The translations under genes were made by a program, and so were the position numbers. Of a stretch of DNA of 64,000 nucleotides, positions 1 to 64,000 are shown in pieces. The stretch covers positions 5,337,244 through 5,401,243 of the forward strand of contig CM082597.2 in assembly GCA_040954595.2 (NCBI GenBank), read 5' to 3'. The notes below the pieces were generated by a model. The model worked only from the letters and a program-made list of their open reading frames with translations, made no database searches and was not told where the DNA came from. Origin of the DNA: Balanoglossus misakiensis (Eukaryota; Animalia; Hemichordata). How positions within the stretch are numbered: position 1 is the stretch's first letter; each line of letters starts with the position of its first letter.

Positions 1-225
1 CAAGAAAACAGTGTCATGTACATTTAACCCAATTACATAATAACTACAATTGTTTGGTAAAGGGTAAGACACTGCAGAAATTGACTACAAAATTAATTAG
101 TTTGTTGCATAACTTATACTCATGTAATTGTACGTATGTGTTCCAAACTATGAGTACTACTACAATGTATGTATGTATGTATCTATGGTACAGTTTTATT
201 TGCCATTGCAGAACATAACACTTAC

Positions 226-2663
226 TGCATCTTGTATGTCTGTTTCATTGACTCCATTAGTTCCTATGGCATCTTGATCTTTGGGATCACTGAAATCCAA
301 CGTCTTAGCATCCTTTGAAGAACCACCGTGTTCCCAGACACGGGCTTGTTTCCCTTTCTTCTTTGGTTCCTTAGATTTGGTTTCTAAACCATTTTTACTA
401 AAATGAGAAAGATATGTATACAAGTATACCTAAATAAGGTGGATGATATAATTATTTTCCATGGTTAGTACGTTAAAAATTCGTTAAATTCAGGACTGCT
501 TAATTTAAAAAAAAACTAATAGAAACATACCTGACTTTTTTCTCTTTGCCTTTCATCTTATTAAACAGTCTTTCTCTGTTCTTCAAGATCTCATCTTCAT
601 TCAGCAAAGCATCGTTGCTCTTGTTGCCGTTGACAACTGGTGCCGATACTGTGCTTGCAGTTTTAATTTCAGTTTTCGCAGCTGTGTATTGAAAATAAGT
701 TTATATCAGAAGAGCTTTATATCATTTTTAACAAGCTCTACAACTCTTCAAAACTTATTCACAACTTACCATTTTTCTTATTTTTATTTTCTTTTTCTTT
801 TCCCTTGTCGTCCTTCTGATCACTGATGATCATGGAGGAAACTTTCTTCTTTGACTTTTCTGACTCTTTAAAAGTTCTCATCTGGAACAAAACAAATAAA
901 AGTCCATTCTTTAACCCTTTTCACTACAATGGTTTGGTCCAAACCGATTGTTTTCTTTGAAGTCGGACCTCTATACTGTGAAATGGGGATGATTAGGGTA
1001 ACAAACCTGCTTTGGTTTTTTAGCATCTACTTTACTAGACTCTTCAGCTGCTCTCAACATCTTCTGGAAAATTTCCGTGAAATCATTATAGGATCGGCTG
1101 ACATTCCGGTCTTTCAAGGCATCCTTGTATTTATCCCGGAATTCTTGGTGGACATCATCAATAAACTTGTCCACATATGACAATGTCAGAATCTTTTGAT
1201 ATGCAACCTACAGGTAAAAGAATAATTTCAAAGTTAAAGGGTCAGTCTGACAGTACATGTAAGTTAAGTTCTTGATAATTTTTTTAAAACCATTTTTATC
1301 CAATACATTTTCTTGTCCTACTCTACAGACAAAAGAATGTTTTCATATTTAAACGGACAATAACTTTAGCTTTTGATAAATATGGTTGGTAATGGGCATC
1401 ATTTTATTCAGTACAGTTTTTTGTTGTACTCCCTACAACATGAAATTCCCAGTTTTCACTTTTTGTCACCAAAGCCAATATGTATGTAAACATATTACCA
1501 GTAATTTTAATGTTATTATTAACAACCAAATTTCAGTCTGGACAAAAATTCATACGTCAACAATTACAGTTCAGTTTAAACATAATATGTTGATAAGCTG
1601 AATACTTTGCCTTTAAACATGCTTTATTTGAAAAATTCAATTATTTAAACCAAATCAGTTTATTCATAAATCCCCTTTCACACAGTTAATACTTGATTAA
1701 TTTAGACTGACTCCATCATTTTGTCCAACGGTTTGCTAGCATTAATAACTAAACTGGACTATAATGAACAATCCCCAACCCTTTCCCCATCATTGTTCGG
1801 TCCAACGTCCAATTGTTTTCCATGGTAAAGCTGGATTTCTACACATATGATACAATGGGAGGCAGAGGTGAAAGGTTAAAGTTCAAAGTGATAACATATA
1901 TGCCACAGACCGAGCCTTTGGATTTCCAATCAATATACATGACAATCACCTAACTGGGAAAAATAGTTCATCTTTAATTTTACGATAAAAGTACAAAGCA
2001 TATATTCTAGTGCACACTTCTACTTACCACAAAAACCAATTCAAATTCATTATCCAATTTATATTTTAACGTCAATGCTTGATGATTGAATGAATTGCTT
2101 CCACCTCGTTCCTGAAAAAAAAAAGAATACATATCAAAACTGTAATGTTTATCCGGAAACTAGAATTTTAAGAATCAAATATCAAATTCAGAAAGTAATG
2201 ATTGTAGCCATTGTTTATTTCGGTCTATGCTTTGATCATTACGTCGCACATGTAACTAACATACACATGCACTGTAAACATGGAGAAAGACACGTACGCG
2301 ATAGTGATACTCGCGTTGTCATTTAGTGTTAGGATTGCCATCTTCAGCGATTCAACAAGGGGCCATTTCTGTGTGATCTGATTAAGTTAAAACCCTGTCT
2401 TGTTCAAAGATAACAGTCGGTGAAAAAAAAATCGGAACTACCGGAAGCAGATAAGGATGTTGCTACAGTGTATTGCCTCATCGGATTGCTAACATATGTT
2501 GCTAGTGTCGTCACGTTGAAACACTGTTAAAATTGACGAAACTCACCTGTAAGATGACAGTCTTGATCAAGGCATTGACTGATGGCCCCAAAGCGTCACA
2601 CGTACCCTGGAAGTACCACAACACAATCCCTCCCTTCCCGAAAATTGTAAATAAATCCAACAT
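226..2663 (-). CDS. SRPRA: Signal recognition particle receptor alpha subunit, 5' part (6 coding exons; gene continues off the left edge)
   Basis: Exons 2663-2547 (MLDLFTIFGKGGIVLWYFQG...), 2111-2028 (ERGGSNSFNHQALTLKYKLDNEFELVFV), 1207-1007 (VAYQKILTLSYVDKFIDDVHQEFRDKY...), 881-770, 681-531, 397-226 (...KKKGKQARVW...TLDFS). All introns are GT-AG with consistent phases. The N-terminus matches the SRX/longin domain of animal SR-alpha as I recall it. Confidence 0.96.
911..1001. mobile_element. ~90-bp TTAACCC...GGGTTAA MITE (piggyBac-like termini); related copies at ~1777-1880, 5195-5277 and 10349-10440
   Basis: All copies have TTAACCCTTT..GGG(T)TAA-type ends. Three share internal sequence (gtccaaac..ttgttttc..ggacctct). 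Confidence 0.55.
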
Positions 2664-3384
2664 TTTAGGATTTCCTGTACCCCCTCTGTGTCGAGTAACA
2701 CTTTAACTAAATGCGCACGCGCGGTGACCTGAACGCGTCATACGCAATCATGTGTGGGTACATTATTAACGATGAAGAAATAATCCAAATTTTAGGATTG
2801 TGTTGGGTTTTCACTTACAATTTTAATGTTTAAATGTTTTCTATGATCCTTTACAAAAGTTAAAAAATATAACCTTTGAACTGTCAGGTACAGGGCCGAT
2901 TTGTTTATCACGAAATTATACACGTTCACGTGATACTAGGGCTTTTCCAATCATGTGATTGGTTGAAACCACCTGATAAATGTAGAACGGGGTCACCATC
3001 ACGTGATTTTCACTAAACGTACACCGTTTCACACATAGAAGCCATAAGCTATGTATGCTATCGCCTGATAGCCAGGAATAAAAAATATAGTTCGCAATCT
3101 TCACACATTTTCTTCAGAATTCCCGAATAGTGAACAAATATTTTATCATATTAAGATTACTGGTATTTTATTGAGTAAAAATTCTCTCAGACATCCTGAA
3201 ATATGAAAAAGCACGACTTGGCGGATGTATAATGCCCGCGTCCCAGGCTATGTGAATCGTTCGTTGAAATTTTGCTGGGGTTTTTGTCACATGTTCATTT
3301 CTCCTCTCACATGACCATCTTGTTTGGCCCCGTGATCAAACTTGTCTTCGCTTCCTGAAACTTTTGAAGAACTTCTCTGACCAC
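2664..3384. promoter_or_regulatory. Bidirectional promoter and 5' UTR region between SRPRA and USF
   Basis: About 720 bp separate the two ATGs. CACGTG at 2927-2932 and 3000-3005; CCAAT-CATGTG-ATTGG at 2947-2962; CACATG at 3288-3293 and 3308-3313; NRF1-like TGCGCACGCGC at ~2712-2722. Confidence 0.7.
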
Positions 3385-6300
3385 ATGGATATGTTAGATC
3401 AAGCACTCGACCCGAGGTAGGTGTGCTTTATTTTCGCCAGAACGTTTGCTTTTGATGGGAAAATCGCCCAGAATGAATGTATACTCTGCCGTCGCAAGGG
3501 TTCTCGTTGGCGTCTCTTCATATTTTGGGTCAGTCGATTTCCGCGAGGATTCCCTCCCGTCTAAAAGGTTAATTTAGTTCGCTTATCATGCTAATCTTGA
3601 CAGAAAGGTCGAATTATGACGGCCGTTACATCAGGCAGTGACCTCTCTTAACGTTATTCGAGTTAATCGGTCATATTTTGAGCAATGTCATGACTGACAT
3701 TGTTCATGCGAGCTCTTGCATCTGATGTTTTGAGTCGGTTCAAAGTGAAGACAAATATCGCGCAAAAATCACCAAAACCCATGTTATGACATCATTAAAA
3801 ATTGAGAAAATATTATTGCCGATCAACAGTTAGTTAACATTTGATTTTCATTAAGTACAGCTTGCATCTGCTGTTTTCGTTGCAAAGAATGGTCTGTTTC
3901 GACAATATAAAGTCTATGCGTCTTGAAGTAGTGCATGTTTGGGGGCGGGACGCTTTTCCAGATATTTGGATATTCATCCCAGCTTTCATAAACAGGGCAC
4001 TGCATTCAAGCACACACGACCCATCATGTTTGTTGCAGACTAAAAAATAATTAAAAAGCAATGATTTGATATGATCACTTTCTATTGTTAATTGGAAAAC
4101 CAAACAATAATGCACCTTTTTACTTACATTAGTTACAATGTTAATAACACATAGATTTTGACAATCAACCGGAAAGGATAAAGTTAAACAGGAAACTCAC
4201 TTAATATTTTCAAAACATTAATGACTTTTCGATTTATACTTCCCTAAATATTAACAAAATCATGAGTATGTGTTATTTTTATTCACTCTTTATGTAGATT
4301 AGAATATTTATAGTTAAAATGGCATTTCAGTGACAGAATACATCTTTTGAATGTTGAATGTCATGTAAGAAATTAATAAGTGACTTCCAGGAATTGTAGC
4401 TTTTTTTTATTAAGTTGTTGATTCAGTAACTTGTGTGATGGGTCTTTCATTGGAAAATTTTCCAAAAGGGTCGATTTAATAATTTACCCACAGTGCATCT
4501 GTCAGTGACACACTGCAGAACATGTTCTAACATAGATTACTTGTTTCAAAGTGATCTATGATTTTACATTGCTGAATAAATTAAAAACTTGAACTAGATT
4601 AATAATTGGGTGTTACACTCAAATATGGCCGCCGTCATGCAAAATTGCAAATGCAGAAATTAAATGTACATGTATATGGTGCAAATACTAATAAAAATCT
4701 CAAGAAATACAACATCATCAATTTGTTATATTCTTTTTTTCTTCTTTTATAGTCAAGATAAAGGTGGACAAGAAAGTGAAGAACAAGTACAAATCCAGAC
4801 AGACGGTGGTGAGTGTCTATAACCTTAAGACTTCTAAGATATAAATAAAAATAACAACTTGAAACGAAACTACAGAAGATACACACAATAAAAGTTCTGA
4901 AAACAGAGCGAAAAGTTACAGTCTGAGGTTCAATGATTGTTGACAATTTTATGACATCCCTTCTTTCATATAGTTGTTACTTGTACAGTAATAAAATGCC
5001 AGTCTGTGTATCTAGCAACGTTTAGAACTCCTTTTGATTGACAGGTGACCAAGTTGTTAATGCCACATCAGACGAACAGACAGCCGCCGCCATTGCCAGT
5101 GTCACAGGTCAAGTCCCGGCCAACTTAGCTGATCCGAACAATCTACAGGTAAGACGCGGCAAGTTGAAATTTATTCTTACGATTCCTGTTTCTTTTAACC
5201 CTTTCACCCCTCTGGAGTTCCAACCTAAACATAAACAACAATCGACTTGGAATGAACCATTAGGGTAAAAGGGTTAAAGGGATACTCAACAAGGGGCTGT
5301 TTTTTCTGTGTTCTGGTTCTGTATATTTACACATACTTGTTCAATAACCCATAGCGTGGTATAATGCCCAATATTCTGGTTATTGAACGCAACAATGTGT
5401 AATGACTATTGACAGATTAATTCCATCCTGTTCCCTTTTCCAACGTCATCTCGTAGCCCCTTTCTTGTCAATAGCTTCTTATCCAGCAATTTTTTTTTTT
5501 CAACTCAAGGGGCGCTCTGCAAGGGTTCAGTAAGTATGGACTCAGGGGGGCGCTGTGTAGAAGCTCAGTAATTCATGGATTTGAGACCATATCGGTCAAC
5601 ATATTGGAACATATTAAAGTGCACTAGGTATTTCAAATAAATAGTGTACCCATAAAAAGTTAACCACTGTTTACTGAATGCAAGTAGTGGTATTGGTCTG
5701 AGATGATTACCAATACCGATTATTTATACCAGTACTACTACTATGTAGGTACGTGTTGTTGAATGGTTCATGTCTATGCAGGCCATGATTGGTGTTGAGA
5801 AATATAACTGACCATTGTGTGTTCATCTTCTCCCCAAAGTATCAATTCCGAACAGACAGTAATGGACAGAGTCAGGTGACATATCGCGTTGTCCAAGTAG
5901 CCGAGGGCGAGGGCGCCAGCAACAGTGGAGCCGTTAATGTAGTCACGACAACATCATTCCCACAGGGTCAACAAACTGTCACTCAGGTAAATAGTCGGTT
6001 TTTGTCACTAACCACCATGATATCATTAGTTTTTTATATTAATACCTTTCTCCCGGTAGAAATGTGATCATTTCTGTTGTCTATGTGCAAATTATCTCCT
6101 GGCAATGATCATCATTTTCTGTGTTCTATATGCACATTTTAACTTGGCAATGATGTCACCATATTCTGTGTTCTATGTGCATATTTTTGCCTGGCAGTGA
6201 TGTCATCATTTTCTGTGCGTTCTTTTCACATCTTTCTGTTGTCTATGTGCATATATTCCCCTGGCAATGATGTCATCAATTTTTGTGTTCCATGTGCGCG

Positions 6301-9300
6301 TTTCCCCCTGGCAATGATGTTATCATTTTCTGTGTTCTATGTGCACATTTTCCTCCTGACAATGATGTCATTATTTTCTGTGTTCTATATTTACATTTTC
6401 ACCTGGCAATGATGTCATCATTTTCTGTGTTCCCTATTCACGTTTTCACCTGGCAATGATGTCACCATTTTCTGTGTGTTCTATTTCCATATTCGCACAG
6501 CAGGCGGTCATACAGAGCCCATTCAGTAATGGCAGCAGTCCCACTCCTGAAAGCCAGTCAGGTGAGACCCGATTTACATACTTTCCAGCACAGACGCAAG
6601 TTTCTGACGCAACCACTGCACAGACAGAGGGCTCCCTTGCACAAGGCGCTTCTGCAGGAGGTAAATCAGCTTTTAGTTGCATTTAGTTGCTTTCGTGGCC
6701 TTCAAGCCAGGCTCAAATGGTTTATTCCAGATCAACACTGGCAGAATGCAATTTTGGACTTAACAACCTCTTGGTTATGGATAGGTTTTCATACTATTTT
6801 AGCCTGGCTTGTTGTGCTTGTAGTTTTGCATGTAATACCTTGAAGCAGATGCTGTGATGATTTGTGTATAGGGAAAAACAAATTCTTTGCTGCATGTTGC
6901 ATGCACAATGTATTATATGTATCTGTACTTATTTTATGTTGCAGTTCTAGCATGTATATACTGTAAAACAGGTTATTTTCGCGAAATACGTGAGCCAAAA
7001 ATACATGAACATTAAAATTCACGTAAATGTTTTTATTTTGCATATATTTATGCAATGAAATACAAGAACGCGAAAATTAAAGCTCTTATGATATCGTGAA
7101 AATTTCCTGCCGCGAAAATATGCGTTTTACAGTACTTTGTCAACTCGCCTTGCCTTTTTTGTGGCATTCGAAAGGCTCGAAGCATAGGATTATGGAATTG
7201 TTTTAGGATAAAATTTATCATATAACACATTCAGTCTTTCAGCCAGAAAGGCATGAGCAGGGGAGAGGGGGGGGGGGATTCCCCCTTGACGTCATATTTA
7301 GGGATTCCACTCTTGAATACAGTCGAACCTTACTATAGTGGCCAGTCAAGGGACTTTCCTAAACTGGCCTTTATAGACGGGTGGCCTGAATTGCACAGAG
7401 ACTGTAACAAAGTGACCACTATATAGAGGTGGCCACTAAGACAGGTTTGACTGTATGTGATGGCGATTGCTGTTTGTGGCTTGCAAAATATTCATATAGA
7501 TTTGTCTGTACCTATCTGTCTTGTAGTAATCAGTTTTAGCTAGATTATCCGTTATGGTTATGTTGCCTACTAGAAATTGCATGTCAAAACTCCATGCAGA
7601 CTTGTGTAGAAGTTCTCTGTCTAACGGCAGTGGTGTATGTATGATCTTTGAAGCAGATTTGAGCAAGGCAGTTCGACTTGCCCCAAGTATATAGGCTGCA
7701 ATTGTGTTAGAATAAAATAAAGTACATGTTAACAACAAGGTGTAAGCAGCATTTGATTGAGCATGATCAGATTAGTTTCAGTGATCATGTTGGCCCATAG
7801 ACTTGTGAATCTCTGGTTTGTAAGAATTATCATAACAACATCACACTACATGAGTTTATCTGTGGTTTCTTAGAATTATTCATGACAACATCACAATACA
7901 TGGTAGTGTTCATGTATCCGAAGTACGACTATGCTTTAGTCGTTTATATTTCCTATAAAATTTCAGTTCCTTGTCAATCAATCTTGACTGTCAACAAACA
8001 GCCAGACCAATTGCAATGTGTGAGGACGTTTTTGGGTAACTCTAGTCGCTTGGAAAGAAGTAACTAAAGTACAGCCAAAGAAAACATTTGAGACATAAAA
8101 TACATGGAATACACAGAATGACAAAACTTACGCTGTGCATAGGTAAACTAGTCTTCAAGGCAGGCTAACCTTTATATTTTTTTTTTACTTCAGAGTGAGA
8201 CTAGGTCCAGTAGATTTGTAAAATGCGTCTGTCTCTTTCAGTGGGTCAGTTTTATGTGATGATGTCACCCCAAGATGTACTTGCCAGTGGTGCGCAGAGG
8301 TCCATAGCACCAAGAACACAACAATTTAGTCCGTAAGTACAAGCATTTTTTTTCGTTTTAAACACTTAAAATTACTGTAAAATCTGTCTAAACCGAACCT
8401 TGTCTATTCTCGAAAACTGTCTATACTGAACACCTTTTCATGTCCCTTTGACTTAGAACCTTGTGTTAAAAGAACCTCTATAAAGGCTAAAACTAGACAC
8501 TTGGTACAAACGGACAATGTCTTCAGTCCTTTTGGTGTTCGGTTTGGACAGGTTTTACACTTTACAGTACATGTATATCATCAATGTCGTAATGTCAATG
8601 GTAGCAGAGGTTTGTTGAGTTTCCTGAATCGTTTACAAAACTTCCAACCCTTGGCAAAAACACTGTATGTAATACTGTACAACACTTATTTTCGCGAGTT
8701 AAAATTTTCGCAATATCGAGAGAGGCCACTGTTTCGCGAGTATTAATTTTCGCATTCTCTTATTTCATTCACTGCATCGTTATCTTCAAAAAAAATTACG
8801 CGACTTTTTATTTTCACGCTATTTTGGTTCTCGCGTATTTCGCGCAAATGTATTACTCGCGAAAATGACATGTTTTACAGTAACTAATGTAATGTACTTT
8901 TTTACTGTTACTGTACATATTTCAACCAATATAATAAATTGAAAATTAAACAAAAAAATATGTTTGTTTTTTCATTGTAGAGGTAAAATCGACGGACCAA
9001 GGACAGCAAGGGACGAACGGAGACGAGCAACACATAATGAAGTTGAAAGGCGAAGAAGGGACAAAATTAACAACTGGATTGTCAAACTTTCTAAAATTGT
9101 ACCAGAATGTGCGCAGGATCATTCCAAACAGGGACAGGTGAGTTTGCTATCGAGTTTTATTTATTTTTTTCAATGAATTTCCTCCAAGTTGATCAGTGTC
9201 CTTTATTCTCTCTCAGTCAGAAAAGTGTCTCACTTGGAAATTTTTGAAAATTGATTTAGCAACTACCGGTAATGCTAATTTAATTTAAATTTCCTGCAAT

Positions 9301-9904
9301 ATAAGTCAATCTCGAATTTTCAATTAGGCTGTTGACTAACTACATTGTATCATTTCATTAAAATAACTATTTGAAATTTCATCATAGTTCATACAGTTAA
9401 CATAGAAAGCGGTGGCCATTTTAAATTTATATAGTTTTGATGTCACATTTAAAATTAATATTGCACAAAAACTGCCAGTTTATATTTTAATGACTTCCTA
9501 TCTATCGACCTACAGTTAGTATAGTTGGAAAGCTATGCTTTCTAATACCAGAATCTCTCAGTGAAAATTAATGCTTTTACAGTATGTCATTGCAACTGTG
9601 TGTTTTATTCAACTTAATATGTTTGACGTTATCACTGATACGATGGAACCACTCACATAGCTATTAGGCCTCTGTATCTTCACAGAGTAAAGGTGGGATA
9701 CTGGCCAAGACGTGTGATTACATCCATGAATTACGCACGGCCAACGCCAGGATGGCTGAGAGTCTGAAGGAGACCGAGAGACTGTCGGTGGACGCCGAGT
9801 TGCTACGGCAACAGGTGGAAGAATACAAACAAGAAAATGCTCTCTTGCGAGCCCAGCTCCAACAGCATGGAATTGAAGCCGTCGTATCGACAACCAATAG
9901 CTGA
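3385..9904 (+). CDS. USF: Upstream stimulatory factor (USF1/2-like bHLH-leucine zipper transcription factor), 8 coding exons
   Basis: Exons 3385-3416 (MDMLDQALDP), 4753-4808, 5045-5148, 5840-5986 (YQFRTD...VTYRVVQV), 6501/6504-6660 (AVIQSPFSNG...RFTYFP), 8242-8332 (USF-specific region GQFYVMMSPQDVL...RSIAPRT), 8981-9137 (RDERRRATHNEVERRRRDKINNWIVKLSKIVPEC), 9686-9904 (SKGGILAKTCDYIHELR...zipper...TGA). Phases are consistent throughout. Confidence 0.96.
6050..6500 (+). repeat. Minisatellite of ~45-bp units (ctggcaatgatgtcatcattttctgtgttctatgtgcacattttc), about 9 degenerate copies, in USF intron 4
   Basis: 'ggcaatgatgtcatcattttctgtgtt' recurs with a ~44-46 bp period right up to the exon 5 acceptor. 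Confidence 0.85.
6959..7134. mobile_element. TA-flanked MITE (TACTGTAAAAC...GTTTTACAGTA) with internal CGCGAAAA motifs
   Basis: Terminal inverted repeats and TA flanks; a related copy lies at 8673-8882. Confidence 0.7.
7318..7455. mobile_element. pogo/Tigger-type MITE (TA-CAGTCGAACCT...AGGTTTGACTG-TA)
   Basis: CAGT...ACTG termini with TA target duplication; internal GGCCAC/GTGGCC motifs. Confidence 0.7.
8373..8569. mobile_element. MITE with TIRs (gtaaaatctgtctaaaccgaac / gttcggtttggacaggttttac)
   Basis: ~22-bp imperfect inverted termini in USF intron 6. Confidence 0.6.
8673..8882. mobile_element. Second copy of the TACTGT...ACAGTA / CGCGAAAA MITE family
   Basis: tactgtacaacacttattttcgcg ... 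cgcgaaaatgacatgttttacagta; similar to 6959-7134. Confidence 0.65.
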
Positions 9905-10766
9905 GTAGCCACCATGGACAAATATTAGAGACTGTTTCTAATTCGCTGCTCTTGTATCCAAGATGGTTCCTGATTGGTGGGGGGGGCTGTTCCACGAACA
10001 CCCAATCCTGGTCGTAGTTTCTTTGTAAATAGTATCTGTTTGTGGACTGCAAAACGGGACCAAACTAGTCTGCCTTGCGACTGAGAATGTCAACCTTCAT
10101 TGGTTTTGTTTATTTTAATTCGTGTAAGCATGTTCAAATTTTCTTACTCTGTGCACTTTGAGATGTCTTGATTTTTCAAAAGAATCTTCTGGTTATATGT
10201 ATATCATTAGATACCCGACCTGTCTTTACTAGTCAGAGTCATACAGCATTGGCTATGTGACTCTGATATTACGATAATTTGTGGATGAATTAAATGGACA
10301 CATTCCTTGTTTAAATTCTTCATTACATACATGTATACCCCTTAATTGTTAACCCTTTCACCACAGTGGTTCAGTCCAAACCCGTTGTTTTCTATGGTAA
10401 GGTTGGACCTCTGAAGAGGGAACTGGGGGTGAAAGGGATAGATGTTTTGTTCATGTCTATTGTGAATTATATTCTGCTTACTGGAATAAGTTGGTCATCG
10501 GATTTGTAATCTTATTTGTAATCAGTTATAACATGAAAATAATTGATATTTAAGATTAAATTGGTATTTTCCAATTTGGAACCAGTCTAGTAGTAATTTG
10601 CATGAACTTTGTAGTCTCCTGCATCAGGGGCCGTACGGTGAAATTTCTTCTTTTTTATGGTGAAATTTCTTATGGAGTGGAGACACCTTGTCTTCAAAAG
10701 TTCAAACGATGCAAGATACTACCCAGCTAATCCAGGTGTACCCCCTAACCCCAGTTTTACTTCTTG

Positions 10767-11113
10767 TTAAAGGGGCAAAGTATCTCTCGCAGCCCTTTTT
10801 CCATAAATTCTGTTTGATACAAGGCACTATTTATGTTGATCTACATGTGGATAAATAGTGAATCAATGTTCGACTTCACACAATTTCCATCCCACTTGTT
10901 AGACACGAGAGTGAAAAACCCGCCAAAATGAATAATCAGTGTTTACCATTTATTCATTTTGGCGAGATTTTTACTCTCATATCCTACAAACGGGATGGAA
11001 GTTGTGTGTGGTCAATCGTTGATTCACTATATATCCACATGTAAAATAACGGTGTCTTGTATCAAACATAATTAATGAAAAAAAAGGTAGAGAGAGAGAC
11101 TTTGTCCCTTTAA
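10767..11113. mobile_element. Near-fully palindromic (foldback) TTAA-flanked MITE with Kolobok-like termini (TTAA-AGGGGCAAAGT...ACTTTGTCCCT-TTAA)
   Basis: The two ~165-bp arms are imperfect reverse complements (e.g. cgccaaaatgaataa / ttattcattttggcg; acatgtggata..atagtgaatcaa / ttgattcactat..tatccacatgt). Confidence 0.8.
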
Positions 11114-12023
11114 AAGTCAACACTGAGACACAATCAGACCCATAATTTTAGGAGTGTACCATAAATTTCCCCTTAATACTACACCAATAAGTGAGAAAAG
11201 GAGCTATGATGACCAAATGCATGCTTCAATAAGCATAGTAAATACCTGTAACTGAAACCATGAGAAATATTCAATCAGATCTACATGTTGCATTGTCCTG
11301 TAAACTCTCCTGAACTGTATATTTCTTGAGCTTATTTTTGCTTTGACTTCTTACATTGAGTTCATATTTTAACAATCTGGTTAAAATCAAATGCAGAGTT
11401 GGTTTTATCTTTACAATACCTTTGCTGTTTTCAGTTCTGTTCTCAGTTGCCTGCCTCGTTGAACAGAACATCATATGGTCGACATAAAAAAACCATCAAA
11501 TATAAAAATTGGGCTTACTCCACATCTGAATTTAATCAGATTATTTTTTTAACATCATGAAACTAAAGTATTTTGGTTGAGATACTTGCAATCATAAATT
11601 TCGAGTGTGTTTTTTTATTTCAAAAGAAGATTCCAGTAAATACCTGCTGATTATTGTATTACAGGTCTGTTTGTGGTAATGTGATGTGTACAAGTTGCTA
11701 TATTTTGATAAACATTTGAGCTTCTAACTTAATTGAGACAGACCACAGGAGTTGACTGCATTACTGATGCACCACAGAAAATTATATTGACCATTTCTGA
11801 GCTCGCTTACAGCAGAGATTATTGATGTGTGTGAGTAAGAAGTTTACATTTGTTGACCCCTGACCTCCCGGTGACCTTTGACATCATGGAGCAGGGTTCC
11901 ATGGACCATGTTGTAGTTTGGTTTGATCCAACGGTGTAATTAATATTGAATGGTTGAAGCCATGTACAGGCAAGGAGGGGGTTATGTGGATCTCGCATTT
12001 TTTGACCTAACGTTCATCCAATT

Positions 12024-12358
12024 CTCCCTACCTTAAATAGGTTTTAGGCTACCTAAGTGAGTGATGAAAATCTCATATGGTCGACACAATTTCAAGATGG
12101 CCGATTTTTGCCATGTTTAAGAAATGGGAGTACATGTAATTCTGACACTTTTTAACAGAAAAAATAACAAATGTGAAAAAGTTTAATGAGTTTAATATGG
12201 TAACTACAGAGACAGACATGTTTGACCAAAGGAATTCATGAAATACAGTAAACATCATTTCTTCTATCTCTTACTACAGTGGGTTGTCGACTTTTCGCCC
12301 AGAATGCAATGTGATTTGACCCCCTAGCGCAAAGGGAAAACCTATTTAAGGCAGCCAG
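12024..12358 (+). mobile_element. ~340-bp non-autonomous DNA transposon with TIR core CCTTAAATAGGTTTT, copy 1
   Basis: Inverted termini; a closely similar copy in opposite orientation lies at 32385-32741. Confidence 0.8.
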
Positions 12359-14339
12359 AATTCTTGGTTACCATTGTCTTCAATTGATCGTGGCTTGTTA
12401 CTTTTTCTGTCAGGTGATTTGCTTCTGTTGTAGTAAATCACTCAGTACCCCACAACCCCAATTTCAAAGACCCATATCACAAGTCATGTTTTGTAATTTT
12501 TGTACAGAAATGAATGTGTTTCATCGGAGCAATATTTTTTCTTGGCCGGAGCATATTGGCGGAAAGTGGTTTGTAAGTCAACTTGGATTATTTTCCGAAT
12601 GAAGGCTGGAACATATTTGCATTCTATAATCCTGCAACTGGCAATTGTATCTTTAAAGCTCCATTAGCTGTAACTTTTTCGCTATGTTTTTGGTATTTTA
12701 GTTGTGGGTATCTACTGCAGTTTCTTGTTCAAATTTCTGAAATATGATGAAATGCCGAGCATTTAGCTGATCAACACAACATGTATGTGTATAGTCAACT
12801 TTGTTATTGTGCAAAATTTGAATTTAAGTCCAGACTAGAATTCATCTGTCAACAATAACAGTGGTCGTTACACACCTACAGGCTATGTTGACTAGTGGAG
12901 TACTGGGTATATTAAAAAACATTTTGGAGTAGAGCCAGAAATTGCATTTTATACACAGAACAGAAATACTGGAAATAAAGCCACAGCTTATGTGTCCCTC
13001 TAAGTACAGACCACAATTAATGTTTGTGAAGGCAATCCGAGATTTCTGTGAAGTATATTTTCGTCCAGACACAAACTTGAGAGTGGTACCAATTTATTGT
13101 CCTATGGTCATCGTTACAGTGACTGAACTTATGAAACAAAATTAAGAAATATAAACTGATGAGACTTTTTAATAATTTGAAATATCATTTTTCTTGTCAT
13201 TGTCTGTGATGTCATTATTTTAATGGAATTATGACTTAACTGTGATGTTTCACTTTTCAAAGTAAAAAACGGAAACGTAGAATTTGTCTGAGTTTGTCGT
13301 TTTTGTACTGTTTCCTTCTAAATTCTGGTACTGAGTTGAGTTTTGAATTTGGGGCCGAGCTTCTGGTTTTGGTTACCATCATCCTCCACACACGCTAGCT
13401 ACATAACTTCACGACTCATAACAAAATTTTCTGAAAATGAAATGTATTTATTATGAAATAATTCAAGCAAGTTTACCACAGGCCTACATAAGACTAACGC
13501 AAACCGTGATCAAAGTTTAACAGTTTTACTAAATACAGAAAGCTTGGGTACATATTAGTTAGACATGTTGAAGTCAGTAGAATCCCCATGTGATGTAGGC
13601 CACAAAGCCTATTTTTGAACGTTGCTTCTCGACACAGAAAAAAAGTAGACGGGCCTGCTGTTGTTCACAGAATATAGGCTACCGACTTAAGCTGGCTATA
13701 ACCAGATATAATAGTCAATACAGTAGTTGTGTACTTTGTATTACATTCACACAGCGGTGGAAGAAATACTACGAAAATCGAGCATTCAGTCTATCGTTTG
13801 AACTTGTCAGTCTACTCCTGAATTTCGAAGGAAAGTAATGCTGTCTTCTTGAACAAAAATATCTGTATTTACAGATGTAAAGCTTCAAAATCAACGAGGA
13901 CAGCTTCAAGATATCATTACAACAGTAAAATCCATGACAATATGAGGGAAAAATAACAGGAAAAATATATATTTGTACACATCAAGTTTTTCAAGTTCAA
14001 CAACTCGGAACAGATTTCAACGGTCAGCTAGAATGAGATGTGAGCGTTGATGATATAGCGGGCAAGCATCGGTGAAATACAAAAAACACAAATGCGAGAA
14101 ATGAAACATTTCGGAACGTAACCGCGTTGTTTACACATCCATCTCACCGTGTTTTCTGGTAAAATTATCAAGATTTGGAATATTTACCGATGTTGGAAGG
14201 AATTCTTTACCAAATATCAATGTAGCGTGATACCACGGATGTACAGGTCTGGTTATTTAGTAGAATTTTCAAAACAAATGACAACAATTCTGTGATCTTT
14301 TTTGTGCAATGCAATGGTTAATGTTGAGAACTTTTCAAC

Positions 14340-15580
14340 AATCCTGCAATGCAGATTTTATTCATTTTTTTTGAAAAGTGAAGATTTTACAAAACACAAA
14401 ATTTTTCGCTAATTGTCTTTTTCATCTCACAAAAGTATCTTCCACATCATAATAATGAATTCTAACCCACACTCGCAGGGAAAAATATTAAAACTTGGAA
14501 GAAAATTTACAATACTGTTGACAAGTTTGTCTATGAAAAGCATTGATGATTCAATTTGTAAGCTTAACATTGTATTACATTGTAAACAGTAAAAATTGAA
14601 GATTTTACAAACCATAAAAATTTTCAACAATGTGATTTTCATCTCACAGGATCATCTTTTACATCATTATAATAAAATCTAGCCCACACTTGCAGGGAAA
14701 ATAATCAAAACTTGGAAGAAAATTTACAATACTGTTGACATTTCTATGTATAAAAATCATGATGATTCAATTTCTAAAACATAACATTGTAAATATTAAA
14801 AATTGAATGTTTTACAAACATAAAAATTTTCTCCAATTGTGTTTTTCATCTCATAAGACCATCTTCTACATCATAATAATGAAATCTAGCCCATACTTGC
14901 AGGGAAAATTTTCAAAACTTGGAAGAAAATTTACAATACTGTTGACATGTCTGTGTATAAAAAGCATTGTTGTTTCAATGTCTAAAATATTTCAGGGTAA
15001 ATATTAAAAATTGAAGATTTTACAAAACATAAAATTTTTCTCCAATTGTGTTTTTCATCTCATAAGATTATCTTTTACATCATAATAATGAAAACTAGCC
15101 CACACTTGCCAGGAAAATATCTTATATTTCCAAGAAAATTTATAATACTGTTGACATGTCTGTGTATAAAAAGCATGGTTGATTCAATTTCTAAAATATT
15201 ACATTGTAAATATTGAAAATTGAAGATTTTACAAAACATAAAATTTTTCTCCAATTGTGTTTTTCATCTCATAAGATTATCTTTTACATCATAATAATGA
15301 AAACTAGCCCACACTTGCCAGGAAAATATCTTATATTTCCAAGAAAATTTATAATACTGTTGACATGTCTGTGTATAAAAAGCATGGTTGATTCAATTTC
15401 TAAAATATTACATTGTAAATATTGAAAATTGAAGATTTTACAAAACATAAAAATTTTCTCCAATTTTGTTTTTCATCTCATAAGATTGTTTTTTACATCA
15501 TAATAATGAAATCTAGCCCACACTTGCAGGGACAATATCCATTATTTCCAAGAAATTTTGGGATGTTGTTGACATTTTTG
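14340..15580. repeat. Tandem satellite, ~209-bp unit, about 6 copies, starting immediately after the NHL exon stop codon
   Basis: 'tgaagattttacaaa..cataaaa' recurs at ~14379, 14597, 14804, 15012, 15221 and 15430. Confidence 0.92.
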
Positions 15581-16365
15581 TTACGGGTAGAATACTTCGA
15601 TACAGGGCTCCTCCAATTCTGTCCAAACTATTCTACCGTCAGGAAACACACCAACACCCCTAGGCTCTCCTTGGGCTTCAGTGACATCACATAAATACTC
15701 CCCGTCTGAATTGAACTTCACAACCTTCCCATCCCCCCTCCAATCACACACATAGATGTTATCATTCTGATCACAACAGATTCCCCATGGGACCAGTAAG
15801 TGACAATGTCCAAATGAAGACAGTGTGTTGAGATCACTGTCCAAAACATAGATACAATGTTTACCTATACATGACACAATGAGTTGATTTTGACTGTTCA
15901 GTCGCACACAATAGGGATGTCTGAGTTGTTTACGTGCAGTTCTTTTACCAAATCTGTCATATTTTATCACACAGTCTCCACCATAGTCTGCTACATAAAC
16001 ATTGCCATGGTTACACACACACACACCAGTGGGCCCTTTCAATTCACCCATCCCGATGACCTGCTTGACTTTACACTTTGAATCACTCACAATAATACAT
16101 TTATTTCCATCATCAGCCATGTAATGAATGTTTTTATCAGACACAGCGACATCATATGGGTCGAATGTCTTTGGCATTGCATGGAAAGATAAAATAGACA
16201 CACACTGATTATCACGACTGGTCAGTCTTTGTATTCTCTCATTGCCCGGGTCACACACAACCACGTCTCCATCCGGGGTTATCACCAATCCCAGTGGCCC
16301 CACGACTTCTCCTGGTTCCCTACCTTCACCCGACAATTTCCTGACAGTATCTTTCGGAGGAATTC
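15581..16365 (-). CDS. Terminal exon: NHL-repeat six-bladed beta-propeller (TRIM2/3/71-like)
   Basis: Repeated P-x-G-h-x-h-xxxG-x-h-Y-V-x-D motifs; phase-1 acceptor tttacctgcag; TAA stop at 15581-15583. Confidence 0.9.
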
Positions 16366-19300
16366 CTGCAGGTAAACAAGAGAGGTCAAAGGTCAAATAG
16401 CAGCCTACACACTTTCCAGTTCAAAACCAAATTTTCTGTGAACGAAAAATCGAATGCTTTCCAAATTTTGTTGCCATGGATTTTGTGCTGACAAAATTTG
16501 GATGTCAAACAACATCGGTGTGGCTACTAAAGTCATGTTACCATGGAAACATTCTGATGATGAATTATTTTTCTGCATTTTCTTGCTTGTATCAATGTTA
16601 TTTTGAATTTTGTTGATTTTGATGAAATATATGAATTTGGTTGAACTTTGTGCATTCACAGTTGTAATACAGATAGCCTTGTCTCCATGGAAACATTCTG
16701 ATCAATAATTATTTTTCTGCTTTTTCTTGCTTAGAACAGTATTATTTTGGATCAGGTTGATTTGGAACAGGATTTGTGCAATTGGTTCAAGTTTGTGTGG
16801 TTATTGTTGTATGTCGTCCAGCCCCGTTTCCATGGAAACTTTTTGAACAAAAATTATTTTTCTGCATTTTTTTGCTTATAACACTGTCATTTTTTATTAT
16901 GCCCATTTGGAACAGTATTTGTGAAATTGGTTCAACTTTATGTAGCCAGTGCTGTATGGCTTACAGCCCTGTTTCCATGGAAACGTTTTGAACAAAAATT
17001 ATTTTCCTGCATTTTCTTGCTTATAACACTGTCATTTTTGATTATGCCCATTTGGAACAGGATTTGTGAAATTGGTTCAACTTTATGTAGCCAGTGTTGT
17101 ATGGCTTACAACCCTGTTTCCATGGAAACGTTTTGAACAAAAAATATTGTTCTGCATTTTCTTGCATACAACTATTATTTTGGATTGCAGTAATTTGGAA
17201 TGGGCTTTGTGAAATTGGTTCAACTTTTTGTAGTTATTGTTGTAAGTAGGACGACCTTGTTTCCATGGTAATATTTCAAACAACAATTATTTTTCTGCAT
17301 CTTCTTGCTTATAACAGTATTTTTTTGATTGGGTTGATTTTGAATGGGATGGGTGAAATTGGCTTATCTTCGTGTAATCATTGTCTTACAGCCTTGTTTC
17401 CATGGAAACGTTTTGTATAAAAAGTATTTTTCTGCATTTTCTTGCTTATAACACTGTAATTTTGGATTGTACTGATTTGGAATTGGATTTGTGGAATTGT
17501 CTTAACTGTATGTTGTCATGGTATGTCTCACAGCCATGTTTCCATGGAAACGTTTTTAACAAAAATTATATTTCTGAATTTTCTTGCTTATAACAGTATT
17601 TTTGAATGGGTTAATTTGGTATGGGTTTTGTGAAATTGCTCAACTTTAGTTTAGTAATTGTTGTAAGTCCTAAAGCTTTGTTTCCATGGTAACATTTCAA
17701 ATAAAAATGAATTTTTTCTACATCTTCTTGCTTAGAACATTATTGTTTGGGATCGGGTTGCTTGGAAATGGGATTTGTGATTAGAATAAGTTTGTTTTGT
17801 AATGTATTTCTAAAAACTTTATTTGCATGGAAACTTTCTTATCCCAAAATGAGTTTTTGGTATTTTCTTGCTTACAAAAGTAGTATTTTTTATTTGGATA
17901 CACTGCATTACTGATTGCATGACTGTTTCCCGGCCTGTTGTAGTTTTAATCCATTGTACTACACGTCATGTCATTGGATAATATTTTCCTTGGGTTAATG
18001 AATGAACGTTAAAAATCCGCCAATGTCATATACATGTAATGCTTTAAATTTGGGTGTGTGACATAGTGGTGTCGAATTATCCCCACATATCTCATCCCAC
18101 ACTCTCAGCAGCCGTGAATGTGTAAGAAACCTATTTAACTACCACAGCTCATTGATAACTGCTCCAGATCAAATACTACAGTAACCGACATGGCAGTGCT
18201 ATATTGAGGAATCAGTTCCTTAATTTCTCTTACAATATTTTCAAATAATCATCAGTTGCTGACAAAAGACTTGGACTGAAACTTTCTTTTTTATTACTCA
18301 GTTTTCACTCTGGTTGATTCAGCTAGTTGCAAATTGATCCACATTGTTCTGGTTTTAGCCTATCTTTATAAGCATTTTTACTATTTAAGGGCATTCTCTT
18401 TTTTCTTCTCGAAGTGAGTCCTATAGGTCAAAGTCCTATGTAGCCACCATTGTTACTGAGATTGCACATCACGTTACTGTACAGCATGTGTCATTATTTG
18501 AAGAAAATTGTACACTTACCCTTGAGTAGTCGATACTTCTGATGTAATAGTTCTTTGCATACATCAACCTTCTGCTGTAGTTTCTGATTGTCCATAATCA
18601 ATGCAGGTATGTTGCTCACCATCTCCTTCAAACCAATAAATTCTGAATACAGCCTTAGCTCTTCTGGGCTTTCTTTTTCTGCTTCTATAGATCGCCCCCT
18701 GGAAACACTTTTCATCCATGTCTTGTCGCCAAGCTTTCCCTTGCATACGCGGTTTTCCAGTTCCTGTGCCATACAGAGGTGCTTCCTTTTGTTGATGTTG
18801 TAAATCAACGTTGGCAGAATTCTCTCTGTTGGTGTAGATATTGCCTCCATGCTGCTGACTGTTGCTTTGGCATCTCCATCTTCCATCCGAAGACTTTGAG
18901 ATAAACATTCTTCCATGGATTTGGCCAGTGCATCTTTCTGTTTAGCAGCAGCTGGAAGGAATTAAAGAATGATTCATTAAGGTAAAGATTGTTAGCTCAT
19001 GAAGATTCAATCTGACTGATTTTTACTGTTCTCGGGAGTTAGCTTTCAGCTTACCACAATTTCTGCTGGGAGGGCATTATTTCATTAATTGCAATTATTT
19101 AATTTGGCAACTTAATTATTAACGACTACATTTCCAAAGCATGTTCAGGAAAGCGATCTTAACAAAATGAACAAATGAAAGCATTGAGGAGCTATTTATA
19201 TAGACTCACCAATCAACTCTTCTCTACAAAGCTCATATTCCTGACAACGAATTACACCTTCTAATGTCAGAAATCTTGCACCAATCTCTATGAGAAGCAC

Positions 19301-22300
19301 TTCATCTATCATAGTATGCATGGCGATTTTATCAAGCCAGCCACTGGTGAATGCATCCCACAATGCATCTGCTGCTTCAAGAGACCTACACGTCATCACA
19401 AACGTCAGACATCCTTTGTCAATTGATTCTCCTTTTATATCTTCATGAGTAGACAGAAGTTCGTTCATATAGGCATGCGAGTTTCGTTTGGTGATTTCAC
19501 TGCTGAAGAAGTCTTTCTCTATTACTTTCATGCGTTTTCCTTTTTCTGGTATGCCATCTCTCACACGTAGCTTCACAGAGAGTTGACCTATATGACAAAA
19601 CCATACTAGACTGTTATGGTGATAATCTTAAGCTTGTGTAGAATTGCCAATGCTCCTTTCTTTCTGAAAATGACCCTTTCTTACATATAGTGATACAAGT
19701 TTGTAAAAATAATTTAAAGGGGAAGTCCGGTCTAGGTGATTTCTACATAATTTGGTAGCTTTGACGTCACTCTTTCATAAAAAACATATTTGCCATGTAT
19801 AAGTCGCGCGAGTTTTTACATCATTTTCCGATTGGTGTCACTTCGTGACAGGCTAAGTGTATATGCATATTTTTCATGGGTTATATAGACTAATAGCTCC
19901 TGAAAAATGTCAACAGATGACAAATTTTCAACTTTGCTCCTGATTGCTTATCAACTGACGCAAAGTACAAACAATATGCAAATACGCCTAATGTTTTTTT
20001 TTTTTTCTGAAAGAGTGACCTCAAAGCTACCAAATTATGTAGAAATCAGCTGGATCGGATTTCCCGTTTAATGGACACTATAAGTTTAGAAGCAAAAAGA
20101 AATGTCAAAACAGTCTACACACTCGGTAAGACATGTTGGCAATGGTGTGTTTACTATTCATTTCATTCGTCGAAGCTTACCCTTTTTGCGTTTTTTATCC
20201 TTTGACGTAGAGGTGAGATGAATCTCTGTGATTTTTGATTCATTTGCTTCATCGATGTTATCCTTTCCATGTTTATCCTCTGTGGAATGATGAAGAAATG
20301 AAAATGTTCAGTCATGGCTGTGAACCAATTATAATTACCATGTTTAAATCATAGTTAGCTCGTAGGTGAATTCTCACATGGCAGTGAAATACAAAATGTT
20401 AGCTTTCAATCGTTAATCGAGTTTTACCCAGTGTGCAGTGTGCTGATTTCGTTAACATGTTTCTATTTGAATAAACTTTACAAGTTAGTTTGATACAATG
20501 ATACAATAACTGAAAAGCAAAAACCTTAGACCCCATCTGAGAACTTCACATTTTACTTACTTTTCTTGTGCTTTCCATTTTTCTTTTTACCCTCAGTAGA
20601 GCTGGGTTCAGGATTTTCAGTGTTTTGCTCTGTAGTTTGGTCACCACTACCATTTCCGGTACGTTGCTTTCCTGTAAATAATTGAGAAGCACATCATGGT
20701 TACGAACACAAGATTCCCTTTGAATGTGCATGCTCAGAATAATATGGACGACAAAATGTTCATAATTTTGACATTTCAAAAAGTGCATACATTTACACTT
20801 GAAGGAAAATTGGTGATTGAACTTTCGGTGTGAACTTGCGATGTAACAACACTTGTTATCAACTTTTACTTTCTCTAACAGTTATTCAAGTGAAACACAT
20901 TACAACCTTATGTTCCAATTTCAACCATGCATTCGTTTTTTTATAACTTGCGTACAGGGAATTGGTTATCGTTCACTTTGTAGTTCATGTGTAACATTAC
21001 TATTGTTATAGTTAACAATTGTCACAATACTATGTCATTTTTTGTTTGATTCTACAAACCTTGTTTATTCTTCTTTTGTTTCTTGGTCCTTTTGTGTTTT
21101 CCACTTTCTTCAGTACCATGATCCTCTACTCTGTCTTCCTCATCAGTGCCAGGTTTATGTTGCTTCTCTGAATGATGAAATAATAAATGATTAAACATTA
21201 GGTCAATTCATGATGAATGCATGGAAGAAAATCGAATAGAATTTGGTGGGTTTTTAAATCACTTACTCTTCTTGCGCTTTTTATGCTTTTTGTGCATTGG
21301 ACGGACTTGGGCACTTTCACTGGTAGGAAGGTTTGCTGTTTTCTCCAGATCACTTATGACGTCATCTGTATCCTGTTCGTCTGTGGGAGAAAAAATGATA
21401 GGCTTATTCGTTGATACATATTCAAGGATCATGAATGACTAGGTATTCAAACATTAGGTCAAATCTACAATTAAACATATTCAGGTAGGACCATTTACCA
21501 AAACTTAAGGTGCATACATCATTTCATACCTTCAGAAACGAGCTTCCGTTTTCTATCACTTTTCTCTTTTTTATCCTCGGAAATACTTTGCCTTTCCACT
21601 GACACACTGTCATCTTCAATCTCTCTTGATTCTAGATGATGGGGGATATAATAATAGGTTGAGAAGGGACATATCGAGAAATCATAAGTAATATTACAAA
21701 TTTTGATTGTAGTACTTTTGTACTACGGTGTGTTCTCATTACAGGTGAAGATGTTCACAAATTGGAAACCATGCAGTTGTTTGCAAACCTTGTTTTCTCT
21801 TCTTCCGCTTTTTATCCTTCTTGCGTTTCGCACCCTTTCTTTTTTCGCTGACGACGCTTTCGGTCTGTTGCTCGTCTGTGAAGAGACAGAATGTATTGTA
21901 GGGTCTTAGGAATCATGGATTAACTTGTTTCAAATAATTCAAACCAGAATTAATAATATTAATCCAAGTGTACGTATATTGGCTTGAAGTGTATGAAAGC
22001 AACACCTGCAGATTAAAAGGCAATACATATTAGGTAATTTATTACAATTGGTGACAGTGTTCGGTATGCAATGGTTCACACCTTACATACCTTCAGGATC
22101 AACTTTCCGTTTTTTAGCACTTTTTCGTTGTGTGCCGTCTGAAGAACCAGGAATGGGATTTTCTTCACTTGGCAATTCGCTTGCACCTTCAAACATTACC
22201 TGTTCTTCTGTATAAACACAAAAAGCAATAATAGTCGTCAAGGAAACGATAACAGAAGTGATCACATGAATATCAAAACCAGAATAGATATTACACCCAA

Positions 22301-25300
22301 GTTGAAAAATGTATAAAGCGATATTTTCCTTGCTACAAATGAGAGATAGCATGAATAAATTGAATCTTCTAAGCCTCGGCACTCAGAGTGATTATATTGA
22401 AAACCTGGCGAATGTATTGTAAAACACATAAATATCCCCCATTTAAATGAAATTGGCTTACAAAACAATATATTTTCGCAAAAATACCGTTTTTTTCTTG
22501 CAATTGCATTTAAACACATTTCCAATAAGCTTTACTTTAAGAGAAAAAATCATTCAGACAGTGGGCAAAGATCAGATGGTACTAGATTCATTCATTCATT
22601 AGACGATGGTGACTCGTGTTCTACTTACGTGGTCACAAGTTCTTTCAAAATGAGGAAATTATATATACCGCTATGATCATAGAATTGTTTCTAGTGAACA
22701 TACAGAATCGTATATTCATTGTCACAACAAGAGCTCATTATCAATAGAAGGTTGTATGTCTGTTAATGCAAATGTTTCCAAACCTTGTTTCTTTTTCTTG
22801 AGTTTTTTCTTCTTTCTCCGTTTTGTGCCCTCATCTGTACCACCACTTGGGTTCCCTGCAGACCCAGAAGCTACTGGCTCTTTATCATCGTCATCCCTTT
22901 GTTGCTTTTCTAATGAATTGAAACGAAGGAAATAGAATCACTTAGGATACAAGGAGTGCACGAAAATTTCGTATCTGTGTGGATGTTGCACTTTCTGATT
23001 TGACAGTGTAAGACCTTTTCATACAATTCAGCTCATTTTTGATAACATGTTCTGTCTTTCCCCTCTATGAAGATGCAGTTATTAAACCCAATATGCATCA
23101 AATGTAGAGAAAGTTAGCAAAGTCAACGTATATATTTTGTTACCGTGAGCAAAGTAATTGTATATGTATATACTGGTTCAAAAGAGTTAAGCTGCACAAG
23201 TTACAAACCTTCAACAACCTTCTTCCGTTTCTTTCCACCTTTCCGCTTTTTACCGTCAGACGTCCCAGGGGTGGGATTTCCGGGATTTCCGTCGCTTTCA
23301 ACATTAACATCTTCATCCATCTGCTCCGCTGCATAAATACAAAATCATCAAATAGTAGATCATAAGGAAATGGTAAACAATCACCACATCTAGTGTCCTA
23401 TCACAGGATTTGCAGTAAACGTTCGGACTAAGTGGTTGGACAACATTTATACATAGATGAACGCCATGTATAACATTTACACAAAATGGCAACTATGACT
23501 CAGTTATAACACAGGTAAATGACAGAATACTTTTTGGAAGAGTGTATATATAGCAAACCTTGTTTTGCCTTCTTGCGTTTCTTCTTCTTTTTGCGTTTTG
23601 CAGTCTCGCCCTTACTACCACTGGTTTTCTCCACTTCATCTGGTTCATTTACGTCATCATCCTTAGGTTGTTGCTCTGAAAACAAATAACATAAATCATT
23701 GAACAAACGGTAGATCATAGCACGAGTATTAAGCGAACGTTTTCACTACAAATGTTTTGTAGTTTTACAAGTGACCATACGTGACTCAAATCCACATTGT
23801 CACAACGTTAGCTTTGTATTACTATGATGCTGAATGTCTGATAATACTAATGTTTCCAAACCTTGTTTCTTTTTCTTCAGTTTTTTCTTCTTTCTCCGTT
23901 TTCTGCCTTCAGCTGTACCACCGCTTGGGTTCCCTACAGACCCAGAAGCTACTGGCTCTTTGTCATCATTGTTCTTGTCATGCTTTTCTAATTAATTGAA
24001 AGGACATAAGTAGAATCACCAGGGATACAATGCGTGAATTCGTGATTTAATAATGAGAAATTGTAATTATGTTTCTTCCCGATATTGGTCTTCGTAATGA
24101 GACTTGTCTGTACCCTACAGCTCAATTGTCTCCAGGACACACAATGCTTAGCAGGAAACACGCAACACGTTTTTAAATTATTAAACCAAATACGTACACA
24201 TTTAAAATTATTGTTCGGGAAATATTCCAAAGCTGGAGTCAAAATAGCGACCAGGATTCAGCTATTTAATATAGAAACCTCGGACAACTATTTAAAAGAT
24301 TGTACACTGTGACAAACCTTCTTGTACAGTCTCGCCTTCACCGTCACTTTTATTCTCTACTACATCCGGTTCATTTACATGTACGTCATCTCCTTGAAGT
24401 TGATCCTCTGAAAACAAATGCATAAAACATTCAATGTAGTAGTATGTACAAGAACATGTGGTGAGTTTTACTTCTAGCTCCATTTTCAATACTGACCTCA
24501 TCTTCCATACCGTGTTTCTCAGTAAACTGTAGTATAGTAAACAGAAAGCATCGTGCAGTGTCTAGACAACTACCTTTAGTTACATATTAAGATACATCTT
24601 ATAAGTAGCTCCACCACCAAGTAAGTTTGCATTGTGCAAATTTGCTTCTGCTTCGGATCAAACGGAATTTGGAATTATGACTAGACATTAAATAACACCA
24701 TATTTCAATTATGATACTGCTGGCAGTGTTGATGACGAAGACAAAAATACGTACACATGTTAGTAATAAACTTCATGTGGCAAATATATCTTGCAATTGT
24801 TCAGTGCACACAGATTAAGGTTCGTGAAGTACAATAATCTGACTGACAACGATAATAGTTATAATAATATTATTTGACAGATCTGTGTCTTTTTACCTGA
24901 CTGTAATTCCTGCATTTCTTGATATGGCTCTACCACTTCGTTGAACAAATGCTTCATTTCGTCATTCACTTTGAGCGTCTGGACGCGAAGTTCCTCTCTG
25001 ATCTCAAGTGATATTCCAAGGAACATCTGGTACTTGTTCACCACCTCGACAATTCTCTTCCTCAGGGCGTCCGGTTGGACGTCCATGTCGACTTCCACTT
25101 GATCAACGAAGAGAGGAAGGTATTCCTCAACAACATGATGTGATGGTGAGCCTCTGGGAATGACAGTGGGAATTCCAAGCGCCATCGCAGTGAGTGCAAC
25201 ATCGATAGAATTGACTGACGTCGGGGGTACCACTACCAATTGGGCAGACTGTAGTTCTCTGATGATGTCACTATTTGCAGATGGAAACTCCTGGTAAAGT

Positions 25301-27582
25301 ATGCGAAGTCTGGCGAGTGCCTTAAGACGTTCCTTTAATTTGTGTTTATTGACTTCGGAGACGCCCAGGATTTTCCATTTCAGAGGATATCTAAAATGCC
25401 CATGGAATAAATTAGCCACATTGTTCATAGCCTCTGCGATGATGCTGTTACTGTCCAATTCGGCGATGTCATAATCGTCAACGAGTGTCAGAATCGTAAA
25501 GCTGCCACTCTCCGGAACGAATCTTGGCGCGCTGTGTTTGAAAAGTTCCTCGTCAGGTGTTTTTAACAATTTGTAATGTCGAAATGCAAGGTCACTGTGC
25601 TGAAACCGGACTGAATAATGATCAAATAGGTAGGAGCCAACGGAGAATACGGCTTTGGCATTTTTGCTTTCATCTTCTAGCGATGCCTTAAACAGCTGAA
25701 ACTTCTCTCTTTCACATCCGATGACAATCGGTGGAATATCCAAGGAATATGGGTTGACCACATAGAACGAAGCTTTGGGAAAGATGTTTTCTTTGTGGAC
25801 GTGTGAGGCAGGGTGTGACGTCACCAGACCAAATCCATACACCATTTGGACGTTTGGGATGTCAAGCAGATCTTGGTAGTAAAGCGTCGGATTGAACAGC
25901 CAGTGATTTGTGGGAGTTTCATATTTGAATTGTTTTGGCGGTGTGGGAAATACTAACTTAACTCCCATCTTCTTTGCGTCCTCTTGATTTGCGTCGGTTA
26001 CTCGTAAGGCAGTACAGCACACTTGTATGCCTAGCGCTCGCAACTGACGAACGAGAACTGATATGGCAGCAGGAATGCCCCCAGTGATTGGCCAGCCAAA
26101 ATTCTCACTCAATATCAAAGCGACTGCTGGATTATCCTCATCCCTAAGAAGAAACAAAATACAAGAAATTAAATAATCGCCATAAAGGTGTTCTTCTGTT
26201 CTAAGTTGAGGAAGAAGCACCCGCACCCATTAATCTCTTGTTAGATAATCAATTTGAAACATTCCTTATTAGGAACAAAGATGTGTACTGCCGATTACCT
26301 TGTTGTTACCGGTAAAATAAAAGTGGTACTTTTCACAGGCAATATGTAAATGAGATAAAATAGTCCCAGTTGAAAGTGTGTTAAAATGGCTAGCTTAAGT
26401 CATCTTATTATATATCCTTAATTATTATGAATAATACTAATAAGATATACAAGCATGCATCACGCGTATTATTAGTTTTTTTTTCAGGCCTATTTCAGTA
26501 CGGAACGACGCAAACTAGTCACTTGGTCAGTAAATAATGTTAAGGGCGAGATGTATTTTGACAACTGTTTATGCAAATGAGTATATAAGTGGGACTACTT
26601 TCTCTTCGTAAACAATGAACGTCAAGAACATGGTATGCAACGTAATATAGTGGAGCTGTAATTATTAACGACATTTCTACTTGAAATGTTTTGTTTTGAT
26701 GTGAAATAGTTTTTATGATAAAGGTCAATTCACCCAGTTGACTGAGTTGTCTCCGTCTGAATACATAAGTGGGCTACTTGAGTATGTCAGACACCATTTG
26801 ATAAATGACACACATGGATCACGTGTGATAGGGGGACTGGACAATGACACGATCTGGGTGTGAGAGATGGCGCCTAAAAGACTAGGTGAACCAATTGGCG
26901 TGTGTTCATCATTTTTGGAGGATATTTTGTGGCCATGTATGGATGTGAAATGTTACAATTCTCATCCATATTGAGATGACACACGGATAGTAATATCTCA
27001 ATGACTTGGATTGTTGAAAATGATTGACAATTACTACACATGTATCGCTCCAGGCAGAAACTTAGTATGCTTACAGTGTGCCAGTAAGCTGATTAAACCG
27101 AAACTTCGAACTTTACATAAATTATTTCAAGTTTTTCTTGTATTTGCATATAATTTATTTGCGGTGACGCTTGTTACACTACCGAAAAGGATCACTGAAT
27201 ATAACACACCAGTTGAGGTGCAAAATAGATTTCCAATCTTTAACGGCCATTCGCATTCGCGGTTGCCCTATATATCGCTATAACACTATGTTCAGAGGCC
27301 TAAATATTAATTTCAAATCTTAACATTCTAATGGGAGATTTAAAAAAGGTTATTACTTGTATTACTTTTAATATTAAACGTACCGAGGTTCAGAAAGCTT
27401 TACATCTGTTTATCTCATATGAGTGATTCTTCATCGTTTTAGAATAACTGTCGCACATTTGCAATAACTAATTTTTCCACGTACCTGAAGTCTCGGCCTG
27501 AGCTTGTAGACATGCTCGGATCTCTGTGAGGTCCATAGGGAACAACGGCGTGACTGGTTTGGCTTGGATTTGCGCTGGCCAT
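15581..27582 (-). CDS. Multidomain putative immune protein (~1418 aa, 17 coding exons): degenerate GT4/GT-B glycosyltransferase-like domain, 12 charged micro-exon repeats, TRADD-N-like domain, helical linker, NHL beta-propeller
   Basis: Exon 1 27582-27485 (caaaATGG; MASANPSQTSHAVVPYGPHRDPSMSTSSGRDF, phase 2). Exon 2 26143-24897 (GT4-like: GGIPAAISVLVRQL, AKAVFSVG, AQLVVVP...AMALGIPTVI). Micro-exons 24407-24318, 23987-23862, 23675-23559, 23328-23209, 22909-22784, 22207-22091, 21875-21789, 21631-21530, 21380-21267, 21167-21060, 20671-20561, 20279-20181. Then 19587-19210 (GCLTFVMTCRSLEAADALWDAFTSGWL), 18951-18520 and 16365-15581 (NHL: PLGLVITPDGDVVVCDPGNERIQ, PTGVCVCNHGNVYVADYG, PWGICCDQNDNIYVCD). 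Exons join as one open frame (4257 nt). Domain names come from motif recognition, not HMM hits. Confidence 0.8.
16480..17880. repeat. Tandem satellite, ~144-bp unit, about 10 copies, in the intron upstream of the NHL exon
   Basis: 'ccatggaaac' recurs at ~16541, 16686, 16831, 16975, 17120, 17263, 17400, 17542, 17685 and 17825. Confidence 0.92.
19210..19587 (-). CDS. Exon encoding a TRADD-N-like domain
   Basis: Pattern G-C/S-L-x-h-x-h-x-C-x-S-L-x-x-x-x-x-L-W-x-x-F/Y-x-S-G-x-L...L-x-x-I-G...L-x-x-x-I-x-x-x-E-Y-x-x-C-R-x-x-L, typical of TRADD-N-like domains in invertebrate NLR-type proteins; phase 1-1 exon. Confidence 0.72.
19714..20071. mobile_element. TTAA-flanked MITE with ~60-bp TIRs (Kolobok-like)
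   Basis: ttaaaggggaagtccggtctaggtgatttctacataatttggtagctttga...cactctttca mirrored by tgaaagagtgacctcaaagctaccaaattatgtagaaatcagctggatcggatttcccgtttaa. Confidence 0.8.
24897..26143 (-). CDS. Large exon: family-4 glycosyltransferase-like (GT-B fold) domain with degenerate catalytic motif
   Basis: N-terminal GG-helix motif, DAKKMGVKLV, WL, AKAVFSVG, WKILGV and LQSAQLVVVP...VALTAMALGIPTVIPRGS align by eye with the conflict-type GT4 domains of invertebrate NLR-like proteins. Confidence 0.75.
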
Positions 27583-27654
27583 TTTGGTGATTGTATGGTG
27601 GAATGTTGGTGGACTGATGTCGGTTGCTGGATGAAGTCGGTGAGGTGTACACTC

Positions 27655-27691
27655 GTCTGATGCTACTTACAGTAAACAGCGCTTAATATAG
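27655..27691 (-). promoter_or_regulatory. Putative TATA box and initiator of the GT4-TRADD-N-NHL gene
   Basis: Minus-strand TATATTAAG at ~27691-27683, followed ~25-30 bp later by TCAGAC. Confidence 0.4.
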
Positions 27692-29887
27692 TACTTAGTT
27701 TGCATATACTTCTCATTATGATTTTATTTGTAACTTATTGACCACATGAATGCAATTTGTGGCCGGTCATTTTGGAGCATTCTATAAGTTTCAAAGTTCA
27801 AAACAAAACGAAGGACTCTGAAGGCGAAAATATCGATGCTTAGATAATCATGTACGCTAAAATTCAGTTTGTGGACCTAGATAATTTTGAGACAAATTTC
27901 GGCGGGCTTTTTATTTTGTTTTGACGTGAAATTATTTTTACATTTTATGTGAAGTAATACAGTTGAATGGGATGTTTACCGCTAAACTCTGAGTTGCCTA
28001 CGTGCGTTCGACCGACACCCTTTGATATATGACTGATGGCCAACATTTGATAACATACGCGATGATACGGCACAATAGTACAACGGCGCGATTCAGATAT
28101 TTGAAGTGGCGCCAAAACCTTACATGAGTCAACACGAACTCGGCGAGGAGGTCATGACCTGAATACCACTTGAACGATTTTGGCGGGAGTGTGTGACCTG
28201 GTTCTCGGCTCCATTTCGTAGCAGACTAATATAATCTCACACTCCCACGGACCTGCAGTGGGAACATATTTCTCACACGAGTTGGGGATTTTTGACACAT
28301 ACGAGCCGTATTTCTCACACGTCCACAAAGTAGCCAAACTCGTAATAGAAAAAAATGACTCTGGAACTGTCGCCTGGCATTGTAGTCTCTGTGGCAACAT
28401 TTAGCGCGCGTTTATTGTAGAACAATCAGCACTCGCGTCTTATAAGCTTTCCAGTCTGTGAGATTGTGGGATCGGTTTGTTCTCACACTCTGATGTCGCA
28501 CATGAAAAACTTTGCCATCTGACATCCGTGCCAGTGTTTCTTCCCCAAAATGGAAATCCTGAGATGCATATCTAACATGTGCAGGTATACTGTCTTCAAG
28601 TATAGTCAGTCAAGTTGTGTCAGCTGCTCGATCGCGCAAGTGGGCGGCTCAATTCAAGATACACATAAGCACATGCATGATCATGGCGGTGGTTGTTAAC
28701 GTTGTTTCTTTCTTTCTTTCTTTCTTTTCTATTTTCATCCCACAAATTGCTTAAACCCCACTGAAAACGCCTGATTCGCCTGTGCAATACTGTGTACGGG
28801 AACCTGAGTCACTACCTTACATGATCCCCAGCCCTTCAAGAAAAATCACATAATTCGTGGAATTAACCTTAGGGGGGCGGTGAAGACATGCACACATTTC
28901 TTGGTATTTTGACTCATGCGTAATCCTTTCGGCGAAAAGAACAAAGTGAAAGGAAGTAAAACTGTGAAATAATCTGACTACTTGTGGTCGAGCTCCTATA
29001 CTGAAACGAATTGAAATTACAATCGAATTTTAACCCTCATTTTGCTTGTACTTGGACCAAAATGTCTCGATGTTTACCCATCATGAACGTTATAAACTCC
29101 AGGTATCTTCCGTTATAACCTACATATCTGCCAGACGCTTGACCTCTATTTCGTAGAATTATGCTAATTATAGCTGTACGCATGTGCTCCCTATATTTTA
29201 TGAGAAACCAAACCCTCTCGCTTTCGAGGCACCAGTACATGTAGTCTGGTCCCCTGACCCAATCTCAAAAAGGATTTAACTTGTCACAGCTTTTCGTGTG
29301 GCTTCTCTACTGGGCCTCAAGAATTGACCCAACCTTGAAGTCGATAACACGCACGCGCGTTGAACCCTATCCACCTGGTCCAATTCCACGAAAATGACGT
29401 CATGCCTCGGCGAAGAAATCAGTTTGTACACGCGTAGCTGCAGCTGTTTATTTTTTCCGAGGCAACCCCCATTCTCGCAAGCCAGAGCCGACCGTGTTTC
29501 CGCTCCGCGGAGCTACGCAAAAAACGGGCTCTGGCAGATTACAGTAGGGAACCCCGGAATTTAGGACGTAGACTAATGAATTATTCATGAGAAACGACAT
29601 TGGAATTAGCCAATCAGTAGTCGTTTTATCGCGAGCTCTTCGGCTGCTGTCAGCTTTAAATCCGCCATTTTGCACTGTCATTTAAATAAGTTATGCAGTT
29701 TTATGAGACGGGCTCTCTGATTGGTTCCTTTGTCTGGCTGCTGGAACTGACGCTGGGATCCGCGAAAACCTTCCAAATCCACCACGGCCTGTTGGCGGTA
29801 GCGCGTAGCAGTTGCCGTAAACAGGTCGTGGTTTTACGACGATGGGCAACCCCAAGCTTAGTGCAGTTTTATTGAAGACCAGGCATA

Positions 29888-32178
29888 ATGGGTGCTACAC
29901 CATCCAAGGTCAGTATTTTATCCAAAACAATACTAGTATTCAACGTAAACATAGAAATATCTATCAGGCCGTCTGCATGCAGTTGACATAGCGCCGCGCA
30001 GTGTACACGTGGCTCTCACGGATTCGACACGTCTTTCGGTTTGACCATCTATAAAGATGCTTGGGGCTTGCAGTGTAGACCTATCACTAGTTTGCAGGTT
30101 TTTTTTGCAGGCAATGAAGACATCTATTTCTACAGATAATATTCGGGGCTTGTAATTCTTTACTATCAATCACGTGATCTGGCCATGTGACCCACGGCGT
30201 TGTCATTTCCAGGTGACGGGCAAGCAATATTTCGGCATCCAGTAAAAGTTTTTCCGAGTATGTTTTTACTTTAAAACCGCTAGACACGTAACATGTATCA
30301 TGTATTATGCCTTATCAGCCCCGTGGAATTTCGTTTGCACAGTCTTTGTCTGGACCACGTTGTGGAGGTTGCCCGTCATCTGGAAATTTGAATGCGAACG
30401 TAACTGCCGCCTGAGCGCGTCTGACGTCATTTGATATCGAAGAATATACACTTCTGTCTCAGAACCACGCACGGCCTCTACCGTGTATACTGTTTTACTT
30501 GTCGAGTTTCCACAGCGCGTTTTCACTTTCACTTGCAGTTGCAAATCTCTAGGCCTATACAAATACCCCCTTCGGCAAATATAATGACAATACAATGGAG
30601 AAATAACAAACAAATTGTAAGCACATGAAATTATTTTCCTATGGTTTCCAAATAATTTTCTTTAAAAAGTTCACGCTTGCTTATGGCGTAGAATTTTACC
30701 AAAATAGCCTCATGACATGAACTTGAATACATGGTAGATACTATTTTAGTTACAGGCTGCCATGGACCAGTTTTACGCTGACGAGGTAGATATTTCTTAC
30801 GTAAGGATGGAAACAGCCAGGAAAGTCGTCCAGAGAATAGAGGCCATTTTGAAACCGAAGCTGGCTGAGCTGCTCAAGGAAAGATACAATATAACCCTTG
30901 ACCCGACGTGGAAGTACACCGGAAGTGCGTATGAAGACCTGAAAGTGTGTGACCCGGATGAATTTGACATCATGCTGCCGTTCGATATGACCCATCACCT
31001 GACTAGACAGTCATGGGGCCTGTCCAGTTTGTTTTCCCTGTTTGCTGGCTCCCCTCAGCCTTCATCTGCATACCGATTTCTGCCCTCCGCCAGGGAAGGT
31101 TCCCCGTTCTCCGAGCCCAGGGGCGGTGACCGGATACTGCATTCTCAGAAGGTCATGAATGGTTTCCACAGCGTTCTGCAGAGAGCTGTGAATTCTGTGG
31201 ATTTCGGTGACGTCACAGTGTGGATTGGGAAAGATGGGCCTGCAATGAAAGTGGAGGCGAAATACAAAGACAGTAGTTACAGGCAACAGTATTTGAAGAT
31301 AGACCTCGTTCCTGCTGTATCAGATAATGGCACGTAAGTTTTGATTAGTGATCGTGCCTTTGTCGATTACATAAATTTAACAAGATAAGGTACGATTAAC
31401 GAAGTTCTGTAAATGACGTCAATTTCAAGTGCTGCCTGTTTCATTATACCATTTTACCACATTTTATCCAATGTAGTTAAACCCTATCAATGAAATAATT
31501 AAATATATAAATAAATTGACTACTTGATTAATAATTAAATAAAGTAAATTCATTCATTCATTCATTCATTCATTCATTCATTCATTCATTCATTCATTCA
31601 TTCATTCGCCCAGACATTTATATTAACTATTTTATCTTATTGGTTGTCCGACAGTATTTTTCATGTTTTGACTGATGAAGAGTGAATTTCGAAACAGTTC
31701 GAAGGTAATTTCATTCTGATCCTCTCATTGTCCTAGATACTACGTGGCAAAGCCTAACAAGTACGACACTTCAGAGGGCGCCATTGGAAAGTGGCGGGTG
31801 TCCTTCTCGGATAAAGAGAAGCAGAAAATCAAAGATGCTGGAGAGGGAAGAAGAAAGATACTGAAATTGGCGAAAGCGTTCTACAAGAAAGACGCCCCCT
31901 TGGCAAGACTGGATTCGTATTATTTGAAAACGGTGTTTCTGCACATGTTGGATAAATATCCCGGATATTGGACGGACACTGGGGAGTATTTCACCAAGTT
32001 CCTGGAGATGCTTCTTGCGTTTCTGCGAGATGGCAATCTACCCATGTATTTCATGCCAGCCCACAATCTGATTGAGCATTTTATTAAAGATGATATTCGA
32101 CGGGAAAATATTATTCGCCGCTTGGAGCGAATCTTGCGGAAAGGGGAAGATGAGTTCATTAAAATAACACAGCGTTGA
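29888..32178 (+). CDS. cGAS-like receptor / Mab21-family nucleotidyltransferase, copy A (~348 aa); predicted N-myristoylated; intact active site
   Basis: Exons 29888-29908 (MGATPSK|gtcagt), 30750-31333 (LQAAMDQFY...YTGSAYEDLKVCDPDEFDIM...GPAM...LKIDLVPAV), 31737-32178 (YYVAK...WRVSFS...LDSYYLKTVFLH...GNLPMYFMPAHNLI). Phases 0 and 2 are consistent. Confidence 0.9.
30154..30446 (+). repeat. ~290-bp segment duplicated at 33194-33496, containing an E-box, a CRE and an internal inverted repeat
   Basis: Direct sequence match between the two copies. CACGTG at 30171/33211; TGACGTCA at 30422/33472; atttccag(g/a)tgacgggcaa / ttgcccgtcatctggaaat inverted pair. Confidence 0.85.
30519..30534 (-). promoter_or_regulatory. 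ISRE/IRF-E-like element AAGTGAAAGTGAAAAC in cGLR-A intron 1
   Basis: Matches the AANNGAAANNGAAA IRF consensus; function not tested. Confidence 0.5.
31549..31607. repeat. (TCAT)n microsatellite in cGLR-A intron 2
   Basis: Read directly from the sequence. Confidence 0.95.
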
Positions 32179-32384
32179 ACTATTCAACTTTGACCCATGC
32201 TAATAGGAACCAAGTTTAAGAGATTGTTATATGTAACTTCCATTGGCACTTGCCAATTACTGGTAAATGTGTCTTCTTAGTTGAGCTAATATGCTATTCT
32301 GCTAGTTTAGCTAATTTAACTAGGTGTGTAACCCCCTCTCATTTATTTTCCAAAGTCGGTCACTTGCTATAATTATAATTGACT

Positions 32385-32741
32385 GTGGCTGCCTTAAATA
32401 GGTTTTCACTTTGCGCTAGGGGGTCAAATCCCATTGCATTCTGGTCGAAAAGTCGACAACCCACTGTAGTAAGAGATAGAAGAAATGATATGTTTACTGT
32501 ATTTCATGACTTCCTTGGGTCAAACATGGGTGTCTTTGTAGTTACCATATTAAACTCATTAAACTTTTTTCACATTTTGTTATTTTTTCTGTTAAAAAGT
32601 TTCAGAATGACCCATCATCACTTTAGCTTAGGAACTCCTATTTCTTAAACATGGCAAAAATCGGCCATCTTGAAATTGTGTCGACCATGTGAGATTTTTA
32701 TCACCCACTTAGGTAGCCAAAAACCTATTTAAGGTCGGGAG
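32385..32741 (-). mobile_element. CCTTAAATAGGTTTT-TIR element, copy 2, in the probable 3' UTR of cGLR-A
   Basis: Reverse complement of 12024-12358 with a small internal indel; AATAAA downstream at 32836. Confidence 0.8.
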
Positions 32742-33193
32742 AAATAAGATGCTGCTAATGTATATTCATTTGCCATGGTTAAGGTGTCTTTTTTGTTAAT
32801 TACAAACTCTGTAATTTTTATGAATATCAAAATTCAATAAAACATGTAATAACGTGCCTTTGTACATATGATGCACAATTAAAATAATGGTAGTAATATA
32901 ACCGATCGCATGCATGTTTTCTTGGTTTTACTAATAAAAAACTTGTACCACTGAATTCAATGTATTTTAGACGAATAAATTAAAATGGTTAGATTTGGTC
33001 ATTGTAATTCATTGATATTGTTACAAACATTAACGGCCCAGAAACTCCAAATTTGGGATAGGATCTCATTTATTTGTTTGTTTATTTGTTTGTTTGGAGT
33101 TCAACTGTGTTTTTGTCTACTCTGTTGTATAAATTATAGAATATCGCCGATTATCTGAAAAATCGTAGAGGCACGTTTTATACGCACAGTGAC

Positions 33194-33496
33194 AATTCTT
33201 TACTATCAATCACGTGATCTGGCAATGTACCCCATGGCGCAGTCATTTCCAGATGATGGGCAAGCAATATTTCGGCATCCAGTAAAAGTTTTTCCGAGTA
33301 TGTTTTTACTTTAGAACCGCCAGACACATAACATGTATCGGGTATGTTGCCTCATCAGCCTCATTGCATTTCGTCTGCACAGTCTTTGTCTGCACCACGT
33401 AAGTCCACGTTGCTGAAGTTGCCCGTCATCTGGAAATTTGAATGCGAACGCAACTGCCACCTGAGCGCGTCTGACGTCATTTGATGGCGAAGAATA
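33194..33496 (+). repeat. Second copy of the 30154-30446 segment, upstream of cGLR-B exon 1
   Basis: Direct sequence match. Confidence 0.85.
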
Positions 33497-33736
33497 GAAC
33501 GACAATTTCTGACGTTCGGATGTTCTCAGAACCCTTGCCTCTCAAGAGGGCGCCATCAATGACATTTGGCTTTTCAGAGACGCAACTCAGAACCCCATGT
33601 GCAAGTTCTGCAGAATCACCGTTGAATTGTGCGCATGCGCGATATATGTGAATTATTGACTAGGTGGTATCACACAAGTCACAATCCTGTCCATAAGAAC
33701 AGAACGAATTTCCTTACTTGCGTATTATCGAGGAAT

Positions 33737-36615
33737 ATGGGAGCACAACAGTCTCAGGTAAGGTTCCGAATTACAGGAGACGAATTTAGTCTTCTGCGGC
33801 TTTACTGCTTTGTTCTATACTAATTATTCTGTCGCATTAACGTCGGTATGGTGTTGACACTTTGCTGTTGCTGTGTGTGGTTAGTTAAGGGGTAAATTCA
33901 TCTTCGCCCGCCAAGGTCTTGCTCTCGAACGGGCCAACGACCCGTGCGAGCAAGAAAATGGGTTTACTTTTATCGCTACGTGTTTCATAGGTATGTAGTA
34001 TCATGTCAAAGTACTGTTAACGTTTGCTCCTTTCAGTCTGCGTAGTCTGACCTAAGACTTCCATATCGATTGAGAGTATGTAAATATAACTGCATTCACA
34101 ATCTGGCTGTAGCCTAAGGTGAAAACCATTTGATTTTGGGGGATATACTTTTTTTGGAGGGGGGATTTGTTGATAGATGGTGCAGTGGGAAAAAAATCGG
34201 CAATGTCTTGAGAGAAAAAAAATGTAGGACTGGCAGTAGAAAAAATGATACGCTGTAACTGACTGAAAAACTATTGCTGACATACACAAATCTTCCACGC
34301 ACCCCTCAGAAATCAAACGGTCCTCCCCTAATGTTGTCATTCGTAGGCACATACGTTAACCGTTGTGATTTTTCGGAATGCCTGTGATCTGTGAGGCTGT
34401 GTATGTCGTGTAGAGACACCGCCAGTGAAGGACGCATTTTTGCATATATTTTCTTTCACTCACGGTACTCAGACGCGAGCGCCGACAGGATGATTTTAGA
34501 AACATATGGAGAAACTGATAAGTTTATCTCAATTTTGAGAGGCGTTGTGCTGACGTGGCTGTCATAGTAAATGTCGACTCCCCCTGTTGCAGGTGATTTG
34601 GTGACGTGACCCTACCAGTTTATCACATATTGCTGATATACAGGTCTAAAGTCCATCCCATTAGCTCTGGCTAGCCATAGGCCACCATGTTTGTTTGAAC
34701 GTTGCCGGTTTATACCGAATTGAATACATAACGACATGCTGAAACGCAGGGTTAAAGGTATTCGGTCACTTCTTATTTACATATGTCTAAATATGGTCAA
34801 AAGGATGTGTCTAAGTCATCGAATGACCATACAGTGGTGCATAATATTTTTCGCGTGTGCAAAGCCACTGAAAGTCTGCGATTTAAATTAATTTTCTTTC
34901 ATTCAAAGTATTTATTTAGTCTCGAGTAGGAATACAAAATACCCATTGCGAATATCTTCACCGCAGCGCATGTAGCCTACACACTCGACAGATGTATCAT
35001 TTTTGTTTTGGTTTGTTTTGGTTTTGTGTGGTTTGGTTTGGTTTGGTTTGGTTTGGTTTGGTTTGGTTAAACAATGACAGAAATACAACATTCTCCCTAA
35101 GTACAACGAATACTAATCGTTTTGTACGCATTTTATCGGTATACAATTATCCTAAAATAGTTCCAACCGTGTTATGTGTTATATTATCTTTCGCAGGGTG
35201 CGCAGTCTGAAAGCCAACGTTCACCGCTGCAGGTTGCGTTGGACGAGTATTACGACAACCGAGTGGATATTCCACAGTGGCGAATGGATGCCGCCAAGCA
35301 AGTGGTGGAGGAGGTTGAGGAGAAACTAAAGCCAGAGATCGAGAGATTGCTGCAAGAGAAATACAATGTACCCACTCAGGCCTGGGAGTATACCGGAAGT
35401 GCGTATGAAGACTTGAAAGTGATTGCCCCGGACGAGTTTGATATAATGATACCATTTGACATGGCCAATCATTTTACACTCATAGGTGGAGTAGCTCAAT
35501 TCGTCGATAGCATCGCTTCGGTTGTTTCATTATTTACGGAACACAAACCTGAAATATCGGCATATGAATATTTACCGCTCGCGAAGGAAGACTCGCCGTT
35601 TTGCAAGGTGCGAGGTGGCGGCCACGTGCTGGATTCGGAGGAGGTCATGAAGAAATTCCAGAGTGTTATATCACTCGCTGTAAATGCAGTAAGGCTAAGG
35701 GGAGAGTTACGCCACATGAAAATCCGGACTGGACAATCTGGACCTGCTGTCAAAATTGACATCACGTACAATGATGACCAAACCCTGAAGATTGACCTCG
35801 TTCCGGCCGTCACCCTTCACGCCAGGTAAACGTGGCACAAGGTTATAGCTGTCTAAGTATGGCGTGTAATTTTGGCTTTTCTTGGTGAAGAAATTAGAAC
35901 AAAACTGTAATTGAGAAACATAAATATACTAGCCAAAGTTTCAAAGCTAATGGACCTTTAACCCTCATGACAATTGAAACATTTTCAATAACTTCCAAAC
36001 CCCATTATCGCTGTCCCCGTGTACCCGGAATGTAACAGTTGACGTGTGCCTTCAAAAAATATAATGCCGAGAACATAAATTTAAGATAATGTCCCCGGTA
36101 ATTAACTCGACACTCTTTCTTTTTGCAGAAATTATGTGGCAAAATCTGATAAATATGACGAAACGGAGGGCGCCAAGTCAAAATGGCGGATATCCAACTC
36201 AACTGAAGAGAAGCTAAAGATTCTTTTAGCCGGAGAAGAGAAAACGAAGGTACTGAAGCTAGCCAAAGCGTTCTGCAAGGAACCATTGAACGCTCCATTG
36301 GCCGGGCTCGATTCTTACTATCTCAAGACGGTGTTTCTCCATATGTTGACGAAGTATCCCGAGTCTTGGACCGACACTGGAGAATATTTCATCAAATTTC
36401 TCGAAGAGCTTCTCGGGCACCTAAGAGAGGAGCGCCTACCCATGTATTCTTTGGAATCCCATAATCTGATTCGTCATTTTGTGACGAGCCCCGACAGTCA
36501 CGTGGCTAACATGATAGGATACCTTCAGGGGCTGTTACGTAACGCGCAACATGGCGGTGACCAATTGGTCAATAAACTGAATGCGGTCACACCGGAAACG
36601 GCCAATTTCTGGTAA
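33737..36615 (+). CDS. cGAS-like receptor / Mab21-family nucleotidyltransferase, copy B (~378 aa); predicted N-myristoylated; intact acidic triad
   Basis: Exons 33737-33757 (MGAQQSQ|gtaagg), 35197-35825 (GAQSESQRSPLQVALDEYY...YTGSAYEDLKVIAPDEFDIM...SGPAV...LKIDLVPAV), 36129-36615 (NYVAK...WRISNS...LDSYYLKTVFLH...LPMYSLESHNLI). AATAAA at ~36840. Confidence 0.9.
35000..35067. repeat. (GGTTT)n microsatellite in cGLR-B intron 1
   Basis: Read directly from the sequence. Confidence 0.9.
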
Positions 36616-36902
36616 TTTTAAGAGGCTCTTAATGTGACGGTACACACAGTAACGCATGTCTCCCTCTAAATCACTGTGCCAGTTATTACATTTGAGAAAT
36701 TGTTATTTTTGAGTAACTTAAATAGTTTATGTGTTTTGAAAGTGACGAGCTTCGGCCAAATTGCCAAGTCACAATATCTGGATTATATTTTCATCATTTT
36801 CTTTTGATACAGGGAATTGCTTTACAAATTCTTCGACTCAATAAACGCTTACAGGATTACATTGACATCGGTGACTTGATTCCGTCCAATGATAAACCGC
36901 AC

Positions 36903-36982
36903 GAAAATGAAAGAGAAAGCCATGACACGGTGTAGTGTACGCATGCGCACGTTATTCAACTGCGCCGAACGGGGGAATCCCC
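36903..36982 (+). promoter_or_regulatory. cGLR-C promoter: triple-GAAA ISRE-like element and palindromic NF-kB site
   Basis: GAAAATGAAAGAGAAAGC at 36903-36920; NRF1-like GCATGCGCA at ~36941; GGGGAATCCCC at 36972-36982. All lie within ~220 bp of the ATG at 37119. Confidence 0.6.
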
Positions 36983-37118
36983 GGCCCCAGAAGGCACGCC
37001 GGATAAAACCAAACGCGGACACGGAGTTCGTTTTCCCATCTTGATTTCATAAAATACAACGTACACTTGACATTGTCGCGTTACAAGGTGACCTACATCC
37101 CAAACTAGCATATACCCA

Positions 37119-38502
37119 ATGGCTATGCCGCGTGTTTTCGTGGCCGTCGTCATGGCAGCGGTCTTAGCAGTCACCGCGGTAAACGGTCGCACGTCAGATC
37201 AGCAAAGAACTATACAGTCAAAGGTAGGTAACACCAAGGCTAACCCATTAATGCTTGCGTTATTTGCCTGCCAAGCCGCAAGCTAGCCTAACTGTTGAGA
37301 ACAGCTGGATTGGACGGAATGATTGTAATCAAGAAAATACGCACATGCGCATAAGACGATCGTCGGCCTTCAAATTCAGCATACTGTGTACATGTACATG
37401 CATGGATAATGGGCTCACTAATTGTGTGCTTCATACTTCATGTTTCAGTTGCAGATTGAGCTAGACGAGTTCTATGACAAACAGGTAAACATTCCCACCG
37501 CAAGGATGAAAGCTGCACAGAAAATCGTCGCCGAACTAGAGGCCAAATTGAAACCAAAACTAAAAGAGCTGCTCCAGGAAAGATACTACGTGACCCTGGC
37601 CCAGACATGGGAGTATACCGGAAGTGCGTATGAAGACCTGAAAGTGTGTGACCCGGATGAATTTGATATCATGCTGCCGTTTGATATGACCCATCATCTG
37701 AACAGACCAACCCGGCGATATTCGGTCTTGACGTCAGCGACGTCTTCCTATTGTCCACCACTTACCAGCGCGTACAACTTCCTGCGGTCCGCCAACAGTT
37801 CCTCGACATTCTCAAGATTGCATGGTGGCGACCATACGCTGGATTCTCAGAAGGTCATGAATGGTTTCCACAGCGTTCTGCAGAGGGCTGTGAATTCTGT
37901 GGATTTCGGTGACGTCACAGTGTGGATTGGGAAAGATGGGCCTGCGATGAAAGTGGAGGCGAAATACACAGACAGAGATAAACGACAAAACTATTTGAAG
38001 ATTGATTTGGTTCCTGCTGTGTTTGACTGCGACAGGTAATGTTAATATTAGTCGAGTATCTAGTTGTGTGTTGGCCACTTTGATTCCAAAACTAAAGTAT
38101 AGCCATGAGCGTGCCGCCGGCCCATTAAAACTGGTTACCCCTTGCTGGGAATTGTGATGTAACTAACTTGAGGTCAATCACATAATCTGAACACTGTTGA
38201 TTTGGTGTAAGATTATTGTGAAGGTAGGGCTAATAACATAGAAAATCTTACCCATCCTTATCATATAACCGAATCAATGGAACAAATCTTTGATAGACTT
38301 CAAAGGGATGTCAGATACATCACATTTCCCAGTGCCGACGCTAAATCAATTACATATATACAGAATGTATTCTCATTTGTCATTCCCTGTCCACTTAGAA
38401 ACGTTTAAATTTGAATTCCATCATACAGACGTGATGTCGACTGGAACACTGCAATACTTTCCTGTTGTGCGCAGATTACTGAATGATGACAGAACGCAGA
38501 CG

Positions 38503-38548
<46 letters not shown>

Positions 38549-39067
38549 TCTCTCTCATATACGGAGCCTAAAATAGGGCAAAAAATACCCAAGCTTCCAT
38601 TTTCTTTCAGATTCTATGTGACCAAGTCCGACAGATATGATACCGCTGAGGGCGCCAGTTCAAAATGGCGGCTATCGTTCTCTGACTCTGAGAAGAAGAC
38701 AATCAACAAGCTTACAGCGAACAAACGAGACAATAAAAAGAAGATATATAAGATGGTTAAAGCATTCTGCAAAAAAGATGCGCCATTAGCGAGGCTTGAT
38801 TCTTATTATTTAAAGAACATATTTCTGCATATGGCAACTAAGTATCCCGGATATTGGACGGACAGTGGCGAATATTTTACCAAATTCCTTGAAGAGCTTC
38901 TTGCCTTCCTGAAGACCGGAAATCTACCCATGTATTTCATGCCAACTCACAATCTGATCGGAACTTTCGTGAAAAATAATCCGGGGACTGTAGCAAATAT
39001 CGTAAACCGCTTACAGAGATTACTTAAAAGAGGGGATGATGAACTAATAAAGATTCTGCAACGCTAA
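37119..39067 (+). CDS. cGAS-like receptor / Mab21-family nucleotidyltransferase, copy C (~382 aa); N-terminal signal peptide; intact active site
   Basis: Exons 37119-37223 (MAMPRVFVAVVMAAVLAVTAVNGRTSDQQRTIQSK|gtaggt), 37449-38035 (LQIELDEFY...YTGSAYEDLKVCDPDEFDIM...LKIDLVPAV), 38611-39067 (FYVTK...WRLSFS...LDSYYLKNIFLH...GNLPMYFMPTHNLI). Confidence 0.9.
38505..38556. repeat. (CT)n microsatellite in cGLR-C intron 2
   Basis: Read directly; explains the LSLSLS run in ORFs 38290 and 38483. Confidence 0.95.
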
Positions 39068-40615
39068 TAAGAGGTCACGAACAAACAGTACAGGATTCTC
39101 AAAGCAGAGTTATGATAGACACGGTAGTAAAAAAACAATTGAAGCACCTTTGCGGTATACAAAGCAAGGATACGAAAACAGCAAAATATGAGGAAATTCC
39201 TTACTGAAGAGCTGTATTATATAAACTATGTAAAAAACGATAGAACTATTGTAAATTTCATGAAGTATATATGTGTAACATATATCCTGTATTTTTATAA
39301 AAAGAAAAAGGTAAAAAAACAAGAGAGAGAGAGAGAGAGACGACATTGTGTGTAGCCCAGCTTTTTACCATCGCTTTCTAAAAATAGATTTTACAAACGA
39401 CAGTGGAATCGGCCCAGCATCGAGGTCTGGGCGAGGTATAATTTCCTACCACGGTATTCAGCACATGGCGAACAGTTTATTTCACTATTTCAGTGTGTCA
39501 ACTATGAAACGATTGATTCACAACCCGGTGTGTGTGTGATAAAATTGCAGACAGACTTCAGGAATTAGGAAGGCTAAGCCAATTTCCTGACTCTGTTGAC
39601 AACCTACTGCAGCTATGTGATATACCGTGCAATGTCGAGCTCACACGACAGACAGTCATGCACCACTCAATACAACCAACATATGCAGCTATTATGGTCG
39701 ATTATCTTTCCATATCGACATATGTTCAAGGCTGGTGCCTCTTGCATTTACATGTAGATATCTTTTACAGGGTGGGGCAGATTGGTTGCTGTAGTAACTC
39801 TGCTGCCAATTATTACAGAGAACATTTCCCCGGCTAGCAACAAACTGTGCGTTGTAATATACACGAACTGGGTACCTGATATTGATATTTTATCATCAGT
39901 TTCAAAATAATGTTCAAAGTGCGTGTCTGCCACATTTTGCTATTTCATTATCCGGGTGTTATTACTGGACTGAAATTATGGCATGGCTTTGAACCATATG
40001 ACCATTCCTAAAATTAACACCTTTACTACGATCCTCCATCATGACCACACAAAAACATGATCAACGACCTTTGCAGGGCGTTCCACTGTGATACCATGGC
40101 CAGGTTATCAATTAGCGCAACAGGTGCGTCCGAGAATAGAATTATATTTATTTCGCTCCTATCCAATGGCGGGTCCCGCGCATGCGTCCCAGCTGGCGGT
40201 GCTGCTGGCATCTGTGCGTCTGAGTATAGCGCTTCATCACAGATGTGCGTTGCCGCTGACAGAACTCTGAAATTGTAGACTGCTGTCACGTCAACGGGGT
40301 ACAGGACGATCTATTTAACAAGGTATGAGCATATGCATGATAGGAAAGAAATTCAGGGAAGCGAGTCACGATTCTGTGCGTTTGATAAACAGTTTGACTG
40401 TTTTTCTAACTTGTGACGTTTTTTATTCATCTTGACATTTGCAAATGAACTCAAATATTACAATTACTGTTGTCCATTCTGAGGTGTAACTGCAGGAAGC
40501 TGTATGTCACACTGCAAACCAGCATTTCTATTGCCATCGACTGTGTGAGACAGGGGTCATTTAAAGTGAGCCAAAGTTCCGTTGTATTATTTCAGATTTT
40601 GGACAAACTATCAAC

Positions 40616-43600
40616 ATGTGGGAGATTGCAGTTGGCGTGATATTAGGGATAATTATCCTATTTATATTAGGTGCACGAAGACCAAGGAAGGTAAATGAAA
40701 TAATATTTGCTTTGATGGTATATTCAAATTGGCCGAATAGGATGTTTCAATGTTGAGTAAATAACTTGCCATATCCTCAGCTTGTGATGTTTCGACATTT
40801 TGACTTTTATTTTTGACCCATCAACAATGCGATTCATGCAACCTTCCACAAATGTAGATATGCAAATTTGCTTTTAGAAGAATAATGGCGTCAGAGGACA
40901 TTCGGGCGTTGTCAAACAGGGGTTATTCTGTCATTTTACAGGAAAAAAATGAACGCAACCAATTGTGAATTCGAATCCCCATCCTACCACTTTGGGTGCT
41001 TATGTTTTCACCATCATTTTTTATGCGAAATCATTTTACACTAACCTTTGCATAATGCGACGTGCGAACCAAATGTTGGTAATACGCCAGTTCCTATTAA
41101 TAGCCACCCGTACATAAAATATCAAATATAAACACGGCCACAATGCCAGTATTAATTATGCATATCAATGCAATTTCACCTCACTACGCGGTTACACTGT
41201 AGAGGATGATGTCTGTGCCACGCCCTAATACCACACATCCAGGGGTGTCTGTGAGTCCGCGATAATGTAAAGTGAAATGTTTTCAGCGCGCCATTTGTAA
41301 AGGTCACGAAGTGGTTATGGTTGGGCATGATGATAATACTGGTATGGCCAGGATGAAAATAAGGTTCAAAGACGCCGATTGATAAAAATCCCACATTAAA
41401 TAAGTCAACTCTGATATGTTGTCATGTTAATAATAACATGTCATATACAATTCTGAGATGGGTAGTGAATTACCTGTTTATATCATGAATTCTGCGTGTG
41501 TTTTCGCACTGTAAAAATTGTAGCGGCGGTATTACGTCACTTCCGTGGTATTTGGTATTCAAATGGGATCTGTGACATTTGGTCGGCAGAAACTCCCTCG
41601 TGGGGCAATGGCCAGGAATGCCCTGGGGCAAGCTACCAGAAGTTTTTCCTTTCTGCAGGGTTTAGAGTGGACAGAGGTCTCGCGTTGCAAACCTACGAGA
41701 GTTGTAAACCCACGACATCTGTACTTGCGATTGATTGAAAATGAGTCAGGAATGAAAGGAAGGTTACGGAAAATAGGGGTTTAGGGTCACGAGAGGAAGA
41801 GTGGTATACATGTCCCTATGCTTATGTGTTAGTCAAATGACACAAAGTGAGCTATATCGGTCTCTAGGTCACTTGTTTACCTTTTTTGATGGAAATTCTA
41901 TATTTGGCCAAAATGGGTTTTATATATGAACAGATGATGTCAGGGTAATTGTCATTCCAACTGCATGCAGTGTGCTATATTTCACTGTGGGTAAATAAAA
42001 TTGGTTTTAATGGTTAAATATTCTTGTTGTCATATGCACACTGTGCGTTTGTTATTTGTTGATTACTGGAAGAAACAGAGCCGAGAAATAAAAAAAAATC
42101 TCAGGCCTTACAAAATCTAGCATGTTGTATGTCAATAATTTTCATAGATGATATATGTTTATTGTAGTTGGAACAGACTTTGAAGGCGTTCTTCAGGAAA
42201 GAAGTCTACGTGTCCGAAAAGGAACTGAAGTTTGCGAAGACACAGGTGGACTTGGTGATTGATAAAATCAAACTAAAGCTGAAAGATCTCTTCTCCGAGA
42301 GGTACGGGATAAATCTGAACGATGATTGGATTAAGACCGGAAGTGCTTTCGATGGGCTGCAGGTCAAGGCCCCGGATGCGTTCGAAATCTTGGTGGAGCT
42401 GGACATTTGGCACGACCAGTCCGCCCTCTTTGTGATATCCCAGGTGGCGTCGGCGGACATGTCCGGGTACGACTTCATCAAAGTGTCCGGCGGCAGCGGG
42501 AGCCTCTCCGAGATGGTCCTGGGCGAGGGCACCGTCTTCCACTCGCAGAAGGTCTTGCACGGATTCCAGGGCGTGCTGCAGAAGGCGGTGGGCGAGCTCG
42601 ACGAGGAGAAGTCGCTGGTGACAGAGATGGACGGCAGCACGCTGAGGGTCGTCTGGAAGTATGTGGACAAGCGTGGACGAGACAAGACGCTGAAGTTAGA
42701 ATTGATACCGTGTGTGTGTTCAAACAAACGGTAATGGTTTCTGCTTGTGATTTGATAATATTGTTTTATGTTGAAGTAACACAACGGGAAAAATGTTAAA
42801 ACTGAAAAATATGTGTATTTGGATATTAAGCTTAACGCTAAAGCGAAGGACAGAAATAACCCACTACATGCATAATTGATGGGTGTTAATTGACGTACTA
42901 GCAATTCGAGTCTTGCTGGTATGCATGCATTATTGTACGATAAATGCCAGATAAAAATGAAGTCAACTCATACCATCTCATATTTTCCGGAGAAGCACAT
43001 CTCTCAAGGGCCTATAGACTTTTCCCATAATTTTTTACTATACAACTACTTACCATGTAATCGCTGTGTCCACACTTTGATATTCTTTGACATTATTTTT
43101 CCACCCGGTTTGTGGGCCGTGAACGTGTTTTTACTTTCGACAATTTTCCAAATTTAAAGTTTTATTTCTCTTTATAAATTTCTCACTTGTTCATGAATCA
43201 CAGGTACTACATAGCCAAGCCTGACGTCTTCGACGAGAAAGAGGGGACGGTCGGGAAATGGAAGATCGCCTTGCTGGACAAGGAAAGGGAAAAGTTCAAG
43301 AAAGTGACGGAGGGCAAGCGAAGAGTCTTGAAACTGGCCGTCGGTTTCTGTAAGAAAGACGAGAGCTTGGCCTGGATCAACCACAACCACTTGAAGACGG
43401 TGTTCCTTCACATGATGGACACCGTGCCGGGGGCTTGGAAGGAGAGCGACGACTACTTCAAGTTGCTCCTTGAGTACCTCCTCGATTATCTCCGCGAGGG
43501 CAACCTTCCGGACTACTTCATCCGCAAGCGCAACCTCTTCTTGAACTTCGCGCACGCGCACCCGCAGACCATGGAGAACGCGTCTGCGCGTCTGCGCTTC

Positions 43601-43738
43601 ATCCTCAGAAGCGGGAACGACGAGATCATGCGAGTAATTCGCGGGCCGCTGTATCGGTGGCCGTGGTCTAGGCGGGAGTATCGCCCCCAAATAATGCCGC
43701 TGCGCAAAACGGCTGATCTTAGCGTGTGGCATAAATAA
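40616..43738 (+). CDS. cGAS-like / Mab21-family protein, copy D (~390 aa); N-terminal signal-anchor helix; degenerate active site (probable pseudoenzyme)
   Basis: Exons 40616-40690 (MWEIAVGVILGIIILFILGARRPRK|gtaaat; acceptor at 40595 and a likely 5' UTR exon ending at 40322), 42168-42730 (LEQTLKAFF...KTGSAFDGLQVKAPDAFEIL...LKLELIPC), 43204-43738 (YYIAK...WKIALL...WINHNHLKTVFLH...GNLPDYFIRKRNLF). Intron positions and phases are the same as in A-C. Confidence 0.85.
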
Positions 43739-43846
43739 AAGAAGCCTGGTTAAAGCCCGCAGCTGCCACTTTTACCATATTTCAATTTATAAAATACTCC
43801 TTATCCGTTGTCGACAAATAAGCCTATTTTGACTTTGCGGGGAATT

Positions 43847-44024
43847 TTAAAGGTATACGGTCACCTATACTATAGAAAATTAGCTATAGTTACCATGGCG
43901 AATTGAGATCTAGCCAATCACAGATTTTCAGTGGGTGGCACACGCGAAAAAAAGAGCGCCACCATATGTTCTTTAGAACGCTCAAATGGGCGTATGTATT
44001 TTGGAGGTGACTGTATACCTTTAA
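43847..44024. mobile_element. TTAA-flanked MITE (AGGTATACGGTCACCT...AGGTGACTGTATACCT)
   Basis: 16-bp near-perfect TIRs and TTAA target duplication. Confidence 0.8.
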
Positions 44025-44214
44025 TACCCATGTGCGCATACCAAGAGAGTTGTGTACTCTTGTAACGGTCAGCCATTTTATCTGCTCAGAAAAGCAGTTA
44101 CAACGCTATAGTTAATATTTAGATACATGTATATGCATATCTACTGCCGTCACTGTCACTTAGAAATACTAGTACTAACTTTTGCGTAGTTTTTGCGTTA
44201 TATTATAATACAGT

Positions 44215-45498
44215 TTTTTAGGTCCCATTGGTATATACCATGGGACCTTATGGGATCAGTTGCGTCTGTATGTATGCGTGGATGTATGTCTGTATGTCCG
44301 TCCACATCAAAAACTCGAAAACCGCTGCGTGTATCTCCTTGATATTTGGTGTGCTGATGCAGGCTGGGCTGTAGATGGGAGTTTGTTCAAATGAAGGTGT
44401 CATCGCCAAAGATATGCAAATTAGCTGGAAAAATGTGAATTTGGTTAAAACTCAGTAACTCAAGAACTACTGGTCATATTGCTTTGCAAAGTGGTGTGTA
44501 TTTACTTTATTGAGTTGTTTTAATTAGGCAGGAACTCCCCTCTGTGTTTCATATAATGAATGATTACATAACTGGCTAAGTTTTAAAAAGGCCAGCTGTT
44601 CTATTTAGTGTATGTACAGTACATATGCCACTGGCAGCTTTTGGGTCAGTCAGTGTTTGCCCATTGAGCAAAGTTGAACTTCATTGGAGAAAAGAAGAAC
44701 CACTCCCGTCGGTCTTAATTTGCATTTTAACACTTTATTTTGAATTTCAATACTTGATTTAAATATGAGAACAGCCTAACAGTTTTGTCTCACTGTAGTT
44801 AAAGTTTTGGACCTAGATATGTAAATAGTTTGTGTCCATGAGTTCGTATTGGGGATGTGTTAGCACTCTGGGCACCGTACTCCTCACGGGATCTGTTAAC
44901 GCAGGTCAGCGCAACATACCCCAAGCTTTTGTATCGCCTTCTTTTGCTGTGATTTGAGAGCTATACAGTGCTCATTTTGTAGACACAGGGATGTTTATGT
45001 TTGTGAGAGGCTCGTGCGAGTCCGTCATTGTATTGTTGTGTGCAAAAGAGGTCATGGGAGTTTGGGGATGTGTTAGCGCTCTGGGCACCGTACTCCTCGC
45101 GGGATCTGTTAACGCAGGTCAGTGCAACACACCCCAAACTTTTGTACCGCCTTCTTTTGCTGTGATTTGAGAGCTGTACAGTTCATCTTGGCATTCATCG
45201 TCCCATCAGATCTCTGTGTCGACAGTCTGATATTAGATTGTTGTTGGGTTCAATTGGAATGTATGATTACCTGAATGATTACATAACTGGCTAAGTTTTA
45301 AAGAGGCCAGCTGTTCTATTTAGTGTATGTACAGTACATATTCCATTGGCAGCTTATGGGTCAGTCAGTGCTTGCCCATTGATTTCTCGCTATGTGTGTG
45401 TGTGTCTGTCTGTCTGTATATGGCCCTGTACTCTGGTGTAGACTTTTTCTTGTGTAATTCCTCAATGGGACCACCGTGTCCTTGACTCGATTTTTTTT
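44215..45498 (+). mobile_element. Helentron-associated (HINE/DINE-1-like) element with internal duplications
   Basis: Starts in a T-run with the sub-terminal palindrome ggtcccattgg...ccatgggacc, followed by a (tgta/tgtc)n tract; ends caatgggacc...ttttttt. Internal direct repeats at ~44557-44666/45272-45381 and ~44850-44968/45063-45182. Confidence 0.55.
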
Positions 45499-46808
45499 AT
45501 CCTGTACCTAAATGCATAAATATTTTACAATATAATCGCGCAAGTCTTTCACAAATTTAATTTCAATTAAGTAAGCTTTTATCTGAAATATTTCATTCTC
45601 CTGTTCGAGTTAAATATTGGTACATTTTGAAATACAAACACGACTTTAATTTTATTTTATTTTATATAAAAGTCTTGCTGGTGCTCACAATTATTATGCA
45701 ATTTCCTTCCAGTGTTTAACGTTTTCAAGAATGTGTTGTATAAACAATTTATCTGAAACGTCGGAAATTTGGTTGTGTGCATGTTCGTGCTCGTCAAAGG
45801 GGTGATTTATGCAAATTTAAGGAGGGAAATATAGGTTTTAAAACATATTTTAGTATCTAACAATCTAAACACCATGTTATCTGATTTCATGGAGAAAATA
45901 TAGTTCATAATAAATACGTGACCAACAACAGGGAGATTATGTAATGTGAAACGGATAATTCGGTATATTTCTAACGCAAATTACAATGTGTTATAGTTGA
46001 TACAATAACGGTGAATGGGAATACAGACTTTGTCAATATACTATTATGAAAAAATGCAATTTTGATTATGCATCTGATGTATGAGCAACATTATAAACTA
46101 AGTCATTGGTAATCTTATGTATGGCCTTATTTGTATAGTTTGATTTTTTTCAGTGTCTGTTTTTAATCATTTGTGTATGCTAATAAGCATCTTGATATTT
46201 ACATTGTATACGCGTATTCGAGTACAATTGGGGTAAATATATATTGTGGGGAGGGTAATATACTGTATATACACGTAATTTTGATGTCATATGGTATATA
46301 TGGTATGTATATGTTATTCATGTAGCGTTTGGTGTCGTTTGTATTAGTGTTGGTAAATCTTACAACGTATTGTGGTTAACGTTGACATTCGATGTTTTAC
46401 GAATTGCTATACATGTATACAAAATAAACATGTTTGTGACCAAATCGATGTGGTTGGGCTTATGTTATTGTTCTCATATCGTAACTATTCGAGTATTCCA
46501 GTTTGCTGATTGTAACACAGGGACTATACGAGTGGGTTGAGCACCCGTCGTGTAACAGTATCTGTGCATGAGGCATCTCTGACCCGATACAACTTCACTT
46601 TGGCTGGAATAATTGGGCGCCATCAATCACCACCAGCCATAATGTATTCACAGTCTCGGAGGGTCTGAACTGACAGATGTGGGTTGGTGTCCCATCGCAC
46701 CGAAACTTCAGACAAAGACATCACACATTATTGCAACCGGTCTTTGGCAGTGATCACCCATTTCTGACTCGATGCCGTGTAACCACTTGAGGTTACGCGC
46801 CTATTGCC

Positions 46809-49800
46809 ATGGAGACGGTTAAAATCATTGTTTTCACTGCAGGTAGGAGTTCTATTCTCGTTAATGATTTTCCCTCATATTATGCCCTTTAATTTCGCTG
46901 TGTGCAGTTACTATTCAAGGATGTATATAAAGAATGTCAATTTGCCTCTTGCTTTGTGCGTATGGTTGTAAAGTTCATGTCTGCGGTAGGGTATGCGTTC
47001 AATGAAATACTCTAAAGTGAATAATGACCAGAAACGTGCACTGTGGTGACAATATGTGTTACAGAGACATACTTCTGAACTGGGCGATAAAGTTCTTGTC
47101 AGAGTGTATCTTGTACAACTTGGATGACTGCTTGAAGCGAAAGACTGTCACAGTAAATCTCTATAGTTTTAAGAAAGAGTTTCAAAGAGGTTATCACATA
47201 TCTTTAAACGAGGGGAATTATTTACCATACAATCCTGAGTGTTTATGTACATGAAGTAACCTTTCGTACTTTACCGTTATTTCATTTATATGTCAGTGTT
47301 ACACCGACGTCACAATTCTTAATTGTCCCTGCGTGTGACGTGGCTCTCTAAACATTGGTGAATTTTGCGCGCGCGCGGAAACAAAGCAAACTAGTCTTAT
47401 TTGACGAAGAATATCGCGTGAGAATCGACAGTGCGTAATATTCTCACCAAATGACAATGGGAAAGAGTGGCAAATTCTGACCAAGTTGTGGTGAAAAGAG
47501 GACTTTGAAATTTACTACAAGGTCACGTAACATTCTAAACATTCTTCTCGTCTTACGGAAGTAAATTTTGATGGTATTTTACAAGATCATACATTGTAAA
47601 TAAAGTAAATAAAGTGAGTAGTTTCTCGACTGTGGAAAACATGATTTTAGATAGAGTTGCTTGTTCATTTTGGAATATTTCGCATAGTCTATACTATTTT
47701 GATGTGAGGTAACAGATTTCACAACCGTTTCTGTAGTACTCTTAATTATACGGACCAGGGAATTTCGTCGGTTTGTGGGTAGAGTCGATATTCTCCTACA
47801 TCCGACCTCCCTGTTTCAACGCTGGACCTCGTCTGACCTACTGACCCAAAATCGTCTTTTATGCTTCCCACGCCAAGTGACGTAAAACGAGGTAAATTAT
47901 CTAGGCCTAGTCAAAGGAAAATTACCCAAATAGGTTTTTCCTTTAGTCTAGGTCAAAAGTACTGACGGCGAATAGTAAAACGTGTAGTAACTATGAGTTT
48001 GGAAGTTGTGCAGTTGATACCATCAAAACAATGCTGCCGCCGTTCTCTTCCATCATTTCATCCTCTCCCCCTCTTTTCCCTCCCTCTTTCCAGTTACTTT
48101 GATTTTTACGGTAACATTTTTGTCTGACACTCGAGAAGTAGATCAGCGATGTTTACATATTAGTTCACGGCGTCCACCGATGACAAACGGCTGCTAACAG
48201 GTGCCGGGGAACGTGAAGTGCAAGCGCGGTGTCAAAAACAGATAAATTGTGGGTGCCAAATGACAACCGTAACTCAACGCGAACTCTGAAAGAAATATGT
48301 GACAGTCTTCGTTGTTTTTCTCATTTGGAGTGCGTGGACTAAGTCCACATGCGCCAGGATGATCGCGAGCGCCCACACGCGACCTACAGTAATGTCGAAC
48401 GTATGTTGATGTGCGAGTTAGCTAAGTACGTTGTTCACTCCTCCCCCTCCCCTCACTGCACCTACACGCCCACTCAACCACTCGCCAAACCAATCCATCC
48501 ACCCACCAGCCCGCCCAACCAATCAATCAACCACAAAACACGTTTTATCCATATGCGGGCCTATATGAACATCTAGTAAAAGTAGATGTGTTGGATGAAA
48601 ACGTTAGAACTAATGAAAGGTGGATTTTGCATAAATCTTGTATGTGATTCATCTTCCCACCAGTTTCTGTGGAATACTTTATTATCGCTGGAATAGTATC
48701 TTAGATGTCCATAATGATGCAATAATGCGACACGTCATTTTAGCGAACTGCGTGTAGCAATGGTGGTGCAATGTTTCCTATACCATCGTTATGTCTTCAC
48801 TTTAGTTTATGCGGTGATGACAGATTACGCATGCTGTTACAGTGACACCATTATTTATTCTGTCAGCATATTCTGATACCGGCAATTGCTGACTGCATCG
48901 TGGTCATTCGGTATCCGTACATGTAGGTCACTGAGAACGGACGCAGTCAATTTCCCCGTGTCTGCACCAGCTGGTATGCGCGTCGCACATGTTTATCATT
49001 AGGTATCATGGTAACCATGTATTCGTGTTTAGACTCCTCTGATACCAGAAAATAAAAGAAGTACAGAAAACGTGTAAAATAGCTCATTTTCAAAAAAGAA
49101 AATACTTTTCAGCATACTGCATAGCCCTTGAAACCTAAAGCACATGTCGTTAAATTCTGAACGTTTGCTTTGCGATATAATACTGTCGTAGGTCCAAACA
49201 TAAATGGAGTTGCAATGTTTTCGATTGAGTGTTGGTTTCAAAACATGTTTATATATATGTATATATTACGGATAACCTTTGTGTTATTTTATGTTGTTAC
49301 GTAGGAGAAGTTTGCTGTTGTTTTGTGACCAGGTGTGTTTTCGCTTACTTTCGTAATTTGAATATTTGCGTGACCAGGTGTGGTGCATTCATTATTTCCC
49401 CCATATAAAAAGCCCGCACGTTGTGTTGCGGCGTAGCTACTAATTTGGACTTGCCTGTGTGAGCTGTTCTGTTCCTCGCCGGCTTGGAAGCTGTGCTGTA
49501 TTTCATGCTGCCCTGGTCTGGAAACCGCGCCCAGAAACTGTGCTTTATTTCATGCTGCACTGGTCTGGAAACCGCGCCCAGAAGCCGTGCTTACCTCATG
49601 GGGAATTCGTCTGAAAGTCGTGCCGTCTACCGGGGAATTGTGCCAGCACGCTACTCGGACTGAACGTCGTTGTTGGGACTGAGCGTCGCTGTTGGGACTG
49701 CCGTGGTGCTGGTCGCGTTCGTCGTGCGCTACAGAACTTTGGACATTAGTGTTTCATTTCCCACACCTTGTCACATTTAAAGTAGTCATTTAATTTTGAG

Positions 49801-52184
49801 TGTTTTCTTCCCAGTGTAAAATTGCTTTATATTTATTAATGTTTAGTTGTAATAATTAAAAGTTTCCATAAGCAATGAAATAACGTGTGGTGTGCCTATT
49901 GTTGACCGTCTTTGTTGCGTGCTGCGCTGGTTGGTTCACCAAAGCGAGCCATTCAGTAAGTCTATTTGCTCACTGCCCTGTTTCGGAACTGAACGGCCAG
50001 CGTGTCGTAACAATGTATTCACACCAGGTCCGGCACCATCTGTAAAATATTTCATTTTCTAATCATTATTCTATTATTTTGTCTTTTCTGTTCAGTCATG
50101 GTGTTCGCAACAACACCGATATTGCTCTCGGTGGCGGCATTTCTTCCCTGTCGCAAAGGCTGGATTGGATACAAGAATAAATGCTATCTCTTTCAACACG
50201 ATGACCTGGTCACATGGAAAGAAGCCCGCACCCGATGCAAGAGAACTCCGGGGGCAGATTTAGTGGTTTACGACTGCGTGGATGTCAGAAAGTAAGCGCA
50301 TTTCCACACTCGCTCCATTTCCGTTCCTCGACAATCAAAAAGTACAGCTGTAGCCGTTCAGAGAGTTTTACGACGATGGTCAGTTAAATAGATAGTTTGG
50401 CTCATCTGGCAGAGATGCATATGTCTGTCAACTGAAAAACTTACAAATAAGTGGATTTCTGGAGAGAAAAACCACAAATAATCTTAATAATTCCCTTTTA
50501 GTGCATGCCATGTTTTTGATGGAAAATTACCTATCAGTGGCGATCAATTATTGTGGAAGACTAGATAGAAACTGTTACGATGTCCATGATGTAATAATTA
50601 GGCCGGTGACACGCTTTTATCATTTAGTCGTAATTGTAGTAGAGCACGTTCTACATAAATGCATAGCCATTCGGAAATGTGTTGTCCATATCAAGTATAT
50701 AACCCCAATTTGGTTAATAGTACATCACGATTTCTTTCGCCATGTTTTTTTTTTTTTTTGCTCAATGATACCACAGGGAGCCAAGATTGGGTGGTGAGGG
50801 TGGGGGGGGGTGTGTAGGGCACGCTGTCCAGCATTTGCCCCCGGTCATTAATGCACAATCTTTATTGTTTTAGTTTTGTCACCAGTAATCTCAACGACGA
50901 CAGTCATCTCTGGATCGGCATATACGTGAAAGTGGACGATTATGACTCGTTGATATATTACTGGGTTGATGACGTAGAGGTGAAACAATTCAACTGGGAA
51001 CTGGGTCAACCAGATAATTTATGGGGTAAGTTATCCTCAGACGAGTTGGCGGAGACATCTCTTTGCAAAAAGGTGATAAATCAGTGAAATTCGGGCCCCA
51101 GTTGGTGTAATAAATTAACATGAATTTAGGCTATGCTGACTAGAACACAGTAAGCTACTAAGGGGCACTGAATTCCCTAACACACCCACTGCAAATCTCG
51201 CAGACACGCAATGATCCCTGTATATATCCGAAGTGCGGTAATTCTCAGGTGGTGAATGTAGGTTGGGGTGGGCCATTTTGCATAACAATGTGTGTAGCTG
51301 GTGATATGCATGTGTTGTGTGGGGAGTTTCTAGATTTAATTGTTGCGTAACAATGCTTTGTGTCTGTGTCGACAAGAGGACACAAGTTCGTTTCTTTTAT
51401 TGAGTGTGGAAATTTCCGGGTTGCGAATGATAATAAATTTCTCTGTTAAGCAGAGGTTGCACTGTTTGGTTGCGCTGTTGTATGGCTTGGCTTTGGCTAA
51501 AATTTTCCATGAAATAGTGTGGGCGATGTCGTTGTCCTTCAGAGTCCAAATATGTTTGCTGAGTTCGGTGGAGTTCCTGGAGCGTACGAGTCGGAAAGAT
51601 GAAGTGTGGTTTCTGAATCTTGTTTTGAAGTCGTTCTCGGTTAGTCCGACATATGTATCCGAGGTGTTGTTGTCTGTGCGCGTAACTGTGGCCTGGTAGA
51701 TGACGGAGTTTTGGAGGCAGTTACCGTCGAGCGGGCATTTGTCCTTTTGTCGGCAGTTGCAAGTCTTGGCGTAGTCGGTCTCGTCTGTGTTGTTGTTGTG
51801 CGATTTCAAGATGCGTTTGTTGTGGTTGTCGATGATCTGCTTCGTGTTGTTCATACAGCTGTAGCTAATTTTCACCGTGTTCCTGTTGAATATTTTCTTG
51901 ATCTAGTATGTATGAAAAGAAAACATATCGGTTTTTAATGTTTCAGATTTCGAATTGTGTGTTGACGTTCACGGAGCCTCAACAAAACTTTCCATGCGAG
52001 GTGTTTGGCGAGATGAGACATGTACTGCAAAGCGAGGTTACATATGTCAGTATACTCGGGTATTAGGTAGGTACAACCACTACGCTATGGTACAACATTC
52101 AAATTTCCTCTCGGTGCACACATGCGTGATCTTAGCTTTTAAATATTGGTTGAATTCTTGCTTTCAGATATTGTAGACGATTGA
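46809..52184 (+). CDS. Secreted single-domain C-type lectin (~172 aa) with a QPD (galactose-type) motif
   Basis: Exons 46809-46842 (METVKIIVFTA), 50096-50291 (signal peptide end; CRKGWIGYKNKCYLF...TWKEARTRC...ADL), 50874-51025 (LWIG...FNWELGQPDN), 51947-52066 (ELCV...WRDETC...GYICQ), 52168-52184 (stop). AATAAA at 52415. Exon 1 is the least certain. Confidence 0.85.
49295..50012 (+). mobile_element. Solo LTR (718 bp) in lectin intron 1; the 4-bp target duplication fits a Gypsy-type element
   Basis: TGTTACG...CGTAACA inverted termini; identical ATGT flanks at 49291-49294 and 50013-50016; internal TATA-like ATATAAAA at ~49403-49410. Confidence 0.85.
51336..51900 (-). mobile_element. 5'-truncated Penelope-like retroelement (end of RT region plus GIY-YIG endonuclease) in lectin intron 3
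   Basis: ORF 51336-51875: KISYSCMNN...CNCRQKDKCPLDGNC...VIYQATV...YVGLTENDFKTRFRNH...STELSKHIW...CNLCLTEK...LNKRNELVSSCRH, typical of Penelope-like elements. The 3' tail probably extends toward ~51040. Confidence 0.88.
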
Positions 52185-54439
52185 TGATGAAGACTATACA
52201 TTTCTTTTGACGACGAAGAGTAACCAGAATGGTGTTAATTATTGGATTCAGTAAACTCCTATAGATTTTTGCCAATCAAACATATCACAACATTTTAAAT
52301 GTTAATCAGTAAACCCACCATTTTAAATATAACACGTTCCTTTTCTCTGGACTGTTTCTATACTTTAACGATGTGTCGATTTTTCTGGGTTCGTAACCAT
52401 AAACTTTTATAAAGAATAAAACAAACTTTCTTTAGATTAATGGGTCTGTCATTATTTTGTATTCTAAAGAAAAAAACAATATTCTGTTCACTCGCTTGGT
52501 CAGTATTCTCTTTTAAGTCTTAGACTTCTATATTCTTTTTTGAAGCAACAGGTCAGCTGCAGTAACTTTGCAGGTTTGCAAAATGTGTTCTCGGTGTCAG
52601 CTATATATACACCAGTGTACCCTGTCCATTTTACCGAGTGCGTCTATCAAATACCACTTGCGTGGTCATAGTTTAATCCAAGTAGAAGGATGGGTAATTG
52701 TTTACATTTTATTTAACATCCACGACAGCTGCATGTTACACTCCGACCATGAGTACAAGTTCATGTGTGATGTGTATGGATACCAGAGATACCAGGTTCA
52801 TGACTAATTGCCGTTGGATTTTAATGAGGTCGTACTTCTCCTGATGAACATACAAGTGTTTTGACCCATCCATTGCACTTTAAAGGAGATCACATCAACC
52901 CACACTTAATTGAATGTTACTCGATAAAGCCGAGATCTTGTATACCGATAATGGATCAATCAGCTAATTCCAAAGAAGCAACCCGAAAATTCCACATACA
53001 GCTGAGATATGTCAAGAAGTAAGAATGTGACACAGTGACCATGATCACATAGTTGTATTATCTGATTATTGGGAAACATTTTGTGTGGAGTATATCTAGT
53101 CGAGATATGTACGTGGCTGTTTGTACAGGAAATGGTGACCAGTTTCTGCCAAAGTCTTCGTCCACTGTTATCAAATTGTCATTCCACCACCGTTTACATG
53201 TATCATATATGTATTGGTTTAATGTACATTGTCTGTTCAGAATATGAGAGAATGATCACCGTTTCTTCAAAAAACCTTTCTCTTAGCGCCCACATAAAGA
53301 GGTCCATACGTTTAAACTAAAACCCACTTTAACCCCCACAATTTGGACACCATATCTCATAAAGAATCTGACGTCACACAGCGGACTTGCTTTCATTGCT
53401 ATTTTATTCTATGATACACACACATCAAATGCCATGTACAGAATCTTCACACGTGTTAGCCAATCATTACAAGTTATAATACAAGTCAAATTTAAACAAT
53501 TCGTAACTGTTGCACCTCACTGTGTTGTTTATCATGAATTGCATTCTGGGAGATTAGCAGGTATTGGTATATAATACATCCGAGATAAACTCTAAAAATT
53601 AATTTAATTTTGTTGAGGCAAATCACAGTAAGGTTTTGAATTGCATGTCATAAGACAGAATCCTGAAAATAAGGAAAATGAATTTCATCGAGAAAGCATA
53701 AACATAAAATGTGACTGGGTAAATTAACAATAAATGACAACACATTTGGAAAGGGGTTGTTTGAGAGAATGGAGCTGAAATTTATGTGATTTTAAATCTG
53801 CGAAGGCGAATTGATCTTTTTCCAGATCAAGTCTTATAAGCTAATCAGGTAACTATTTGTCAAAGCGTATGAAATATTGTATTCCAGATACAATTTTCTG
53901 ATTCCACTGCCGCCGACTTGCCTTTGCTCTTGGATATGGTGAGGTTAAAAATAACTGTTTCTGGTTTGGGGGTAAAAGCCAAGGCTACAAACACTCTTGT
54001 TTGTCTTGGGCGAAATTTCAATTGATCAGCCCCGCCAGCAGGGGTGAACGAATGCCAAAGTGGTTTGACATGAAATGCAACATTTACAAAGTATTAATTC
54101 AATGAATATACACCAGGACATTGTTTGTTAGAAGGCACATGGTGGCCAAGGTATTAGAGTCGTGATTATATCACATCATCTATACATCTATGTATTAGCA
54201 CTTCAAATGTAACTTCAGAATATACAAGAAATACGAACGAGAATAAACCTTGCAATGAAATTTACACATTATTGGGCTTTTACATCTAAGCATATATATT
54301 GACGCTGCAATTAGATGATACGGGTATTTTTATACAGTAAAATCACTCCTATATAATCACATGTAAATATATGTAGTGGTTTCAAAACCGCTCACTGGAT
54401 CACAAACAATGGTCATAAAGACACATCTGCTAAATAGTG

Positions 54440-57400
54440 TTACAGTTTCTTTAATGGCGGTAGTCGCCTTGGTAACGGGTTTATCGGAATATTTGAGAGC
54501 GGGGTTTGACTGAGAGGACAACCCGCCTGATGGCCTTGAATCGGTAGGTGTATTCGCAGTTGCCCGGTGTCGTACGCGGAGTGATCGCACCGACAGACCG
54601 GATCACCGCTTCCTTCTGGACTTTGACCTTTTGACCCTTCAGAAGAAGGTCCGGCGTTCATGGCGTCGGTCACGTCGTTCCCGCTGATGTGCCACGGACC
54701 AGGATGTCGAGACGTGGCTGCCTTCTGGCCTTTCTTACCAACGTGGCCGTTCGGAGTTTCGCCTGTCTCTTTCTGCAGGTCATCAGTCAAGGTATGTACG
54801 ATCTTCGGTGTCACTTTCAACTGCGGCAAGTGGACTAACATACCACCACCAGAGTCCATGACATCACTCTTCTTGGTAACTTTGTCGTATTTATTATTCA
54901 TTAATCCGGTGTAAGGCCTGAATGAAATTAATACGGACATATAATATAATATAAGATCATTTATAGTATTTGCAGAAAATTATTCTATTTTGTGATTTCG
55001 GTATCTCGCCAGTTTGTTGAAAGCCTGAACGAAATTAATGTAAAACATTGGTGTTTACTTGTATATAGCAAAAGGGGTCCGATCACCTTATATTGTCAGC
55101 GGTAATAAGTGCCAATAAAGAGGGGCGTATGTCAGTGTTTTAAAATCGGGTGAATTTTACTAAATATTTGGGGAAATTACCTGCTAGCCTGTTTCTTATT
55201 ACCGTCGTCGTCAAAATTGTCTACAAAGTCGCCCAGGACATCCACTCTACACTCCAGTGCTTCGACGATAGATCCAATAGACCACGAGTCGTTTTCCTTA
55301 TTCTCATCTTCGATCAATGTTGTGTGGAATCTGTAGAAATGGTGTTTCTTGTGGCCCCTCCTCTTGTGTCTCGGAGACTTCAGCAGTTGCGTCGTCTTCG
55401 GTTTCTTGCGTTTCCGGGGAATACTCCTTCCGGTGTCTGCATCCGGGACAATGATTCGCGGTGTCTTCACAGAGTCACTTGTTAGGTTGTCAGCCCCTGG
55501 TTTGTCGTCGTCGTTATCATCATCACCATCATCTACGCAAATGTAATAAAATAATGGAAATATATAAATAAAAGTAATTCAAAATAATGAAATATGCCAA
55601 AATGTCAAAAGATCGACAGGAGGTTGGACAAATATTGATAGATGCGTTGGTGGTTGGTTAGTTGGCTGATTGCTGAATGGTGGGTGGGTTGGTGACTGTG
55701 TCGGTGGGTGGATGGATGGCTGGCTGCCTGGCAGATAGACAGTTAGATAACCATGAACAATATCCCTATATACCTGGGGGAGGCAAGTCCTCCAATTCTT
55801 TACTTGCACTAGAGTTGTCCACACCAATGATTTCCATGATGTTGTCCCAGATGAAGTCAACTATCTCGTAATCTTCACAGTATCGAGCCTTGTCCTCCTG
55901 CACCCGCGTATAGGCCATCATGACGGCGGTGATGAACATGTTGAGAAGGATGATCATGCTGGTCATGATGAAGGAGAAGAAGATGATTGGCGCCAGCACG
56001 GGCTGCGCCTGCGCCATCTCCTCGTAGTCGAACGCGCCGAGGAGCGTGGAGAGCAGCGTCTCCACCGTCCGCAGGATGGTGCTGTAGGTCAGCAAGGTGC
56101 TGCTGAACACCATGTACGTCATCTGACCGAAGGCCAGGAAGACGACGAAGAAGACGATGCAGAAGTTGACCAGGTCCCTCCGGGCGGCGGAGATGGTGCC
56201 CACCATGAGGGCGATGTGGCGGTTCAGCCTCATCAGTTTCATCAGCTTCAGAATGGAGGCGAAGACGAGGGCAGCCAGGATGTAGTTGTAGATCTCCTCA
56301 TAGATGGCCGCTCCTTGTAAGTTCAGGAAAGCTCTCTTGCCTGCAATGACAATTCAGACAGCCGTGTCACTATAGGTTAACAGTTCAATACTTTCAAGAC
56401 TTTTTGACATGTTCATTCACAAATGATTCTTTCGAAGACATGCAGTCCCTCTCATTAGATGCAAGAACTGATTGATCACAATGGTATTAAGAGTGAATCA
56501 GTTGGATCATATATGCAGATGGCAGGAAGCAGTATCTGATTATCTGGTCATGTACAAACCTCCTGTCTCTTCAGTATGTAGGTTTCCAACAGCGATGTCT
56601 CTGGTTGGAATCTTGTAAATGAACATTGCAATGGCAGTCAATGCTAGGGCGATGATGGACAGCTGAAATTATAAATACAATACCTTTCAATTAGAAACCA
56701 AACAACAGAAAATAAGGTACTATGACGGAATGGAAGTCATCATAAACGTTTACAACTGAAGTTAACGTACAAAAGTACTCGTGTGAATTCTGGTCATCTG
56801 TTGATGTTTGGATGATTTTCCATAGCTTATTCACCATATGTATTGCTGGCAGTTACATCACAGGATCATTTTACCTCGTGTGTGTGCACATACATGTGTA
56901 CACATACATCTGTCAGAATGTCTCTCCGTCTGCTGGTCTGCCTACCTGTCTGTCTGTCTGACGGTCTTCATAGTCTCAAATACAAACTTGGCGTCCAATA
57001 CTACATATGTTACCCTACAAATTCATGCCAGAAAACTTCACAACTATAAACGGATAACCCACCTCTAAATAATTCCAGTAATCCTTGAAGTACTTTCTCT
57101 TCTCCTTCTTGATCTGGCGAACTTCTTCCACGATGAAGAATATGATGAAGCACACGAATATGACGTCGCAGGCTATAAGGAATTCCGGGAAGGTGCCGGT
57201 GAACGGGTACAGCCGTATGACTTGGATGGTCTTGTGGGCAACCCCGCCACCGACTGCTGGAAATTCAGCTATCAATGTTACCATACTGCAGACAGAAACC
57301 AACAATTTTGGTAGTTAGCCTCATTTATCATGAAAACAAAATTACATATCGTTAGGTGAGTCACTACCCCTGCAGGTCACTTGTTGCAAGAATCAACAAC

Positions 57401-60028
57401 GGGAACTTGAGTGTTTATAAGATATACATGTAGATGGTATAAGTCCAACGCCTTTATCAATGAGAGATCACTTCTTTCGGAAGAAGCTGCTTCTCGTTGG
57501 AACCTGTGTGAATGTGATGTCAGTATTTTTTTCCTTTAATAACACTGTTATTTTATTCTGGCGGTTCTTCAATTTGAAGACACAAATTATGTAGTTACAG
57601 GATGCGTTTACCTGAATAGATCGGTCTGAGCGTTGTAGACAGTAAACTCCAAAATGACTGCACGGGAACGAGTGTCCAACCAATGCGTCCTCTCAAGATA
57701 GTCCACCATGTCGTACGCCTTCTCAATCGTCGACCCGAACTCCGCTGTGTAGCCGCCACCGCCGTACCACGTGATGTGACCGTAGAGGGAGACCCCGTCA
57801 AGCTCATCGGCGGACGCGTACAGCCACGGCAGAGCGTAGGGGTTGTCGGGCTCCGTGAAGGACTGGTTGATAGGTGACCACGATTCCCCGTACTTTGTCC
57901 TGTCTTCGGTCGATGACATGTCGTAGTCTACCTCGCACTGTTTGACGTATTCCGACATGACCCCTGGTGCATTACACATTTCTGGAATGGATGTATGGAT
58001 GGATAGACAGAAGGGGAGAGAAACAAACACAAAGAAAGGCAGAATACAGAGACAAAGACAGAGAAACGGAGATATATATTAACGAAGTCAAACTAGGAAA
58101 TGGTTTTATTAACGTGACATCTTGAACTCCTGAACTGATGTGTGGAGAAAAGAGACCATGGATTTATAATGACTTTATTTGCATTTGAATAGTGAATTTA
58201 CCTTTTGACGATGAAGCCCCCTAGCTGGACGACTAAATGATCTGAACGTATCATGAACGTTTGTTTTTGTTGGCACCACTTATTAATTTACTTTTGAAGC
58301 ATATATAAATGCACTCTATTTCGAGTGTAACTCGAGTGCATTTCGAGTGTTTTAAAGTACTTTTCGTCGTACGAGGTCTCCTTCACTCCAATGTGTTCGA
58401 TAACAATGTAAAATCAAACCTGCCCACAGAGGCTAATCAAGGGACCTTAGTAAACCATTCTAGAAAGATCGATGGCCTTCACAGACAGGCCAATGAATGC
58501 ACATGTAAATTATACACATAGTATAGTCAACATGGAAGATTTTATCGGTTATGGTCTTTCTTCAGCACAGATAAGACCATTGTCAAATATAGTCATGGAA
58601 ACCTCTTTGTATTTACCTGGTTTTACACGCAGCTGTCTGAGTCGTGGCGGTCCAACACGATAGGCAATATGGTTGGCGATGTACCTTTTCTGCCTCCAGT
58701 GTAGCGCCTTGCCATTGTACAATTCTTCTGCATAGAGTGCCGGTATCGCCACTTCCCGGATGTACTCCAAGTACGTTCCGAAGCCAGTGTCAATCTACAT
58801 AAGTTGTACAAGACATATCTCATGTTAGAATGATAAACCTGTAGAACTGTCCTTTACTAGAATGGTCCATCTGATGGTAAACTCTATAGATCAAACTTAT
58901 ATTTTTTTTCAGCTTTGCCGCTATGACCCTGATATGGTCCAAGTGTCCACTTTCGAGTTGAGTATCCAATCAAATGAGCCCATAAATAGTTCATGGAATA
59001 GTTATATGGAAGAACATTCTCGTGTGACACACGACGAATAACACATATCTAATCTGTTATCTGTTAAACGACACAAAATATACAACTTTTGTTAAACTAA
59101 GCATATATCTAGTTTGTTAGTAGAGCGTTGCTACAGTTATTAACCAAGGTAAAAGGAAAATCATTAGTTGTTCGATATGAAAGAAATCAGCGAGAACCGA
59201 CGTATATACTCGCTTCTAAAAATCTACGGTATATAGCCATCTTACAATTCTATCGATCATGCCACATTGGCCTTTCTACCTCACTATACTATATTAGCAA
59301 AACTCTACTTAAGTTAGTGGGTATTGGGTTAGAATGTGTTCTTTATTATTGTTATGTTTACAAGCCAGTTAATTAATGTGAACGCTATTTCCGATGTAAT
59401 GACTTACTTCTTCCAAAGCGAAAGGACCGTCATCCTAAATATTCGAACACAAAAGTATAATGCGAAATGAAAATCAAACACAGAAACAAATACTTTACAG
59501 GTAAAATTATCGGAAATGCATTGAGAACTTGCAAATATGGAAACGATGTGCTTTGCATTTACAGAAAACCACAAGGTTGCCTTTGAACAACCATAATTTG
59601 CATACTTGTCCAGGTTAATGAATAATCCAGAAACTAATACCTTACCATATAAATATCGAAAATGCCTTGAACATAAAATGTGAAAAGCAAATCTAGACAT
59701 TTACAGTTGTCACTGAGAACTTGCAAATATCGACATGATAAAATAACTGCATAATTATCCAAGCTAGATGAATAATCCTCACCTTGCCAATGTAGGGCGT
59801 GTCGAAGAACAGATTGTCTAAATGCATGTGTTCATACCGTGACATCAGGTCACGTGCTCCATAGGCAATCAACAGCAGAATGGTCAGATAGAAACCATAG
59901 ACAAACATCTCTTTCAATACACCTTTCATTTTAACTTCTTTGAATCGCTTTCGTCTGGCTTTCTCCAAATCTTCAGGACTTACAGGATTTTCAAACTGTT
60001 GTGTGTCGTCAACTGTCACTATACCTGA

Positions 60029-60091
<63 letters not shown>

Positions 60092-63000
60092 ATGTTACTT
60101 AGAACATACAAGTACATGTTGTGCATTTCAGTTATTTCGATTATGCTGTTTTATTAGCTGCCACTTTATTTTGAGAAAACCGGAATGTGGCACGAATGAC
60201 CCCTTGACCTCTATCTATTACCCACAGTTCACTGTAAAAATGGACGACGCGCAGCTACTATGCTGAAAGTGTAGAACCATGTATTACCTTCATAAGCGCT
60301 CATGTCAGCCCGCAGCCATTCTTCATCAGGTTTTAATTTGTTGTCTTCAATATCTGTCTCAATCTGTTCCGGTTTCTTCCAGATCAGCGCAACAAAAAGC
60401 GCCAAAAGGATAACCTTAGCAGATGGAAAAGAGAGAGAAATTTATTGATGATGTAAGTATTTGTCTCTTGTTGTCAGATTACAGAAAACATAATTGATAC
60501 CACGTTTTGTTTCGATATTTGGTTGAAAAGTTCCATAAAAATGTGTCTCCTGAAGTTAAGAGGAACGAGCATTGATATTCCATAATCGCCCTCGAGAGAA
60601 CCACAGCAGATGTCACAAAAACTTGAGACTGTTCATATGTAATGTTTGAATATGTCTCACCTTGGCTGGCTGGACGAGCAGTAGTGATTCAAAGAAAGAC
60701 AGGAAAAACGCTATGAGCCACTGGGTTGATTTCTCGTGGCCCCACTCCATGCTGTAAAGAATTGTGAAGAAAGCCGAGGTGAAGCTGGACAGGAACACCA
60801 GTAACCAGGCCACGTAGACAAAGCCATATGGCAACATGAACGGAGGTTTCTCCTTCACCTTCCTGATTGCCGAGATGGAGGGCCGGATTATGCGGTTCGG
60901 GGTCAGCTCTTCCGTAGACGAGCTCGATGCCCAGCTGTCGTTCAACCCATGACCCCGTCGCGGGCTCGGGCTCAATCTGTCGAAATCGAAGTCCGCCGTC
61001 GAACCGTAGTCGCTGTCTTCGTCCGTGAAGTACGACCCTTTCAGCGACCTGTTCAGACTGGTCTCGTCGTCGATGGTTATGTTGAAAGCGGAGAGCGGCC
61101 GTCTGGTGGATTTAGTCTCTTTGAAGAGCCCCCATTTCTGGCTTCCCGCCGAGCCAGCCCTGGCCTTCTCGTACTTCCTGGCGACCTCGTTGTTGCAGGG
61201 CACATTGATCTGTGTACCCTTGTTGTGTTTGACATCTGATCTTGGGCTTTGTGGCGACACTTCCAGGACCGGTTTCGCTTTAGTCTTCCTGAAAAGTTGT
61301 ACCAACAACAAGCTTGGTGGAAACACGACAAGACTACTGACTACAGACACATACAGCTCCTTCAGGGAAAACTCCAAAGGTCCTGTAACAAAGAACAACA
61401 ACTATATTTTAAGGGCTTTTCTTCATCAGTCTTATATTTTACCACGTGACTCTGAATGCGTGTCTGATTGGGCATTTGAGTTGTTAAACATATAGGAAAA
61501 AATTACACTGGTGTGTCACCCACTTGGTGGTATCAAATCCCAACTGGTGTTTAAAAATCTTACCAAGACTGAACAGTTTGTCACTTGTGCCCGCTTTCTC
61601 ATTACTCGTTCGAAAGTATATGCAGCTGGCGATCATGGTTAAGTAGAGCAGCGAGAGACAACATGATAATCTCTGGACACGGGAGAAGTTGCTTCTGTTT
61701 GGTCTGGATACAACAGAAAACCAAATGTGTCCGTCTGTGAATTCTTTCCTCGTGGTGAACGAGAAAAGCTGGCTGAAGCGGATCATGTCTTCCTCGGAAG
61801 CAGCCGGAAGGAAGCGTTCAACCCGGCCGTCGCCTTTCTCAACTGCAAGCCATTTATCGCACAGGAAGGTGTACCTGGAAATGGATGTACAGTTATAAGA
61901 CTTTACCAGACAGAACCAGGGTTTCTAAAACGTCTACAAACAACAATATCAACCAACCAAGCAACTACCACCATCACCACCACCCTCCTCCTCCTCCTCC
62001 TCATCATCATCGATGTCGACGTCGTGATTATTAATTTGATTCATCCAACATTTTCTTAACACCAGGTAAAACCGGTTCTGTGTAGCAAATCATAGGTTGG
62101 AGAATTGACTGTTATGTACAAACACTTACTTGTCCTCTGTCTGGATATCGACGACTTCCACGCGACTCAGAAACCAGGATGCGGCTGTCCCCTTGCCTGA
62201 ATTGTCATGCCAGATCCGCAGAGATCTAAGTCGGCCAAGTGGACCGTGACATGCAATGATAAACTTGCTGATGCTTCCCTTTTCAAAAAGCTAAAAGGGA
62301 AAATGTGCGCATTTTAAAAATAAATTCCCAATTTCAGTGATGTTTGGAACTATAAAATTCATATTGAACTTATTGTTTAAATGAACATTTACTTTGAAAA
62401 CTTACCATATCAGTATCTCTCTCACCATCTTCCATCTTCCTGACGCCACAGTTCATGATACTCCCGAAGAGTGTGAACGATATTCTCGACTTGGTCCCAG
62501 AACCGATCTTGGTACCCGTATGAACGTTGATTTGATAGTAATACCTGTGATCTGGATCGTTATCGGCCAATGGCAACACTCCCCACTATGCAAATGAGAC
62601 AGACGAGACTTAACGTTGCAGATTATGATGTTGTAAACATCTCAATGCATTGTCATAAATTGGCAAGGCATGGTTATGTTTCGTGCAGAACCCACACGAA
62701 TAAACGTGTTATCGATTTGGATACCATAATGAAACATTTAGGTAGAATGTATACATATATCCTTGATTAAGTATGCACTTCATCTATTACAGATTGTGAA
62801 TAATGCAAAATGACAAAATTGGAATGCAGAAATAAAACAGAACTATGTTTTTTTTGAAAATCTGATAACTTGCTGGCTTTTGAGTAAGTTGCCATTCCAT
62901 TAACCCAAAGCCCAAAGTCAAATTTCTAGGAATTGTACAGTACCTTAATCAAATCCTTCTTGTCTGCTCGTCTGCACAGGACAACTCCAATCAGATAGAT

Positions 63001-63194
63001 GCCAAAGATAACAAAGATGACGGTAAACACGGAGGCATTCTCGCCAAGGTTGGCGAATTTCTGGAAAACTGTTCCAAAGTCTATAGTATTTGGAGGTACA
63101 AAGAAATCTGTGGCGAACGAAGTCAGGTGGTTGCACCCACAAACGGTGGTTGTGGTACTCGACCATTCCAAAGGCTGAAATGTAAAACACATCG

Positions 63195-63276
<82 letters not shown>

Positions 63277-64000
63277 GATGTTATCGTCGTGAGTGGGTGA
63301 GTGAGCGAGTGAGTGTGAGTGAGTGAGTTTTATGTCTGTACCAATGAATGGAAATGTTTTTTTACCTTACAACCATCCTTATTCCACGTGTCTGTCTTCT
63401 CATCCCAGTACTTACAACTCATTGTTGTTATTTGAAGCGAGAAATCAGGCCAGGTTATATTTCCTGATTCGCCTATTATAGGAAAAGGAAAACAATGGCA
63501 TACATGAAGTAACCTTGCCCATCACCACAAATTTATATTGTTTCATTTTCTTGTCACAGCATGTAAGAAGTTAAAGTCTGATTATCCTGATGGTGTTATC
63601 TATGTATCTGGGATATATTTTCAAATAATATGCTAGAGAGAAAAAAAGCTCCTCACAAGAGAAGCATTGGTAAGACTTTTGCTTCCGGTGTATACCATGT
63701 CTATTTGACATAAATAAAAACACTGAACAGCTAAAATCTACCTTGTTCGGTTGGAGGTTCGTCTGTGACGTCATTAGATGTATCTGCTAACCGTAGTATT
63801 CCCACGTGGTAGTCGCCACTCTCGTTGATCATGGACGCCGGAACGAACACAGTGTAGTTCCATTCATCTCTCAGCGACTCGTCGCCCATCCCATCCGGTA
63901 TCTCATCGAAATCATCTCTGGGTAGCTGTTGCGAGACGTTGAATTCTTGGAGAGTTGGACTGTATCTGTATCTCAGGTATACGGTGTAGTTCCACGGCGT
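54440..64000 (-). CDS. Polycystin-1-like (PKD1L2-type) protein, 3' part: GAIN/GPS, TM1, PLAT/LH2, polycystin domain, TRP-type channel TMs, C-tail; 5' end lies beyond the window
   Basis: Exons >64000-63742, 63472-63366, 63174-62944 (VCGCNHLTSFATDFFVPPNTIDF), 62585-62406 (YYYQINVHTG), 62290-62130 (LRIWHDNSG...WFL), 61874-61564 (HIWFSV...FSRVQRLSCC), 61382-60661, 60414-60288, 60024-59783, 58794-58617 (PRLRQLRV), 57981-57612 (YGGGGY...WLDTRSRAVILEFTVYN), 57285-57063, 56662-56560, 56340-55774 (ILLNMFI), 55532-55181, 54917-54440. Phases are consistent. Confidence 0.93.
60028..60093. repeat. (AAAT)n microsatellite forming the acceptor tract of a PKD1L intron
   Basis: Read directly from the sequence. 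Confidence 0.95.
63195..63275. repeat. (CAT)n microsatellite in a PKD1L intron
   Basis: Read directly; explains the poly-Met ORF 62945-63238. Confidence 0.95.

What the first reader, a model, noticed from the sequence alone, without database searches (positions are those of the whole stretch)
37119..39067. cGLR-C: a catalytically intact cGAS-like enzyme with a signal peptide
Seen: exon 1 encodes an n-region (MAMPR), a hydrophobic core (VFVAVVMAAVLAV) and small -3/-1 residues (V-N-G) before RTSDQ. The core keeps GS, E-F-D, the third D (KIDLVP), WRLSFS and SYYLK. Inference: a secreted or ER/endolysosomal-lumenal nucleotidyltransferase. It could sense extracellular or luminal ligands, or make extracellular cyclic dinucleotides as a paracrine signal. 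An uncleaved anchor is the alternative reading.
Basis: partly seen in the sequence, partly recalled or inferred. Interest (0 to 1): 0.85.

Follow-up and report, generated by a model that had tools for sequence, protein, structure and literature searches.

The report
Secreted cGAS-like enzyme of acorn worms
One of four tandem cGAS-like genes in what is likely an acorn-worm genome keeps its catalytic residues but starts with a predicted export signal, as does its closest known relative, so it is likely sent out of the cytosol, where it would be an unusual lumenal or extracellular version of a normally cytosolic immune enzyme.

Summary
Gene C (37119-39067, three exons, 382 aa) keeps GS, E106-F-D108, D221, WRLSFS and SYYLK. 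Its predicted exon 1 encodes a signal-peptide-like stretch that arose in 1 of 3000 simulations. New support: the Ptychodera flava orthologue also starts with one; only these two array members share two cysteines and an N-glycosylation sequon; an IRF/kB-like motif cluster lies just upstream; and the same exon-finding rule recovered neighbour D's conserved anchor. The array varies its first exon: two myristoylation motifs, one signal peptide, one signal anchor. Against: no RNA junction seen, SignalP not run, the two leaders do not align, cytosolic isoforms are possible, the catalytic motif lies in a gene-conversion tract shared with paralogue A, and the acid spacing (110) falls outside the published cGLR motif. 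Best reading: a secreted or lumenal, active nucleotidyltransferase (0.5); cyclic dinucleotide output is untested. Signal peptides on Mab-21 proteins were predicted in 2007; a secreted enzyme with an intact active site was not found in my searches.

The parts
36903..36918 (+). Triple GAAA repeat resembling an IRF/ISRE element (consensus recalled)
   Evidence: Only match in the 64 kb window; 0.05 expected, 5 of 100 shuffles reach it. Pattern chosen after seeing the sequence.
36939..36948 (.). NRF1-like palindrome in the predicted promoter (consensus recalled)
   Evidence: Similar sites lie upstream of the predicted first exons of A (29349), B (33631) and D (40178), and one lies in C's intron 1 (37341); 18 strand-hits at 9 places against 1.65 expected.
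36971..36982 (.). NF-kB-like site (consensus recalled)
   Evidence: One of 4 places in the window; 9 overlapping hits against 3.55 expected, 2 of 100 shuffles. Post hoc.
37119..37223 (+). Predicted coding exon 1: 35 codons, signal-peptide-like leader (h-region residues 6-21, likely cleavage after A20 or G23), phase-0 donor
   Evidence: GC 0.54 and CpG o/e 1.43 against 0.44 and 0.73 in intron 1; no ATG in 36980-37118.
37224..37448 (+). Predicted intron 1 (225 bases); holds a branch-like site at 37418, an NRF1-like site at 37341 and an in-frame ATG at 37440
37449..38035 (+). Exon 2: Mab-21 nucleotidyltransferase domain
   Evidence: Pfam PF03281 39 bits, cut-off 24.1; AlphaFold model pLDDT 91.7, pTM 0.85.
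37617..37666 (+). GS loop and E106-F-D108; also a 50-base run identical to paralogue A (conversion tract)
37752..37754 (+). C137, shared only with the P. flava orthologue; candidate disulfide partner
   Evidence: the loop around it is only 4 of 18 identical.
37794..37802 (+). N151-S-S sequon, matched by N-G-S in the orthologue
37843..37945 (+). Second conversion tract with paralogue A (identical runs of 43 and 59 bases)
38004..38006 (+). Third catalytic acid D221
38028..38030 (+). C229, shared only with the orthologue; candidate disulfide partner
38611..39067 (+). Exon 3: Mab-21 C-terminal helix bundle with WRLSFS and SYYLK; no zinc thumb, no ER-retention tail
   Evidence: Pfam PF20266 58.6 bits.
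29888..32178 (+). Paralogue A: predicted 7-codon exon 1 (29888-29908) with a myristoylation-like MG..S start; intact triad
33737..36615 (+). Paralogue B: predicted 7-codon exon 1 (33737-33757) with a myristoylation-like MG..S start; intact triad
40616..43738 (+). Paralogue D: exon 1 (40616-40690) encodes a signal anchor followed by four basic residues; first catalytic acid is Ala
   Evidence: Exon 1 is 17/25 and 15/25 identical to the starts of P. flava P0007 and Glandiceps P0008.

Best explanation
Gene C encodes a cGAS-fold nucleotidyltransferase with all catalytic residues whose first exon likely acts as a cleavable signal peptide, so the protein is likely translocated into the ER and predicted to be secreted, where it would join nucleoside triphosphates into a nucleotide signal. 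Shown in sequence: the three-exon frame, the active-site residues, the leader, the lack of a second membrane segment and of an ER-retention tail, and a net charge of +14. Inferred: splicing of exon 1 (about 0.85); translocation given splicing (about 0.8); glycosylation at N151 and a C137-C229 disulfide; induction through IRF- and NF-kB-like sites. Most speculative: the basic surface binds nucleic acid outside the cytosol (body fluid, mucus or phagosome) and the enzyme makes a cyclic dinucleotide from released ATP and GTP that neighbouring cells take up to activate STING (about 0.25-0.3 for this whole chain). The gene arose in a tandem array whose members share exons 2 and 3 and carry different targeting exons. 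The confidence given is for 'lumenal or secreted and catalytically active'.
For: Exon 1 is the only strong phase-0 candidate and is rare by chance (1 of 3000); the same rule found D's exon 1, confirmed by two annotated relatives. The orthologue P0004 (57% identical, sister to C in the tree at SH-aLRT 84) has a 10-residue hydrophobic run, too short for a membrane anchor, and a (-3,-1) site after G29. Summed Hessa values for the best 19-mer are unfavourable for C (+2.6) and P0004 (+4.8) but favourable for D and its relatives (about -1.0), which also have 3-4 basic residues right after the helix against 1 and 0. Of 12 residues shared by C and P0004 alone among 12 array rows, two are Cys and one is the sequon Asn. 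No second hydrophobic 19-mer (best 0.77 and 0.92). G93, S94, D108, D221, K236, W250, R251, K299 and Y339 are identical in C and P0004, and position 106 is E or D. The orthologue's model matches cGAS at Z 26.8 (rmsd 3.2, 302 aligned). A hemichordate, Saccoglossus, has one STING gene (Li et al. supplement).
Against: The leaders of C and P0004 do not align better than shuffles (1077 of 2000), so common descent of exon 1 is not shown, and P0004 is itself a gene model. A conserved sequon is weak evidence: D and both relatives share one at 338, and A, B, P0005 and P0006 each carry sequons. The GS..EFD stretch is 58/60 bases identical to A against about half of third positions elsewhere. C's leader is the best non-member match to a profile of MiD51-type anchors after P0061, though not significant (3.5 bits, E 0.57). 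M1 has a weak start context while M12 has a strong one, and an in-frame ATG sits at 37440 with an NRF1-like site in intron 1. Supply of triphosphates other than ATP outside the cytosol is doubtful (own knowledge).
Confidence: 0.5

Rival explanations
1. C is secreted, but it is not a cyclic dinucleotide synthase: it is a soluble nucleic-acid binder or decoy, or it transfers a nucleotide or phosphate unit to a protein or glycan in the lumen, as FKRP does with a nucleotidyltransferase fold in the Golgi. Its catalytic motif may be kept partly by conversion from paralogue A.
For: Conversion tract over the motif. FKRP adds ribitol phosphate in the Golgi with an NTase fold (PMC6965139 passages). Secreted P26/poxins gained an extracellular role independent of their nuclease activity (PMC9663721 abstract). 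MiD51 shows the fold can serve without catalysis (PMC3926961 passages).
Against: The orthologue keeps an acidic triad with its own substitutions, and both keep the exon-3 pocket residues that lie outside the tracts. The fold is the caged cGAS type.
Confidence: 0.2
2. The leader is an uncleaved anchor that leaves the enzyme in the cytosol, on the ER or mitochondrial outer membrane, like MiD51 or neighbour D. C would then be one more membrane-tethered cytosolic sensor, equivalent to myristoylated A and B.
For: All three neighbours carry cytosol-facing membrane signals. MiD51 is the top structural match (Z 27.6, tied with cGAS) and a top profile match. C's run is 16 residues and rich in Ala and Val; it scores 3.5 bits on the MiD-anchor profile. 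P0061, a fragment resembling the array, has a MiD-type anchor (16.3 bits).
Against: The 17 MiD-type anchors are 18-25 residues, 16-29% Gly, mean hydropathy 1.25-1.93; C's run has no Gly and mean 2.89, and P0004's is only 10 residues and scores -1.8 bits. The array forms its own clade (97) apart from the 39-row MiD51-like clade (100). Shared Cys pair and sequon.
Confidence: 0.17
3. Exon 1 is unused or minor: the main product starts at M12 by leaky scanning, or at the in-frame ATG 37440 from a promoter in intron 1, and is an ordinary cytosolic cGLR.
For: Start contexts and the intronic ATG; NRF1-like site at 37341; the orthologue's record is one of several isoforms (cluster of 4 members) whose other starts I could not see.
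Against: Conserved acceptor position and phase in all four genes; promoter-like cluster 137-216 bases upstream of ATG 37119; exon-like GC and CpG content; signal-like leader in the orthologue.
Confidence: 0.13

Closest known systems
Animal cGLRs and cGAS (Li et al., PMC9980059; Tribolium cGLR 7LT2; mouse cGAS 4O6A)
   Same: Mab-21 plus Mab-21_C domains, GS loop, three acids, WRLSFS and SYYLK; orthologue model matches cGAS at Z 26.8 and 7LT2 at Z 25.4. RefSeq names the orthologue 'cyclic GMP-AMP synthase-like receptor 3'.
   Different: Signal-peptide-like leader; no zinc thumb; 110 residues between the second and third acid motifs against 50-90 in the published motif. 'Signal peptide' occurs 0 times in that paper's main text and 6 supplementary files.
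MiD51/MiD49 (MIEF1/2) and invertebrate MiD51-like proteins
   Same: Best whole-length structural match (Z 27.6, rmsd 3.0, 311 aligned); no zinc thumb; same short hairpin after the third acid strand; N-terminal hydrophobic targeting segment.
   Different: MiD51 lacks the catalytic acids and is anchored in the mitochondrial outer membrane with a cytosolic domain. C keeps the acids, scores below the MID51-like_C cut-off (19 against 27 bits), falls outside the MiD51-like clade and lacks the Gly/Ala-rich anchor.
DANGER D1A-C, D2B and D3A (Nikolaidis et al. 2007, PMC1784063)
   Same: [quoted passage not shown]
   Different: Those are vertebrate lineages, predicted without any test of catalysis. From memory, D1A-C are ITPRIP and ITPRIPL1/2, D2B is TMEM102 and D3A is MiD51, and they are membrane-bound. 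C is an invertebrate protein with an intact triad and no membrane segment after the leader.
FKRP/fukutin (PMC6965139)
   Same: Nucleotidyltransferase fold working in the secretory pathway.
   Different: A different NTase family that transfers ribitol phosphate to glycans in the Golgi; not among the rows shown in my sequence or fold searches.
Ptychodera flava 'cGAS-like receptor 3 isoform X2' (P0004)
   Same: Likely orthologue: 57% identity, signal-like leader, same Cys pair, sequon and triad.
   Different: Leader sequence is not alignable with C's; D-F-D in place of E-F-D. Its automatic name says nothing of secretion.

Membership tests
Mab-21/cGLR superfamily (Pfam) | PF03281 and PF20266 above gathering cut-off | tested here: met
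   39 and 58.6 bits, cut-off 24.1.
cGLR as curated by Li et al. | h[QT]GS, X8-20, [DE]h[DE]h | tested here: met
   Y91-T-G-S94, 11 residues, E106-F-D108-I.
cGLR as curated by Li et al. | X50-90 before h[DE]h | tested here: not met
   112 residues between D108 and D221 (110 between the motifs); 104-119 in all 7 array rows measured. The extra length is a loop after the second acid strand. I therefore call C cGLR-like rather than a member of that curated set.
cGLR as curated by Li et al. | [quoted passage not shown] | tested here: met
   Pfam; orthologue model pTM 0.73, Z 26.8 to cGAS over residues 34-380. For C itself only exon 2 was modelled.
cGLR (functional) | Ligand-triggered cyclic dinucleotide synthesis | not testable with these tools
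   Needs biochemistry.
cGAS proper | Zinc thumb | tested here: not met
   No match to a recalled His/Cys pattern; only four Cys in C, none clustered.
MiD49/51 | Loss of catalytic acids | tested here: not met
   Triad present; MiD51 keeps one Asp.
MiD49/51 | Gly/Ala-rich N-terminal outer-membrane anchor with basic residues after it | tested here: not met
   3.5 bits (E 0.57) against 36.8-63.3 for the 17 training anchors, which score by construction. The anchors are from invertebrate MiD51-like proteins; no vertebrate full-length MiD was in hand.
MiD49/51 | Falls in the MiD51-like clade | tested here: not met
   Array clade 97, MiD51-like clade 100, quick tree of 129 of 156 rows; clade labelled from Pfam PF21297 hits, with no vertebrate MiD row.
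Cleavable Sec signal peptide | n-, h- and c-regions with small residues at -3 and -1; no later transmembrane segment | tested here: met
   Heuristic only.
Cleavable Sec signal peptide | Trained predictor call (SignalP 6) and actual cleavage or secretion | not testable with these tools
   No such predictor or assay available.

The most novel reading that the evidence does not exclude
Acorn worms have a secreted, infection-induced cGAS-like receptor that senses nucleic acid outside cells and makes a cyclic dinucleotide there, a cell-free source of an immunotransmitter. One gene array covers four compartments by swapping first exons, and signal-peptide cGLRs have arisen several times in animals (P0075, P0093, P0109, P0136).
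Probability: 0.25. Interest if true: 0.9.

Novelty: new variant of a known kind. Interest (0 to 1): 0.68.

Why it matters
cGAS and cGLRs are treated as cytosolic sensors whose product is exported afterwards (own knowledge). A soluble enzyme in the secretory pathway with an intact active site would move sensing or messenger synthesis to the lumen or the outside, or reveal a new chemistry for this fold. The array gives a built-in comparison: A and C are nearly identical across the GS..EFD motif but carry opposite targeting signals, so one secretion assay and one nucleotide-product assay test the idea. It also points to a blind spot: published cGLR screens trimmed sequences to the enzyme domain, and 4 of 145 further representatives here show similar leaders.

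Tried and rejected
RNA evidence: no RNA holder listed for 36900-39300, so no reads were laid; this is no evidence either way. No whole genome is held, so STING, nucleotide transporters and other cGLRs of this species were not searched. The other members of P0004's cluster could not be looked up, so its isoforms' starts are unknown. Exon 2 alone had no PDB sequence hit at E 0.01; the array profile gave 51. Exon 3 searched against longer proteins gave none of 367 candidates. ESM Atlas: P0004 gave only Mab-21 clusters; exon 1 alone gave no usable hit. The candidate C137-C229 disulfide could not be measured: the fold tool returns no coordinates. No AATAAA or ATTAAA within 39068-40100; neutral. The bacterial promoter scan does not apply to an animal and found nothing. 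Earlier findings: none in three look-ups. Rejected: MiD51 orthology; pseudogene (open frame, canonical splice sites, conserved orthologue); alternative donors at 37178 (weak, in frame, would still give a leader) and 37227 (out of frame). Tree rows dropped before building: 27 of 156, including window D, P0009, P0010, P0015 and P0061.

Full report
Observation. Exons 37119-37223, 37449-38035 and 38611-39067 give an open frame of 382 aa with GT/AG ends. G93-S94, E106-F-D108, D221, WRLSFS (250) and SYYLK (295) are present. Exons 2 and 3 pass Pfam's cut-offs for Mab-21 and Mab-21_C. The nearest named relatives are from Ptychodera flava and Glandiceps talaboti, so the window is likely from an acorn worm.

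Is exon 1 real? No RNA was available, so the case is indirect. Between B's stop and C's exon 2, the only phase-0 ATG..GT candidates with a donor of at least 7/9 are three nested starts ending at 37223. A signal-like exon with a donor of at least 8/9 appeared in 1 of 3000 simulated copies of that region. My filter is loose: 5 of 9 strong-donor candidates in the whole window passed, two being membrane segments of a polycystin-like gene and one unexplained. The same rule picked 40616-40690 for paralogue D, which is 17/25 and 15/25 identical to the annotated starts of P0007 and P0008. Exon 1 is GC- and CpG-rich. An IRF-like triple repeat, an NRF1-like site and a kB-like site lie 137-216 bases upstream; these consensus patterns are recalled and were chosen after reading the sequence, so their shuffle counts flatter them.

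The array. Four Mab-21 genes lie head to tail with the same intron positions. A and B begin with 7-codon exons that fit a recalled myristoylation pattern (MG..S); D begins with a 17-residue hydrophobic run followed by four basic residues in five; C begins with the signal-like leader. D's first catalytic acid is Ala here but Glu in both relatives. A and C share near-identical DNA over residues 96-115 (58/60) and 176-195 (59/60), with identical runs of 50, 43 and 59 bases, against about half of third positions elsewhere. That is gene conversion of unknown direction, and it covers the GS..EFD motif.

Signal peptide or anchor? P0004 is C's likely orthologue (57% identity; sister at SH-aLRT 84 inside a clade of 97 with A). 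It starts with a 10-residue hydrophobic run and a (-3,-1) site after G29. On recalled hydrophobicity scales the best 19-mer is unfavourable for insertion in C (+2.6) and P0004 (+4.8) and favourable in D, P0007 and P0008 (about -1.0). Neither C nor P0004 has a later hydrophobic segment. Among 12 array rows, 12 residues are shared by C and P0004 alone; two are Cys (137, in a loop only 4/18 identical, and 229) and one is the sequon Asn151. Against this, the two leaders align no better than shuffles (1077 of 2000), P0004 is a gene model, and sequons also occur in the presumably cytosol-facing paralogues, one of them conserved in all three D proteins. M12 has a better start context than M1, and an in-frame ATG at 37440 with an NRF1-like site at 37341 could give a cytosolic form.

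Fold and family. A model of P0004 (pTM 0.73) matches MiD51 (Z 27.6, rmsd 3.0, 311 aligned), mouse cGAS (26.8, 3.2, 302) and Tribolium cGLR (25.4, 3.4, 312); Foldseek also ranks MiD51 first. This raised the rival of a mitochondrial anchor. The representatives search (1560 hits at E 0.001, best 150 listed) holds a MiD51-like clade of 39 rows, apart from the array. Seventeen proteins with the MiD-type anchor, chosen by eye, have Gly/Ala-rich runs of 18-25 residues; C scores 3.5 bits and P0004 -1.8 on their profile, though C is the best outsider after P0061. C meets the cGLR criteria of Li et al. except the spacing to the third acid, 110 against 50-90, so I call it cGLR-like. It has no zinc thumb.

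Other cases. Of 145 further representatives, 12 have a hydrophobic 11-mer of at least 2.5 starting in the first 20 residues. By eye four look cleavable and keep three acids (P0075, P0093, P0109, P0136); they fall in three clades, P0093 weakly next to the array (82). P0109 and P0136 have a Met just before the domain, so their leaders could be annotation extensions. These are unnamed single predictions and only leads.

Mechanism. Most likely C enters the ER, loses its leader, is glycosylated and disulfide-bonded, and, with no retention tail, is secreted; it probably remains an active nucleotidyltransferase (0.5). Whether it makes a cyclic dinucleotide outside the cytosol is untested (about 0.25-0.3). 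Rivals: secreted with another role (0.2), cytosol-facing anchor (0.17), exon 1 minor or unused (0.13).

Literature. Nikolaidis et al. [quoted passage not shown] Li et al. (PMC9980059, preprint version; passages, section 5 and searches of 6 supplementary files) never mention signal peptides; their 10 Saccoglossus cGLRs show no such leader by eye, and Ptychodera is absent. Culbertson and Levin (PMC10732462; authors recalled; passages) have 0 occurrences of 'signal peptide', 'secreted' or 'lumen'. MiD51 structure (PMC3926961, passages), FKRP (PMC6965139, passages), P26/poxin (PMC9663721, abstract and outline) and a placozoan immunity paper (PMC6321704, passages; not informative) were consulted. 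Searches for cGLR + signal peptide, Mab-21 domain + signal peptide + secreted, extracellular cGAS + secreted + cGAMP synthesis, cGAS-like receptor + signal peptide, hemichordate + cGAS + STING and cGLR + myristoylation + localization listed no paper on a secreted cGLR; except where named above I saw only their listings. The library lacks most subscription papers, and figures and any supplements not held as text were not seen.

Verdict. The feature is real and likely conserved in a second species. It is a new variant of a known family, not a new system. Interest 0.68: surprising and cheap to test, but location and activity rest on sequence inference.

Noticed in passing
window 29888-43738: Four tandem Mab-21 genes share intron positions but carry different predicted targeting exons: two myristoylation-like, one signal peptide, one signal anchor.
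   Followed up: yes
window 40616-43738: Paralogue D is a conserved signal-anchored Mab-21 protein (81% to P. flava P0007); its first catalytic acid is Ala here but Glu in P0007 and P0008, so loss of catalysis may be recent.
   Followed up: partly
window 30918-31243 and 37617-37945: Gene-conversion tracts between A and C, one centred on the catalytic motif.
   Followed up: partly
window about 31010-31050 (A) and 35480-35535 (B): A and B have a hydrophobic loop after the second acid strand (best 19-mer 1.71 in B) that is polar in C and P0004; it could act with the myristoyl group as a second membrane contact.
   Followed up: no
P0018, P0022, P0023, P0036, P0038, P0039, P0059, P0082, P0097, P0144 and others: Many MiD51-like proteins, apparently from invertebrates, have a Gly/Ala-rich anchor and keep an E-F-D or E-Y-D motif, suggesting active, mitochondria-anchored relatives of MiD51; others in the group have lost the motif.
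   Followed up: partly
P0075, P0093, P0109, P0136: Other Mab-21 proteins with three acids and signal-peptide-like starts, in three clades.
   Followed up: partly
window 15581-26229, minus strand: Large gene pieces with a GT4-conflict glycosyltransferase domain (24859-26229) and NHL repeats (15581-16420); possibly one immune-type gene next to the array.
   Followed up: partly
window about 55766-61924, minus strand: Polycystin (PKD channel) gene exons.
   Followed up: partly
window 7273-7359: Two kB-like sites 77 bases apart; the gene they may serve was not looked for.
   Followed up: no
window 51336-51902, minus strand: 188-codon open frame that looks like a retroelement endonuclease fragment by eye (recalled resemblance); no Pfam hit at E 0.001.
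   Followed up: partly
window 33333-33398: A signal-like candidate exon upstream of B, inside sequence repeated from upstream of A's exon 2; taken as a chance hit.
   Followed up: no
P0006: The P. flava record begins with the C-terminal part of another Mab-21 gene, likely a gene model that joins two array neighbours.
   Followed up: no
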